A program made the translations under genes and the position numbers. Of a stretch of 36,121 nucleotides of DNA, positions 1 to 36,121 are shown one piece after another (within the stretch, counting starts at the first letter, position 1; every line of letters begins with the position of its first letter). Source of the DNA: a virus (taxonomy: Duplodnaviria > Heunggongvirae > Uroviricota > Caudoviricetes); the IMG/VR virus record IMGVR_UViG_2778261180_000005; one strand, given 5' to 3'. Below the pieces are notes generated by a model that ran no database searches, had not been told where the DNA came from, and saw nothing but the letters and a program-made list of their open reading frames with translations.

Positions 1-387
1 ATGTTCAATATCATGATTCGTAAATTTGGCGAGATGACTTTCGAGAAAGCTGGTGTTGCTCGTACCGAAGAAGAAGCAATGGCCTTAGTTCTGGTAGCAC
101 TGAGATCATCACCTGAGATTATCGACGCTGAATATGTAGCTGCTGAGGGTGAGATTAAAGAGATTAAAGCGGTGGCTAAGGAATTAGGTGTTAAAGGTTT
201 CCGTAAGCTGAGACTATCCCGCGAGTCATATGTAATTGGTAAGCAAGGACAATACCTAGATGAGAATACCGTGATTATTCTACTGAATAAGATCACCCGC
301 TATGGTTTCCAGATTGAGCAATATAAAACGTGTTTCGAATTATACGAAAAAGGTTTGCTGGATACTCTGACCATCGTTCGCGCTTAA
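1..387 (+). CDS. hypothetical protein (128 aa; could extend upstream of the window)
   Basis: Intact ORF starting at the window edge, followed by hairpin GGTGGG-7nt-CCCACC (402-420). No recognisable motif. Confidence 0.5.
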   Translation: MFNIMIRKFGEMTFEKAGVARTEEEAMALVLVALRSSPEIIDAEYVAAEGEIKEIKAVAKELGVKGFRKLRLSRESYVIGKQGQYLDENTVIILLNKITRYGFQIEQYKTCFELYEKGLLDTLTIVRA

Positions 388-443
388 TTAATTTCTAATT
401 TGGTGGGTGTAATTCCCACCGCTGTTTAAATGGAGAATCAAAC

Positions 444-524
444 ATGTTAGCTTTTATCTCATTCGTGGGAGGTAGTCTCACAACTATGATTAGTCTTGCT
501 TATCTTGTCGTTAGTATGGGGTGA
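444..524 (+). CDS. putative 26-aa hydrophobic peptide (MLAFISFVGGSLTTMISLAYLVVSMG)
   Basis: Below the ORF-track cutoff. GGAG 8 nt upstream of the ATG. Almost entirely one hydrophobic helix. The next mini-ORF starts 3 nt after its stop. Confidence 0.35.
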   Translation: MLAFISFVGGSLTTMISLAYLVVSMG

Positions 525-527
525 GCA

Positions 528-653
528 ATGAAACAATTTCATGATGGCATTTCATCTAAGACATTCAAGAAAGAATATAGCGGATTGTGTATTAACTGGA
601 TGGATTTGATTGGCGCGGTTGTGTTTGGTCTGATTATTAGTATTAACTTTTAA
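528..653 (+). CDS. putative 41-aa membrane peptide
   Basis: SD GGGGTGAG just upstream. C-terminal hydrophobic helix LIGAVVFGLIISINF. Followed by the palindrome ACGATATA-AA-TATATCGT (653-670). Confidence 0.4.
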   Translation: MKQFHDGISSKTFKKEYSGLCINWMDLIGAVVFGLIISINF

Positions 654-698
654 CGATATAAATATATCGTAATTCAAACAACAAGAGGAAATTCTACT

Positions 699-944
699 AT
701 GAAAAAGATTATCGCTGGTGTTGTTCTTGCTCTGGGTTTGGTTGGTGCTGCGAATGCCGAACAATATGTACAGGGTGATAGTGTCAAACGTGCTGCCGTT
801 GCACCTTCTTTAAATCAACTGTGTACTGAATTAGCACAGGTTGCCGGAGTTGGTGACGATGACGACTTTATTACTGCGTGTGTATGGAGTCATATCGAGG
901 ATATTAATAAACGTGATGCAAAACTAACTGGAAAGAAATATTAA
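699..944 (+). CDS. small secreted protein (81 aa) with Sec signal peptide
   Basis: N-terminus MKKIIAGVVLALGLVGAANA/EQ is a canonical signal peptide with an AxA cleavage site. SD GAGGAA. A terminator follows. Confidence 0.7.
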   Translation: MKKIIAGVVLALGLVGAANAEQYVQGDSVKRAAVAPSLNQLCTELAQVAGVGDDDDFITACVWSHIEDINKRDAKLTGKKY

Positions 945-960
945 TGACTTACTAACCAAT

Positions 961-1000
961 GCCCCTATCGTTATAATACGCGGTAGGGGCGTTTTTGTTT
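961..1000 (+). terminator. rho-independent terminator
   Basis: GCCCCTATCG / CGGTAGGGGC stem (one G.T pair), 10-nt loop, then TTTTT. The loop contains TATAAT (973-978). Confidence 0.7.
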
Positions 1001-1009
1001 GGAAATGGT

Positions 1010-2689
1010 ATGAAAACTAAACTGTATTCGTATATTCGCTTCTCGTCTATGAAGCAAGCGGATGGTAGTTCTTATGAACGCCAGAAGAGAACAGCCGCAG
1101 AGATAGCCGCAAAATATGATCTTGAGCTAGTTACAAGCTATCAGGATTTTGGTGTATCTGCATTCAAAGGGGCTAACAGTAGAACAGGTGCACTATCTCG
1201 CTTTCTGGATGAGATTGGTCGATCCGTTCCGGTTGGTAGCTGGCTGGTTGTGGAAAACTTAGACCGTATCTCTCGCCAATCCATCATTGAAGCACAAGAG
1301 CTATTTCTCTCGATTATCCGTAGGGGAATAACTATCGTAACTGGCATGGATGGTAAGGTCTATAGCAAGGAATCGGTTAATGCCAATCCTATTGATTTGC
1401 TGTTGAGTGTCATGTTGTTTGCGAGAGCTAACGAGGAAAGTCAGACTAAGCGCAATCGTACTAACTCAAGCGCATTGATTAAGATTAAAGCTCATCAAGA
1501 AAATCCACAAAATCCGGCTGTTGCAATCGAGGAAATTGGAAAGAATATGTGGTGGACTGATACCACATCTGGTTATGTGCTTCCTCATCCGGTCTTCTTC
1601 CCTATTGTTCAGGAAGTTGTGGAATTACGCAGGAATGGACGGTCAACCGCCGAGATACTGGATCACCTTAACGCGACATACACACCACCACCAGCCGCAA
1701 GTCACAAGAGGCATTCAAACTGGTCACGGGCAATGATTGAAAGGTTGTTCCATACCCGCGCTTTGATTGGTATCAAGGAAATCTCTGTAGATGGCGTTAA
1801 GTATGAGTTAAAGGATTATTATCCTCGTGTGCTAGATGACGCTGAGTTTTATCACCTTAAGAAAAGCATTGGTGTTAGAGCATGTAACTATGGAGACAAG
1901 GAAGAAGTTAAACCTATTCCCTTGCTTAGTGGTGTTGGTCTATTGAAATGTGAACATTGCGGTTCCGCTATGGTTAAGGTGAAAGGAACTAACAAACGTC
2001 CTAACCAATATCGTTATTCATGCGATGCAATGCGCTCTAGTCGTATTGCATGTGTGCATACAAACTGGAGTTTTCGAGGTGATCAATTAGAGAAAGCTGT
2101 ATTGCAATTGCTGGCTGATAAAATCTGGATTGCTGAGGATAAGGCTAATCCGGTTCCGGCTTTGAAAGTACAGATTGATGAAATATCACGCAAGATTGAT
2201 AACCTGATTACCCTTTCTGCTATGACAGGAGCAACGAAGGAGCTAGCCGATCAGATTACTACCCTCAATAGCGAGCGTGAAACACTCTACAATCAAATTA
2301 AGATGGCAGAAGAGGAAATGTATTCTGTTGACTCTCAAGGCTGGGAGAAGCTCGCAGAATTTGATTTAGAAGATGTTTACAACGAGGATCGCATTAAGGT
2401 CCGGTTTAAGATTAAGCAAGCTCTAAAACGGATCGGGTGTAGCAGGATTGACAAGTACAAAAACTTGTTTGTACTGGAATACATCGATGGCAAGACCCAG
2501 AGAGTTGTAATAGAAAATTCAAGAGGACCGAGGAAAGGCCGGATCTTCGTTGATTTGAAAACTATCAATGATAGACAGATTCTGGAAAGTAACGGGCTTG
2601 TTTTGCATCCATGTTTAGACATGCTGACAGATAAGAACTGGAAACCAGAAGAGGAAATACCAGGTCCATTACAGGAATTTGGAATTTAA
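1010..2689 (+). CDS. large serine recombinase (integrase-type), 559 aa from ATG 1010
   Basis: N-terminal resolvase-type catalytic domain (YSYIRFSSMKQ...SYERQ). Central recombinase domain. Zn-ribbon CEHCGS...YSCD...IACVH. C-terminal coiled coil. The track start at 995 is a TTG inside the terminator T-run, so ATG 1010 is preferred. Confidence 0.9.
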   Translation: MKTKLYSYIRFSSMKQADGSSYERQKRTAAEIAAKYDLELVTSYQDFGVSAFKGANSRTGALSRFLDEIGRSVPVGSWLVVENLDRISRQSIIEAQELFLSIIRRGITIVTGMDGKVYSKESVNANPIDLLLSVMLFARANEESQTKRNRTNSSALIKIKAHQENPQNPAVAIEEIGKNMWWTDTTSGYVLPHPVFFPIVQEVVELRRNGRSTAEILDHLNATYTPPPAASHKRHSNWSRAMIERLFHTRALIGIKEISVDGVKYELKDYYPRVLDDAEFYHLKKSIGVRACNYGDKEEVKPIPLLSGVGLLKCEHCGSAMVKVKGTNKRPNQYRYSCDAMRSSRIACVHTNWSFRGDQLEKAVLQLLADKIWIAEDKANPVPALKVQIDEISRKIDNLITLSAMTGATKELADQITTLNSERETLYNQIKMAEEEMYSVDSQGWEKLAEFDLEDVYNEDRIKVRFKIKQALKRIGCSRIDKYKNLFVLEYIDGKTQRVVIENSRGPRKGRIFVDLKTINDRQILESNGLVLHPCLDMLTDKNWKPEEEIPGPLQEFGI

Positions 2690-2725
2690 GCGGCCTAAAT
2701 CGACGTATAACGAGCTAAAACAGTT

Positions 2726-2750
2726 AAGGGGTACATTCGTACCCCTTTTG
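2726..2750 (+). terminator. rho-independent terminator (possibly bidirectional)
   Basis: GGGGTAC-ATTC-GTACCCC followed by TTTT. AA upstream pairs with the T-run. Confidence 0.75.
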
Positions 2751-2762
2751 AATTTAATTGCG

Positions 2763-3761
2763 TTAGAGAGCCTCTAAAGGGCTTAAATCGAGTTCTAAGT
2801 TTTCCGGTGTTAAATCAGCTAACGGTGCATTCATCCACTGCGATAAATCTCGTTCTATGTCTTCATCACTAATGTAGTTGTTCAGATTGATTGCGTTGGT
2901 ATCATCAAAATACATTGGCTTAGATGGGTTGGTGTGGATGTATTCATTGATGAATGATTTAACATCTTTCAGCTTGCTAATCGGTAGCGTTTCTGTGAAT
3001 CCGCTATTCATTACCTTACGTGGGATTTTCTTGCCCTGAATATTCTTTTTAATCCCCATTTCTAAATCACCAGCTTTCCATCCAATGTTAAACAAATGTG
3101 AGCATTCAAAGGTGATTTTCTCGCTGGTGTGCTTCTGGTGTTCTCTTACCCGTTGCATCGGATCTTTGCGAGTGGTAATTCCATATTTGAAAAACTTCTC
3201 GCCAACACGAATTAGATAAAAGTGCATAGGGCGCTGTGCAAACTTGTTTCTGATAACCTGTTTTCTACCATTCTGAATTGATTTAAGTACACCCCTAACC
3301 AAAGGGCATGTTAACCCGCCTTGTCTGCGGTTATTGTGTAAATCACCTTTCTTGTGAATCTTTCCGTGGCACTTACAACGAAGAATTAGTTTAGTGTCAA
3401 CACCCTGATAAGGTTCAGCCAGACCTAACACATCCCACCCTATCGGCTTGTAGAACTTGCGAGCGTTTTCTAAGTGTTCTTCTTCGGTAAATCTAAACTT
3501 CTTCTTAGGCGGTGATACTCTATCTTTGCCAGTAAACTGACCAGTTAGAACATGACTAATACATGGCGTTTTAACCTTTCCGTTAACTTCTATGCAAACT
3601 TTGGTGTTCTGGAATGGTTTCTTTACAGGAAGCACAAAACCACTGTATAACCATCCATGCGCTTGACAAACTTTAATGATTCTGGTTTCATATTCGACCG
3701 GAGGGGTCGCACGTTTGCTTTTTGCGGTAAATTCGATATCCTTTGCTAAAGTAGTATTCAT
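2763..3761 (-). CDS. T5orf172/GIY-YIG-superfamily nuclease-like protein (332 aa from ATG 3761)
   Basis: Motif HFYLIRVGEKFFKYGITTRKDPMQRVREH ... SGFTETL. Two N-terminal Cys/His-containing repeat modules. SD GAGGA before ATG 3761. The upstream 47 codons of the track ORF lack an SD. Confidence 0.7.
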   Translation of the reverse strand: MNTTLAKDIEFTAKSKRATPPVEYETRIIKVCQAHGWLYSGFVLPVKKPFQNTKVCIEVNGKVKTPCISHVLTGQFTGKDRVSPPKKKFRFTEEEHLENARKFYKPIGWDVLGLAEPYQGVDTKLILRCKCHGKIHKKGDLHNNRRQGGLTCPLVRGVLKSIQNGRKQVIRNKFAQRPMHFYLIRVGEKFFKYGITTRKDPMQRVREHQKHTSEKITFECSHLFNIGWKAGDLEMGIKKNIQGKKIPRKVMNSGFTETLPISKLKDVKSFINEYIHTNPSKPMYFDDTNAINLNNYISDEDIERDLSQWMNAPLADLTPENLELDLSPLEAL

Positions 3762-3796
3762 ATTAGTGTCCTCGAAAATAATAAGTTCACTACTAT

Positions 3797-4249
3797 TTAT
3801 TGAGAAAAATTTGTTGTAATGGTTGAAGACCACGGGCATGAGTAGTAACCACGACCGCCACCGATCAAGCAAATGGTCGGACGGAAGCCAGTAAGATCGC
3901 AAAATGAATCAGTGTCATGTGCTGGGGAACGATGCTCTGCTTCGTTAGAGAAAATGTTGGCTACCGGAGATTCCACTTTAACTTCCGGTGCTTCTTCAAC
4001 ATCTGACTTAACTTCTTCGACCACTGGTTCAACTGCCGGAGATTCTTCTTTTGTTTCTTCAATGACGATCTCAGGTTCTTTCATTGCTTCAACCAGAGAC
4101 GGATCAACTTCGTCGAATACCACTTTATCATCTGCGGTGTCTGCTGCCAGAATAAGATCGTTAATACTGGTTCCTTCTGCCGGAGTTTCTTCTTCCATTT
4201 CGGAAGCCAGTTTAGTTAATTCGGTTTCTACGAACTCGATCATCAACAT
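3797..4249 (-). CDS. hypothetical highly acidic protein (150 aa)
   Basis: About 30 D/E in the first ~100 residues. Same strand as the 332-aa nuclease-like gene and 35 nt upstream of it. Weak SD. The antisense S/T-rich ORF is judged an artefact. Confidence 0.45.
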   Translation of the reverse strand: MLMIEFVETELTKLASEMEEETPAEGTSINDLILAADTADDKVVFDEVDPSLVEAMKEPEIVIEETKEESPAVEPVVEEVKSDVEEAPEVKVESPVANIFSNEAEHRSPAHDTDSFCDLTGFRPTICLIGGGRGYYSCPWSSTITTNFSQ

Positions 4250-4289
4250 TAAAGGTAATGCCTATAAGATAAATTAAGTGAGGTTTTTT

Positions 4290-4871
4290 ATGATGAATGA
4301 TGTGCGCAAAGCATGTGATATCCCGTTCAATTTTATCCGCACCAAAAATGGCAAAGCGCCATCACATCCAATTGATATGGAAGCAAGGATCGTGACCCGT
4401 ATTGAAAACGAGGGTTTACCCTTGATTTATCACGGATTCAAAGGTGAGTATAAATCAATCAATAGCCGTATTGTGCTAGAGTGTGAAAGCTGCGCAAGAA
4501 TCAGAGATATAACAGCAAAACAATTCTTACATAATCCTACTGTGTGCCCGTGTAATCGTAGCAAATATGACAACAAATATAAAAATGGGCAACCAGTATT
4601 ATATGTTATGCGGTGTGGTGATGTGGGTAAGGTTGGAGTAAGTCACAATGTGTTGACGAGAAAACATAAGCTAAGATGCCAGAATAAGATGAAATTTGAT
4701 ATCATCGAGACTTTCGAATTTCAAGACGAAAAAGACGCATACGCGGCAGAATTGTTTATCAAGAAAAACCTAGTAAAAGGTGATTTTGATATTAAAGAAG
4801 GTGCTACAGAAACGTTTGTTTATAATGAAAAAATGGTCAGAAATATAGCTAACGTCGCCAGCATATTCTAA
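4290..4871 (+). CDS. T5orf172/GIY-YIG-like protein (193 aa from ATG 4290)
   Basis: Motif PVLYVMRCGDVGKVGVSHNVLTRKHKL ... EGATETF. The N-terminal module (EARIVTRIENEG...LECESC...CPCN) is paralogous to the modules of the 332-aa protein. SD GTGAGG. Confidence 0.65.
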   Translation: MMNDVRKACDIPFNFIRTKNGKAPSHPIDMEARIVTRIENEGLPLIYHGFKGEYKSINSRIVLECESCARIRDITAKQFLHNPTVCPCNRSKYDNKYKNGQPVLYVMRCGDVGKVGVSHNVLTRKHKLRCQNKMKFDIIETFEFQDEKDAYAAELFIKKNLVKGDFDIKEGATETFVYNEKMVRNIANVASIF

Positions 4872-4872
4872 C

Positions 4873-4902
4873 AAAAAAGCGCCCACTAGAGGCGCTTTAA
4901 TT
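4873..4902. terminator. bidirectional rho-independent terminator between convergent genes
   Basis: AGCGCC-7nt-GGCGCT stem flanked by an A-run upstream and a T-rich run downstream. Confidence 0.7.
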
Positions 4903-5256
4903 TTATCCATTCCACCGTGATTTTTTTGATCTGGAATCAATATGCGTAAAGGTTTTATATTTTCCTAAGCCGTATTGAGTAGGATATTTCCCATCAAGAT
5001 AAGCATGGACAATATCAGGGGAGACACCCTTGACCACAATGTCAGCCGCACGGCCTCGAACGTGATAGCTGTTGGTTGCCCCGCCTACATTCTTGTTATG
5101 AGCCGGGCAACGGTTGCCACTGTTAATAATCACTGGTTTACCGAAGTGTTCTCGTACATCCTCAAGAATTACCAGTAATTCAGCGTCGATTGTATCATAA
5201 TCACATTTTCCGCATTTACATTTAAATTCCTTGCGAGAAAAATGTTTGCTTAACAT
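4903..5256 (-). CDS. peptidase M15 family cell-wall hydrolase (endolysin candidate)
   Basis: SGNRCPAHNKNVGGATNSYHVRGRAADI ... THIDSR carries the H/D/H zinc ligands of M15-type peptidoglycan peptidases. Last gene of the late operon. SD GGGGG. Confidence 0.85.
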   Translation of the reverse strand: MLSKHFSRKEFKCKCGKCDYDTIDAELLVILEDVREHFGKPVIINSGNRCPAHNKNVGGATNSYHVRGRAADIVVKGVSPDIVHAYLDGKYPTQYGLGKYKTFTHIDSRSKKSRWNG

Positions 5257-5265
5257 ATTACCCCC

Positions 5266-5613
5266 TTAGATCATTTCGAAGATATAACCAATAAAGCGCA
5301 TACCCTTGATATAATAAGGAGCAGTGCCTACACACACCGCGCGTGCATCACCCAGACAGTTAAAGCTATAAGGATTAACCACATCAACTTCTTGCCCTAC
5401 ACGAAAACGATATTTAGGACGTTTAGCCAATGTAGCGACACAAAACACGGTCCCTTTTTCATGATCGCGGATACATTCTTTATATTGTTTATGTTTAACT
5501 CTCTTCGCCTCAAAATCATGTGTCATAGATTCTGGGCTAATGCCATTAATAAAAATACCGGAAAGCTGATCGACCGGATAAGTAGGAAATTCAGTGAAAA
5601 TATTTTTAGCCAT
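5266..5613 (-). CDS. hypothetical protein (115 aa)
   Basis: ORF with SD GGGGG, tightly packed in the operon. No motif recognised. Confidence 0.6.
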   Translation of the reverse strand: MAKNIFTEFPTYPVDQLSGIFINGISPESMTHDFEAKRVKHKQYKECIRDHEKGTVFCVATLAKRPKYRFRVGQEVDVVNPYSFNCLGDARAVCVGTAPYYIKGMRFIGYIFEMI

Positions 5614-5651
5614 GTTATACCCCCATAAGTTTCTATGAGGGTATTTATGGA

Positions 5652-6335
5652 TTAAACGTATTTCATGCGCGATTTAATGTGCTTATTGATGTTTTCAAGC
5701 ATCATTGCTTCGTTGCTTTCCCACGATCCTAGCGTCGAATAACGAGTAGAAATTTTATCCGATTTAACGGCAACAATTCGCTTACTCTGTTTCTGTATGC
5801 GTTTCTCTAAGCGACGTTTTGCCACCGCCGATCCATTCTTAGCGCGTTTGGTTCGGGATTTCTTAGGCTTGTACTTCTTCATGATAAAAGTCCCTTCCTT
5901 GTTCTCTACCTTGATGAAGTTGCCATTTTCGATGTTACGCATCATCTTACCGCCTTTGATGGCCTTAATGTTCCCGTGGGAGTCTAAGACCTTGCCGTTA
6001 GCGATTGGAACTAGCTTATTGATTTTGCCACCATCGAAATAGTGTTTCAAATAGTCGTCCTGACTTCCGATCTTCTTGTCCTTATCCCTTGCGCCCTTGA
6101 TGAAGATTTGGTGTCTGGTCCCTGATCGGTTCTTGTAGTTGGTATTACCTACAGCTTGCTGAGTCCAGCGAGTAGGTCTATCAACATTCTTGTTAATCTT
6201 CTTCTGGAGTGCTCTGGAAGCAAAGATCGCCCCTTCCCCTATCGCCCTTTCGAATGTATCGGTTGCCTTTTCAGACCATTGCCGTAACGCTTTCTTAGTC
6301 CTTAGAGCGTTTCGTTTATTGGTACTGGTTGCCAT
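5652..6335 (-). CDS. hypothetical basic protein (227 aa), possible virion/morphogenesis protein
   Basis: Lys/Arg-rich ORF. Its start follows the stop of the upstream mini-ORF by 1 nt. Function not recognisable. Confidence 0.6.
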   Translation of the reverse strand: MATSTNKRNALRTKKALRQWSEKATDTFERAIGEGAIFASRALQKKINKNVDRPTRWTQQAVGNTNYKNRSGTRHQIFIKGARDKDKKIGSQDDYLKHYFDGGKINKLVPIANGKVLDSHGNIKAIKGGKMMRNIENGNFIKVENKEGTFIMKKYKPKKSRTKRAKNGSAVAKRRLEKRIQKQSKRIVAVKSDKISTRYSTLGSWESNEAMMLENINKHIKSRMKYV

Positions 6336-6336
6336 G

Positions 6337-6507
6337 TTAGCCCCCTAATAACGAAAAGACCCCCGCCAGTGTCCTTAGCAATTGTTCGTCCACGGTCATA
6401 GCCGGGAGTTCAAGCCCAAAGGACGTAAGCAGAGGTCTAATTGCTACGTTATAAGTGAGGGCGATAATCAAGAGATAACCAAAATATTTCTTAAGTTTAT
6501 TCTTCAT
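6337..6507 (-). CDS. putative small membrane protein (56 aa), holin candidate
   Basis: Not in the ORF track. MKNKLKKYFGYLLIIALTYNVAIRPLLTSFGLELPAMTVDEQLLRTLAGVFSLLGG. SD AAAGGGG 8 nt upstream. Fills the gap between flanking genes exactly. Confidence 0.45.
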   Translation of the reverse strand: MKNKLKKYFGYLLIIALTYNVAIRPLLTSFGLELPAMTVDEQLLRTLAGVFSLLGG

Positions 6508-6525
6508 ATATTCACCCCTTTATTA

Positions 6526-6804
6526 TTATTTTTGTTTGAGTATGTCGAGAACTTGGTCAAATTTAGCGTCCATCGCAACCACTTTCTTTTCTATACCGTG
6601 AAGGGTTTGTTCCATGCGATAAACTCTCTCGGCGATCTGGTCATGGTTACTTTGCATCGTCTCAAACTTCTGGTTTAACAATGCGTCGCTGGATTCTAAT
6701 TTCGACAATCTATTTTCTGTGGCTAATTGATTTCGGTGAAGTCTCCATAATCCACCACAAATTAAGGCGATAACACCGATACCGCCATATATAATTTCAG
6801 TCAT
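6526..6804 (-). CDS. membrane-anchored coiled-coil protein (92 aa from ATG 6804), holin/spanin-like
   Basis: N-terminal TM IIYGGIGVIALICGGLW followed by a heptad-rich region. SD GGGGG before ATG 6804. The longer track start overlaps the upstream terminator. Confidence 0.6.
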   Translation of the reverse strand: MTEIIYGGIGVIALICGGLWRLHRNQLATENRLSKLESSDALLNQKFETMQSNHDQIAERVYRMEQTLHGIEKKVVAMDAKFDQVLDILKQK

Positions 6805-6849
6805 TACGCCCCCGATATTTTTATATAGTTTAATGGCAAAATTATTTAG

Positions 6850-6891
6850 ATAAAAATAATCCCGCCTAACCACAAAGAATTAAGCGGGATT
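6850..6891 (-). terminator. terminator-like hairpin after the host-specificity gene
   Basis: AATCCCGC / GCGGGATT 8-bp stem with an 18-nt loop, followed on the minus strand by ATTTTTAT. Confidence 0.55.
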
Positions 6892-6909
6892 AATTATAAA
6901 AATTAAATT

Positions 6910-9900
6910 TTAAGAAACAGAAATACCCGTAGCGGCTTTCTTAGTAACAATTACAGAAAGATCGCTGATCCATGTGCTGGGAGTCCAGTTGTTGATTGCG
7001 CTTGAACTTACTTCAAAAGTTAGCGTAACTGGTCCGTGTCCGGCTGGCATATCAATAACAGCACTATACAATCCAGTCTGTCTACCATATGCACGGTTAT
7101 ATAATTCAGCACCGTTCTTGCGAACAATCAAGCGACAGTTATCATAGTAAGTATTGTTATTCGAGCCTTCACGCGCATTAAGACCACCAAAGCTAATAGC
7201 AGGAACGATAATCTGACGATCAAACGGGTGATCATCTTCAATTCGAACAGTGATTGTACCTTGCGGATAACCGGGATAGCCCAATGATGGGTTTTCGTCC
7301 CAATGTGGGAATCGACGACCAATAGCTTTCACGAAGTCACCACGCACCTGATTAGCATCAAGCATACCCAAAATGCGGCAACTTGAATTAATCGTTACGT
7401 TGTTCATTTCGCCGGAATCAGCCACCAAATGACCACGAATATTAGCGTGTCTAAAATGACAAGTGCCATCTTTGCCGATATACCATCCATCGTTACCATT
7501 CCAGTTATAAGACTGGATATAGTTACCAATTTTAGCATTATCGATAGAGCCATCAATAATATGACCTGTTCCGATCTGTGCGTGTTGGATGTGAGCGCCG
7601 TTAATCTGGGCTGTGCCGATCTTAGCCGTGGTAATAGCCGCATCACTAATCTGGGCTGTGCCAATTGCAGCATTACGAATCATCGCATTATCGAGATAAA
7701 CTTTGTTATCTTCGATGCCAAACGGACAAACTTCTGATCCGTCTTGTGGAGCTACCGCGATTTTATCAGCCGTAAAGATGATTCTCGTCGGTTCTGCCGG
7801 ATCATTGGTTGCGCTCATATGAATACCAGCCACGCGACCATCTGCATTAACTGCCAGATTATATTTGCTGTTAATGGTTCCCTTCAAAGCATCGATTTTT
7901 ACATCTGCTTCCTGATTCACACCAGCAATCTTGCCATCCATTTCTACCCGAACTTGATCAATCTTACTTGCGCTTGCTGCCTCACTGGTAGCAATTGCTT
8001 GTTTCAGGGTAGTAGCAGATGCGCTAACTTCATTGGTGATATCGCCTTTCAGTTCAGCTTTAACCTGATCAATCTTAGTGGAGCTAGCTTGCTCGCTGGT
8101 AGCAATCAGACTCTTTAAGGTATTGGCTGAGGCTTGGACCGTCTGCCCTGTTTCGGTAGTGATTTGCTTATGCATTGCATCAATTTTAGCATCGGCATTA
8201 GCGCCAGCTTGAGCAATAGCATCCGCGATAGTTTCATCTAAGCGGTCTTGTAAACCAATCAGGTCTTCCAGTGCTTCTTTGTCCTGATCGTCCCAACTAA
8301 TGGTAGATTTCATTTGCATGAAATACGGTTCAGACCAAACAGCATCATCCATACCGAAAATATCATAGTGAGCACCACGGATATAATAATCACCGTCAGC
8401 CAAATCAAAGGAAGTATGACTAACGCTATTGGTAGTCACTGCCCTTGCATCGGAGAAAGTATTATCGGTTGCATACTGAATGATTGACCCTGCATAGTCA
8501 TGTTCTACGTCATCCGCCCAGCTAACAAACGCAGTATTAAAGCCACCACGCGCACTAAAACCTTTCATTGGCTTATGCTGTGGGTTAATAGCCACTAAAC
8601 GCGCTGGGGCGCTCTCTGAGTTGTTATAGCCCTTAGCCGATACTTCTACCGTAAGTTGACGCGAAAGGCCGTTAAACTGGTTCATATCAAGCGTATAAGT
8701 CCATGATTCAGGATCGCGGGTACGGTACTGAATAGACTTACCAGCCTTGTTAGTTACCTTGATAATGTAGGCTTCAAACAGGTCACTAAACTTGTTAGTT
8801 TCACCGTTGATAACCACATCTAAGGCTTGCTGATTTTCCCATTCGATAATCAGATCATTGCCTTCGAAAGTACCAGGTGAGCTACCCTGATTTTTGATGC
8901 GGATCACTGGCGTAGGCAGTTCATAGGTAACTTCTGGATTCTGGTTAACCAGTTCCACCCATTCGGAACGAGCAATAATACCGAAAGCACAAACGCGGTA
9001 ATCGTAGGAACGATCTTTAGCCAGTGCATTGATATTGAAAATTTGCTGTGAAGTCTGTCCCAGCTTAATCCAGTTAGGTGATCCACTCACACGATAATCA
9101 ATCTGGAAACCGTAGCGGTTAAAATCTTCCGGTGCGTCCCATGTCAAAGTTACGTTTTTACCGTGGATTGTCTCACCAGTTGCCTTAATTCTGAAATTAG
9201 TCGGTTTCTGTACTGTCATTGAATCCGGTAAACCAGTCGGTCTATTGTCTGGAGTCGCCGCATAGTTCAGGTCAGTATAAACCTGAGAATTATATTCTGT
9301 GGCGGTGATAGTCATCATCCCAGCAATACCAGAATCAATCGAGCGATCAATTGCAGTAATACGCCATAAGGAATTATTCAGCTTCAATTCATCATAGGTT
9401 ACGCTGATAACATCCCAAACTTCGGCAGTGAATGCGTCAGTAGTCATAAAGCTGATAACCTGAGTGATACGAGATTTATTTCGCTCAATGCTCGCGAGTT
9501 TATCAATCTGGGTTTTAGACTTAACAAAACGATATTCAATATCTTTAGCGATAATTCGACCATCTTGACGAATAGTAGCATCGTTTTCAGCATCAGCCGG
9601 ATAACGGAGCATTTGCTCGGAATAGTCAATTGATGGTTCTTGATACATCGCGTTAATGGTATTGAAATAACCGTTAGTGCCACCTGTTTTCAGTGATACT
9701 TTTCCCATCATGATATTGTCTTCATTGAAGGTATGCTTAACAATATCAGGAGCATCCAGTTTCAGAGTAATACGTCCAAAGGATTCGAACATTACCCCGC
9801 CGAAAGTCTGCATAAGGCTAGTCAAGTTCTCTTTAAAGCTGGCGTTCGGATCACATGCACCGTTTGAATGCAAATCCATCTGGCGTACTTGCTTACGTAC

Positions 9901-10686
9901 TTTCAGGAATGAATCAACGTTAATGTTTTCAATCGGTACGGATAATCCATATTTTTCATTTGTTAGGTAGTGGAAAATCTGGTCCACGCCGTTAGTGCTA
10001 GCCTCAATAGCATTGGTTTCGAGGTTACGAATTTTAAGGCCGCAAACGTCTACCGCTACCTGGCTATTAGGCTGGAGAATATCAACACCAGCAGCCAAAG
10101 ATTTGTCATCACGACGTAAAACAATACACATAGTCGCAATGCCGTTACCCTGATACCGGTCATCCCAATCAGCGCCCAAATGATGTTTAGCAAGATCTAA
10201 TGCAGTGTTAGGATTTTTACCAGTGCGAAACTCGACTTCTAACACTTTGCGATATTCGTCTTTAATGTTTCCTTTATCGAGAATACCATCACGAATTGTC
10301 ATATTCTGACTAATGAGAACGTTTTTATTATCGATGTGCAGTGCTTTAAAGTGATCGATCTCACCTTCGGCAATAGCAAAAATTTGTACCAGTTTGTTAT
10401 TTTCACGCTGTGAAATTGCTTTGTAAACGCAGATTGCACCAGTTCGGGTAGTACCGAAAAGAACGGGTAATACTGTCTTAGGATCGTTTGATGTTCCTAG
10501 TGTCACCGCATTATCTGGGCTTTGTACTTTCGGTGTTTTTGGTGCGCCTACAGTGGAAGCAATCAAGGTCATTGCACCAGCAGCCATACCGATAGCGACT
10601 GCGGTCATAACAGAAAATGTTGCAGCAGCAGCCATCCCAGCAGACGCACCAGCAATAACCGCGCCTACCAATACTTCAAATCCCAT
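6910..10686 (-). CDS. host-specificity / central tail-tip protein (lambda J-like, 1258 aa)
   Basis: Size and position after the NlpC/P60 gene. Ala/Gly-rich hydrophobic N-terminus (gpI-like). FN3-like region. Coiled repeats (ATSEQASSTKIDQVK / ATSEAASASKIDQVR). AxIxxAxI pseudo-repeats near the C-terminus. Confidence 0.9.
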   Translation of the reverse strand: MGFEVLVGAVIAGASAGMAAAATFSVMTAVAIGMAAGAMTLIASTVGAPKTPKVQSPDNAVTLGTSNDPKTVLPVLFGTTRTGAICVYKAISQRENNKLVQIFAIAEGEIDHFKALHIDNKNVLISQNMTIRDGILDKGNIKDEYRKVLEVEFRTGKNPNTALDLAKHHLGADWDDRYQGNGIATMCIVLRRDDKSLAAGVDILQPNSQVAVDVCGLKIRNLETNAIEASTNGVDQIFHYLTNEKYGLSVPIENINVDSFLKVRKQVRQMDLHSNGACDPNASFKENLTSLMQTFGGVMFESFGRITLKLDAPDIVKHTFNEDNIMMGKVSLKTGGTNGYFNTINAMYQEPSIDYSEQMLRYPADAENDATIRQDGRIIAKDIEYRFVKSKTQIDKLASIERNKSRITQVISFMTTDAFTAEVWDVISVTYDELKLNNSLWRITAIDRSIDSGIAGMMTITATEYNSQVYTDLNYAATPDNRPTGLPDSMTVQKPTNFRIKATGETIHGKNVTLTWDAPEDFNRYGFQIDYRVSGSPNWIKLGQTSQQIFNINALAKDRSYDYRVCAFGIIARSEWVELVNQNPEVTYELPTPVIRIKNQGSSPGTFEGNDLIIEWENQQALDVVINGETNKFSDLFEAYIIKVTNKAGKSIQYRTRDPESWTYTLDMNQFNGLSRQLTVEVSAKGYNNSESAPARLVAINPQHKPMKGFSARGGFNTAFVSWADDVEHDYAGSIIQYATDNTFSDARAVTTNSVSHTSFDLADGDYYIRGAHYDIFGMDDAVWSEPYFMQMKSTISWDDQDKEALEDLIGLQDRLDETIADAIAQAGANADAKIDAMHKQITTETGQTVQASANTLKSLIATSEQASSTKIDQVKAELKGDITNEVSASATTLKQAIATSEAASASKIDQVRVEMDGKIAGVNQEADVKIDALKGTINSKYNLAVNADGRVAGIHMSATNDPAEPTRIIFTADKIAVAPQDGSEVCPFGIEDNKVYLDNAMIRNAAIGTAQISDAAITTAKIGTAQINGAHIQHAQIGTGHIIDGSIDNAKIGNYIQSYNWNGNDGWYIGKDGTCHFRHANIRGHLVADSGEMNNVTINSSCRILGMLDANQVRGDFVKAIGRRFPHWDENPSLGYPGYPQGTITVRIEDDHPFDRQIIVPAISFGGLNAREGSNNNTYYDNCRLIVRKNGAELYNRAYGRQTGLYSAVIDMPAGHGPVTLTFEVSSSAINNWTPSTWISDLSVIVTKKAATGISVS

Positions 10687-11105
10687 TATTCACCCCCGAA
10701 TCTATAAACTTGTTCATAGTCAATGTCTGAAACAGGAATGGTCATCCAGATACCATCTTCTTCAACGAGGCCATAACCGGAATAATGAGGAACTACGGAA
10801 TAATATTTGCGGTTTCCTAATTTGTGGGCTGTGACCAGTAAGTCGCCGTCCTGTAAGTCATCAGTGACTAATTTGAAATGTTTCTTAATTGGTTGAAGGA
10901 TATTTGAATACCCGCTTAATTCTTTGCAGATTTTCAAGCCTTCTTCTTTAGTTGAATATTTTTTATAAAGAGAATTATATAGGTCAGTACCAGCGAGAAT
11001 ATCGATGATCTTACATGCAATGAGATTGCAATCATTCTCGCCTTGAACGAACTCCTGACCTATTAAAGAATTGATATAATCGGTGATAAGCCTAGTTTTT
11101 AGCAT
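10686..11105 (-). CDS. NlpC/P60-type tail peptidase (gpK-like), 139 aa from ATG 11105
   Basis: QGENDCNLIACK contains the catalytic-Cys context. Position between the minor tail and J-like genes. GGAGGT 8 nt before ATG 11105. Its stop overlaps the J-like start (TAATG). Confidence 0.75.
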   Translation of the reverse strand: MLKTRLITDYINSLIGQEFVQGENDCNLIACKIIDILAGTDLYNSLYKKYSTKEEGLKICKELSGYSNILQPIKKHFKLVTDDLQDGDLLVTAHKLGNRKYYSVVPHYSGYGLVEEDGIWMTIPVSDIDYEQVYRFGGE

Positions 11106-11151
11106 GTTGAATACCTCCATGCTGTTATTTACTAGGCTTAGGGAGAAGGGA

Positions 11152-11805
11152 TTATTTCTTCGATGAATGCCACTTACTTTCGCTATTCCAGCGACCCGTC
11201 CTTGAGAAGAATAGATCGTTCTCGTTTCCAACATAGGATCGGTGGATACCATCGGAGGCATGACTTCGAGCGTTTTTATCTAGAACTTCCCAGATACTAT
11301 TAAGCTGAAATTCTGATTCGTTTTTACACTCATCATCTTCATGTTCGATGTTAATACCGATGGAATCGACTACCCCACGGAAAACAGGGTAAGTGGTTTC
11401 AACCTTGCCCGTGTTGGGGTTAAGGAAAACCATCTCGATTTTCACATCAGATTTATCGAATTGCTTGTTTCGAATCAGGGTAATGTATTCTTCGCGAACG
11501 TTAGAAACAGTTACGTTGATCCCGTTGTTGTTGATCTCCTTCTCTTCGGTATTCGATGAGATTTGAAGAAAATCACCCGTTGCGAGATACGTAAAACCGT
11601 TATAGTCCAAATCGAAATACCCATCTGTAAGCCGTAGAACGTCCCCTGACGCTGTTATCACTTCGATAATGTGAAACATCGATCCAGTGGAGAAAAGCTG
11701 CGGTAGTGTCAATCTAGACACGTTCTGACCTGTCTGGTCGTTGTATACCTCGATGAAGTCCAGATTAGTGCATAGTTTGCTGAATGATTCCTGAATAGTT
11801 GCCAT
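11152..11805 (-). CDS. minor tail / baseplate-hub protein (gpL position), 217 aa
   Basis: Call is by synteny (second gene after the tape measure). The start ATG overlaps the upstream stop (TAATG at 11805). Confidence 0.6.
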   Translation of the reverse strand: MATIQESFSKLCTNLDFIEVYNDQTGQNVSRLTLPQLFSTGSMFHIIEVITASGDVLRLTDGYFDLDYNGFTYLATGDFLQISSNTEEKEINNNGINVTVSNVREEYITLIRNKQFDKSDVKIEMVFLNPNTGKVETTYPVFRGVVDSIGINIEHEDDECKNESEFQLNSIWEVLDKNARSHASDGIHRSYVGNENDLFFSRTGRWNSESKWHSSKK

Positions 11806-12365
11806 TATACATTCTCCACTAATTCGAATTTCATCTTGCCAATCTGGGCGATCTTCCAATCGATATTTTCAGTTTTGAGAACAAATTCACCTTCTACGTT
11901 CTGATACTTGATCACCTCACCCGCCAGGACGTTCTGACGCAAGTTAGGGAAGAGTTTCATTTCGCCACCTGATTTCACATCTTCGGTGATCGTGTAGATT
12001 TTCTTGTGGTTCTCAAACTGTACAATCGTTCCCGCTTTCAGTGTTCCGGTGAAGTTGGAGAGTCTTACCTTACGCCCACCGCGAGCAGTACCAGCAGCAG
12101 CCGTAACCATCTGGCGTACATCACCTGTATATTTTGAAAAGTAAGACAGTGGCACACTAAAAGGACGACCAAAAAGGTGACGTGCTACAAATTCTTTTAC
12201 TTCGTTAATATCCTGAGCCATGAAATTCGCGGTAAATTCTGCTTCGTAAAAATGGATGCCAGTAAAGCGACGTTGGAACTTACCAGAAATAGATTGCGCC
12301 TTGAAGAAAGGCTGTTTTGATTTAAGAGTAAAATCTGTGATTTTAATATTCTTGGATTTGAACAT
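11805..12365 (-). CDS. distal tail / minor tail protein (gpM position), 186 aa from ATG 12365
   Basis: First gene after the tape measure. The alternative ATG at 12380 lies inside the terminator stem. Confidence 0.6.
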   Translation of the reverse strand: MFKSKNIKITDFTLKSKQPFFKAQSISGKFQRRFTGIHFYEAEFTANFMAQDINEVKEFVARHLFGRPFSVPLSYFSKYTGDVRQMVTAAAGTARGGRKVRLSNFTGTLKAGTIVQFENHKKIYTITEDVKSGGEMKLFPNLRQNVLAGEVIKYQNVEGEFVLKTENIDWKIAQIGKMKFELVENV

Positions 12366-12414
12366 AGAAAAAGCCCCCATAGTTTTATGATTATTTATGA
12401 CTATGGGGGCTTTT
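12366..12414 (-). terminator. hairpin/terminator between tape measure and next gene
   Basis: AAAGCCCCCATAG / CTATGGGGGCTTT stem, 18-nt loop, T-run on both strands. Confidence 0.55.
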
Positions 12415-12416
12415 AA

Positions 12417-14846
12417 TTACATCTTACGGCGCTGTGCGTCTTCTACCGCCTGAGCAACTAACTTAGCGTGACGTTTGATAGCATCCATGACCATCTTGTC
12501 TGAGCTATTAACGTTGCCGTTAATGTTCAAAGGCGCATTAACTTCAATCGGCTGAGAGTTACCACCGCCTGATTTTTGAGCAGCAAGGAAGTCTTTCAAA
12601 TCACCGTTAGTACGCTGATCAACTACTCGTTCACCCTTATCAAGCAACCATGTACCCTCACGAGGGATGTTATCAATACCATCATGAGCCATACCGCTAA
12701 CGTTAGTAGACTTGATGTTTGCGATGCTCCCCATGTTCTGAGAAACAGCCAATGCAGCAGCCGCGATTTTTTGACCTGTGGTTACGTTGGTTGGATCGTT
12801 CCATGCATCGGTAGCAGCCGTCCACATGTTCACCGTCGCTTGTCCAATGGAGAATGCTTTATGAGCAGTGAAAGCCATCTGCATAGCTTTAGTGTTTTCC
12901 TGCCCGAAGAGAGTCATTGCAGCAGCAAAACCGCCATACATATCATCGGCTATTGACTGTCGAGCATCAGCATATTTCTTCTCAATTGCAGCCATTCGTT
13001 TTTGATGGTTTTCATTGAGTTTTTCTAATGCTTCCATCCGTTTAGCCGGATCGGTGATCCCATCAATCTTGAGTTTATCGGTTTTATAATCTTGTTCAGC
13101 GTCCGATTTCTCTTTATCGATTGCATTAAATTTAGCAAACGGGTTATTCGAGTCCTGATAATCTAAACCATTGGTCAACTGATTGGTTTTAAAACCATCC
13201 ATTCCCTGTAAAGAATTTTCAATCTGAGAATAGTTTTGCTCGGTATCGTTCACACGACGCATATATTCTTCGTAGGAGATAGCTTTACCATCAAGTAACC
13301 GTTTATGGCTTTCTAGCTCGTTGTCCCTTATTTGTTGCAATTGTGTTAAGGCATTCAAAGCATCAACCGGATCAGCACCTAAAACCATTTTGTATACGTT
13401 TTCAGTATTCTGATCGATTAAGGATTGGCGTTTCGCGGCTGCGTCTTGCTGAGAGATTAAGCCCAGATCTAAAGCAGTGTCCAAATCTTTCAAGCTGGCT
13501 TCTAACTGCTTGTTCTGAGAAGCAATAGACGCGGCGACCTGCCCTTGCAATTTAACATCAAGTGCATTCAGACGCTTGATTGCATCCTCACGTTCTTTCT
13601 GTGCTTTTTCTGCGGCTTCCTTAGCCTTTTTAGCTGCCTCTTCCGCTTTCTTGCGTGCTTCTTCTTCGGCTTTCTTCTCATTGCCAGACTTACCCAATGA
13701 TTCTGGTCTTACTGGTTTATTTGGTATAGTCAAATCACGGTTAGGATCTGCCTTGCGAGTTAGATGTTCCCCGTTATCGACAACAATCAGAGAGCCATTT
13801 TTCTTATAAGAATCACCAAAACGTTTCTTAAATCCTTCAACATCAAAGCCAGCAGTACGAGGATCGACACCAGCACCACGGATCGCGGCCTTTTCCCAAT
13901 CTGCCAGATTATTCCAACGCTTTTCTTTATTGTACTTGTCAATAATCTTTTGAGCGTCTTTATGGTTGGTGTTAAGAATACCACCAGTTGCGGTCTTGCC
14001 TTCTTTATTCAGTCGATCTAATGCCCTGAATAGAGAACTCTTTTCCCAATCAATATTAAACCAGTCAAATAGCCAGTTTAAGCTATCAACCAAAGGACCA
14101 GTAATGGTCATGCCGACACCTTTCAGGTTATTTTCCAGCTTATTAATATTCTGAGAAAATTTATCATATTTTTTAGCGTTTTCTTCGGTGACGTTAACAG
14201 ATTGATTCTGAATAGCGATCATCGCCTCTTGAGCACTATTATATTTCTCAAGCTGGCTGGTCATATGGCTTGAATCACTGGCTAAAGATTCCATCATGAA
14301 CTTGATTTCAGCCATTGATTTTCCGGCTTTCTTCATGTCATAGAACACTTGGATCGCCGCTTTCATACCACCTTGCGGATCTGTCATGAAGTGAGCATAG
14401 TTTTCTAACTTAAGGCCAACCGATTCTAAGTCATCAGCAATACCACCACCGTTAGCCCACGCATCACCCATCTTATCTAAGGTGTCTTTGTTGATATCGC
14501 CAAATTTTTCAACTGTTAAGCCAGTGCCAGAAAATTCCTTTTCCAGTCTTTGAAGGGATTCAATCGAGAGTCCGGTCGCCTTAGATACTTCTGAATACTG
14601 TTTAACGTATTCCGCGCCAGCTTTAGCGGCTGCAACCACTGCGGTCGCAACTAAGCCGATACCACCAGCAGCCAAACCAGCAGAGCCAGCGATCCCACGA
14701 AGAGACCCAGTCAGACCAGATAAGCCACCACCAAAATCAATATTACTTGCCTTTTCAGACAAACTATCGAGAAGGTCGGCGGCTTCATTGGTACTTCTCC
14801 TTAGACCTTTATTATCCCCTTCTATTGTTACTATATGTCTTGTCAT
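12417..14846 (-). CDS. tail tape measure protein (809 aa)
   Basis: Length, Gly/Ala-rich hydrophobic segments, long EK-rich coiled coil, and position after the G/T chaperone pair. Confidence 0.9.
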   Translation of the reverse strand: MTRHIVTIEGDNKGLRRSTNEAADLLDSLSEKASNIDFGGGLSGLTGSLRGIAGSAGLAAGGIGLVATAVVAAAKAGAEYVKQYSEVSKATGLSIESLQRLEKEFSGTGLTVEKFGDINKDTLDKMGDAWANGGGIADDLESVGLKLENYAHFMTDPQGGMKAAIQVFYDMKKAGKSMAEIKFMMESLASDSSHMTSQLEKYNSAQEAMIAIQNQSVNVTEENAKKYDKFSQNINKLENNLKGVGMTITGPLVDSLNWLFDWFNIDWEKSSLFRALDRLNKEGKTATGGILNTNHKDAQKIIDKYNKEKRWNNLADWEKAAIRGAGVDPRTAGFDVEGFKKRFGDSYKKNGSLIVVDNGEHLTRKADPNRDLTIPNKPVRPESLGKSGNEKKAEEEARKKAEEAAKKAKEAAEKAQKEREDAIKRLNALDVKLQGQVAASIASQNKQLEASLKDLDTALDLGLISQQDAAAKRQSLIDQNTENVYKMVLGADPVDALNALTQLQQIRDNELESHKRLLDGKAISYEEYMRRVNDTEQNYSQIENSLQGMDGFKTNQLTNGLDYQDSNNPFAKFNAIDKEKSDAEQDYKTDKLKIDGITDPAKRMEALEKLNENHQKRMAAIEKKYADARQSIADDMYGGFAAAMTLFGQENTKAMQMAFTAHKAFSIGQATVNMWTAATDAWNDPTNVTTGQKIAAAALAVSQNMGSIANIKSTNVSGMAHDGIDNIPREGTWLLDKGERVVDQRTNGDLKDFLAAQKSGGGNSQPIEVNAPLNINGNVNSSDKMVMDAIKRHAKLVAQAVEDAQRRKM

Positions 14847-14857
14847 AAATTACCCCT

Positions 14858-15199
14858 TTAACCGCTTCTGAGTTTCTCAAGCAAAGATGGATCAAACATG
14901 TTCAGCATTGCCGCTTTACGTTCTTCTTCTTTCTTGCGTGCAATTTCTTCCAGTTCTTCTTTAGTTTTAAAGAGTTTTTCTTCTCTAATTAATTGGAATT
15001 GGCTAGGCTTGAGTTTACGTGCAGTTTCGCGTGTCATTCCTTGCGACGTCATATACATGGAATATTGCAACATCGCATTCTGCATATCATGAAACGCGGG
15101 GCTTTGTGGTTCTAAGTAGGTGTCGAAAATGTATAATTTCCAAAACAGAGTGATTGGCATATTATCCATTTCATCTTTACTAAGCCCCGATCTCATCAT
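14858..15199 (-). CDS. tail assembly chaperone, T-like distal part (probably made as a G-T frameshift fusion)
   Basis: ORF in the -1 frame relative to the upstream chaperone ORF. No SD before its ATG. The -1 frame is open from just upstream of the G stop codon. Confidence 0.6.
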   Translation of the reverse strand: MMRSGLSKDEMDNMPITLFWKLYIFDTYLEPQSPAFHDMQNAMLQYSMYMTSQGMTRETARKLKPSQFQLIREEKLFKTKEELEEIARKKEEERKAAMLNMFDPSLLEKLRSG

Positions 15200-15228
15200 T
15201 TGCCGGAAATAGAAATTCAGAAGCGGGT

Positions 15229-15537
15229 TTACTTTACCTCGTTTTCAATTACTGCCGGATCTTGCATCAATGACGCTTGAGCAACTAAACCGATTAATTC
15301 ACTTCGAACGTTAGTATACAGTGCCTTAACTTGTTCCATAGATTCAAATACTGGCTTACCGTCTTCATCTTCAATACAACGAAGAATAGAACGTTCATCA
15401 CGGTCTTCTTTATCAGTATTGAAAACATGTTCGTTAAATTCTTTTACTGACATAGGGCGAGCATAGAAAGTGAATCCACCGATGGTCAAAGATTCACGTT
15501 TCGGAGAGAGTGCGGCTAACATTTCATTAATATTCAT
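15229..15537 (-). CDS. tail assembly chaperone (gpG-like, 102 aa)
   Basis: Small acidic ORF between the tube and tape measure genes, the canonical position. Confidence 0.65.
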   Translation of the reverse strand: MNINEMLAALSPKRESLTIGGFTFYARPMSVKEFNEHVFNTDKEDRDERSILRCIEDEDGKPVFESMEQVKALYTNVRSELIGLVAQASLMQDPAVIENEVK

Positions 15538-15585
15538 TCTTGTTTCCTCTTAAGTTAATTCGATATGTTTATTTAGAATTGGAAA

Positions 15586-15611
15586 CAAAAAAGCCACCCC
15601 GAAGGATGGCT
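15586..15611 (-). terminator. rho-independent terminator after the tube gene
   Basis: Minus strand reads GCCATCC-TTCG-GGGTGGC followed by TTTTTT. Confidence 0.8.
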
Positions 15612-15619
15612 AGATAATA

Positions 15620-16093
15620 TTAGACGACTTTCTGGAAAACAGCTTGTTTAACCGGAGCACCATCTACTACAAAGGTGAAGGTACGGCCTACTACAGCATC
15701 CTCACCACCAGTCATGGTAGTTTTAGACAGGAAGCCGTTATAAGCGATATGTACACCAGATTTTTTCGTAGCATCGATGTAGTAAGCAATTTTAAGCTGT
15801 ACGCGCTTACCGTCTTCGGTTGCTTTAATCAGTTTTTCGTGTACTTCGTTACCCGGCATGTAGTTGATCGAAAGTTCGATATCCGGTACAGACATACGAC
15901 CAACCAGCTTACGGTTATAAGCACCAGAGAAGTTAGGAACATCGATCGTAGAACGTTCTACACCAGTTTCCGGGAACGCTGCGCATTCTGGGATTTCCAG
16001 ATAGGTTTCAGCATCAAGGTCTTTATTGCTTACGTCTTCTTGCAGAAACAGACCAACGAGGCCACCAGAGAAAATATCAAATTTAGTAGTCAT
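15620..16093 (-). CDS. major tail tube protein (157 aa)
   Basis: Immediately upstream of the chaperone pair, optimised codons, strong terminator. Paralogous to the N-terminal half of the 277-aa protein. Confidence 0.8.
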   Translation of the reverse strand: MTTKFDIFSGGLVGLFLQEDVSNKDLDAETYLEIPECAAFPETGVERSTIDVPNFSGAYNRKLVGRMSVPDIELSINYMPGNEVHEKLIKATEDGKRVQLKIAYYIDATKKSGVHIAYNGFLSKTTMTGGEDAVVGRTFTFVVDGAPVKQAVFQKVV

Positions 16094-16147
16094 TATTCTT
16101 TTCCTTCTATTTTAAACAATAGGGCACATACCCGTAATTCTATTTAT

Positions 16148-16450
16148 TTAGCGGTTGCTCAAACGTCTATAACGAAGATGAGCGACCCCCCTATTTGTGC
16201 TAACGGTAATTACCGCCCCTTGCGGTGCAATACAAGAATGGATCTGTCCCCAATCATGCCCCTTATGGCTTCCAGAAACACAAAAACCATGAATAAACAA
16301 TTCAGAGTCACCGCCGCCACCACCGGAAGAATGAGCACAGAATGAAATAGTCCCGAAAGCGTCGGCTGTCCAACCGTTAGGAATATCAAACCATCCTTGA
16401 TTTGCTTTACCCGCCCTATTCCCCAAAGCGCCATCTACCCAAAATGCCAT
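16148..16450 (-). CDS. Gly-rich small protein, paralogue 3 of 3 (100 aa)
   Basis: Shares W..(5-15)..FDIPNGW, a Gly-rich loop and a V(S/T)F/V...(Y/R)(F/Y)(K/R) C-terminus with the two upstream ORFs. Start overlaps the upstream stop (TAATG). Confidence 0.7.
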   Translation of the reverse strand: MAFWVDGALGNRAGKANQGWFDIPNGWTADAFGTISFCAHSSGGGGGDSELFIHGFCVSGSHKGHDWGQIHSCIAPQGAVITVSTNRGVAHLRYRRLSNR

Positions 16451-16755
16451 TAGTGCATTCTCCTGAATTTGAAATAATGCAATCCACCTTTACCCAATGT
16501 AAAGCTAACGGTAGCACCAGCGCCAACTAAAGAACTAGCGCCCCAACTTCCGGCATTACCAGCGTGATGACCTGATTCAATCAATCCATTTACAGCCAAT
16601 TCAGAATCAAGATCACCAGCACCGTTAATGGCTTCCATATGAGCAAAAACAATTCCGCATGAATCAGTGACCCAACCGTTGGGGATATCAAAATATCCAC
16701 CATTAGCCCAAATACTAATAGCGTTTGACATTCTTTGATTTATCCATCCAGCCAT
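16450..16755 (-). CDS. Gly-rich small protein, paralogue 2 of 3 (101 aa)
   Basis: YFDIPNGW ... GATVSFTLGKGGLHYFKF. GGAG SD lies inside the end of paralogue 1. Confidence 0.7.
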   Translation of the reverse strand: MAGWINQRMSNAISIWANGGYFDIPNGWVTDSCGIVFAHMEAINGAGDLDSELAVNGLIESGHHAGNAGSWGASSLVGAGATVSFTLGKGGLHYFKFRRMH

Positions 16756-16757
16756 AA

Positions 16758-17054
16758 TTAAAACTCCATGAATTTAAAATATTCAACACCACCTTCACCC
16801 CCTAAACCAAAGGAGACGGTGCAGCCAGCAGGAACAAACGAATTTATAGTAGATCCCCAATTGGACCCACCACGACGACGAGCAACGGTCAAACCATCTA
16901 CGTTAATATGTGCATCAGACCATCCACCACCAGCATTATGACGCATGACAGCAACGCCAGCGCGAGCAGTACCATAGCCGTTAGGAATATCAAATACATG
17001 CCATTTTAAAGCATCGATTTTAGTATTAATTTCACTACTTACCCAATATCCCAT
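16758..17054 (-). CDS. Gly-rich small protein, paralogue 1 of 3 (98 aa)
   Basis: VFDIPNGY ... GCTVSFGLGGEGGVEYFKF. SD AAGGA. Preceded by hairpin GCGGGGA-GAAA-TCCCCGC (17068-17085). Confidence 0.7.
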   Translation of the reverse strand: MGYWVSSEINTKIDALKWHVFDIPNGYGTARAGVAVMRHNAGGGWSDAHINVDGLTVARRRGGSNWGSTINSFVPAGCTVSFGLGGEGGVEYFKFMEF

Positions 17055-17091
17055 ATAAGAATCCTTAGCGGGGATTTCTCCCCGCTTCCAA

Positions 17092-20000
17092 TTACCCTAA
17101 TTTAGCTTCAATTGCAGCAAGACGTTCACGAAGAAGTTTATTTTCTTCGCTCATTTCTTGGACCGCTTTAATTAAAAGCGCGTTCACTGCGGAGTTTGAA
17201 ATTGTTAAAATTTCTTCTGGGTTATCAAGAGATCCGACATTAGAAGTGCTAACAGCTTCCGGTAAAATTTCTTGTAAATCCTGTGCGATAATACCAATCT
17301 CATGTGCGATGACTTCTCTGTCAGAAAGAGACTTAACTTTATCGTAGGTTTTAACTTTTAGTTTATTTACCTTATCTACCGCATTTTCTTCGTAGTCTTC
17401 AACGTTAATTTTCAGACGACGGTCGGAACGAATATAAACATCGTTACAGTAAACCGACGCACTAGATGTGAAATCACCATTTGCAGCCCATGAATACCAG
17501 CCGCCTTTGTTCATATGCATCATTACGGTAGCTTGACCACCGCCAGCATGAACACCCATTGCCGCAAGATGATCAACACCCCAATGAGTTGCTTTCCAAA
17601 TTGAATATGCTTGGGTATGTGAATCCTGACAATCTAAGAGAATACCAGCAGGACGGTTGCGCCAGTCATCCCATGCACCACCAGAAACCTCACCACGGAT
17701 AAGAGCGTATTCACCATTATATGGAACACGTTCTCCCGCTTTAATCATTGCACCCTGGAAGTGATGACTAAATGAACCCCCATGATTATTTCGTATATGT
17801 AAAATACCATCATCTGTAGCCCAGATAACAGCCTTTTCCGATTCGCTGTCATCTCTAAACCAGATATGGCGTGCACCAGTTGAGTTTTTGATGGTTATTC
17901 CGGTAGGTCCATGCACGGTCAAAGCACCAGCTACATCAAATAAAACGGTGTTATCTGTTCTACGTTCAGTATAGAAGTGATAACCTTTGGAATCGCCGAT
18001 TTCCATTACTGCCGCGCGTCCAACTTCTGAATTTCCCCAATTGTTGATAGAGAATCGTTCAGAGCTATTATTCATCTGATTTAGGTATAATGTACCGTCA
18101 GTGAATGTTTCGCCAAAGAATCTAGTTTTAATGCTATTGGTTCCGGTGCGTTCAAATTCGGCTAAAAATCCTTTTGAGTCACGAAGACTTAAAACGTTAT
18201 TTCGACCTGTATTGCTTGCCCCCCAATGGACGAGTTCCATATAGTCCATAGATTGACGAGAACCAGATTTAAATAAAAGGTTGTCTTCGAGACGAGTGCT
18301 ACCATCAATTCCCAGGTGCAAACAACGAGCGGTTTCAGTACCACCTAAATATAGTCCACCATCATCAAAATTATAGCTGAATGGTCTGCGATTATTCCAA
18401 CTACCAAAAGAATCTTTTAAATTGGTAGTAAGAATATGGAAGCTAGAACCGTCATTGCGTAACATCAAACCATAGTTACCGCCTTTAACAGCCAAACGAG
18501 CATTTTCAGATAATGCAACTTCGCTATTCATTACAATTTTCTGGCCTTTACCACCAGTAATATGTAATTCACCGTCTTCGATCAAATTTATCGAGTTTTG
18601 ACCGTTATCGTTCCACCAAATAAAATCTTTGGTCGTCAAATCACCAAAACCAAACCAGCCATTACGAACATCTTGACCAGTGCGATAATCCATAAAATTA
18701 AAATGGCTTGCTTCGTTTGGTCCTCGACGAATATCAATACCAGCATTAGAACCGGAACCTAAGCCACCATCGATGGTCAATCTACGAATATGCAAACCGG
18801 TTACAGCCGAAAGCAATAATTGTTGGGTTACATCGGTATATCCAGTAGCAAGACGATAATTTTGGTCATCAACACTTTCGTGCCAGATAGTGGCAGGAGC
18901 AGAACTACGGAAGCGACGCAACATCTTTTTAGCATTTGTCGGTTGTTCGTTCATATGCTCAATGTCGTATTGGCCTTGATGGTTTCCAGCAAAATTTAAC
19001 GTTCCACGGTTGCTAAAGTTATTGAACGATGAAATGTTAAGAGCATCAAAAATTTCATCTGCAACAGGTTTTTCACCACCCAGATATTCAGGAGTATCCA
19101 ACAGGTTTAAAGAAACACCACCGGAAGAAACTTGATATTCTGCTAAAACAAATCCTGTATGTGCACCGTAGTAAGCGTAAAGATCGTAATTATCACCATC
19201 GGTTGGAATAGCGCAAAAATGTTGTTCATAATGCCAAATAGTATAATACGCATTGAATACAACACCTTTCGGGCTATTGTTGCCGCATCGAATCACCAAT
19301 TCGATAATATTGGCTTGTCCATTCATCCCGACGTTATAACCGTTACCACCAACCAAACGGATCTTAGCGGTGCGACCGTGTTGCTGTGGCATTGTCAAAG
19401 TGCCTAGTTTAAACCAACCACCCTCGATCCCAAAATTAAGCGTCTTCTGGAACAGTCGGTCAATTTCTGCTTTCGAATATGCGCCAATTTCAGCCGGAGT
19501 AGGTTTATCGCCTTCATGATACATGCGGTGAGAATATGACAAGTTACCCAATTCATCGTAGCCGTATGTTCTTACCGTATGAACCGGATTAGACCCATAA
19601 GTGAACTCAAAGCCACGAGCATGATTAACACCAGATGGATGCGGAACATGCAAGATCATTGCAATATGACCCGCCAGGTCATTCATGCGGAATGCACCAA
19701 AGTAGTCAAGATTACGCGCACTCGGATCATCAAAATAGTTTGCGGTCTTAGACAACAAATAACCATCAGTATAAGTGTTTACGTGTTTTTTGATGTACTT
19801 GCCATCACTCGATCCGTCGGCTGCATCAATACGGCTTTCTAAGCGTGCCAGTTCAGAATCAGTGTAAGACTTGTTATTGTCAACTTTGCTATGAATTGCT
19901 GAATTTTTGGCTTCAACATCACGGGTTAATGCTGCGACGTTATCCGCTGCCTCTTGCTTATTAGCCGCAATCACACCAGTAAGGTTATTGTAGGTGTCAG

Positions 20001-20613
20001 TTAACTGATTTTCCGCATAGACTTTATTTGCTGCGATAGTGCGGTCAGTTTCTGTCTTAATCAGATCAACTTTGTCATTGATTGCTTTGTCATTACTTGC
20101 GATTGTCGCGTCGGTACGGGATTTAATATCATCAACTTTTTTATTGATGCGGGTGTCCAGTTCCTGAGTTGCTACAGCAGCCGCATTTTTATTAGCGTTG
20201 ATGGTATCCGACAATTCAGCTTTAACACCAGCAAGATCGGAAGCAGCTTTATTTTTATTAGCTTCGATTGTCGCGTCGGTTTCGCGTTTAATTACATCAA
20301 CTTTATTGTTAATTTCTGCATGATTTGCTGCGATAGTAGAATCAGTAGTTTGTTTAATTTCATCTACTTTAGCGTGAATATTGCGGTCATTTACTGCAAT
20401 TGTGCTATCCAATTCTTGTTTGTTAGCATCAACTTTAGATTCTAGTGCCGCGTGAGTTTCAGGAGAAACAGAGATTTGAACTACTTCATGATCTCGGTCT
20501 TTGGTAAAAATAACATGGTCTTTAAGGTTGATTGCCACCTCACCGACCTGTAATTGTTCCGGCGTTGGCTTTTTGCCAGAAACATTAGTTCGTTTAAATT
20601 GGATTGATTGCAT
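17092..20613 (-). CDS. long tail fibre with C-terminal intramolecular-chaperone (peptidase S74) domain, 1173 aa
   Basis: Fibre-type N-terminus (IQFKRTNVSGKKPTPEQLQVGEVAINLKD). About 22-aa TDxTIAANxxxINxKVDxIK shaft repeats. KPTPAEIGAYS motif. C-terminus YIRSDRRLKINVEDY...GIIAQDLQEILPEAV is typical of S74 autoproteolytic chaperones (endosialidase, T5 pb1). Confidence 0.9.
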   Translation of the reverse strand: MQSIQFKRTNVSGKKPTPEQLQVGEVAINLKDHVIFTKDRDHEVVQISVSPETHAALESKVDANKQELDSTIAVNDRNIHAKVDEIKQTTDSTIAANHAEINNKVDVIKRETDATIEANKNKAASDLAGVKAELSDTINANKNAAAVATQELDTRINKKVDDIKSRTDATIASNDKAINDKVDLIKTETDRTIAANKVYAENQLTDTYNNLTGVIAANKQEAADNVAALTRDVEAKNSAIHSKVDNNKSYTDSELARLESRIDAADGSSDGKYIKKHVNTYTDGYLLSKTANYFDDPSARNLDYFGAFRMNDLAGHIAMILHVPHPSGVNHARGFEFTYGSNPVHTVRTYGYDELGNLSYSHRMYHEGDKPTPAEIGAYSKAEIDRLFQKTLNFGIEGGWFKLGTLTMPQQHGRTAKIRLVGGNGYNVGMNGQANIIELVIRCGNNSPKGVVFNAYYTIWHYEQHFCAIPTDGDNYDLYAYYGAHTGFVLAEYQVSSGGVSLNLLDTPEYLGGEKPVADEIFDALNISSFNNFSNRGTLNFAGNHQGQYDIEHMNEQPTNAKKMLRRFRSSAPATIWHESVDDQNYRLATGYTDVTQQLLLSAVTGLHIRRLTIDGGLGSGSNAGIDIRRGPNEASHFNFMDYRTGQDVRNGWFGFGDLTTKDFIWWNDNGQNSINLIEDGELHITGGKGQKIVMNSEVALSENARLAVKGGNYGLMLRNDGSSFHILTTNLKDSFGSWNNRRPFSYNFDDGGLYLGGTETARCLHLGIDGSTRLEDNLLFKSGSRQSMDYMELVHWGASNTGRNNVLSLRDSKGFLAEFERTGTNSIKTRFFGETFTDGTLYLNQMNNSSERFSINNWGNSEVGRAAVMEIGDSKGYHFYTERRTDNTVLFDVAGALTVHGPTGITIKNSTGARHIWFRDDSESEKAVIWATDDGILHIRNNHGGSFSHHFQGAMIKAGERVPYNGEYALIRGEVSGGAWDDWRNRPAGILLDCQDSHTQAYSIWKATHWGVDHLAAMGVHAGGGQATVMMHMNKGGWYSWAANGDFTSSASVYCNDVYIRSDRRLKINVEDYEENAVDKVNKLKVKTYDKVKSLSDREVIAHEIGIIAQDLQEILPEAVSTSNVGSLDNPEEILTISNSAVNALLIKAVQEMSEENKLLRERLAAIEAKLG

Positions 20614-20640
20614 CTAATCACCTCACATAAAACAGGAATA

Positions 20641-20658
20641 AGGGAGGCGTTAACCTCC
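20641..20658 (-). terminator. intercistronic hairpin / weak terminator
   Basis: GGGAGG-6nt-CCTCCC, followed on the minus strand by T-rich TTATTCCTGTTTTAT. Confidence 0.4.
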
Positions 20659-20688
20659 CCGCGTCATGTTTTATTTAGGAAGTGAATA

Positions 20689-21522
20689 CTAGAACTCACC
20701 GAAGTCGATCCGGTCATGGATAGAAACGGCTTCAATCTCGGCTGGTGTCGGTTTTTCTTCTGTGGAATACACTTTCACCCATCCCGAATTACCGTCTTTC
20801 TGGACTGTGCGAACTCGTAAACGTGGTGCGCCGGAAGCGGTGCAAGTTAATTGCCATCCACCATCTTCATTAGGTTGAACGTGAATTAGTGAAGTATCAG
20901 CACTAAATGGATTAGATGCGCTCGATCCCTGATAAGTTACGAAACGGTTTCCGGCTAATGCTTCACTATCAATCGGACCAGTGAATGGATGTACACCAGC
21001 ACCAATACCAAAATCACCTTGTCGCAGAATTTTTCCCTCGGTCGCTATACCCCTTGCTAGAATCCCGCCATCTGGTTCAAGTTTAAATTCCAGTGTTACA
21101 GCTTTGTTATCACTACCACGGGTTTTATGTGATGTGACGTAAGCATCATAGATGACATAGTAACCAGTGTTAGCAGCACTATAGCCAGAGTTCACAACAT
21201 AGAACATACGGAAGCGTAAAGGTGTTTTATCCTCTACCGCTTTCATCAACATTGCTTGATGTTCGTCATCCAGAACACGGTTTAACGTGAGTGTCGTCGG
21301 TTCCAGTTTACGATAACCAGCAAGTTTCCCCGTAGCGTCCTGATCATACTCTTCTAACGTCTGGATATCTGTAGATTCGGTTATCGTCGGGAATGCTGCG
21401 ATGTTCTCGATAGGACTAAATGCAGGATCGAAAAAGTCCGGCTGGTTATCCACCATAGTAGACACGGAGACTTCAACATGCGACCCCGTGAAAATGTCTA
21501 AGTTATCTTGTGTAATATTCAT
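20689..21522 (-). CDS. tail-tube-like paralogue with C-terminal extension (277 aa), possible fibre-anchoring or decoration protein
   Basis: The first ~165 aa align by eye with the 157-aa tube protein (DIFxG, AAFP, KLxG, LxxN, KAxED, and the LRFRMFY / VQLKIAY strand). The C-terminal part ends EEKPTPAEIEAVS, the motif also found in the fibre. Confidence 0.65.
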   Translation of the reverse strand: MNITQDNLDIFTGSHVEVSVSTMVDNQPDFFDPAFSPIENIAAFPTITESTDIQTLEEYDQDATGKLAGYRKLEPTTLTLNRVLDDEHQAMLMKAVEDKTPLRFRMFYVVNSGYSAANTGYYVIYDAYVTSHKTRGSDNKAVTLEFKLEPDGGILARGIATEGKILRQGDFGIGAGVHPFTGPIDSEALAGNRFVTYQGSSASNPFSADTSLIHVQPNEDGGWQLTCTASGAPRLRVRTVQKDGNSGWVKVYSTEEKPTPAEIEAVSIHDRIDFGEF

Positions 21523-21531
21523 TATTACCCC

Positions 21532-21954
21532 TTAAAAACGCGCTAGATAAGAAAATTTAAGGCTAAGTGTCCCAACGATACCACCATCACTAGAATCATC
21601 GTCATAATCGGTATTAGAGGCTACTGGAGTGATATCTGAAATTGAGAAGCCCAAATCTTTAAAACGTGGGTTATCCGGCTGAATCTGGATTATCTGGCAA
21701 ATACCCTCATGAATTTTTGTTTCATGAATCTGAGAATATAATTGCATTTCGATAACACATTCAGCTTGCATTGCATTACCGCCACGAACACGCGTGTAAG
21801 TCTCATTCATTCCGGTGATCCAACAAACCACGTCATCACTAAAGCCTTGCTGAGTTTGTTCTACGTTTAAAGCCAGACCTAAATCTTGTTCGATAATATC
21901 TTGCAAGGCGCGTTTGATTTTCAGTCTAGGCATGTTATTAACGGTAGCGAGCAT
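21532..21954 (-). CDS. tail completion / terminator-like protein (140 aa from ATG 21954)
   Basis: Position between the head-tail joining gene and the tail genes. GGGGG SD 5 nt before ATG 21954. Confidence 0.5.
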   Translation of the reverse strand: MLATVNNMPRLKIKRALQDIIEQDLGLALNVEQTQQGFSDDVVCWITGMNETYTRVRGGNAMQAECVIEMQLYSQIHETKIHEGICQIIQIQPDNPRFKDLGFSISDITPVASNTDYDDDSSDGGIVGTLSLKFSYLARF

Positions 21955-22228
21955 GTGTACCCCCTGCCAGAGTAATAAAGCAATCAGAAGTATTATCACC
22001 ATTGCGCTTAACGTATTGAACTTTGAAACGCTGATTTTCTACAATGACAATATCACCCTGCTTTAAGTCTCCCTCACGACAAAATAGAAATTCTGTTTCT
22101 GTCATTACCCCTTGTTCGTCGGTAGTAGTAATTTCATGATAAGCACGAATTGATTTACCACCTTCCACCGAAAATACAGGAGCACTTCGGAACATTCTTG
22201 ATAATTGTGATTCTGATAATTTGAACAT
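21938..22228 (-). CDS. head-tail joining (head closure) protein, 96 aa
   Basis: First gene after the capsid gene. Size and beta-rich pattern (GDIVIVENQRFKVQYV) typical of the head-tail joining family. Confidence 0.55.
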   Translation of the reverse strand: MFKLSESQLSRMFRSAPVFSVEGGKSIRAYHEITTTDEQGVMTETEFLFCREGDLKQGDIVIVENQRFKVQYVKRNGDNTSDCFITLAGGTHARYR

Positions 22229-22257
22229 AGTTACCCCCTTTATGGAGTATTTACATA

Positions 22258-22286
22258 CAAAAAAGCCCCACCGTTAGGCAGGGCTA
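22258..22286 (-). terminator. rho-independent terminator after the capsid gene region
   Basis: Minus strand reads AGCCCTGCC-TAAC-GGTGGGGCT (with G.T pairs) followed by TTTTTT. Confidence 0.7.
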
Positions 22287-22425
22287 ATTATTATTTTGCT
22301 TTCGGTGGACGTCCCACCTTTTTAGCTGTGGCTTTCGCCGTAACCGTCTGGGATTCTTCTTCCTGAGATGGAATCAGATTTTCTTCCCCCAAATCGGGGG
22401 AAGGTACAGAAGGTTCTACGCTAGT

Positions 22426-24405
22426 TCATTCGGAGATGTGAAGAACTTTCAGAGCTTCCGGCTGGGTTACAACATAGTCCAGATCTACCCAGATACGCGG
22501 AACGATAGCGGACTGTGCACGGTAGGTGGTGTCGTCCATATCCAGTTCCAGACCGCCCCACTCACCGATAGTAATACCGGAGAAGTCACCCAGAACGATG
22601 TGATCTGCCGGGATAACACCAGAAGTAACTACATCGTAACCAGCCAGTTTGCCGTTTTCGATGATATAACCGGAAACACCGTTATCTTTCAGGGTAGATT
22701 CCAGTTCAGCAGCAGTTGCACCGCTCATCGCAAACTTGATCGCCTGAGCAGGAACGCCAGCGTCGGTCAGTGCTGCAATTTCTTTCAGGAAGTCTTTGTA
22801 GCTGAAAGCGGCTTTCTTAGTAACACGGCTTGCATCAACCAGTTGTTTAACCAGACCAGCAGGACCGCGCTCATTGTCTTTGTCAGACAGAATCAGTTGT
22901 TCCAGTTTGATGCGAACAGCCTGGTTGATGTGATCAGTGATCAGGGTAGCGATACCCGGAACGGTTTTAATGCTCTGACGGCTGATCGGGTTGCCACCAG
23001 CAAAAGTCTTAGGAGACAGTTTCACGTTTGCAAATTCAGCTTTGCCTTCCGGTGCAGCACCGTTTTCATCAACGAAGCCGAAAGCGTCAACGCTGGATTT
23101 AGTCATTTTTGGAATAGCGGTCGGAGCAGTCAAGCCACTGTAAACAGTCACACCCAGACGACCCAGAACGGATTCCGGCATCAGCATTTCGATGTAGGAT
23201 TCAGTCAGCAGTTTTTCGTCGGTGATAGCAGTCAGGTCAGCTTTGGTGTTACCAGCAGCAGCAGCACGCATAGCAGCAGCAGGAACGAATACAGAGCCAC
23301 CACGAGCAGCACGACCACGCTGCATAGTTGCAGTAGCAGCCATTGCGGAATATTCAGCTTCATGAGCGCCGAGCACGTCGCCATCTACCAGGGAGCGGAT
23401 TACGTTATTAAGATCGAAAGTTTTTTCCATTTTAGAGTCCTTAATTTGTTGTTCGTTGTTACGTTGAGCAGTAGCGATTTTATTTAGTGCCTTAGTGCGG
23501 AATGCTTCCGGCGTCATGTCTTTAATTGCTAATGCGCGTTTCAATTCTTCGTCATCAATATTTAGTTCGCGTGCAATTTCGCGAATTTCTAATTCGTCTT
23601 CTTCGGAACGTTCAGCCACTTCTTCGATTTTTTCTTCTTCAATCGGAGCGGCTTCACGTTCTTCTTTTACTTCTTCTGCTTCCCGAACAGTTGAACTATC
23701 ATCATCAACACTTTCAGGATGTTCAGCGTCTTTTCCGTCTTCGAGATTTTCATCTTCTTTATTCTCTTCAACTTTCGGTTCTTTATTTTCTTCTACCGGA
23801 GTTTCTTCAACCTGAGCGGGTTCTTGTTCTTCTTTGATTTCTTCGATTTGTTCTTTAGTCATATCGCGTTTAGCCTCCAAATTAACTGTGATAGTATTTA
23901 GAGAGCGATTTAAACCGACCGTATCGTCAGCAGGAACTGTCACAAATGAAATTTCAAAGGGTGCCCACTTAGTAACAATCAATTGTCCTTTAGCGTAATC
24001 GATGTGATACTCTTTAATGTCATAGCCGACCGATATTTTTTCCATCGTACCTTCAATGACTTTATTACGAATATCATTAGCCAAAGTCCCATGCTTAGAG
24101 AATTTAACCAGAGCACGGCCTACGTTATCCGCATCGATTCGAGCGTTACAGACAACACCAATGTGATTATCGAAATTATGATTGAACAGCAACGGAGCGT
24201 TATTATTCAGGCGAGACAGATCAACCGCTTCCGGTGTATGTACCAGAATTTCATCTAATACCACCATTTCTTGATTTTGCTCATCCCAGAATTGGCGCTG
24301 GTAAGGCTGGGTACTGGAGAAAGCAATTTCAAATTCGTATTGATCGTTATGCCCTTCGTTAATAACTCCACCGTAACCGTTAAGATCGCGGCGAAATTTA
24401 AGCAT
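22426..24405 (-). CDS. prohead protease / major capsid protein fusion (659 aa)
   Basis: N-terminal ~170 aa are prohead-serine-protease-like (LLFNHNFDNHIGVV). An acidic E/K-rich linker follows. The C-terminal ~350 aa are HK97-fold capsid-like. Codon usage is strongly optimised. Confidence 0.85.
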   Translation of the reverse strand: MLKFRRDLNGYGGVINEGHNDQYEFEIAFSSTQPYQRQFWDEQNQEMVVLDEILVHTPEAVDLSRLNNNAPLLFNHNFDNHIGVVCNARIDADNVGRALVKFSKHGTLANDIRNKVIEGTMEKISVGYDIKEYHIDYAKGQLIVTKWAPFEISFVTVPADDTVGLNRSLNTITVNLEAKRDMTKEQIEEIKEEQEPAQVEETPVEENKEPKVEENKEDENLEDGKDAEHPESVDDDSSTVREAEEVKEEREAAPIEEEKIEEVAERSEEDELEIREIARELNIDDEELKRALAIKDMTPEAFRTKALNKIATAQRNNEQQIKDSKMEKTFDLNNVIRSLVDGDVLGAHEAEYSAMAATATMQRGRAARGGSVFVPAAAMRAAAAGNTKADLTAITDEKLLTESYIEMLMPESVLGRLGVTVYSGLTAPTAIPKMTKSSVDAFGFVDENGAAPEGKAEFANVKLSPKTFAGGNPISRQSIKTVPGIATLITDHINQAVRIKLEQLILSDKDNERGPAGLVKQLVDASRVTKKAAFSYKDFLKEIAALTDAGVPAQAIKFAMSGATAAELESTLKDNGVSGYIIENGKLAGYDVVTSGVIPADHIVLGDFSGITIGEWGGLELDMDDTTYRAQSAIVPRIWVDLDYVVTQPEALKVLHISE

Positions 24406-24450
24406 TTAATCACCTTTAATTAATTGGGGGCATTGCGCCCCCGTTGGTTA

Positions 24451-25962
24451 TTAGGGATCGGCTGGGGAATTTTTTTCTTCACCCTCGCCATTAACGATAA
24501 TATTTAGTGCGCTCTTTTCGGCTTGAATCTCTGAGAATACTTTTTCAGGATCATCACCACGTTCCAATATAACGGCAGTACGTGATTTAAGTCCGTTATC
24601 AATTAAAGCAATCTCGGCGCTTACGTCTTTAAATGGATCGACGGATTCAAAACGCGGACGGATAATAGTTGTATTATCGATAATATGCGGAATTGCAGTA
24701 ATACGAATCGGAACAATACCACGCGCGGAATAATGGCGTAGATATGCTTCGAAAATTGGCAATACCACTGTTTCAATTAATTTGTTTTGCAGTGCTTTAA
24801 CTCGTGTGCGCTGGGTTAATTCACCAAAACGTGCGGCTGAGTAGTTGATCTGGGAAGTGTCACCAGTCAAGCCCTGTTTAAACACGCCTAAGCCCATTGA
24901 TACGCTAGTAAACATCGCATCATTGAAGCTGTTAAAATCATCGCCTGATTGAGTAGATTGGATTGATTTAATCGTTGCCCCTTCCGGTAATTCCTGAATA
25001 GTACCTGGCGCGAAATCGTGAATAACTTCTGGCGCTTGATATTGTTCATCATCTTCACCAGTATCAAAATCGTCACCAGAATCTTTCGGACGCTCGATGA
25101 ACGCCATGTTACAAGCTGAAATTCGTTTCATGACCAGTACAGCTTCGCGGAATGCGTCTTGATGTGCGATATCCTTAATCACTGGCAGGAAGTCAGTCAC
25201 ACCACGTAAACTTTCCGCGCACAGTGGCTGGTAGTAGTGGCACACCTGAGAAGCATCTACGCGATAATTTTCGCCAGTGTAGGTCTGAGTCAGTAGATTG
25301 ATTTTTCTAAACCAGTATGCTACAGGGCGCATTGTGTCTACGTCATACTCAATCCCCTGATAGATCGCACGTTCTTTGCTTATTTCACGACTAAGCGACC
25401 AGTCGCACCTATCAGCAGACAGAATAGAAACTTGTAACTCATTGTTCTCTTTGGTTAAAACGATGAAGCATTCTCCACCCTGAACACGTTCAGATTCTGC
25501 CATTGCCAGCATTTCACGGAAGTTAAAGCGACCGTTGCGAGAGAAGCGTTTAGCACTCTGCGCCCACTTCCAGAAAGCATTCTCGATCTGCTTATTCAGT
25601 GCGGTGTCAAGTTTGCCATTTGATTTAACGATTGATGGTTTCGGATCAAGCCCCGTACCAACAACTTGGTCAACGATATACTGCTTGTATCGCTTACCTA
25701 CAGCATTGTTTATAGCCAGAGTACGACCCTGATCATAAAGGCGCTTACCGTTCGATTTGAGAGCCTTATTGAAGGTTCCTGTAATGGTGTCTTGTTGAAG
25801 CTGTCCATCAATGCGATCACCGACTAAGCCCAAAGAACGCTTAGACAAATCTTTCTGGAATTTTTCTACTTGTTTGTCGATAAAGATTTTTTGTTGTTGC
25901 TGGCGGTGATTAGTTTTAACTGGAGTTTCTACCGCCTTTTTGCGTCGAAAAAGATTAAACAT
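24451..25962 (-). CDS. portal protein (503 aa)
   Basis: Size and position between the gpW-like gene and the protease-capsid gene, as in the lambda A-W-B-C order. Confidence 0.85.
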   Translation of the reverse strand: MFNLFRRKKAVETPVKTNHRQQQQKIFIDKQVEKFQKDLSKRSLGLVGDRIDGQLQQDTITGTFNKALKSNGKRLYDQGRTLAINNAVGKRYKQYIVDQVVGTGLDPKPSIVKSNGKLDTALNKQIENAFWKWAQSAKRFSRNGRFNFREMLAMAESERVQGGECFIVLTKENNELQVSILSADRCDWSLSREISKERAIYQGIEYDVDTMRPVAYWFRKINLLTQTYTGENYRVDASQVCHYYQPLCAESLRGVTDFLPVIKDIAHQDAFREAVLVMKRISACNMAFIERPKDSGDDFDTGEDDEQYQAPEVIHDFAPGTIQELPEGATIKSIQSTQSGDDFNSFNDAMFTSVSMGLGVFKQGLTGDTSQINYSAARFGELTQRTRVKALQNKLIETVVLPIFEAYLRHYSARGIVPIRITAIPHIIDNTTIIRPRFESVDPFKDVSAEIALIDNGLKSRTAVILERGDDPEKVFSEIQAEKSALNIIVNGEGEEKNSPADP

Positions 25963-25972
25963 GATTTACCCC

Positions 25973-26467
25973 TTATCGCGTAAGACGTACTTTAATATTT
26001 TTAATCGGGCTAATTCCCTGTTTACGTCGTTCGGCTTGAATTAATTTAGACAGTTGACGTTCATAATCAGTCTTTAATTGCTGGAGAACACCTAATGACT
26101 CATAGGCGAAAGTATTCCCTTTCACGGTCATTTGAGATAATGCGGCTTCGTCCCCAGATAAACGGGCGAAAATAACTTGCTCGATTAAGGCGATAGTTTC
26201 CCGCAGATATTCTTTTTTGGATTGTTTGGCGAATACTGGCAAAACAGTTAATTCCTGCATTGATACCAGTTCATCATCCAAAGTTATTACGATGGTATAT
26301 TTACCTTCGGCAAAATCTAAGGTTTTAATCTCATGATTAGCCGGAGTATCATCAACCTGATAAATGATACCTTTACTATTTCCTACCTGAATTGTTACAC
26401 CCTCTTCATTCGCCAGCGTGATTTTTTCGCCTTTACGAATTACTAAGGGAATTAGTTCTAAACTCAT
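25973..26467 (-). CDS. head-tail joining gpW-like protein with N-terminal extension (164 aa)
   Basis: Sits in the gpW position between terminase and portal. The C-terminal half (LRETIALIEQVIFARLSGDE...VKGNTFAYESLGVLQQLKTDYERQL...RRKQG) follows the lambda gpW pattern. Confidence 0.5.
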   Translation of the reverse strand: MSLELIPLVIRKGEKITLANEEGVTIQVGNSKGIIYQVDDTPANHEIKTLDFAEGKYTIVITLDDELVSMQELTVLPVFAKQSKKEYLRETIALIEQVIFARLSGDEAALSQMTVKGNTFAYESLGVLQQLKTDYERQLSKLIQAERRKQGISPIKNIKVRLTR

Positions 26468-26539
26468 AATTACCCCTTATTTAATTGTTATTGGATTAAC
26501 AATATTTAGGAGTAAGCCGCCCCGAAGGACGGCGAGTTA

Positions 26540-28444
26540 TTAGAACGATGTTACCCAACTACGGCCTCTATTTGGACGTCTGGCGATGTTTTTACGTTGT
26601 GGTCGTGTGATTGGCTTAGTTTCTTCGATTTTCTCGTCAGATTGCGATTTAGGAGCTTTTACGGGTTCTTCGACAACACGGTTTAAGCTGTCTTTCATTG
26701 CAATGAGTTTATCCCATGACATTTTTGAAAGGACGTAGCGAGAAGCCGCTGTAGCATACACGGCGCAGTCGAGCGCCTCGTTCCTAACGCCTGGGTTCTT
26801 TACCCATCTCACGCCAGTAGTAGTACGCTTGACAGATTCACTTAAAAGCTGATCGAGATAATCATCAGGAACGGTGTCTGATATTTCTAAGCCAATATGA
26901 GGATTATCTTTCAGGTTCCTAGCCAACATTTCACGAAATGCAGTTTTACCCACATTAACACCCAACATAAGCAATTCATGACCACCTGTGCGGGTAGGTT
27001 TAACCGGAATGATCGGAGCGTTACCAGCAGAACTACCTTTGATAGCGTGTAAGTTCTTCCACTTGCCGCAAATACGGTATCCAGCTTGAGTGAATCGACC
27101 GTTCGATGTATCAAGGAAGCTGGCGAGCATAGGAACACGATCACCCGATACAGTAGTAAATTTGGTTTTATGGAAGTTGATTAATCTATCCCATACAGGG
27201 GATTCATATCGTTCACAGTTATGATCGTAAAAGCTGCGATGATCCAGAATATAAATCTTATCCTTTGCCACGCCCATGATTGTAGTTTCTGCGCGATCTA
27301 ATTGCTGGTCGGTACCCGCACACAAGAAAATCACGTCATCAGGGATATTCTCGATAGAAACATCTGTTTTTAGTTGTTCCAGTTCATTTGCTTCTACTGC
27401 CGTGTCCTGATCGTCGTATACCTTGCCTAACACGGTGTTATAAAATGATTGTAAATCAAAGGATTGCCACGCATGGCTAAAATCAACCACACAAGCGCGG
27501 ATCGTGCTGAAAGGTGAATACAGACGGCTGATCCAGAATCCTGCTACCTCACTTTCACGGGTTGCTCTCCACTCGCCTTGTGCTACTGCCCTGATTCGTT
27601 CCCCTTCGGTCCATGCGTTCTTACAGTGGGGGCAAATATAACGAGCGGTATCAGGATCGGGTAAGTTCTTACCATCGATGTTACGCCATTCAAATTGAAC
27701 GTTTTCCCACTCGATCACCTGGTGTTCCCCGCAATGAGGACACGGAACAAAAAACATACGCATATCACTTGATAACCATTGCTGGTTAATGCTTCCGAGC
27801 TTACTGGTCGGGGTACTGGATACGACTAATCGGCCTTCATCGCCAAAGGTAGTTAAACGGTTAGCAGCCAGTGCCACCGGATCACCTTCTTCTGAGGCTG
27901 TAGCAGCATCGATTTCGTCAAGCAATCCAACCTTTGCGGTCTTACCGCGTAGGGTTGATGGACTAGTAAGCGATACCATATAAAGGAAGTGGTTTGATTT
28001 GAGCTGGAGCTGATTGTTGTTATTAACAGAATTGCGATCATTCTTGTCTGTAACCACGTCTTTTAATGCATCACATGCTTCGATAGACGGTCGGATCTTA
28101 CCCGCGAGATATTGAGACATTTCTTTAGCGGTTGATTGTCCGATAATCATATTGCATGGATCGTTAGCCATCTGGTTAAACAGGATACCGTTTAGGATGG
28201 TAGTTTTTCCGATCTGCGCACTGGTCATCAGTACATACTTTTTCTTATTCTCAAGGAAAGGAGCATCAATCATGCCTTTCTGGAATGACAGCAATTTAAC
28301 TTTATCCCCCGCTTGAGGACCATCTACCAGCACCATATTCGCTTCGCACCATTCAGAAGGAAGGAGTTTAGGCGGTGGCGTAATATATTTGGCTGCATTT
28401 TTGAGAATCTTTTTTAATTTGGCCTTATTAGAAATCAGTTTCAT
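26540..28444 (-). CDS. terminase large subunit, lambda gpA type (634 aa)
   Basis: Walker A SAQIGKTT, Walker [11 protein letters not shown], paired CxxC motifs (CPHCGEHQ ... CPHCKNAW). First gene of the late operon. SD GAGGGT. Confidence 0.95.
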
Positions 28445-28529
28445 GTAATTACCCTCATTACGAAATATGAAGGTATTTATTAAATTGTTGATATTTTGAT
28501 AAATACGGGTATTAATTAAAGGGGGGTGT

Positions 28530-29132
28530 ATGCTAATTAATCAGCAACAAAGAGATGAATTAGAATTAGCCTTGTCTTGTACCGATCATGAATATCGTTT
28601 ACCAGTTAAGCATAAGCATTTAAAAACCGACTACACAACATCTGGCTTTAGTCGTGAGGAAGCGAAAGAGATTTTAATAGAGTTTTACCGCGATAATGGT
28701 TATACAGACGTTCACAACTTCTTTAAGAAGCATAGAACATCACATACAGAGTTTCGGAGAGTCCGAGATTGGTTTGATTTTGATATCAAGCGTTATTATC
28801 GAGTGGATGACGGTCCTATCTATCGGTTGCAGTGGACACCGATCAGGGAAGTGTTGAAACAGAAGAGATTGAATCACGCAATTACACGCTATCGTAACGA
28901 GGCTTTCAAGAAAGGCTATGGTGATACAAGGGAACTATTCGTTGAACTCGCTAACGTGCGTTATAGCCACTATTACAACGATCCTAAAGGGTTCTTTGAA
29001 GTGCTTCGCAAGGTTGATATAAGTCGGGGTACATACTATTCACGGTTGAAGAAGTACGGGATTAAGGCAGAGTTCTTTATGAGTATTGACGATGGAGAAC
29101 TTTTTCCGATAAAATGTAAGTCCTCTAAATAA
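28530..29132 (+). CDS. DNA-binding protein with two tandem copies of a ~55-aa HTH module (200 aa)
   Basis: Internal duplication. The second module, [30 protein letters not shown], matches the 75-aa and 60-aa proteins. SD GGGGGG. Confidence 0.7.
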
Positions 29133-29166
29133 AGGTGAACATTCACTTTAATTTGGAGAAATGACT

Positions 29167-29394
29167 ATGACTACTAAAGCTACTCGCGGTCGTCCTTGCC
29201 GTTTTAACGCTGAACAGATGGCTGATATTGCCTACGCTTACTATACAGCGGATCGTGGTAAGGAAGCGAAAGAACAGATTCTTAGTGAACATGGGATCTC
29301 AATCGCCCAATTCTATAAGAATATGAAGAAGTTAGACATTAAATTCTATGTTCAGATCGGTGATGGTCAGATCGTAGAAGCAACAGGTTTTTGA
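29167..29394 (+). CDS. small HTH protein, paralogue family (75 aa from ATG 29167)
   Basis: RGRPCRF...GISIAQFYKNMKKLDIKFYVQIGDGQIV. GGAG lies 8 nt before ATG 29167 but only 2 nt before ATG 29161. Confidence 0.7.
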   Translation: MTTKATRGRPCRFNAEQMADIAYAYYTADRGKEAKEQILSEHGISIAQFYKNMKKLDIKFYVQIGDGQIVEATGF

Positions 29395-29409
29395 GTTTTG
29401 ATTCTCTTT

Positions 29410-29433
29410 GCCACTCTTCGGAGTGGCTTTTTT
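29410..29433 (+). terminator. rho-independent terminator
   Basis: GCCACTC-TTCG-GAGTGGC followed by TTTTTT. Confidence 0.85.
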
Positions 29434-29568
29434 GTATGTAAAACAATCTCGCCAGTTTTGGTGAGATCTATAGATGCCCTCAAAACTGAGGGGATGTGCT
29501 TAAAGTTCAGCATATCTATCTAAGTGGTTGATTCTTTCTAGAAATCCAAATCTGGATGCATCAGATAC

Positions 29569-29598
29569 AAAAAAGCCCAGCGCAATTATGCGCCGGGC
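29569..29598 (-). terminator. rho-independent terminator after the Rha-like gene
   Basis: Minus strand reads GCCCGGCGCA-TAAT-TGCGCTGGGC followed by TTTTTT. Confidence 0.8.
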
Positions 29599-29604
29599 GA
29601 TTAA

Positions 29605-30435
29605 TCAGATCCCAAAATCAACAAGGGAAATTACGTTACCTGATTCACGAATCTGTTTAGCAGCTTTGTTTTGAATCAGAATAGTGTTGTTCGGCTTAGG
29701 AAGATTCAGAGTTGCTTTTTGTTCTTCTTCCAGAATACCCAATTCAACCAACACAGGAAGAACATCAACCGTAAACTCAAGTTGGTAGTGAGCATTCATG
29801 CGGCAGAAAGACAGAGAAGAGTCATTAGCAACATACCCACACGGCTTGTTATTTTCATCGTAGACGCGCTCAATGTAGCCAGCAGTACGCAAGGCCGTTA
29901 GTGCTTCTTTAACCTTCGTAGCGCCCTTTTTAGCGCCTAACAGACGGGTCATTGAATGGCTATCTACTGATTTGCGAACATGAAGTTCAATCAGCTTTTT
30001 ATTTTCGCGAGTTTTCTTTAATGCCAGTTCGATCCAGTCTGTTTCTTCAAAGTCTGCATATGGATTAACGGCTAAACGTTCCTGACGCAGTTTTTCATTT
30101 TCTTCTTTCAGTCGCTTCCATTCCTGAATAACAACCATTCGACGCTTAACATCGTAACCAGTGACAAGAGTCAGCGTCATTTCTTCGTCTAAGTGATATA
30201 CTGGTTCTTTAACAGCATATCCTAAGTTATTGATTCTCTCGACAAATTCAGTTTTGAGCTGATCGATAATACCTAAAGATTCGTACATTTCGCGAATATC
30301 GCGCATTACATTGCTGTGCTTCTTATCGGTAAATTCAGCGATCTGACGAGAAGACATGGTCAGCGGTTTGGTGTTATCAACAACCAGAGACATTGAAGCA
30401 GTTTTAACAGTATTCATAGTAGTAACAGTATTCAT
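29605..30435 (-). CDS. Rha-family phage regulatory protein with C-terminal winged-helix-like domain (276 aa)
   Basis: MSSRQIAEFTDKKHSNVMRDIREM is the Rha N-terminal signature. The first 18 nt are tandemly duplicated (MNTVTT/MNTVKT). Confidence 0.8.
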   Translation of the reverse strand: MNTVTTMNTVKTASMSLVVDNTKPLTMSSRQIAEFTDKKHSNVMRDIREMYESLGIIDQLKTEFVERINNLGYAVKEPVYHLDEEMTLTLVTGYDVKRRMVVIQEWKRLKEENEKLRQERLAVNPYADFEETDWIELALKKTRENKKLIELHVRKSVDSHSMTRLLGAKKGATKVKEALTALRTAGYIERVYDENNKPCGYVANDSSLSFCRMNAHYQLEFTVDVLPVLVELGILEEEQKATLNLPKPNNTILIQNKAAKQIRESGNVISLVDFGI

Positions 30436-30538
30436 AGTAAAAATTCCCCTTAAACGGTTTAGTGATTGATTCTCCTGTTTTTAACTGTCCACACGCCAAC
30501 GGCGCGCGGAACAATTTTATTTATAAGAAGTTTTTATC

Positions 30539-30685
30539 TCATTTAGATTCAGCAATCGCGCGATCAATTTCTTCTTGAATGCGACGCTGGCGTTCATGGA
30601 AGTCAACCATTGAGAAATTCAGGTTTGGGGTCCACGGTTTGCGGTTCGGGTTTTTACGTCCATCAATTTTCTTAGTAGTGTTCAT
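30539..30685 (-). CDS. putative small basic protein (48 aa)
   Basis: Not in the ORF track. MNTTKKIDGRKNPNRKPWTPNLNFSMVDFHERQRRIQEEIDRAIAESK. SD AGAGGA 8 nt upstream. About 50 nt downstream of a strong promoter. Confidence 0.5.
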   Translation of the reverse strand: MNTTKKIDGRKNPNRKPWTPNLNFSMVDFHERQRRIQEEIDRAIAESK

Positions 30686-30743
30686 AATTAACATCCTCTT
30701 TACAAATCTAGGTCAAATAGGTTCAAAGTTGTCAAGTGCGATA

Positions 30744-30772
30744 ATCATAAAAAAGTCATAAAATTTTGTCAA
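30744..30772 (-). promoter_or_regulatory. sigma70-type promoter driving the 48-aa ORF and Rha gene
   Basis: Minus strand has TTGACA (30772-30767), a 17-nt spacer, and TATGAT (30749-30744). Confidence 0.7.
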
Positions 30773-30785
30773 TACCCCTTGACAA
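30766..30785. promoter_or_regulatory. operator-like palindrome TTGTCAA-N6-TTGACAA overlapping the -35
   Basis: Perfect 7-bp inverted repeat. Further TTGAC(A/C)-type half sites at about 30711, 30721, 30729 and 30798. Confidence 0.5.
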
Positions 30786-30807
30786 GACGCCAAAGGGTTG
30801 ACCTAAC

Positions 30808-31260
30808 TTACAGCATATCTAAGCCTTCATCGTAACCGTAGAAGCCATTCTGAGAAGAGAAGCAGATTGGTGCGTAGTCGTCGTCATCTTCGTCTTGTTC
30901 ATCGTGTTCTGGGGCTTCCTGAGCGGGTTGTTTACCATAATCAGCCATAATCTGGTCAAGATCGGCGATCCCATAGTAAGAGCCTAAATCAACGTCATAT
31001 TCACGAACATCAAACGGCAGGTCATCACGAACAATAATTGCCGGAATGTTGTTGTATTGTTCACGACCTTCATCAGTAAAGCAGTCTACGATCACCGTAG
31101 GGCGACCATTACGTTTAAGAGCATAGAAAGCAGTTGAGAAATTGGAGTCTTCGGAATGACGAATGATGTTATAACCACGATTAGCGAAAACATGCATCAT
31201 AGCCAGATTATCATCATGGTTCAGACCCAGAAGAATGAAAGGAGTTTTAGTATTGATCAT
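30808..31260 (-). CDS. hypothetical protein with highly acidic C-terminal tail (150 aa)
   Basis: SD AGAGGA. C-terminus EAPEHDEQDEDDDDYAPICF...YDEGLDML. No family recognised. Confidence 0.7.
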   Translation of the reverse strand: MINTKTPFILLGLNHDDNLAMMHVFANRGYNIIRHSEDSNFSTAFYALKRNGRPTVIVDCFTDEGREQYNNIPAIIVRDDLPFDVREYDVDLGSYYGIADLDQIMADYGKQPAQEAPEHDEQDEDDDDYAPICFSSQNGFYGYDEGLDML

Positions 31261-31356
31261 AGTGGAAATCCTCTAAAAGAAAGTGAATCAAAGTAAGTTC
31301 ACTATTATTTATAACGAGAAATTTTTGTCTAATTTGAAAGGAATTGGTATTCAGTC

Positions 31357-31858
31357 GGCTTCGCCTCCTTCATAGATTTTGATTAAATCATCATCAAAAC
31401 GAAGAAGTATCTTTAGAATATAAGAATCTTTCTTTTGGAGAAATAATAATCCGGAAGCAATTTAGCAACCGAAGGTTGCAATCCCGAAGGGATACCAATA
31501 CCTTTCATGATCATTAAAGTGATCTAGAATCATCTAGTAACCAGTTAACTACTATTATCTTCAAAGTGATTATTACTATCTTTCTAGAATCAGTTAGTAA
31601 CTAGTTTAAAATCCCTTTCAAGAAAATCCTTTCAGAAGTGATTCTCGATGCCACGCAGTGGCGTCGCAGACGTTTGAGAGTGAGCGAAGCGAGCGAGCAA
31701 ACTAGTTAATTCCTTCTAAGACCATCTAGTATCATCTAGTTTAAATTAGTGTTACTAGAAGTAATTGGTTAGCGCTTCGCGCAGTCGGGCTACGCCCTCC
31801 TAATATCTTTTTGGTTATTTGTTGTTTTTGGTTTTACACATGAGCGTAGCGAATGTGT
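31357..31858. repeat. cluster of G/C-clamped mini-hairpins with trinucleotide GNA (or complementary TNC) loops
   Basis: GGC-TTC-GCC 31357. GCAACC-GAA-GGTTGC 31465. ATCCC-GAA-GGGAT 31481. GATGCCAC-GCA-GTGGCGTC 31647. GC-GAA-GC 31684. GCGC-TTC-GCGC 31772. GGGC-TAC-GCCC 31787. ACACAT-ga(GC-GTA-GC)ga-ATGTGT 31836. Confidence 0.75.
31523..31606. repeat. two copies of a 24-bp CTAG-rich repeat exactly 60 bp apart
   Basis: TCTAGAATCATCTAGTAACCAGTT (31523-31546) and TCTAGAATCAGTTAGTAACTAGTT (31583-31606), 21/24 identical. Related CATCTAGT motifs at 31724-31740. Confidence 0.75.
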
Positions 31859-31890
31859 TATATAATATCTATGCACGCCCGATCCCCCGC

Positions 31891-32133
31891 TTTTGCCCCT
31901 CACTAAGTTAATGTTTTATAAAGAGTTTTTCTCACCAATCCTTTTCGGGGGCAAATTTCAGGGGCAAAAATTAGATTTTCAGGGGCAATTATTGGCATTT
32001 CAGGGGCAAAAATGAGGGGCAAAATCACTGTTTCCCAGAATTTCAGGGGCAAAAATAGTGGGTTTCAGGGGCAAAAATGGGATAGTGAAATCTAGGGGAT
32101 TTTGGTTCAGGGGCAAAATTCAGGGGCAAATTT
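31891..32133. repeat. iteron array: nine direct copies of (T)TTCAGGGGCAAA(A) plus one inverted copy
   Basis: GGGGCAA cores start at 31948, 31961, 31982, 32003, 32016, 32046, 32068, 32110 and 32123. The inverted copy is at 31893-31899. Confidence 0.9.
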
Positions 32134-32135
32134 CA

Positions 32136-32185
32136 TAGTGTAGGGCTAGTGTAGGTTTGAAAATCCTTTGTTGACACTGTGTAGG
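32136..32185. promoter_or_regulatory. three GTGTAGG operator-like repeats around the promoter
   Basis: TAGTGTAGG at 32136-32144 and 32147-32155. TGTGTAGG at 32178-32185, inside the -35/-10 spacer. Confidence 0.6.
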
Positions 32186-32199
32186 ATCGGTGGTATACT
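32171..32199 (+). promoter_or_regulatory. near-consensus sigma70 promoter with extended -10
   Basis: TTGACA (32171-32176), 17-nt spacer, TGgTATACT (32191-32199). Confidence 0.8.
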
Positions 32200-32465
32200 T
32201 GAAAATTCGAGATAAATATGTTATAATATTTGTATTGAAAGTGAAAATTTACCGATTTTCCTTCCTATTGTTATCACTGTGTTAAATTGTTATATGTCTG
32301 TGAAGATTTGGATCTGAGAGAAAATCTTGTAACAAATCTTTACAATTCATAGCTCAATTAATGCTCACCGCTTTAGCAAAAAGTGCTATGCCTTTTTCTA
32401 AATTGATTGAATAAACATCAATTTGGTTAATTCGTGTTCTTCTCTTTAGCAATTCGTGCTGCGGT

Positions 32466-32512
32466 TTAACACATTTAACACGCCTGATAACATCCAAATA
32501 ACATTTTAACAT
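32466..32512. repeat. five phased (T/A)TAACA(C/T) repeats in AT-rich DNA
   Basis: TTAACAC at 32466 and 32475. ATAACAT at 32487 and 32498. TTAACAT at 32506. Spacing is 8-12 bp. Confidence 0.5.
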
Positions 32513-32591
32513 ATCTCTGTTCTAAATACATATATAAGAGATAAATGTGAGGGGTTGAAAAATTAAAAACAATCCCCATATAAATAATAGT

Positions 32592-32612
32592 GAGCGGTTA
32601 ACGCTCTTTTTT
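32592..32612 (+). terminator. short terminator/attenuator at the end of the untranslated leader
   Basis: GAGCG-GTTAA-CGCTC followed by TTTTTT. Lies 35 nt before the start of the 60-aa HTH gene. Confidence 0.55.
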
Positions 32613-32647
32613 AAGAAATCATTAATCCAGATTTAGGAGGATTCAAG

Positions 32648-32830
32648 ATGGCACGACCTGTTAAGTTCACTCGTGAAATCGTTTTAGAAATGGCAAAGCG
32701 TTATTTTGAACTGACGCCTGATGTAGTGATTGGTGAATGGTTTAAAGGTGAAGGTATTGATCAATCAACCTTCCACAAACTCTTAAAGAAGTATGACATT
32801 AAAGTAAAGATAACCGCAGAGGTTTACTGA
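32648..32830 (+). CDS. small HTH protein, paralogue family (60 aa)
   Basis: ARPVKFTREIV...GIDQSTFHKLLKKYDIKVKIT. Strong SD AGGAGG. Confidence 0.75.
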   Translation: MARPVKFTREIVLEMAKRYFELTPDVVIGEWFKGEGIDQSTFHKLLKKYDIKVKITAEVY

Positions 32831-32872
32831 TACTTTGACTGAGAATTATATGATGGCTTTAAAAATAAAAAA

Positions 32873-32900
32873 GCCCCCTTGCGGCAACAAGGAGGCTTTT
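32873..32900 (+). terminator. terminator-like hairpin
   Basis: GCCCCCTTG-6nt-CAAGGAGGC (one mismatch) followed by TTTT. Confidence 0.6.
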
Positions 32901-32942
32901 GCGATGAACAATTAAAACTAACTTTCCACAGGAGTATTTATA

Positions 32943-33884
32943 ATGTTATTTTCCGCTAACTTTTTCACTAACGAAGTAACCAACGCTAAAGCAGTTATCA
33001 AATTTGGCACCGAAGCAAACAAGAAGATTCAGCCGAAAGTTGTTGCTCATGTTTCCTTTGCGCAGCAGAAATCCGCTTTCGCTGGCTTTAAAGCACATCG
33101 TGAAGCACTGATCGCGGCTGGCTTTGGTGTTGACGGTAAACTGCCTAACGGCATTCGTAAAGCAATCGACCGCGTTAAACCTGCTAAAGACGTTGCAGTA
33201 GACCACATCGTTACTTTTACCGTTAAGAACTCTTCTGAACTGTTCCACCTGGTTATTGCTGGTGATACTGCTATCGTTTCCGCTCCTAACATGGATTTTC
33301 AGGATACCGCTGATTGCCAGATCACCTTCGGTCGTCGTAAAGAAGTTACCGGAAAAGCTAAACTGAACTTCACTAAATCCGGCAATCCTTACTTTGCTGT
33401 TTTCTTTAACAGCCACGCTACCGAAAAAGAAGTTGTAGAACTGGTTGCTTATGAAGGTGAAGAGAAAGAACGTATTGAATCTTGCGAAGCATTTCTGGAA
33501 CTGGAAGCACAGGTGAATGCTGTTTCTCCGGTTGTTGAAGATCGCTTTGCTGCACTGGAAGCACAGATCGCAGAACTGAAAGCTGCACTGGAAGAAAAAG
33601 ACCAGATTATCGAAGCACAGAAAGCTGAGATTGAAGAACTGAAAGCTAAAGAAGTTGCTCCGGTAGCAGTAGTTGAAAACGCGGCTGATGAGGCCGCAAA
33701 TGATGAAGTAGAAGTGAAAATCGATGTGATGCGTGATCCGATGGCTGCACTGCAATTACTTCGTTCTTTTAAGGGCAAATCTCATTTTTCTAGTGATGTA
33801 GAAGATGAGGAAGAAGAACAGAAACGCAATGCTGCAATGCTTCATGATGAAATGTACGGTACTAACTTTTCTTACTGCCAATAA
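32943..33884 (+). CDS. abundant-expression-type protein of unknown function (313 aa): globular N-domain, coiled coil, acidic C-terminus
   Basis: SD AGGAG. Codon choice is dominated by E. coli high-expression codons (CTG, GAA, AAA, CGT, GGT, GCT). Coiled coil FAALEAQIAELKAALEEKDQIIEAQKAEIEELKAK. Confidence 0.85.
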   Translation: MLFSANFFTNEVTNAKAVIKFGTEANKKIQPKVVAHVSFAQQKSAFAGFKAHREALIAAGFGVDGKLPNGIRKAIDRVKPAKDVAVDHIVTFTVKNSSELFHLVIAGDTAIVSAPNMDFQDTADCQITFGRRKEVTGKAKLNFTKSGNPYFAVFFNSHATEKEVVELVAYEGEEKERIESCEAFLELEAQVNAVSPVVEDRFAALEAQIAELKAALEEKDQIIEAQKAEIEELKAKEVAPVAVVENAADEAANDEVEVKIDVMRDPMAALQLLRSFKGKSHFSSDVEDEEEEQKRNAAMLHDEMYGTNFSYCQ

Positions 33885-33906
33885 AAAAGGGACTCCGAAG
33901 AGTCCC
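33883..33906. terminator. hairpin terminator (T-run on the minus strand only)
   Basis: GGGACTC-CGAA-GAGTCCC, preceded on the plus strand by AAAAAA. Confidence 0.55.
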
Positions 33907-33983
33907 TAGTAAGTTTAGGTTAGGTTTTGCACAACAAAGATGAGGTTATAATGAACATAATGCTACATTATTCTTTAAAGCCA

Positions 33984-34010
33984 GAAAAATAACCGCCCCC
34001 TTCGGGGCGG
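33984..34010 (-). terminator. rho-independent terminator after the 94-aa membrane protein gene
   Basis: Minus strand reads CCGCCCC-GAAG-GGGGCGG followed by TTATTTTT. Confidence 0.7.
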
Positions 34011-34168
34011 GAGGATTAATACTCAATCTATACTTGTTATGTTTTTATGTTGTATAGTCACTGACTATGAAAACACTGTACTGAATGTGTTTTATGGCTT
34101 TTAATCGGGAACTCTCTTTCGAAAATTCCCTGTTAAAACCACATAAGGAGAAAAGGCAGATTACAATA

Positions 34169-34453
34169 TTATTTAGTCTGTTTGAAAACAAACGTTAAAA
34201 ATTCGATTAAGCAATATACCCAAAGTACGGTCAGCATCAAATGCATAGCAATAGTTGGATGGAAGTTAAAAAGTGTCATACTAACTAGGCCAACAATATA
34301 AGAAATCCCTTCGACAATTAACGCAAGGCTAGCAAATGCAACAAACGCACCTAAGAATAATTCGCCTCGTTCTTTCGGTTCGGTTCCGAGTTTATAAGCA
34401 GAGATAGCAGCCAGAATAGTAATGATGACAGCATAGGTAATAAAAGTAGCCAT
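34169..34453 (-). CDS. integral membrane protein (94 aa, 3-4 predicted TM helices)
   Basis: Hydrophobic throughout. SD AAGAGGA. Directly downstream of the Nu1-like gene. Confidence 0.7.
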   Translation of the reverse strand: MATFITYAVIITILAAISAYKLGTEPKERGELFLGAFVAFASLALIVEGISYIVGLVSMTLFNFHPTIAMHLMLTVLWVYCLIEFLTFVFKQTK

Positions 34454-34479
34454 AGTTTTATATCCTCTTAAAAGTTAAG

Positions 34480-34498
34480 CGGGGGATGTTCTCCCCCG
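34480..34498 (-). other. intercistronic stem-loop
   Basis: CGGGGGA-5nt-TCCCCCG between the Nu1-like gene and the membrane protein gene. Confidence 0.5.
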
Positions 34499-34547
34499 TA
34501 GACGTTGACCCGTTCAACATCTTTCTCACTATTATTTATAACGCGTT

Positions 34548-35105
34548 TTAAGACACATCAAATTCATCGTCTTCTTCTGGTTCTTGTTCTTCCGGTTCAT
34601 CCATTAATGGTAATTCTTCTTCCTCGTCTTCTCCCAAATCTGCATTTTCGAACAAGTCCCCTACTTCATTTAAACGACGCTCGATAATCTCCCTTAGCTT
34701 ATTCTTTAATGTTTTCTGGTCAGTGGCAGATTCGAGAATTTCTAAAGCGTCGATTGTGGCGATCTGCAAAATAGTCTGCTTCACTTTCCCGCAGTATTCC
34801 GCTAGCTCCTGCTCCACATAACCGACGGGAATCAGGAGATTCATTTTTTCCTGGTTCTCTCGTTCGATGGCGTCCGCTAATGCTCTTTCTCTGCGGAGAC
34901 GTTCTTGATCAATCGCTTCTTTGATTGAAGTTTGTTTAAGTGGGTTAATTACGTTCTTTAGCACCCAATCGCAACCTTCCTTTGCTGGTACACGACGCGT
35001 GTGGGTGTTCATCGGTAGTCCCCTTTCTAACCATCGCTTACCGCCACCATTCAATGTATAGCCATATAAACGGGAAATTTCTGTAAGGGTTAATTCTTCT
35101 TTCAT
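34548..35105 (-). CDS. putative terminase small subunit, Nu1-like winged-HTH protein (185 aa)
   Basis: The N-terminus LTLTEISRLYGYTLNGGGKRWLERGLPM...VPAKEGCDWV parallels lambda Nu1 (KKQLADIFGASIRTIQNWQEQGMPV...). Coiled-coil middle, acidic tail. SD GGAGGA. Confidence 0.55.
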   Translation of the reverse strand: MKEELTLTEISRLYGYTLNGGGKRWLERGLPMNTHTRRVPAKEGCDWVLKNVINPLKQTSIKEAIDQERLRRERALADAIERENQEKMNLLIPVGYVEQELAEYCGKVKQTILQIATIDALEILESATDQKTLKNKLREIIERRLNEVGDLFENADLGEDEEEELPLMDEPEEQEPEEDDEFDVS

Positions 35106-35401
35106 TGGTTATCCTCCATTAAATTTGCGTAATTTTATTTATTGGTTTTACGCAAAATCTAAGCGCCTAAATCGCATTCTAACGAAGGGAAAGATCCAGT
35201 AATGGTAAGGGTTAGGAAGTGGGTTAATAGTCGCGTAGCGACCGCGCCATGAGTGAAGTGATCACGTTTTAGATCCTGACGCGCACATCAAATAACGGGG
35301 TGCCGAAAACTCGCTTTATTTCACCCGTGGAACAGTACCTTTTGATTTTGTCAAGTCTTTTTTATAAATAATCGAAAATATTTTTCACGCGAGGGCAAAT
35401 C

Positions 35402-35707
35402 ATGAAGACTAAAGATATTAAGATTGAATTTGAAACTGTTGATGACGTTCGGGAACATCGTATTGATTCTACTGGCTGCATCTTCCAGCTTACTAACTCC
35501 CCTATTGGATTGATTATCTATGTAGCAGAAGATGACGTGTACGCTATGTGGGATGGACAGGATGAATTTAAAGGCGGGAATAGCCATCTGATCAATACTC
35601 ATGAGGGATTCGATCCGACTCCTGTCTGTATGCTTGCTTATCACGTAACACTGGATGAACTACCGGAAGCAAGCGCGCGTATCCGTAAAATGAAAGATAT
35701 TAAGTGA
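35402..35707 (+). CDS. hypothetical protein (101 aa)
   Basis: SD GAGGG 6 nt upstream, terminator downstream. Preferred over the overlapping minus-strand ORF 35351-35644. Confidence 0.6.
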   Translation: MKTKDIKIEFETVDDVREHRIDSTGCIFQLTNSPIGLIIYVAEDDVYAMWDGQDEFKGGNSHLINTHEGFDPTPVCMLAYHVTLDELPEASARIRKMKDIK

Positions 35708-35726
35708 TGTAAGTGATTGATTCTAT

Positions 35727-35754
35727 AGCCCTGTCCTTGTGATGGGGCTTTTTT
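35727..35754 (+). terminator. rho-independent terminator
   Basis: AGCCCTGTC-5nt-GATGGGGCT (with G.T pairs) followed by TTTTTT. Confidence 0.7.
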
Positions 35755-35770
35755 ATTGCAAAAATTTTAG

Positions 35771-36121
35771 TTATTGGGGTTTACAACATTTAGGTTTGCC
35801 AATTCGCCTGGCTAACTCTTGCTGAGTGATTTCTGACTGTAAAAAAGCATTTAACAGCAATACTTTAGAGGCGACGCTCAAAGGTACTTCAATAAAGTGA
35901 TCATGACTATTTAATGGCGAAGGTAACGGGATAAGCTCGTTATCTTCAAAATAAAAATCAAATGCGGTCAGTAAAGCATCTTTTGCCGCTTCCATCGCTT
36001 CAGCGACAGTTTCGCCCTGCGTCAACGCTTCAGGGATATCCACAAAAGAAACCATATAACCGCCTTCCGGCGCGGGTGTAAGAGTGACGGGATAACGCAT
36101 AATTTCGACTGTCTCTCGCAT
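35771..36121 (-). pseudogene. hicB: hicB antitoxin gene truncated by the phage insertion (HicB residues 1-104 plus 5 phage-encoded codons CCKPQ)
   Basis: MRYPVTLTPAPEGGYMVSFVDIPEALTQGETVAEAMEAAKDALLTAFDFYFEDNELIPLPSPLNSHDHFIEVPLSVASKVLLLNAFLQSEITQQELARRIGKPK matches E. coli HicB as I recall it. The native protein continues QEITRLFN...; here it continues CCKPQ-stop. Confidence 0.85.

Follow-up and report, generated by a model that had tools for sequence, protein, structure and literature searches.

A conserved repeat array in an E. coli prophage lineage, its probable partner protein p313 and their possible role as replication origin and initiator

An array of GGGGCAA repeats in the early region of an E. 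coli prophage is real and conserved, and comparison of related loci indicates that it is probably bound by p313, a protein encoded downstream of it. We suggest, at a little under an even chance, that array and p313 act as the phage replication origin and its initiator, and the array, the adjoining non-coding 'left block' (31583-31943) and p313 may best be explained as a 'specificity cassette'. What appears to be new, judging from the compared sequences, is the pairing of such an array with an orphan protein family, in at least six specificity classes.

The window, by which we mean the whole 36,121-nucleotide stretch of DNA analysed, is a complete prophage of ~ 36 kb with 40% G+C, inserted in E. 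coli hicB; near-identical copies occupy hicB in strain ETEC1717 and ycdX in strain KSC64. Gene order runs from a large serine recombinase through lysis, tail/head and TerL genes to a 7-kb early-like region and TerS, and within the early-like region p200, p77, Rha, p51 and p150 are followed by non-coding DNA and then by p60, p313 and p94. The non-coding region that holds the array covers 31261-32647 (1.4 kb), with divergent early operons on either side. The features used below are:

26540-28444, minus strand: gpA-type TerL (lambda-type terminase)
31583-31943, no strand assigned: class-specific left block, non-coding, always abutting the array
31891-31903, minus strand: single inverted copy GTGAGGGGCAAAA, with a 40-bp AT-rich stretch between it and the array
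31944-32131, plus strand: array of nine direct repeats, core AGGGGCAAAA, E. coli unit TTCAGGGGCAAAA
32136-32155, plus strand: doublet of TAGTGTAGG with a spacing of 11 bp, placed between array and -35 hexamer
32171-32227, plus strand: tandem near-consensus sigma-70 promoters P1 and P2 of the p60-p313 operon
32228-32612, plus strand: structured untranslated leader of ~ 400 nt (MFE -101.6 kcal/mol, z = -6.5)
32648-32830, plus strand: p60, a small HTH-like protein, paralogue of p77 and of two p200 domains
32943-33884, plus strand: p313, the probable cognate array-binding protein
34548-35105, minus strand: Nu1-family TerS (phrog_57)

Among the scanned early-region and left-arm ORFs no replication protein or CI-type repressor was recognised, nor was a ParA/ParM/TubZ-like NTPase recognised in the prophage, and a PADLOC scan for defence systems gave no match. 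Cultured phages and plasmids gave no DNA match except an 80-nt element and include no close relative; the best TerL match among the related ones, at 45% identity, is DCP80, which looks chimeric. Searches of the literature for the repeat words, the protein accessions or the hicB prophage found nothing. Contigs with the p313 sequence number more than 1,000 in the protein collection, and about 1% of complete E. coli genomes have the prophage family.

The preliminary description of this DNA had reported nine GGGGCAA cores and one inverted copy, and all ten lie where it placed them. Searched with TTCAGGGGCAAAA at up to two mismatches, the 36-kb window holds ten copies, nine direct and one inverted, all within 31891-32131, against a chance expectation of 1.28 (sd 1.0); none of 100 shuffles reached ten. 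The direct copies start at 31944, 31957, 31978, 31999, 32012, 32042, 32064, 32106 and 32119 (at most two mismatches), and the core spacings of 13, 21, 21, 13, 30, 22, 42 and 13 bp were reproduced exactly. Six copies fall on one helical face at multiples of ~ 21 bp, and three more form the 13-bp doublets. A search for the 13-mer elsewhere, which had been proposed as a check, returned no further copy in the prophage at the same threshold, and relatives carry their arrays at the equivalent position. Of 18 E. coli relatives, 5 have mutations in the inverted copy, which most Salmonella class-1 loci keep.

The array was also described as non-coding, and this holds. The only ORFs overlapping it are of 40 and 49 aa, the spacings taken together are not multiples of three, and whole-unit deletions among relatives, which leave 6-9 copies, break the frames of the overlapping ORFs. 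An Rfam scan of 28-36 kb found no known RNA, and a promoter scan found no strong consensus promoter reading across the array. These results all weigh against a function of the repeats at the RNA level or as a translated sequence, which we regard as very improbable.

Relatives were found in E. coli, Salmonella, Providencia and Proteus, all with an array at the same position. They share a syntenic order of TerL, small HTH genes, Rha, a leftward gene, 1.2-1.6 kb of non-coding DNA, p59/60, a protein of ~ 305-380 aa and TerS. Across them we count at least six array words, namely AGGGGCAAAA, CACGGACAAAA, TAGTGTAGG, CTAGGGAT, CGGGGA and TGTACA, mostly spaced at 10-11 or 20-23 bp. The arrays are distributed as follows:

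AGGGGCAAAA: 6-9 copies, several Salmonella and Logan contigs
TTCA(C/A)GGACAAAA: 9-10 copies, one Salmonella phage
TAGTGTAGG: 8 copies, Providencia
GTGTAGG arrays: 6-9 copies, loci L081, L149, L152-155, L158 and L162-166
CTAGGGAT: 15 copies in Proteus phage L082 and 8 copies in Logan contig L091, 11-bp period
CGGGGA: at least 13 copies, one E. coli phage
TGTACA: 13 copies with a 10-11-bp period, E. coli-related viral contig L171
TACTGAACC: 8 copies, distantly related viral contig L173

The array is retained in 18 E. coli copies of the prophage, each with 6-9 units and differing by whole-unit deletions. In three Salmonella loci (L085, L086 and L088), where p313 is 61-69% identical, the spacing pattern recurs as 21-21/22-13-30-22-42/43-13. 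A GGACAAA-class array was found in none of the E. coli genomes, and a scan of viral contigs for GGACAAA gave chance matches only. Clusters of GGGGCAAAA in unrelated viral contigs (in terS linkers, after a P4-like primase and at integrase arm sites) were judged coincidental or unrelated. Within E. coli class 1, 8 of 81 repeat-core columns are variable and 14 of 107 spacer columns, a trend only and not significant (p = 0.65). The iteron-type reading offered in the preliminary description comes out strengthened: position is conserved, the spacing is kept in most of the same-word Salmonella relatives, and the word shifts together with a phage protein.

That protein is p313. No cognate protein had seemed obvious from the single sequence, and it was co-variation across loci that brought one forward. 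Residues 1-175 of the protein whose gene follows p60 were clustered and the commonest upstream 7-mer was called de novo; the p313 N-domain cluster agreed with the array word in 36/36 loci, many of them close relatives and so not independent. N-domain clusters 1-4 correspond to GGGGCAA, GTGTAGG, TAGGGAT and CGGGGA respectively, while GGACAAA is a sub-variant within the GGGGCAA cluster, with an N-domain at 34% identity. The GTGTAGG and CGGGGA loci of E. coli have, in place of p313, a similarly built protein whose N-domain is different. Between the E. coli GTGTAGG-class protein and its Providencia counterpart with the same word, identity is 61%, although TerS and p60 of the Providencia locus are only 52-55% identical to those of the window. 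With each query at a coverage of at least 80%, 33 of 5,426 complete E. coli genomes match the class-1 left block plus array, and exactly these 33 match the p313 N-domain.

The flanking genes reassort around this pair. Both major classes are found with both TerL types, with both p60 alleles and with several p150 and Rha alleles, and TerS stays at 84-96% identity throughout. The Salmonella Livingstone phage L079 (GCA_009283865.1) combines a class-1-like TerS with an L087-like p313, and on this pairing would be expected to carry a CACGGACAAAA array. Part of the co-variation may be plain linkage, because the array and the p313 gene are only ~ 0.8 kb apart. However, the p60 module that lies between them and everything outside them are exchanged independently, which argues for selection on the match without proving it. 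On these comparisons we consider it likely that p313 is the array binder.

Contig L171 also carries a second array, of CGGGGA type, and its sole p313-family protein is 25% identical to the CGGGGA-class protein of L151; an arrangement of two arrays with two proteins was not confirmed there. This array and the TAGTGTAGG doublet of the window count against the model unless, as we assume, they are recombination remnants at array edges.

None of p60, p77, p200, Rha, p150 and TerL correlates with the array word. The small paralogous proteins p60, p77 and p200 had been put forward as binders in the preliminary description, and the idea has its attractions, with four copies of one HTH-like domain encoded on both sides of the array, p60 as the first gene downstream and an N-terminal RP-x-K/R-F arm that could, by inference, suit an A-tract site. 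The identities run against it. A phage with the TAGTGTAGG word has a p60 92% identical to that of the window and a GGGGCAA phage one only 58% identical; over all loci, p60 stands at 100% and 58% within class 1 and at 92-97% and 55% within class 2. No p77 is detectable in two GGGGCAA loci (L084 and L090), and p200 identities of 46-100% overlap between same-word and different-word loci. Binding by these small proteins is thus highly unlikely, and p60 is probably a regulator of its own promoter module and not the array binder. Rha, which had also been proposed, is likewise uncorrelated with the word.

A terminase-binding array, cosB- or pac-like, was another early suggestion; TerS would be the binder, with cosN in the adjoining conserved block. 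The prophage has a gpA-type TerL and a true Nu1-family TerS; phrog_57 matches lambda Nu1 at 1e-76, the TerS of the window at 6e-10 and the TerS of relatives over full length. Lambda Nu1 binds repeated R sites, and here an ultra-conserved block with GC-rich dyads adjoins the array. When eight relatives had been compared, the word seemed to go with TerS identity and with the putative TerS recognition helix, as it did with p313, and TerS as binder was rejected only after 25 more loci had been added. Twelve E. coli phages whose TerS is 87-96% identical to that of the window carry TAGTGTAGG (11) or CGGGGA (1), so that, with GGGGCAA, E. coli phages with near-identical TerS proteins are found with three different array words and TerS is not the specificity determinant. 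The deciding GTGTAGG and CGGGGA loci came from a TerS-based search of viral contigs. The position of the array is also at odds with packaging, since it lies 2.4 kb beyond the 3' end of terS rather than upstream of the gene, and terS has its own 300-bp upstream region, with a separate GC-rich dyad candidate in the canonical place at 35231-35243. We would expect cos there, near 35.2 kb, rather than at the array. We therefore give a packaging site very little credence.

The non-coding DNA around the array is conserved in a modular way. The 360-bp left block is 94-100% identical across 18 E. coli relatives, the highest conservation of the region and above that of the flanking genes, and it has homologues in Providencia, Proteus and Salmonella. 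It contains TCTAG..TAGTA motifs, AT-rich stretches and GC-rich hairpins (e.g., 31646-31666), and the GC hairpin beside the array shows compensatory changes among relatives. AT-rich DNA (68-82% AT) flanks the array on both sides, a conserved AT-rich element of ~ 140 nt lies downstream of arrays of four different classes, and the Proteus array is interspersed with AT-rich repeats. A search for an IHF site near the array found no good one. One DnaA-box-like 9-mer is present at 31832; by eye it is not visible in the other array classes, an observation that counts against an origin.

To the right of the array lie the strong promoters. P1 (TTGACA-17-TATACT, 32171-32199) matches consensus at 11 of 12 positions and has an extended -10, and P2 (TTGAAA-17-TATAAT) follows at 32199-32227. 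The palindrome ACACTGTGT (32174-32182) overlaps the P1 -35, and most of it (TCACTGTGT) is repeated at 32274-32282. At its 3' end (32592-32612) the leader forms a terminator-like hairpin with a T-run just ahead of the p60 ribosome-binding site. The promoter module is swapped as a unit among relatives regardless of array class, and with the window-type module travels the TAGTGTAGG doublet, whose word makes up the entire array in class-2 relatives. The preliminary description had placed the array directly upstream of a consensus promoter. Strong promoters are indeed present, but the coupling is not conserved: array and promoter are 40 bp apart in the window and ~ 160-540 bp apart in relatives. 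Some E. coli relatives have a different promoter/leader/p60 module right of the array, with the promoter ~ 210-250 bp from it, which puts the promoter outside the conserved unit.

These distances bear on the main rival reading, in which the array is a regulatory landing pad and p313 a repressor, silencer or anti-silencer of the lysis-lysogeny switch. In this version p313 would coat the array and control the divergent p150-p51-Rha and p60-p313 operons, and the classes would be immunity or regulatory specificities. Much of the layout would suit this. The array is placed between divergent early operons, a conventional CI-type repressor was not found in the prophage, and the operon that encodes p313 together with a small HTH protein has a strong promoter that seems to be regulated. 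Several specificity classes occur among otherwise similar prophages, as expected of immunity regions, and in the five E. coli genomes that have two left-block-plus-array matches, two class-1 p313 genes were found in only one. The terminator-bearing long leader and the many specificity classes, which also suit a regulatory switch, count to that extent against an origin. However, the array never overlaps a -35 or -10 hexamer, the rightward promoter lies anywhere from 40 to ~ 540 bp away, and the weak leftward promoter-like site on the p150 side is at least 600 bp from the array. The promoter module has palindromic operator-like sites of its own, which follow the p60 allele and not the array. Two prophages in strain BS74R-D share identical class-1 arrays and p313, an unusual situation if the pair determined immunity. 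None of promoter distance, p60-linked palindromes or the BS74R-D double cassette is decisive; we rate a regulatory role as unlikely.

We favour the reading as replication origin and initiator, tentatively and at slightly less than an even chance, because the phage has no other candidate replication gene and because of how the region is built. The repeats are phased, AT-rich DNA lies on both sides and the ~ 140-nt AT-rich element is shared by four classes; AT-rich repeats within the Proteus array and compensatory substitutions in the GC hairpins beside the array fit the same picture. The array also lies between divergent early promoters, and the putative initiator gene is downstream, behind a strong promoter and an attenuator-like leader. 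Lambdoid O proteins and their ori follow the same logic as seen here, where the N-domain tracks the DNA word and the C-terminal module is swapped independently of it.

A possible sequence of events can be outlined on this basis. On induction, transcription from P1/P2 would read through the leader terminator and p313 would be made, and its N-domain would bind each AGGGGCAAAA unit. The coiled coil, together with the phasing of one to two turns, would allow bound protomers to line up along one side of the helix in a wrapped nucleoprotein complex, which might then open the adjacent AT-rich segment, and the exchangeable C-terminal module would recruit host replication proteins.

A centromere-like or tethering site with p313 as a ParR/ParB-like adaptor would likewise use phased repeats and a coiled-coil protein. 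The strict 11-bp period of the Proteus array and the long coiled coil of p313 are in its favour, and phased 10-11-bp direct repeats upstream of the binder's operon resemble R1 parC. Yet the ParA, ParM or TubZ-type NTPase is missing, and we are dealing with an integrated prophage that has a serine recombinase, so we see hardly any likelihood in this alternative.

The protein at the centre of the origin reading is itself unusual. Residues ~ 1-170 make up a beta-rich N-domain and residues ~ 180-236 a coiled coil; an acidic linker then leads to the C-terminal module, of which at least two forms occur and which is exchanged independently of the N-domain. Searches for a family, a PDB sequence match or a fold match gave nothing beyond coiled-coil noise and generic beta-barrels, and comparison with the known Rep, O and replisome-organiser families (winged-helix domains) showed no membership. 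The first homology search returned near-identical E. coli proteins only. A representative library of 1.84 billion proteins held 12 relatives, and a search from one of these led to the proteins of Salmonella, Providencia and Proteus. Two scans of a genome-contig collection, with p313 and with TerS, gave no match, and a metagenome scan returned identical copies only. It is possible, though on balance doubtful, that p313 is the founder of a new family of sequence-specific DNA-binding proteins with a beta-barrel-like N-domain that has no relation to known DNA-binding folds, followed by a coiled coil, and, with the array, defines a new type of phage replicon. If so, one novel initiator would serve the replication of the lineage, without any further gene dedicated to it, and cassettes of at least six specificity classes would pass between prophages of E. 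coli, Salmonella, Proteus and Providencia.

The early region of this common prophage lineage consists entirely of unannotated genes, and the array-p313 pair gives a first testable handle on its replication or switching. Natural specificity classes could explain the compatibility of co-resident prophages, and p313 points to a putative DNA-binding domain that present libraries of families and folds do not cover. Should p313 prove to be an initiator, a fragment of 2.3 kb would amount to a new minimal replicon with ready-made orthogonal variants.

The locus can be compared with several known systems. Lambda cosB (R1-R3) with Nu1 offers the same Nu1-family TerS, gpA-type TerL and repeated sites in conserved non-coding DNA, whereas here the word is not tied to TerS and terS does not have the array upstream of it. 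In R1 parC/ParR, pSM19035 omega, P2 Cox and 186 Apl, head-to-tail repeats of about one turn likewise lie near the binder's operon, and cooperative binding gives a filament or a wrapped complex. Their binders are RHH or HTH proteins of 70-120 aa, their sites overlap promoters or attP, and par needs an NTPase; here we see a coiled-coil protein of ~ 313 aa, no promoter overlap and no NTPase. Origins of the SaPI/PICI and P4 type share clusters of 6-13-bp repeats broken by AT-rich DNA, as in the Proteus relative, and specificity classes matched to the initiator, although their initiators are helicases or primase-helicases and none is encoded here.

Iteron origins of theta plasmids and P1 (pSC101, F, R6K, RK2, P1 oriR) resemble the present locus in the order of their elements (AT-rich DNA, direct repeats spaced by about two turns, rep promoter, rep gene), and the size of p313 (~ 35 kDa) fits that of their initiators. 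Theta-plasmid iterons are 17-22 bp long and regularly spaced and their Rep proteins are winged-helix pairs, in contrast to the 9-13-bp units, mixed 11/13/21-bp spacing, promoter outside the repeats, unrecognised protein fold and lack of a conserved DnaA box seen here.

The lambdoid ori/O systems (lambda, 434, phi80, P22 gene 18) differ in that the O gene of lambda itself contains four dyad-symmetric 19-bp iterons, while here 6-17 short asymmetric direct repeats lie in non-coding DNA ~ 0.8 kb upstream of the gene; p313 also has no O or replisome-organiser similarity, has a long coiled coil and comes without a P/DnaB/DnaC-type partner gene. In organisation the two are alike, with phased A-tract sites beside AT-rich DNA and strong early transcription nearby, an N-domain whose type changes with the repeat word, joined through a flexible acidic linker to a C-terminal module that is exchanged independently, and with specificity classes that circulate among otherwise mosaic relatives.

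The P1 -35 hexamer of the p60-p313 operon is overlapped by the palindrome ACACTGTGT (window 32174-32182), most of which recurs as TCACTGTGT 100 bp downstream (32274-32282). An alternative promoter module, found in the compared sequence L017 near 4594-4581 on the minus strand, carries TTGACATGTGTCAA at -35. The ACACTGTGT/TCACTGTGT and TTGACATGTGTCAA sites are probably operators, exchanged together with the p60 allele. Other features of the window are listed here.

Features of the window
28530-29132: p200
29161-29394: p77
31335-31371 and 31471-31507: inverted repeat flanking the element at 31369-31451
31646-31666: hairpin cgatGCCAC-GCA-GTGGCgtcg in the conserved left block
32136-32155: TAGTGTAGG doublet with 11-bp spacing, past the GGGGCAA array and ahead of the promoter
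32648-32830: p60
35231-35243: GC-rich dyad GTCGCGTAGCGAC, upstream of terS

The word TAGTGTAGG is the one that forms the arrays of class-2 relatives, and its pair in the window would either be left over from recombination or act in regulation across classes. Downstream of the promoters, the leader at 32228-32612 folds far above shuffled sequences (z = -6.5) and is closed by a terminator-like hairpin just 5' of the p60 ribosome-binding site; Rfam gave no match, and the leader may act as an attenuator or represent a non-coding RNA. The product p60 is itself one of a set of paralogs, together with p77 and the two tandem domains of p200, all built on one small HTH-like domain without family assignment.

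To the left of the array, about 80 nt at 31369-31451 are 76-81% identical to intergenic, unannotated DNA of RB49/Krischvirus T4-like phages, with one to three matching places per phage genome. This element may be a mobile promoter or stem-loop cassette common to both phage groups. Because compensatory changes keep the stem of the left-block hairpin at homologous positions in the compared sequences L084-L087 (GTCCC/GGGAC; cggtGTCC/GGACgccg), the comparison indicates selection on a putative RNA or single-stranded-DNA structure.

Other sequences also hold arrays and genes that bear comparison with the window, and these are listed below.

Loci in other sequences
L151 2071-3072 and L171 2640-3731: additional gene, product ending PTLRLVA
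NZ_CP063332 12.6-15 kb and 415-428 kb (L174): family prophages of E. coli BS74R-D
L005, L013, L023, L031: GGGGCAAAA cluster inside a large TerS gene, in the part encoding a lysine-rich linker
L020: GGGGCAAAA cluster following a P4-alpha-like primase gene, five units of 13 bp in tandem
L011, L014, L027, L038: GGGGCAAAA clusters to the left and right of a tRNA-like sequence

In the relative L171 two unlike arrays, TGTACA and CCGGGGA, stand in tandem (5750-6200), and some relatives have the additional gene, of 333-363 aa, after the p313-type gene. The GGGGCAAAA clusters of unrelated viral contigs, which occur in three settings, are probably independent; the tRNA-like sequence that they flank is possibly an attachment site. 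The record of Escherichia phage DCP80 (L073, PQ671644), a 141-kb "T4-like" entry, opens with a 26-kb siphovirus module (1-26300) related to the window prophage (TerL 45% identical, TerS-like 31%) and then changes to T4-type genes; it looks like a chimeric assembly.

The prophage, presumably integrated by its large serine recombinase (995-2689), interrupts hicB (35771-36121 and 1-40), leaving a truncated antitoxin gene beside intact hicA; in relatives ycdX is interrupted instead. The sequences compared for the insertion site include L001 and L002. The two prophages of BS74R-D occupy different chromosomal sites and carry the same class-1 array and p313. The GC-rich dyad is a candidate cosN. The Nu1-family terS (34548-35105) lies 6 kb away from the gpA-type terL (26540-28444) in a separate transcription unit, and this distant, separately transcribed pair distinguishes the window prophage from lambda.

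Follow-up and report, generated by a model that had tools for sequence, protein, structure and literature searches.

Introduction

In P1 oriR with repA, F ori2 with repE and pSC101 with its own repA, the rep gene of an iteron replicon lies beside the iterons, and lambda ori with gene O is the phage analogue. Transcription near the origin matters in lambda. A second type of control is found in the plasmids pIP501, pAMbeta1 and pT181, where the leader of the rep mRNA is attenuated; these systems have a small repressor, a leader of ~330 nt and a terminator before rep, and their attenuation depends on an antisense RNA transcribed from a promoter inside the leader.

We analyzed a stretch of 36,121 nt (the window), an E. 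coli prophage that encodes a serine integrase and sits in hicB, and focused on a promoter-leader region between divergent operons. Like the iteron replicons, the locus has one-way direct repeats next to AT-rich DNA, a predicted promoter that reads into the gene of a type-matched protein, and exchangeable cassettes. It differs from them in its 7–8 bp repeat core and irregular repeat spacing, in a candidate initiator (p313) that is unlike RepA, pi or O-type winged-helix proteins, in a structured leader of ~400 nt and a small gene, p60, placed between promoter and candidate initiator, and in DnaA boxes that are not enriched. With the attenuated plasmid operons it shares a strong predicted promoter, a long, structured untranslated leader, a terminator before the first gene of the putative replication operon and a small, probably DNA-binding protein. 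However, its sole antisense candidate is weak (a marbox followed by TATGAA), and host and proteins are unrelated. We tentatively favor the reading that this region is the transcriptional control of an iteron-and-initiator module, a probable origin of replication, because the promoter-leader unit adjoins a repeat array that is inherited together with one downstream protein.

Results

The prophage family was found in 57 of 5426 complete E. coli genomes (about 1%), with no close sequenced phage relative, and its early genes carry no informative annotation except for a Rha-family gene. The window contains no recognizable replication or repressor gene, no CI-like repressor is recognizable elsewhere in the prophage, and none of the seven fully annotated relatives offers a further candidate for a replication gene or origin. 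A megablast search with the region gave no match in phage and plasmid collections, nor did scans of genome contigs, while a metagenome scan returned near-identical copies only. A search for tRNA and tmRNA genes found none, and we found no literature on this prophage or its motif string. All sequence features listed in an earlier, sequence-only reading of the region are present where it had placed them; several had been misread, and the main context, a repeat array with a covarying protein, had been missed.

The array (31893–32131, plus strand) consists of one inverted (31893–31899) and nine direct GGGGCAA(A/T) repeats, the direct ones spaced by 13, 21, 21, 13, 30, 22, 42 and 13 bp. GGGGCAA occurs 14 times in the window against 3.1 expected, and 10 of the 14 copies fall within these 240 bp, the single cluster of the repeat in the phage; such clustering of direct repeats is a mark of iteron-containing origins. 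The array ends 40 bp upstream of two overlapping promoters, P1 and P2, whose transcripts would cross an AT-rich segment (32200–32299, 24% GC). In relatives, its place is taken by arrays of GTGTAGG (6–9 copies each) or CGGGGA (13–16 copies). At loci with the second of two leader types (type 2), about 230 bp of AT-rich spacer separate the array from the promoter downstream. The segment 31684–31850 is the upstream part of an array-specific cassette that travels with the iteron type. A motif search located a cluster of GCG[A/T]AGC mini-hairpin motifs there (31684 and 31844 on the plus strand, 31774 and 31789 on the minus strand), with a fifth at 31358 (minus). Together they make up five of the window's 13 GCGNAGC motifs, gathered in some 500 bp. 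Motifs of the GCGNAGC type occur at priming origins (PMC13037366). A DnaA-box scan gave just one match near the array, in a T-rich stretch (31832–31840), and no enrichment in the window.

The array type agrees with the protein encoded after p60 in 44 of 45 loci, pairing GGGGCAA with p313, GTGTAGG with p328/331 and CGGGGA with p337/340; the one mismatch comes from an IS-disrupted remnant. Between array and protein, the leader types and p60 alleles recombine freely and occur in at least six combinations. The covariation of repeat and cognate protein expected of an iteron-containing origin is thus found across recombinant backgrounds, and we infer from it that p313 (32943–33884, plus strand) binds the GGGGCAA iterons as a candidate initiator.

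The N-terminal ~180 aa of p313 form a beta-rich domain; the protein also has a coiled coil and an acidic tail. Neither p313 nor its counterparts matched known initiator families, folds or domains or carried ATPase, primase or winged-helix signatures, and p313 shows no homology to a known Rep or initiator family. Searches of p313 and its neighbors against Pfam, PHROGs, NCBIfam and PADLOC gave no hit, single-sequence and profile searches of the PDB no match, and protein searches with p313, P0127 and p60 against phages and plasmids no match. The p331 family was the only addition from a second homology search, and single-sequence AlphaFold gave no usable model for p313 (pLDDT 46).

The promoter TTGACA-17-TGgTATACT at 32171–32199, previously taken as the one strong promoter reading into the leader, was confirmed and is strong by prediction, but it is in fact one of two overlapping promoters. 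P1 (TTGACA-17-TATACT, TG-extended, plus strand) has 11 of 12 consensus matches and an estimated start at about 32206. P2 (TTGAAA-17-TATAAT, 32199–32227, plus strand) has 11 of 12 matches here and 12 of 12 in many relatives, with an estimated start at about 32234; the two promoters share one base and lie 28 bp apart. P1 and P2 keep 10–12 of 12 matches in every relative that combines a GGGGCAA array with a type-1 leader, P2 being conserved in position in all type-1 leaders, and the single promoter of the type-2 leader keeps 10–11 of 12 in all type-2 relatives. In hexamers, spacing and upkeep among relatives, the predicted P1 and P2 match sigma-70 promoters.

Three GTGTAGG copies do lie beside and within promoter P1 (32138, 32149 and 32179, plus strand, spanning 32138–32185), where they had been read as classic repressor operators. 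That role does not fit their distribution, since GTGTAGG is the iteron of another specificity class, forming the arrays of relatives that encode p328/331 in place of p313, and the copies decay among relatives. Seven of 22 close relatives lack one or two copies and retain the promoters. Two loci (L027 and L054) share the leader and have a promoter spacer free of GTGTAGG, and another (L056) combines GGGGCAA iterons and p313 with zero copies of GTGTAGG. The window holds six copies against 1.9 expected, a number reached in 2 of 100 shuffles. Judged from these relatives, the copies here are decaying remnants of another array type, leftovers of p328/331-type iterons, and not conserved operators.

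Transcription from P1 and P2 would yield a structured non-coding leader RNA (32234–32612, plus strand), predicted at 379 nt from P2 and about 407 nt from P1. Its plus strand folds with a minimum free energy of −91.6 kcal/mol (z = −6.03 against shuffles), compared to −81.9 kcal/mol (z = −3.15) for the minus strand; the z-scores of the type-2 leader are −5.05 and −1.6, respectively. Among 19 relatives, type-1 leaders have a mean column identity of 94%, and 7.4% of paired versus 23.4% of unpaired columns vary, a depletion that is partly circular because that alignment also served to predict the structure. In the window's own leader, variation is too low for two-sided compensatory changes, and none are seen. 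In the type-2 alignment, 99.1% of cells are paired, three pairs have compensatory changes and there are 17 extra pair types against at most 9 in slid controls. The two leader types have only short blocks in common, and neither the window nor the type-2 leader matched a family in Rfam (Rfam 15). Among 36 related leaders, no plus-strand ORF of at least 15 aa preceded by a Shine-Dalgarno (SD) sequence is conserved, which upholds the earlier description of a ~400-nt untranslated leader.

RNAalifold and minimum free energy models both contain a long-range helix that closes the central domain. Its 5′ strand (UGUUAUCAC...UGUUAAAUUGUUA, 32269–32292, inverted repeat I3) pairs with a 3′ strand at 32467–32492, both on the plus strand; of 20 pairs, 19 are invariant or vary via G·U, and one cell is broken. 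Five phased TTAACA-type repeats had been noted at 32466–32512. They are present, but in the RNA model they become the 3′ strand of this helix, with three (32466–32492) inside it and the last two (about 32498–32512) outside. The AATTCGTG direct repeat was found at 32429 and 32451, as described.

The bulged hairpin already recognized near the 3′ end (AUGUG-A-GGGGUUG...CAAUCCC-CAUAU, 32545–32581, plus strand; 12 bp, one bulge) is confirmed and conserved. It is the sole structural element common to both leader types, lying directly 3′ of the promoter in type 2. The leader ends in a predicted intrinsic terminator or attenuator, GAGCGGTTAACGCTC plus T6 (GAGCG-GUUAA-CGCUC plus U6, 32592–32612, plus strand), which had also been pointed out and which every relative, of either leader type, retains about 45 nt before the ATG of the next gene. 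Its 5-bp stem with four GC pairs and its T-run are those of an intrinsic terminator, and the shortness of the stem suggests leakiness, making read-through likely. The terminator is also the recombination boundary of the leader module, with sequence divergence starting right after its T-run.

A promoter/operator-like 15-mer, TATAAATAATAGTGA (32579–32593, plus strand), overlaps the terminator. It is one of three exact copies in the window, the others lying before p150 (31299–31313, minus strand) and p94 (34526–34540, minus strand); downstream of every copy come a hairpin, a T-run, an SD and an ATG, and the motif has no consistent −35 element. Because the 15-mer sits at the terminator, p60 and p313 may not depend on P1 and P2 at all, and the earlier assumption of P1 as the only source of p60 expression is not supported.

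About 35 nt downstream of the terminator lies the SD of p60 (AGGAGG, 32635–32640), followed by the ATG at 32648 that had been proposed as the first convincing start codon. The 60-aa product (32648–32830, plus strand) looks like a Hin/resolvase-type HTH protein (ARPxKF...GIxxxxFHKLLKKYDIK), so that the HTH gene posited behind the attenuator is retained, by motif comparison only; p60 had no hit in Pfam, PHROG, NCBIfam or PADLOC. Its paralogues are p77 (29161–29394) and the C-terminus of p200, and its alleles, at 55–100% identity, recombine independently of iteron type.

MarA, SoxS and Rob sites have the marbox consensus gcannwwntgnnaaa (PMC12052159), and the leader DNA contains two predicted sites that match all 15 positions on the minus strand, marbox 1 (GCACTTTTTGCTAAA, 32372–32386) and marbox 2 (GCACGAATTGCTAAA, 32445–32459). 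The window holds three consensus matches against 0.81 expected. Marbox 1 has 16 of 20 bases in common with the mar marbox given in PMC8279559, marbox 2 is invariant in both leader types, and changes between relatives occur at degenerate positions only. The likeness to E. coli MarA/SoxS/Rob promoters (PMC12052159, PMC8279559) thus lies in two full matches, in this identity and in a class II geometry seen in other phages; the predicted marboxes here differ from those promoters in lying inside the leader and pointing against P1 and P2. At marbox 1, a poor −10-like element, TATGAA, follows 20 nt downstream on the minus strand (32346–32351) at class II spacing, so this site may be a weak antisense promoter, whereas marbox 2 has no such −10. 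A class I placement relative to weak plus-strand promoter-like sites is possible and differs between leader types.

The 17-mer of marbox 2 recurs in 82 IMG/VR stretches, lytic Drexlerviridae among them, and in lytic Rogunavirus phages the motif lies 19–21 nt before a −10 element, the class II geometry of marbox 1. A Rha-family protein is encoded by both the prophage family and Rogunavirus and might be what actually binds the motif. Host MarA, SoxS or Rob may act on the leader DNA through the two predicted sites. A literature search for marboxes together with phage found no paper describing such a link.

Discussion

In the origin-and-initiator model, most transcripts from P1 and P2 would stop at the terminator and give RNAs of about 380 and 407 nt, while read-through, or a separate start at the 15-mer, would set the level of p60 and p313. 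Bound beside P1 and P2, p313 would feed back on both promoters and nucleate initiation, and transcription into the AT-rich leader would help to open or prime the origin, with the two marboxes serving as an input for MarA, SoxS or Rob. Several observations appear to support this model: the iteron–protein linkage that persists despite shuffled leader and p60 alleles; a single repeat cluster and no other replication candidate in relatives; maintained promoters, a structured plus-strand RNA and a conserved terminator at the module boundary; and AT-rich DNA flanking the iterons with GCGNAGC motifs clustered upstream. Against it stand the lack of likeness between p313 and known initiators and the DnaA boxes, which are not enriched. 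Transcription beside an origin had been the third option of the sequence-only reading; it gains support from the adjacent iterons and the covarying protein, with the origin itself inferred.

An unlikely alternative, although the one that survives best, is a stand-alone regulatory RNA. P1 and P2 would constitutively make an RNA of ~380–407 nt that ends at 32612, for example an immunity or copy-control RNA like the CI RNA of P4 or a pre-primer like RNA II, and p60 and p313 would be expressed from the 15-mer promoter. The consensus promoters with no conserved operator, the very stable and strand-specific fold of both leader types, the terminator as module boundary with leaders exchanged independently of p60, and the recurrence of the 15-mer before three genes in the same arrangement are all consistent with such an RNA, which would be new because it has no Rfam match. 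Conversely, a search of the window yielded no trans target (a trans-acting CU-rich loop was rejected on the same ground), the 5-bp terminator stem would probably let transcription through, the 15-mer is only a putative promoter, and leader types with only short blocks in common are hard to square with one conserved trans-acting sequence. ColE1 RNA II does not end at a terminator. The locus resembles ColE1 RNA II and the P4 CI RNA in its strong, apparently constitutive promoter and in a long, structured non-coding RNA within a replication or immunity region; it differs in having no sequence or Rfam relation to them and no identified P4-like seqA/seqB complementarities.

Rather less probable is a broader reading in which three new parts, a structured RNA, repeat-specific proteins and leader marboxes, control the prophage. 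The RNA would then be a primer, copy-control or immunity RNA, not a passive 5′ UTR, and would belong to a new class of about 300–400 nt with two interchangeable forms and consensus promoters. The proteins would make up a new family (p313, p331 and p337) with a beta-rich candidate DNA-binding domain, and the marboxes would be the entry route for host MarA, SoxS or Rob.

The covariation of protein and repeat fits an immunity module, with repressor and operator, equally well. Proteins of the p313 type would be heteroimmune repressors, the arrays their operators and the leader a means to tune repressor synthesis, with replication encoded elsewhere or wholly host-dependent. Cassettes of protein and site that are swapped among similar phages are typical of immunity regions, and both the position between divergent operons and the lack of a recognizable CI-like repressor elsewhere agree with this view. 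Taken as a whole, we nevertheless consider it improbable. Arrays of 9–16 short one-way repeats at irregular spacing (11–22 bp) are unlike dyad operators, the array does not overlap P1 and P2 here and lies about 230 bp from the promoter in type 2, and repressor and operator are more plausibly sought in the HTH proteins p60, p77 and p200 and in the 15-mer found at several promoters.

Processive antitermination, the first option of the sequence-only reading, in which a nut-like boxA or a put-like RNA would make RNA polymerase terminator-resistant, is very unlikely. The element TTCTCTTTAGCAA at 32440–32452 does match rrn boxA (TGCTCTTTAACAA) at 11 of 13 positions in a promoter-proximal leader ahead of a terminator, as in lambda nut and rrn operons, and the conserved hairpin lies upstream of the terminator in both leader types. 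The element stands, but its reading as boxA is not supported, for one such match occurs in the window where 1.63 are expected. The GCUCUUUA core of rrn and lambda boxA is not found beyond chance, and the core (GCTC here) varies among the 19 type-1 leaders (TCT, TCG or CCG), while the flanking TTTAGCAATTCGTGC is invariant; this invariant part reads on the opposite strand as the perfect marbox 2, which overlaps the element. Moreover, there is no boxB at a fixed distance and no N-like protein, and the hairpin precedes the terminator by 14 nt in type 1 versus 290 nt in type 2.

A hidden small protein in the leader is hardly credible: a minus-strand 52-aa ORF at 32354–32512 is open in 18 of 19 type-1 relatives and type 2 has an open ORF of 22 aa across the conserved block that both share, but type 1 has no Shine-Dalgarno sequence and no minus-strand promoter of at least 9/12, beyond the conserved DNA block these ORFs agree in neither length nor sequence, and the plus-strand ORFs lack a Shine-Dalgarno sequence and conservation.

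Other identities were rejected. LexA control of the leader finds no CTG-N10-CAG site scoring at least 12/20 in the window. A defense system or type III toxin-antitoxin is contradicted by the lack of PADLOC hits and of tandem repeats in the RNA, and a partition centromere by chromosomal integration of the element and the absence of a partition NTPase. A sigma-54 reading of the conserved block has a spacing that is off by 2 bp, as read from the sequence. A packaging site (cos or pac) is excluded because neither the TerS-like nor the TerL alleles track the iteron type.

Should the locus prove to be a conventional iteron origin whose rep operon is attenuated, what is gained is mainly annotation. 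The repeat array, the covarying protein and the promoter-leader-terminator unit offer an entry point for replication and regulation tests of the phage, and the three repeat types, each with its matching protein, make up together with the two leader types a natural specificity set for swaps. If the marbox reading is true, MarA, SoxS or Rob, which respond to antibiotic, oxidative and bile stress, would feed into the control of this prophage, and lytic T1-like phages would rely on a host stress regulator at about a dozen of their promoters.

Genomic setting

The 36-kb E. coli prophage (~41% GC) carries a large serine integrase (995–2689), lysis genes and, on its minus strand, tail and head genes together with a lambda gpA-type large terminase (26540–28444), while a block of small unannotated genes occupies 28.5–36 kb. 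The same element sits within hicB, ycdX or codB in chromosomes of E. coli and Shigella, and 57 of the 5426 complete E. coli genomes examined carry it. A megablast of the region against sequenced phages and plasmids returned no near match, and its terminase shares no more than 45% identity with any phage record. Neither a replication protein nor a CI-type repressor was recognisable in seven fully annotated copies. A Nu1-like small terminase gene (34548–35105, minus) lies ~6 kb from the large terminase gene, and the intervening DNA holds early and regulatory genes, including the 31–33 kb control region under study. The region centers on a 1.39-kb non-coding gap (31261–32647), flanked by a leftward 150-aa gene on one side and by the rightward genes of p60 and p313 (60 and 313 aa) on the other.

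An iteron array covaries with a downstream protein

Directly upstream of the promoters, nine direct and one inverted GGGGCAA repeats form an array (31893–32131) that contains 10 of the window's 14 copies, compared to a whole-window expectation of 3.1. At the same place, and always in the same orientation, relatives have GTGTAGG arrays (6–9 copies) or CGGGGA arrays (13–16 copies). In 44 of 45 loci, array type agrees with the identity of the protein whose gene follows p60: GGGGCAA pairs with p313, GTGTAGG with p328/331 and an 80-aa protein, and CGGGGA with p337/340 and a 333-aa protein; the one locus that departs from this rule is a Shigella remnant interrupted by an IS element. The p313, p328/331 and p337/340 proteins have the same architecture, in which a coiled coil and an acidic tail follow a beta-rich N-terminal domain, and their sequences are scarcely alignable. 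Between array and protein gene, recombination is free, with two leader types and several p60 alleles (55–100% identity) in at least six combinations, including GGGGCAA with a type-2 leader (locus L056) and GTGTAGG with the window's type-1 leader (loci L027 and L054). Array type is not tracked by TerL, the TerS-like protein, Rha, p150 or p200. Because the linkage survives across recombining DNA, it points to a functional pairing of repeat and protein, and we infer from these sequences that p313-type proteins bind their cognate repeats.

Each of the three repeat types is rich in G, always on the same strand (window 31948–32129; related loci L033, 5172–5425, and L036, 5310–5440), and runs such as GGGGACGGGAAAGGGACGGGG in the CGGGGA arrays fit a G-quadruplex pattern, which suggests that recognition of the repeats might involve single-stranded or structured DNA. 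Most p313 relatives and partner proteins (L049, 36053–37306; L050, 36147–38189; P0122; P0127) terminate in ...AA or ...VA (YAYAA, LDFAA, RRAA, LKAA, LRLVA, LRIVA), resembling C-terminal ClpXP degradation tags; the window's p313 ends in SYCQ.

The best-supported reading, to which we give a little under an even chance, is that this region controls an iteron-and-initiator module, the probable origin. Along the DNA, the array lies beside AT-rich DNA and GCGNAGC mini-hairpin motifs and is followed by predicted strong promoters, the structured leader, a terminator that is probably leaky, and the genes of p60 and p313. The main weaknesses of this reading are that family, profile and PDB sequence searches related p313 to no initiator, that DnaA boxes are not enriched in the window, and that an immunity role would produce the covariation as well.

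Of the window's 13 GCG[A/T]AGC mini-hairpin motifs, five are grouped in ~500 bp (31358–31850) upstream of the iterons, and other array cassettes have equivalent GC-rich tri-loop hairpins. GCGNAGC mini-hairpins have been tied to priming origins (PMC13037366). Four TCTAGAATCATCTAGTA-like repeats (31523–31748) occupy the intergenic part common to all relatives, near a leftward promoter.

Overlapping promoters and a structured leader

Every element listed by the sequence-only reading was found at its coordinates, including promoter P1 (32171–32199, score 11/12). That reading had not listed a second promoter, P2 (TTGAAA-17-TATAAT, 32199–32227, 11/12), which shares one base with P1. Both are kept at 10–12 of 12 in all relatives with a type-1 leader and a GGGGCAA array, several having two perfect promoters, and the single promoter of L027 and L054 aligns with P2, not P1.

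The type-1 leader (19 distinct sequences, 94% mean column identity) and the type-2 leader (17 sequences, 93%) are both more conserved than p60, and divergence begins exactly past the terminator T-run. From P2, the window's leader (32234–32612) has a predicted fold of −91.6 kcal/mol (z −6.03) on the plus strand and −81.9 kcal/mol (z −3.15) on the minus strand; the corresponding type-2 values (L036) are −80.5 (z −5.05) and −63.9 kcal/mol (z −1.62). In the type-2 consensus structure, which comprises 65 pairs, 99.1% of cells are paired, three pairs show two-sided compensatory changes, and there are 17 extra pair types versus at most 9 in slid controls; the observed values were reached by no more than 7 of 500 shuffles. 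Type 1 varies too little for two-sided changes, and its eight one-side-varying pairs all still pair via G.U. Predicted stems contain proportionally fewer variable columns than unpaired positions (7.4% versus 23.4% in type 1, p = 3e-5; 17.7% versus 31.2% in type 2), a comparison that is partly circular because the structure was derived from the same alignment. Of five proposed TTAACA repeats, three form the 3′ strand (32467–32492) of a modelled long helix with 32269–32292, and the other two (~32498–32512) fall outside it. Neither leader type matched an Rfam family. That the leader acts as a stand-alone RNA is an alternative reading that we consider unlikely.

Type-2 leaders (L036, 5780–5900; L050, 35640–35762) contain two or three LexA-box-like CTG-N10-CAG sites, with 13–15 of 20 matches to the SOS-box consensus, that coincide with predicted RNA hairpins; no such site is present in the type-1 leader of the window. 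Downstream, p60 (32648–32830), p77 (29161–29394) and the C-terminus of p200 (28530–29132) have in common a Hin/resolvase-like HTH motif ([AG]RPxKF at its start; G[IS]xxxx[FY][HY]K..KK[YL][DG]IK). The three are apparently paralogous, putative DNA-binding proteins, and no family model matched them. A 14-bp hairpin between p60 and p313 (32869–32900), with a terminator score on the minus strand only, probably keeps leftward transcription out of p60 and the leader.

Promoter-proximal repeats and putative marboxes

The three GTGTAGG copies at the promoter had been taken for operators. They belong to the class paired with p328/331, which this phage lacks; in 7 of 22 close relatives one or two copies are gone although both promoters persist, the promoter spacers of L027 and L054 have no copy, and L056 has none at all. 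The copies are best read as leftovers of array exchange. An immunity module in place of an origin would be expected to show the same covariation of repeat and protein, and we regard it as improbable.

An antitermination leader is very improbable: the 11/13 boxA match is at chance level (1.63 expected per window), and its core varies among relatives. The invariant block reads instead, on the minus strand, as a putative MarA/SoxS/Rob site, or marbox (copy 2; GCACGAATTGCTAAA, 32445–32459), and a second such match, copy 1, lies at 32372–32386 (minus; GCACTTTTTGCTAAA). Both match the consensus gcannwwntgnnaaa (PMC12052159) perfectly, and copy 1 shares 16 of 20 positions with ATGCCACGTTTTGCTAAATC, the mar marbox of PMC8279559. 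Two relatives carry the other variant in place of copy 1, with changes at degenerate positions only. Copy 1 has class II geometry on the minus strand with a poor −10 (TATGAA); copy 2 has no such geometry.

We located the 17-mer CTTTAGCAATTCGTGCT in 82 IMG/VR stretches, a large share of which belong to lytic Drexlerviridae (e.g. e4/1c, Sf12 and AHS24). Escherichia phage AHS24 (NC_024784.1) has 14 perfect marboxes (e.g. 15108, 33019, 35942 and 41156) versus 1.1 expected, 12 of them with a TATAGT-like −10 19–21 nt downstream and then a gene, a layout that by sequence matches class II MarA/SoxS/Rob promoters. The pattern at these 12 runs AATA-GCAC..TGCTAAA, 19–21 nt, TATAGT-like −10, CATCGAAACGA, SD and ATG. 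About a dozen perfect marboxes per genome are seen in lytic T1-like (Drexlerviridae) phages, and they also occur at IMG/VR loci L060–L139. Both the prophage family and the marbox-bearing Drexlerviridae encode a Rha-family protein, which could be the actual ligand. Our literature search found no paper tying marboxes to phage promoters.

A reading frame hidden in the leader is the least credible explanation, since 36 related leaders have no conserved plus-strand ORF of at least 15 aa with a ribosome-binding site, in agreement with the sequence-only reading.

Relation to known layouts and a recurrent 15-mer

In its overall layout the region is similar to iteron replicons and to attenuated rep leaders, while the leader RNA, the p313 protein family and the marboxes embedded in the leader are undescribed.

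The exact 15-mer TATAAATAATAGTGA occurs three times, before p150 (31299–31313, minus), p60 (32579–32593, plus) and p94 (34526–34540, minus), and a hairpin, T-run, SD and ATG come after every copy. Near copies lie at 3787–3801 (minus) and 35363–35377 (plus), and in relatives before p77 and another gene. TATAAATA occurs 7 times in the window versus 2.9 expected, in every case in non-structural regions. The 15-mer may act as promoter, operator or both, and its recurrence probably marks a phage-specific promoter/operator class. Should it serve as a promoter, p60 and p313 could be expressed independently of P1 and P2, and the terminator would mainly set the 3′ end of the P1/P2 RNA.

Follow-up and report, generated by a model that had tools for sequence, protein, structure and literature searches.

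The prophage and its junction with hicB

At the right end of the window, by which we mean the entire 36,121-nt stretch of viral DNA that was analysed, lies a truncated antitoxin gene, hicB', which runs on the minus strand from 36121 to 35771 and encodes 116 amino acids, or 109 if the K-12 start at 36100 is used. The window ends on the right with an in-frame ATG upstream of the start of K-12 HicB (MRYPV, 138-aa HicB). In tblastn searches, residues 1-111 of K-12 HicB match the window at 100% identity (36121..35789), and the C-terminal 34 residues find no match anywhere in the window, also under a permissive setting. The product of hicB' reads ...RRIGKPK and is then completed by the five foreign codons CCKPQ and a TAA stop (35773-35771), all of which come from phage DNA. 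The preliminary description of this locus, which let the HicB-type sequence end at residue 104, was right in K-12 numbering.

A 132-nt junction probe (window 35729-35860, centred on the break) was compared with 5426 complete genomes of Escherichia coli. It is matched from end to end in 37 of these, and approximately 5260 others match it from base 61 only, which is window position 35789, where chromosomal identity stops. This boundary is both sharp and recurrent, and the junction is therefore real and not an artefact of assembly. The CCKPQ end could also have belonged to a normal HicB allele; this is ruled out, as it was never seen without phage DNA behind it.

The chromosomal flanks were placed with the help of relatives. 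In the closest complete genome, BS74R-D (99.1% identity across the final 1.1 kb of the window), the region directly past the right edge carries hicA, yncJ, rlhA, sutR and ydcO in this order, and the same truncated ORF has been labelled by PGAP as a pseudogene, 'hicB, incomplete, missing C-terminus'. On the opposite side of the element, the homologue of the first phage gene (window 1..387, plus strand, at the integrase-proximal end) precedes 39 nt of phage DNA, and then come GGCAAACCTAAA, the hicB 3' end, labelled 'missing N-terminus', and ydcR and ydcS as in K-12. Judged from BS74R-D, the second junction, attR, lies outside the window, some 40 nt before position 1. Both hicA and this second junction are located beyond the window ends and were placed from genomes that are 98-99% identical, and the order rlhA-yncJ-hicA-hicB'...hicB''-ydcR-ydcS surrounds the element in every relative examined. 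The 3' remnant of hicB is probably untranslated, because no standard in-frame start codon is present upstream of it. Since the hicA side and the hicB 3'/ydcR side adjoin its edges in relatives, the window amounts almost exactly to a single prophage, with its ends trimmed back to ORF boundaries.

Leftward of the junction, the window consists of phage DNA, in which PHROG and Pfam matches assign the following functions. They comprise an endolysin (4903..5256), tail tip and tail fibre proteins (6910..10686 and 17092..20613), the tape measure protein (12417..14846), a tail-tube-like protein (20689..21522), a protease-capsid fusion (22426..24405), the portal (24451..25962), the large terminase (26540..28444) and a Rha/Ant-type regulator (29605..30435), in addition to the integrase described below. 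The right end of the window is thus the junction of a prophage of about 36 kb with hicB. A phage-chromosome junction within hicB was the central claim of the preliminary description, which had also placed hicA beyond 36121 and the missing part of hicB at the other end of the prophage. The tblastn result, the probe over 5426 genomes and the flanks in near-identical relatives all bear it out, the missing part being found together with ydcR just left of position 1, and the view of the fragment as phage-borne, which had been tied to the absence of hicA and of a 3' remnant, fails.

The last phage gene before the junction (35402..35707, plus strand) is convergent with hicB' and encodes a 101-aa product that has no Pfam or PHROG match; the slot is variable and is occupied in other lysogens by an LprI-family gene or by different ORFs. 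A terminator-like hairpin with a T-run (35727..35749, plus strand) ends this gene, and hicB' is separated from the phage genes by no other element of this kind. On the minus strand, which is the direction of hicAB, no U-tract follows the hairpin, and transcription from the hicAB promoters through hicB' into a small-terminase-like gene (34548..35105, minus strand) and its neighbour (34169..34453, minus strand) is for this reason possible. A scan of 35300-36121 for sigma-70 promoters found none, and the region 33000-36121 had no megablast match among 50,697 phage records (INPHARED). An attachment site of the tRNA type was considered and excluded, as ARAGORN detects no tRNA or tmRNA in the window and no Rfam family reaches its gathering threshold anywhere within it.

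Attachment sites, integrase and target choice

The junction contains one of the two attachment sites of the prophage, the hybrid site attL (35770-35819), in which attP and attB share a 12-bp identity, GGCAAACCTAAA (35789..35800, minus strand), that both prophage junctions carry. As the preliminary description had foreseen, comparison with empty sites makes it possible to rebuild attB and attP and to define their core. The four sites were rebuilt from the window, BS74R-D and K-12 and are given here in the orientation from hicA to hicB: attB contains ...gcgaattGGCAAACCTAAAcaggag..., attL in the window ...gcgaattGGCAAACCTAAAtgttgtaaaccccaataac..., attR ...gtgggggaattatattaGGCAAACCTAAAcaggag... 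and the deduced attP ...gttattgtgggggaattatattaGGCAAACCTAAAtgttgtaaaccccaataac.... Joined in silico, attL and attR rebuild K-12 hicB exactly.

Because the identity of attP and attB spans 12 bp, the exact point of exchange is hidden within the window, and it becomes apparent from other copies of the phage. In strain L73, attL reads GGCAA|CCCGAATG (also written GGCAA|CCCGAATGTAGTC) and attR reads gatattaGGA|AAACCTAAAC, so that AA is the sole sequence common to both. The two junctions of a sibling prophage in ycdX likewise have AA alone in common, and deposited HicB' variants end in ...RRIGN-PNVVNPK or ...RRIGN-PKCCKPQ, with differences that start right after GGCAA. Across phage variants, AA is all that attP and attB necessarily have in common, and the 12-bp match is a coincidence of the attP of this phage. 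The inferred crossover dinucleotide is accordingly placed at 35796..35797 (minus strand), the first two positions of the K102 codon in K-12 numbering; K102-P103-K104 look HicB-like only since the attP of this phage happens to encode them. The break at 35788/35789 that had been proposed earlier therefore holds as the end of identity, but not as the point of strand exchange, which lies at AA (35797-35796).

To one side of the dinucleotide, attL carries the phage-derived P' arm of 26 nt, ACCTAAATGTTGTAAACCCCAATAAC (35770..35795, minus strand), and to the other the host-derived arm, ...AGAGTTAGCCAGGCGAATTGGC (35798..35819, minus strand), which is the left half-site of attB and identical to K-12 hicB. 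The attP site forms an imperfect palindrome of 54 bp (26+2+26) centred on AA: in all three attP types, AA is found 26 nt from each of the inverted outer motifs (GTTATTG...CAATAAC), and the arms are symmetrical at 16-19 of 30 positions, in register about AA. The outer CAATAAC motif also provides the TAA stop of hicB'. The half-sites of attB have weak dyad symmetry only (7/22). No target-site duplication is seen beyond the identity of attP and attB. An attP of about 54 bp, a non-palindromic crossover of 2 bp and the lack of a target duplication are, as far as site architecture can tell, the signature of a serine integrase.

An enzyme of this type is encoded near the other prophage end, at a distance of about 1 kb (1010..2689, plus strand, 559 aa). 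Its Resolvase, Recombinase and Zn-ribbon domains identify it by sequence as a large serine recombinase: PF00239 scores 55.7 bits (cut-off 23.3) over aa 11-158 of the 564-aa ORF, PF07508 32.2 bits (cut-off 21.1) and PF13408 39.7 bits (cut-off 25.3). The N-terminal motif YIRFSSMKQ (aa 8-16 in the 559-aa protein) conforms to the pattern YxRxSxxxQ and is invariant in three relatives, and the cysteines C314, C317, C338 and C348 are invariant in the alignment. The exact sequence of this integrase is present on 385 contigs, and its best match in an isolated phage is gp53 of Burkholderia phage Bcep176, with about 31% identity (tblastn). It is the only recombinase annotated, and its serine type, which had been overlooked in the preliminary description, explains why hicB is split without duplication of its 3' end. 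Directionality factors do not form one sequence family; no candidate for such a factor was found among the ORFs of the window, many small ones of which lack an assigned function.

These observations suggest a mechanism in which dimers of the integrase would bind attP and the hicB site, introduce staggered 2-nt cuts at AA and religate the ends after rotation, giving rise to the product hicB-5'::phage, seen in the window, and to phage::hicB-3', just outside it. Together with a directionality factor, the same integrase would excise the prophage and restore hicB exactly. The best overall explanation, in which we place high confidence, is that the window represents an almost complete temperate tailed-phage genome of about 36 kb within hicB of E. 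coli.

Related prophages are present in approximately 60 of the 5426 genomes, some of them in hicB and others in ycdX. The ycdX sibling (e.g., NZ_OW848980.1) has the same backbone and gene order, likewise splits its target ORF mid-gene, and carries an attP of the same architecture (attaGGG-AA-CCCgaacg...), but it uses a different attB (ycdX nt ~397-405). Its integrase is 87% identical to that of the window, and the differences concern mainly the Recombinase and Zn-ribbon domains. One related enzyme is a mosaic: the integrase of the hicB phage in the O55:H7 strain DEC5A has a catalytic domain of the ycdX type (aa 1 to ~140), and from aa ~160 to 559 it shows only three differences from the window integrase. 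The ycdX-type enzyme, compared with both the window and the DEC5A integrase, has about 35 differences within aa 196-351, which belong to the Recombinase and Zn-ribbon domains. The choice of target therefore tracks the DNA-binding domains, in line with what is expected of enzymes in this family. A megablast match to the ycdX phage that extended into the hicB core (to 35797) was dismissed as a chance likeness of the attP cores.

Recurrence of the insertion and its effect on HicB

The hicB site is used repeatedly in unrelated strains of E. coli. The hicB-5' junction occurs in 37 and the hicB-3' junction in 34 complete genomes, which include ETEC O6:H16, O55:H7 and isolates from pigs, cattle, poultry and humans, and the exact 116-aa HicB' is encoded on 592 contigs of E. 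coli and Shigella sonnei. In about 27 genomes the two junctions lie 33-42 kb apart, and in seven the distance is 4-14 kb; most copies are thus full length, and 7 of 34 are decayed remnants. One of these, the 7-kb remnant in strain L73, has received IS1 and IS3 insertions and is without an integrase, and hicB of this strain is therefore permanently split.

Full-length HicB consists, according to Pfam, of an N-terminal HicB_lk_antitox domain (aa 3-67) and a C-terminal HTH_3 domain (aa 88-134). In HicB' the N-terminal domain is still detected (PF15919 over aa 10-74, 33.4 bits against a cut-off of 27), and the Pfam match to HTH_3 has disappeared, in agreement with the earlier reading of an intact N-terminal domain and a broken HTH. 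The HicB of PDB entry 6HPB is the same protein and is 100% identical over the part kept in HicB'. The helices were assigned, in K-12 numbering, by reading the sequence alongside the Pfam register and the pattern of Xre-type HTH domains. On this basis, helix 1 (about 75-87) and helix 2 (92-100) are kept, the cut at G101/K102 lies in the turn G101-K102-P103, and the recognition helix (104-112), helix 4 (about 119-129) and the dimerising terminal strand KELSLVMV (131-138) are lost; the cut had correctly been assigned to the segment between helix 2 and the recognition helix. A single-sequence AlphaFold2 model of HicB' is too poor for use (mean pLDDT 44.6), with helices at 74-87 and 93-100. By its sequence, HicB' is a truncated derivative and not an intact member of the HTH class, and its half-HTH tail may be unfolded, which may raise its proteolysis.

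The functions of the two parts of HicB have been described in published work. The N-terminal domain of HicB neutralises HicA, and in E. coli dimerisation occurs via a beta-strand that follows the HTH (reviewed in PMC11594946). The contact with HicA involves helix alpha1 of the N-terminal fold, and HicBs of 60-90 aa without a DNA-binding domain (DBD) form the commonest classes (PMC10865869). In Yersinia pestis, HicB3 without its C-terminal domain still forms a complex with HicA3 (PMC11594946). By analogy, HicB' probably still binds and masks HicA. The operon has two promoters, of which P1 (CRP-S/Sxy) drives hicA and hicB, and P2, which is repressed by HicB at hicO, makes an antitoxin-only transcript (PMC11594946). 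HicB' would neither dimerise via its C-terminus nor bind hicO, and P2 would be constitutively on. Since P2 alone is repressed by HicB and yields antitoxin only, the predicted effect of the insertion is more antitoxin and not more toxin; a constitutive P2 could thus create a self-compensating state in which the insertion is tolerable.

Rival readings and comparison with known systems

The main rival to a HicB' that still neutralises HicA is an insertion that amounts to an effective hicB null, in which HicB' is unstable or non-neutralising and HicA is partly free whenever P1 fires. We consider this a possible, albeit less likely, reading. It would predict lysogens with ΔhicB phenotypes, such as tolerance to the loss of sigma-E and lowered envelope-stress responses, or lysogens that are pressed to lose hicA. 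Deletion of hicB (ydcQ) is viable in K-12 (PMC2215328) and suppresses the lethality of ΔrpoE by toxin activation (PMC2215328; PMC11481867), which fits a null, as does the truncation itself, which leaves a partial HTH and removes the dimer interface. Among ten sampled contigs with an identical HicB', three carry a frameshifting 22-bp deletion in hicA, but the same deletion is widespread as a polymorphism of lineages, occurring in some 800-1000 of the 5426 genomes (about one in six), nearly all of which are non-lysogens, so that three of ten is no enrichment and a loss of hicA in lysogens is rejected; in hosts with the frameshifted gene the insertion is moot. On the remaining seven contigs hicA is intact, as it is in BS74R-D and, as WP_000813794.1, in the locked remnant of L73. 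As ΔhicB K-12 is viable, an intact hicA cannot tell a working HicB' from a tolerated HicA. The retained domain also speaks against a null, as it contains the whole of the HicA-binding surface, and HicBs that naturally lack a DBD are common.

A reading of the prophage as a regulatory switch, or active lysogeny, holds that a precise, non-lytic excision restores HicB, or that read-through from hicAB couples starvation or competence to phage genes; we regard it as improbable. In its favour, known switches such as SP-beta/spsM (PMC5499854) likewise have a serine integrase that inserts in the middle of a gene, excision would leave no scar, hicB' has no terminator with a U-tract behind it on the same strand, and most prophage copies are full length. 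Against it, seven of the 34 copies have decayed and are locked in place, hicB does not belong to the developmental genes, and the sibling phage uses the unrelated ycdX, which suggests that the site is chosen by sequence and not by the function of the host gene. The coupling of lysogeny or excision to toxin-antitoxin expression, raised in the preliminary description, is likewise speculative. An equally improbable idea is that hicB is a selected target, with an antitoxin-rich lock that would disarm a candidate abortive-infection defence and an excision that would re-arm it. If this were true, the right arm of the phage would lie downstream of hicAB promoters controlled by Sxy/CRP- and by HicB, and the prophage would be a reversible switch on a toxin-antitoxin module of E. 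coli. Very little speaks for the hicB fragment being phage-borne cargo, or for an insertion by a tyrosine integrase or by transposition, and we consider these readings extremely unlikely. As the window stops at the start codon of hicB, hicA is out of view, which would be compatible with cargo, but chromosomal synteny flanks the element in all relatives examined, and in over 5200 genomes hicB is uninterrupted and its similarity to the window stops at 35789. A tyrosine integrase or a transposase is opposed by the annotation of a serine recombinase only, by the lack of a tRNA and by the lack of a target-site duplication beyond the identity of attP and attB.

Prophages with serine integrases are uncommon in E. 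coli. Mid-gene insertion by such enzymes is well known, and what is new here is the attB in hicB. Bxb1 reportedly inserts in mycobacterial groEL1, where the host protein, like HicB here, is said to be cut near its C-terminus and not abolished, and the Listeria phages A118/phi10403S are reported to insert in comK. In Bacillus subtilis, SP-beta inserts in spsM via SprA (PMC5499854). The prophage described here resembles these in its integrase of the 500-600-aa class with Resolvase, Recombinase and Zn-ribbon domains, its short att sites, the non-palindromic 2-bp crossover, the absence of a duplicated 3' end and the expectation of a scarless excision. It differs from them in its host, E. coli, and in its target, a type II antitoxin.

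In comparison to E. coli HicB (PDB 6HPB/6HPC/6U0I), HicB' is identical over residues 1-111 and has hicA immediately upstream in relatives, whereas the recognition helix, helix 4 and the dimerising strand are missing from it and its last residues are CCKPQ. With the DBD-less HicBs of Classes 1 and 2 (Gerdes, 2024; PMC10865869) it shares a partial RNase-H-like, HicA-binding fold without a working DBD. Unlike these evolved proteins of 60-90 aa, HicB' is an accidental truncation with an orphan half-HTH of about 35 residues, and it would be reversible on excision. Hundreds of isolates of E. coli and Shigella thus carry a HicB with the neutralising domain and without the repressor and dimerisation module. 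HicB' may serve as a natural separation-of-function allele, usable for the two-promoter model of hicAB and for the link between HicA and the essentiality of sigma-E.

The literature search, which misses most subscription papers and integrase-mining sets, found no description of hicB or ycdX as a site of prophages or serine integrases, and within the same incomplete search none of the resolved att sites or of the hicB/ycdX specificity pair. This recurrent insertion site has already been annotated in the form of pseudogenes and is apparently undescribed. It provides a natural, recurrent attB for a serine integrase in E. coli for which attP, attB and the central dinucleotide are resolved, and the hicB and ycdX integrases form a ready pair for the study or engineering of serine-integrase specificity. 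The attB sites in hicB and ycdX both have GGnAAnCCnAAAnA around their centre.

Integrase specificity at hicB and ycdX

A sibling prophage of the same gene order splits ycdX, which encodes a zinc-binding phosphatase, at nucleotide ~397-405 (locus L004, NZ_OW848980.1, 2838000-2883000; junctions at ~1530 and ~41630 of the locus). Its integrase shares 87% identity with that of the window, and the differences between the two cluster in their Recombinase and Zn-ribbon domains. The integrase of the hicB phage in the O55:H7 strain DEC5A is a mosaic of the window type and the ycdX type. The hicB-type and ycdX-type integrases, together with the DEC5A mosaic, form a natural specificity-switch pair.

Decayed prophages and deletion alleles at hicAB

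In strain L73 (L006, NZ_CP033378.1, 40535-48074), the hicB prophage is reduced to ~7 kb, has acquired IS1 and IS3 insertions and lacks an integrase, so that hicB is permanently split; the toxin gene hicA is intact. Junction spacing suggests that short remnants (4-14 kb) are also present in PK5074, PSJ-07, EC7072022BGR, EC42405 and 2020CK-00188.

The toxin gene itself, which lies outside the window, carries a 22-bp frameshifting deletion in three loci (L008, L010 and L015; locus coordinates ~2300-2476). This allele is common in E. coli, being found in roughly 800-1000 of the 5426 complete genomes searched, among which it is not confined to lysogens. In strains with the frameshifted hicA, hicB is an orphan antitoxin.

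A third truncated HicB allele, ending in ...RRIGK-LIQERL, occurs on 11 contigs and corresponds to a 1.56-kb deletion that runs from the att core within hicB as far as the ydcR 3' end (L017-L019, hicB locus coordinates 4001-4327; 2816-4378 in the K-12 locus, L003). The ydcR end of the deletion, caattaGGCAAACtt, has an 11-nt match to the left arm and core of the phage attP (tatattaGGCAAACc). The deletion could be the scar of an aberrant excision in which attL recombined with a pseudo-attR, or it could simply be a microhomology deletion.

Variable and atypical regions of the prophage

Lysogens vary in what lies between the hicB junction and the last conserved phage gene. In the window this slot holds a 101-aa protein of no assigned function (35402-35707, plus strand); at the corresponding position, L007, L010-L013 and L015 carry a 256-aa LprI-family (lysozyme-inhibitor) protein or ORFs of 76 and 190 aa. 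The slot looks like a moron or cargo position. At the other end, two divergent ORFs (2763-3902, minus strand; 4278-4871, plus strand) adjoin the integrase and share a match to the endonuclease family phrog_681; their relatives are annotated as GIY-YIG nucleases, and a DEAD/DEAH helicase takes their place in some relatives. This is a second variable region.

A small-terminase-like ORF (34548-35105, minus strand; phrog_57, E = 6e-10) is unusually placed, ~6 kb from the large terminase (26540-28444) and just three genes away from the attachment site. Across the whole 36 kb, neither a repressor nor a replication protein was recognised.

A 1.7-kb stretch (31261-32942) holds few ORFs, is likewise unannotated in relatives and has no Rfam match. 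It contains repeat arrays (31944-32143 and 31523-31748), with ~9 phased copies of TTCAGGGGCAAA(A/T)(A/T)T, spaced by 21, 22 or 43 nt, an inverted partner of these at 31884-31900, and a second set in which TCTAGAATCATCTAGTA occurs four times. This iteron-like arrangement may represent the phage origin or a regulator-binding array.
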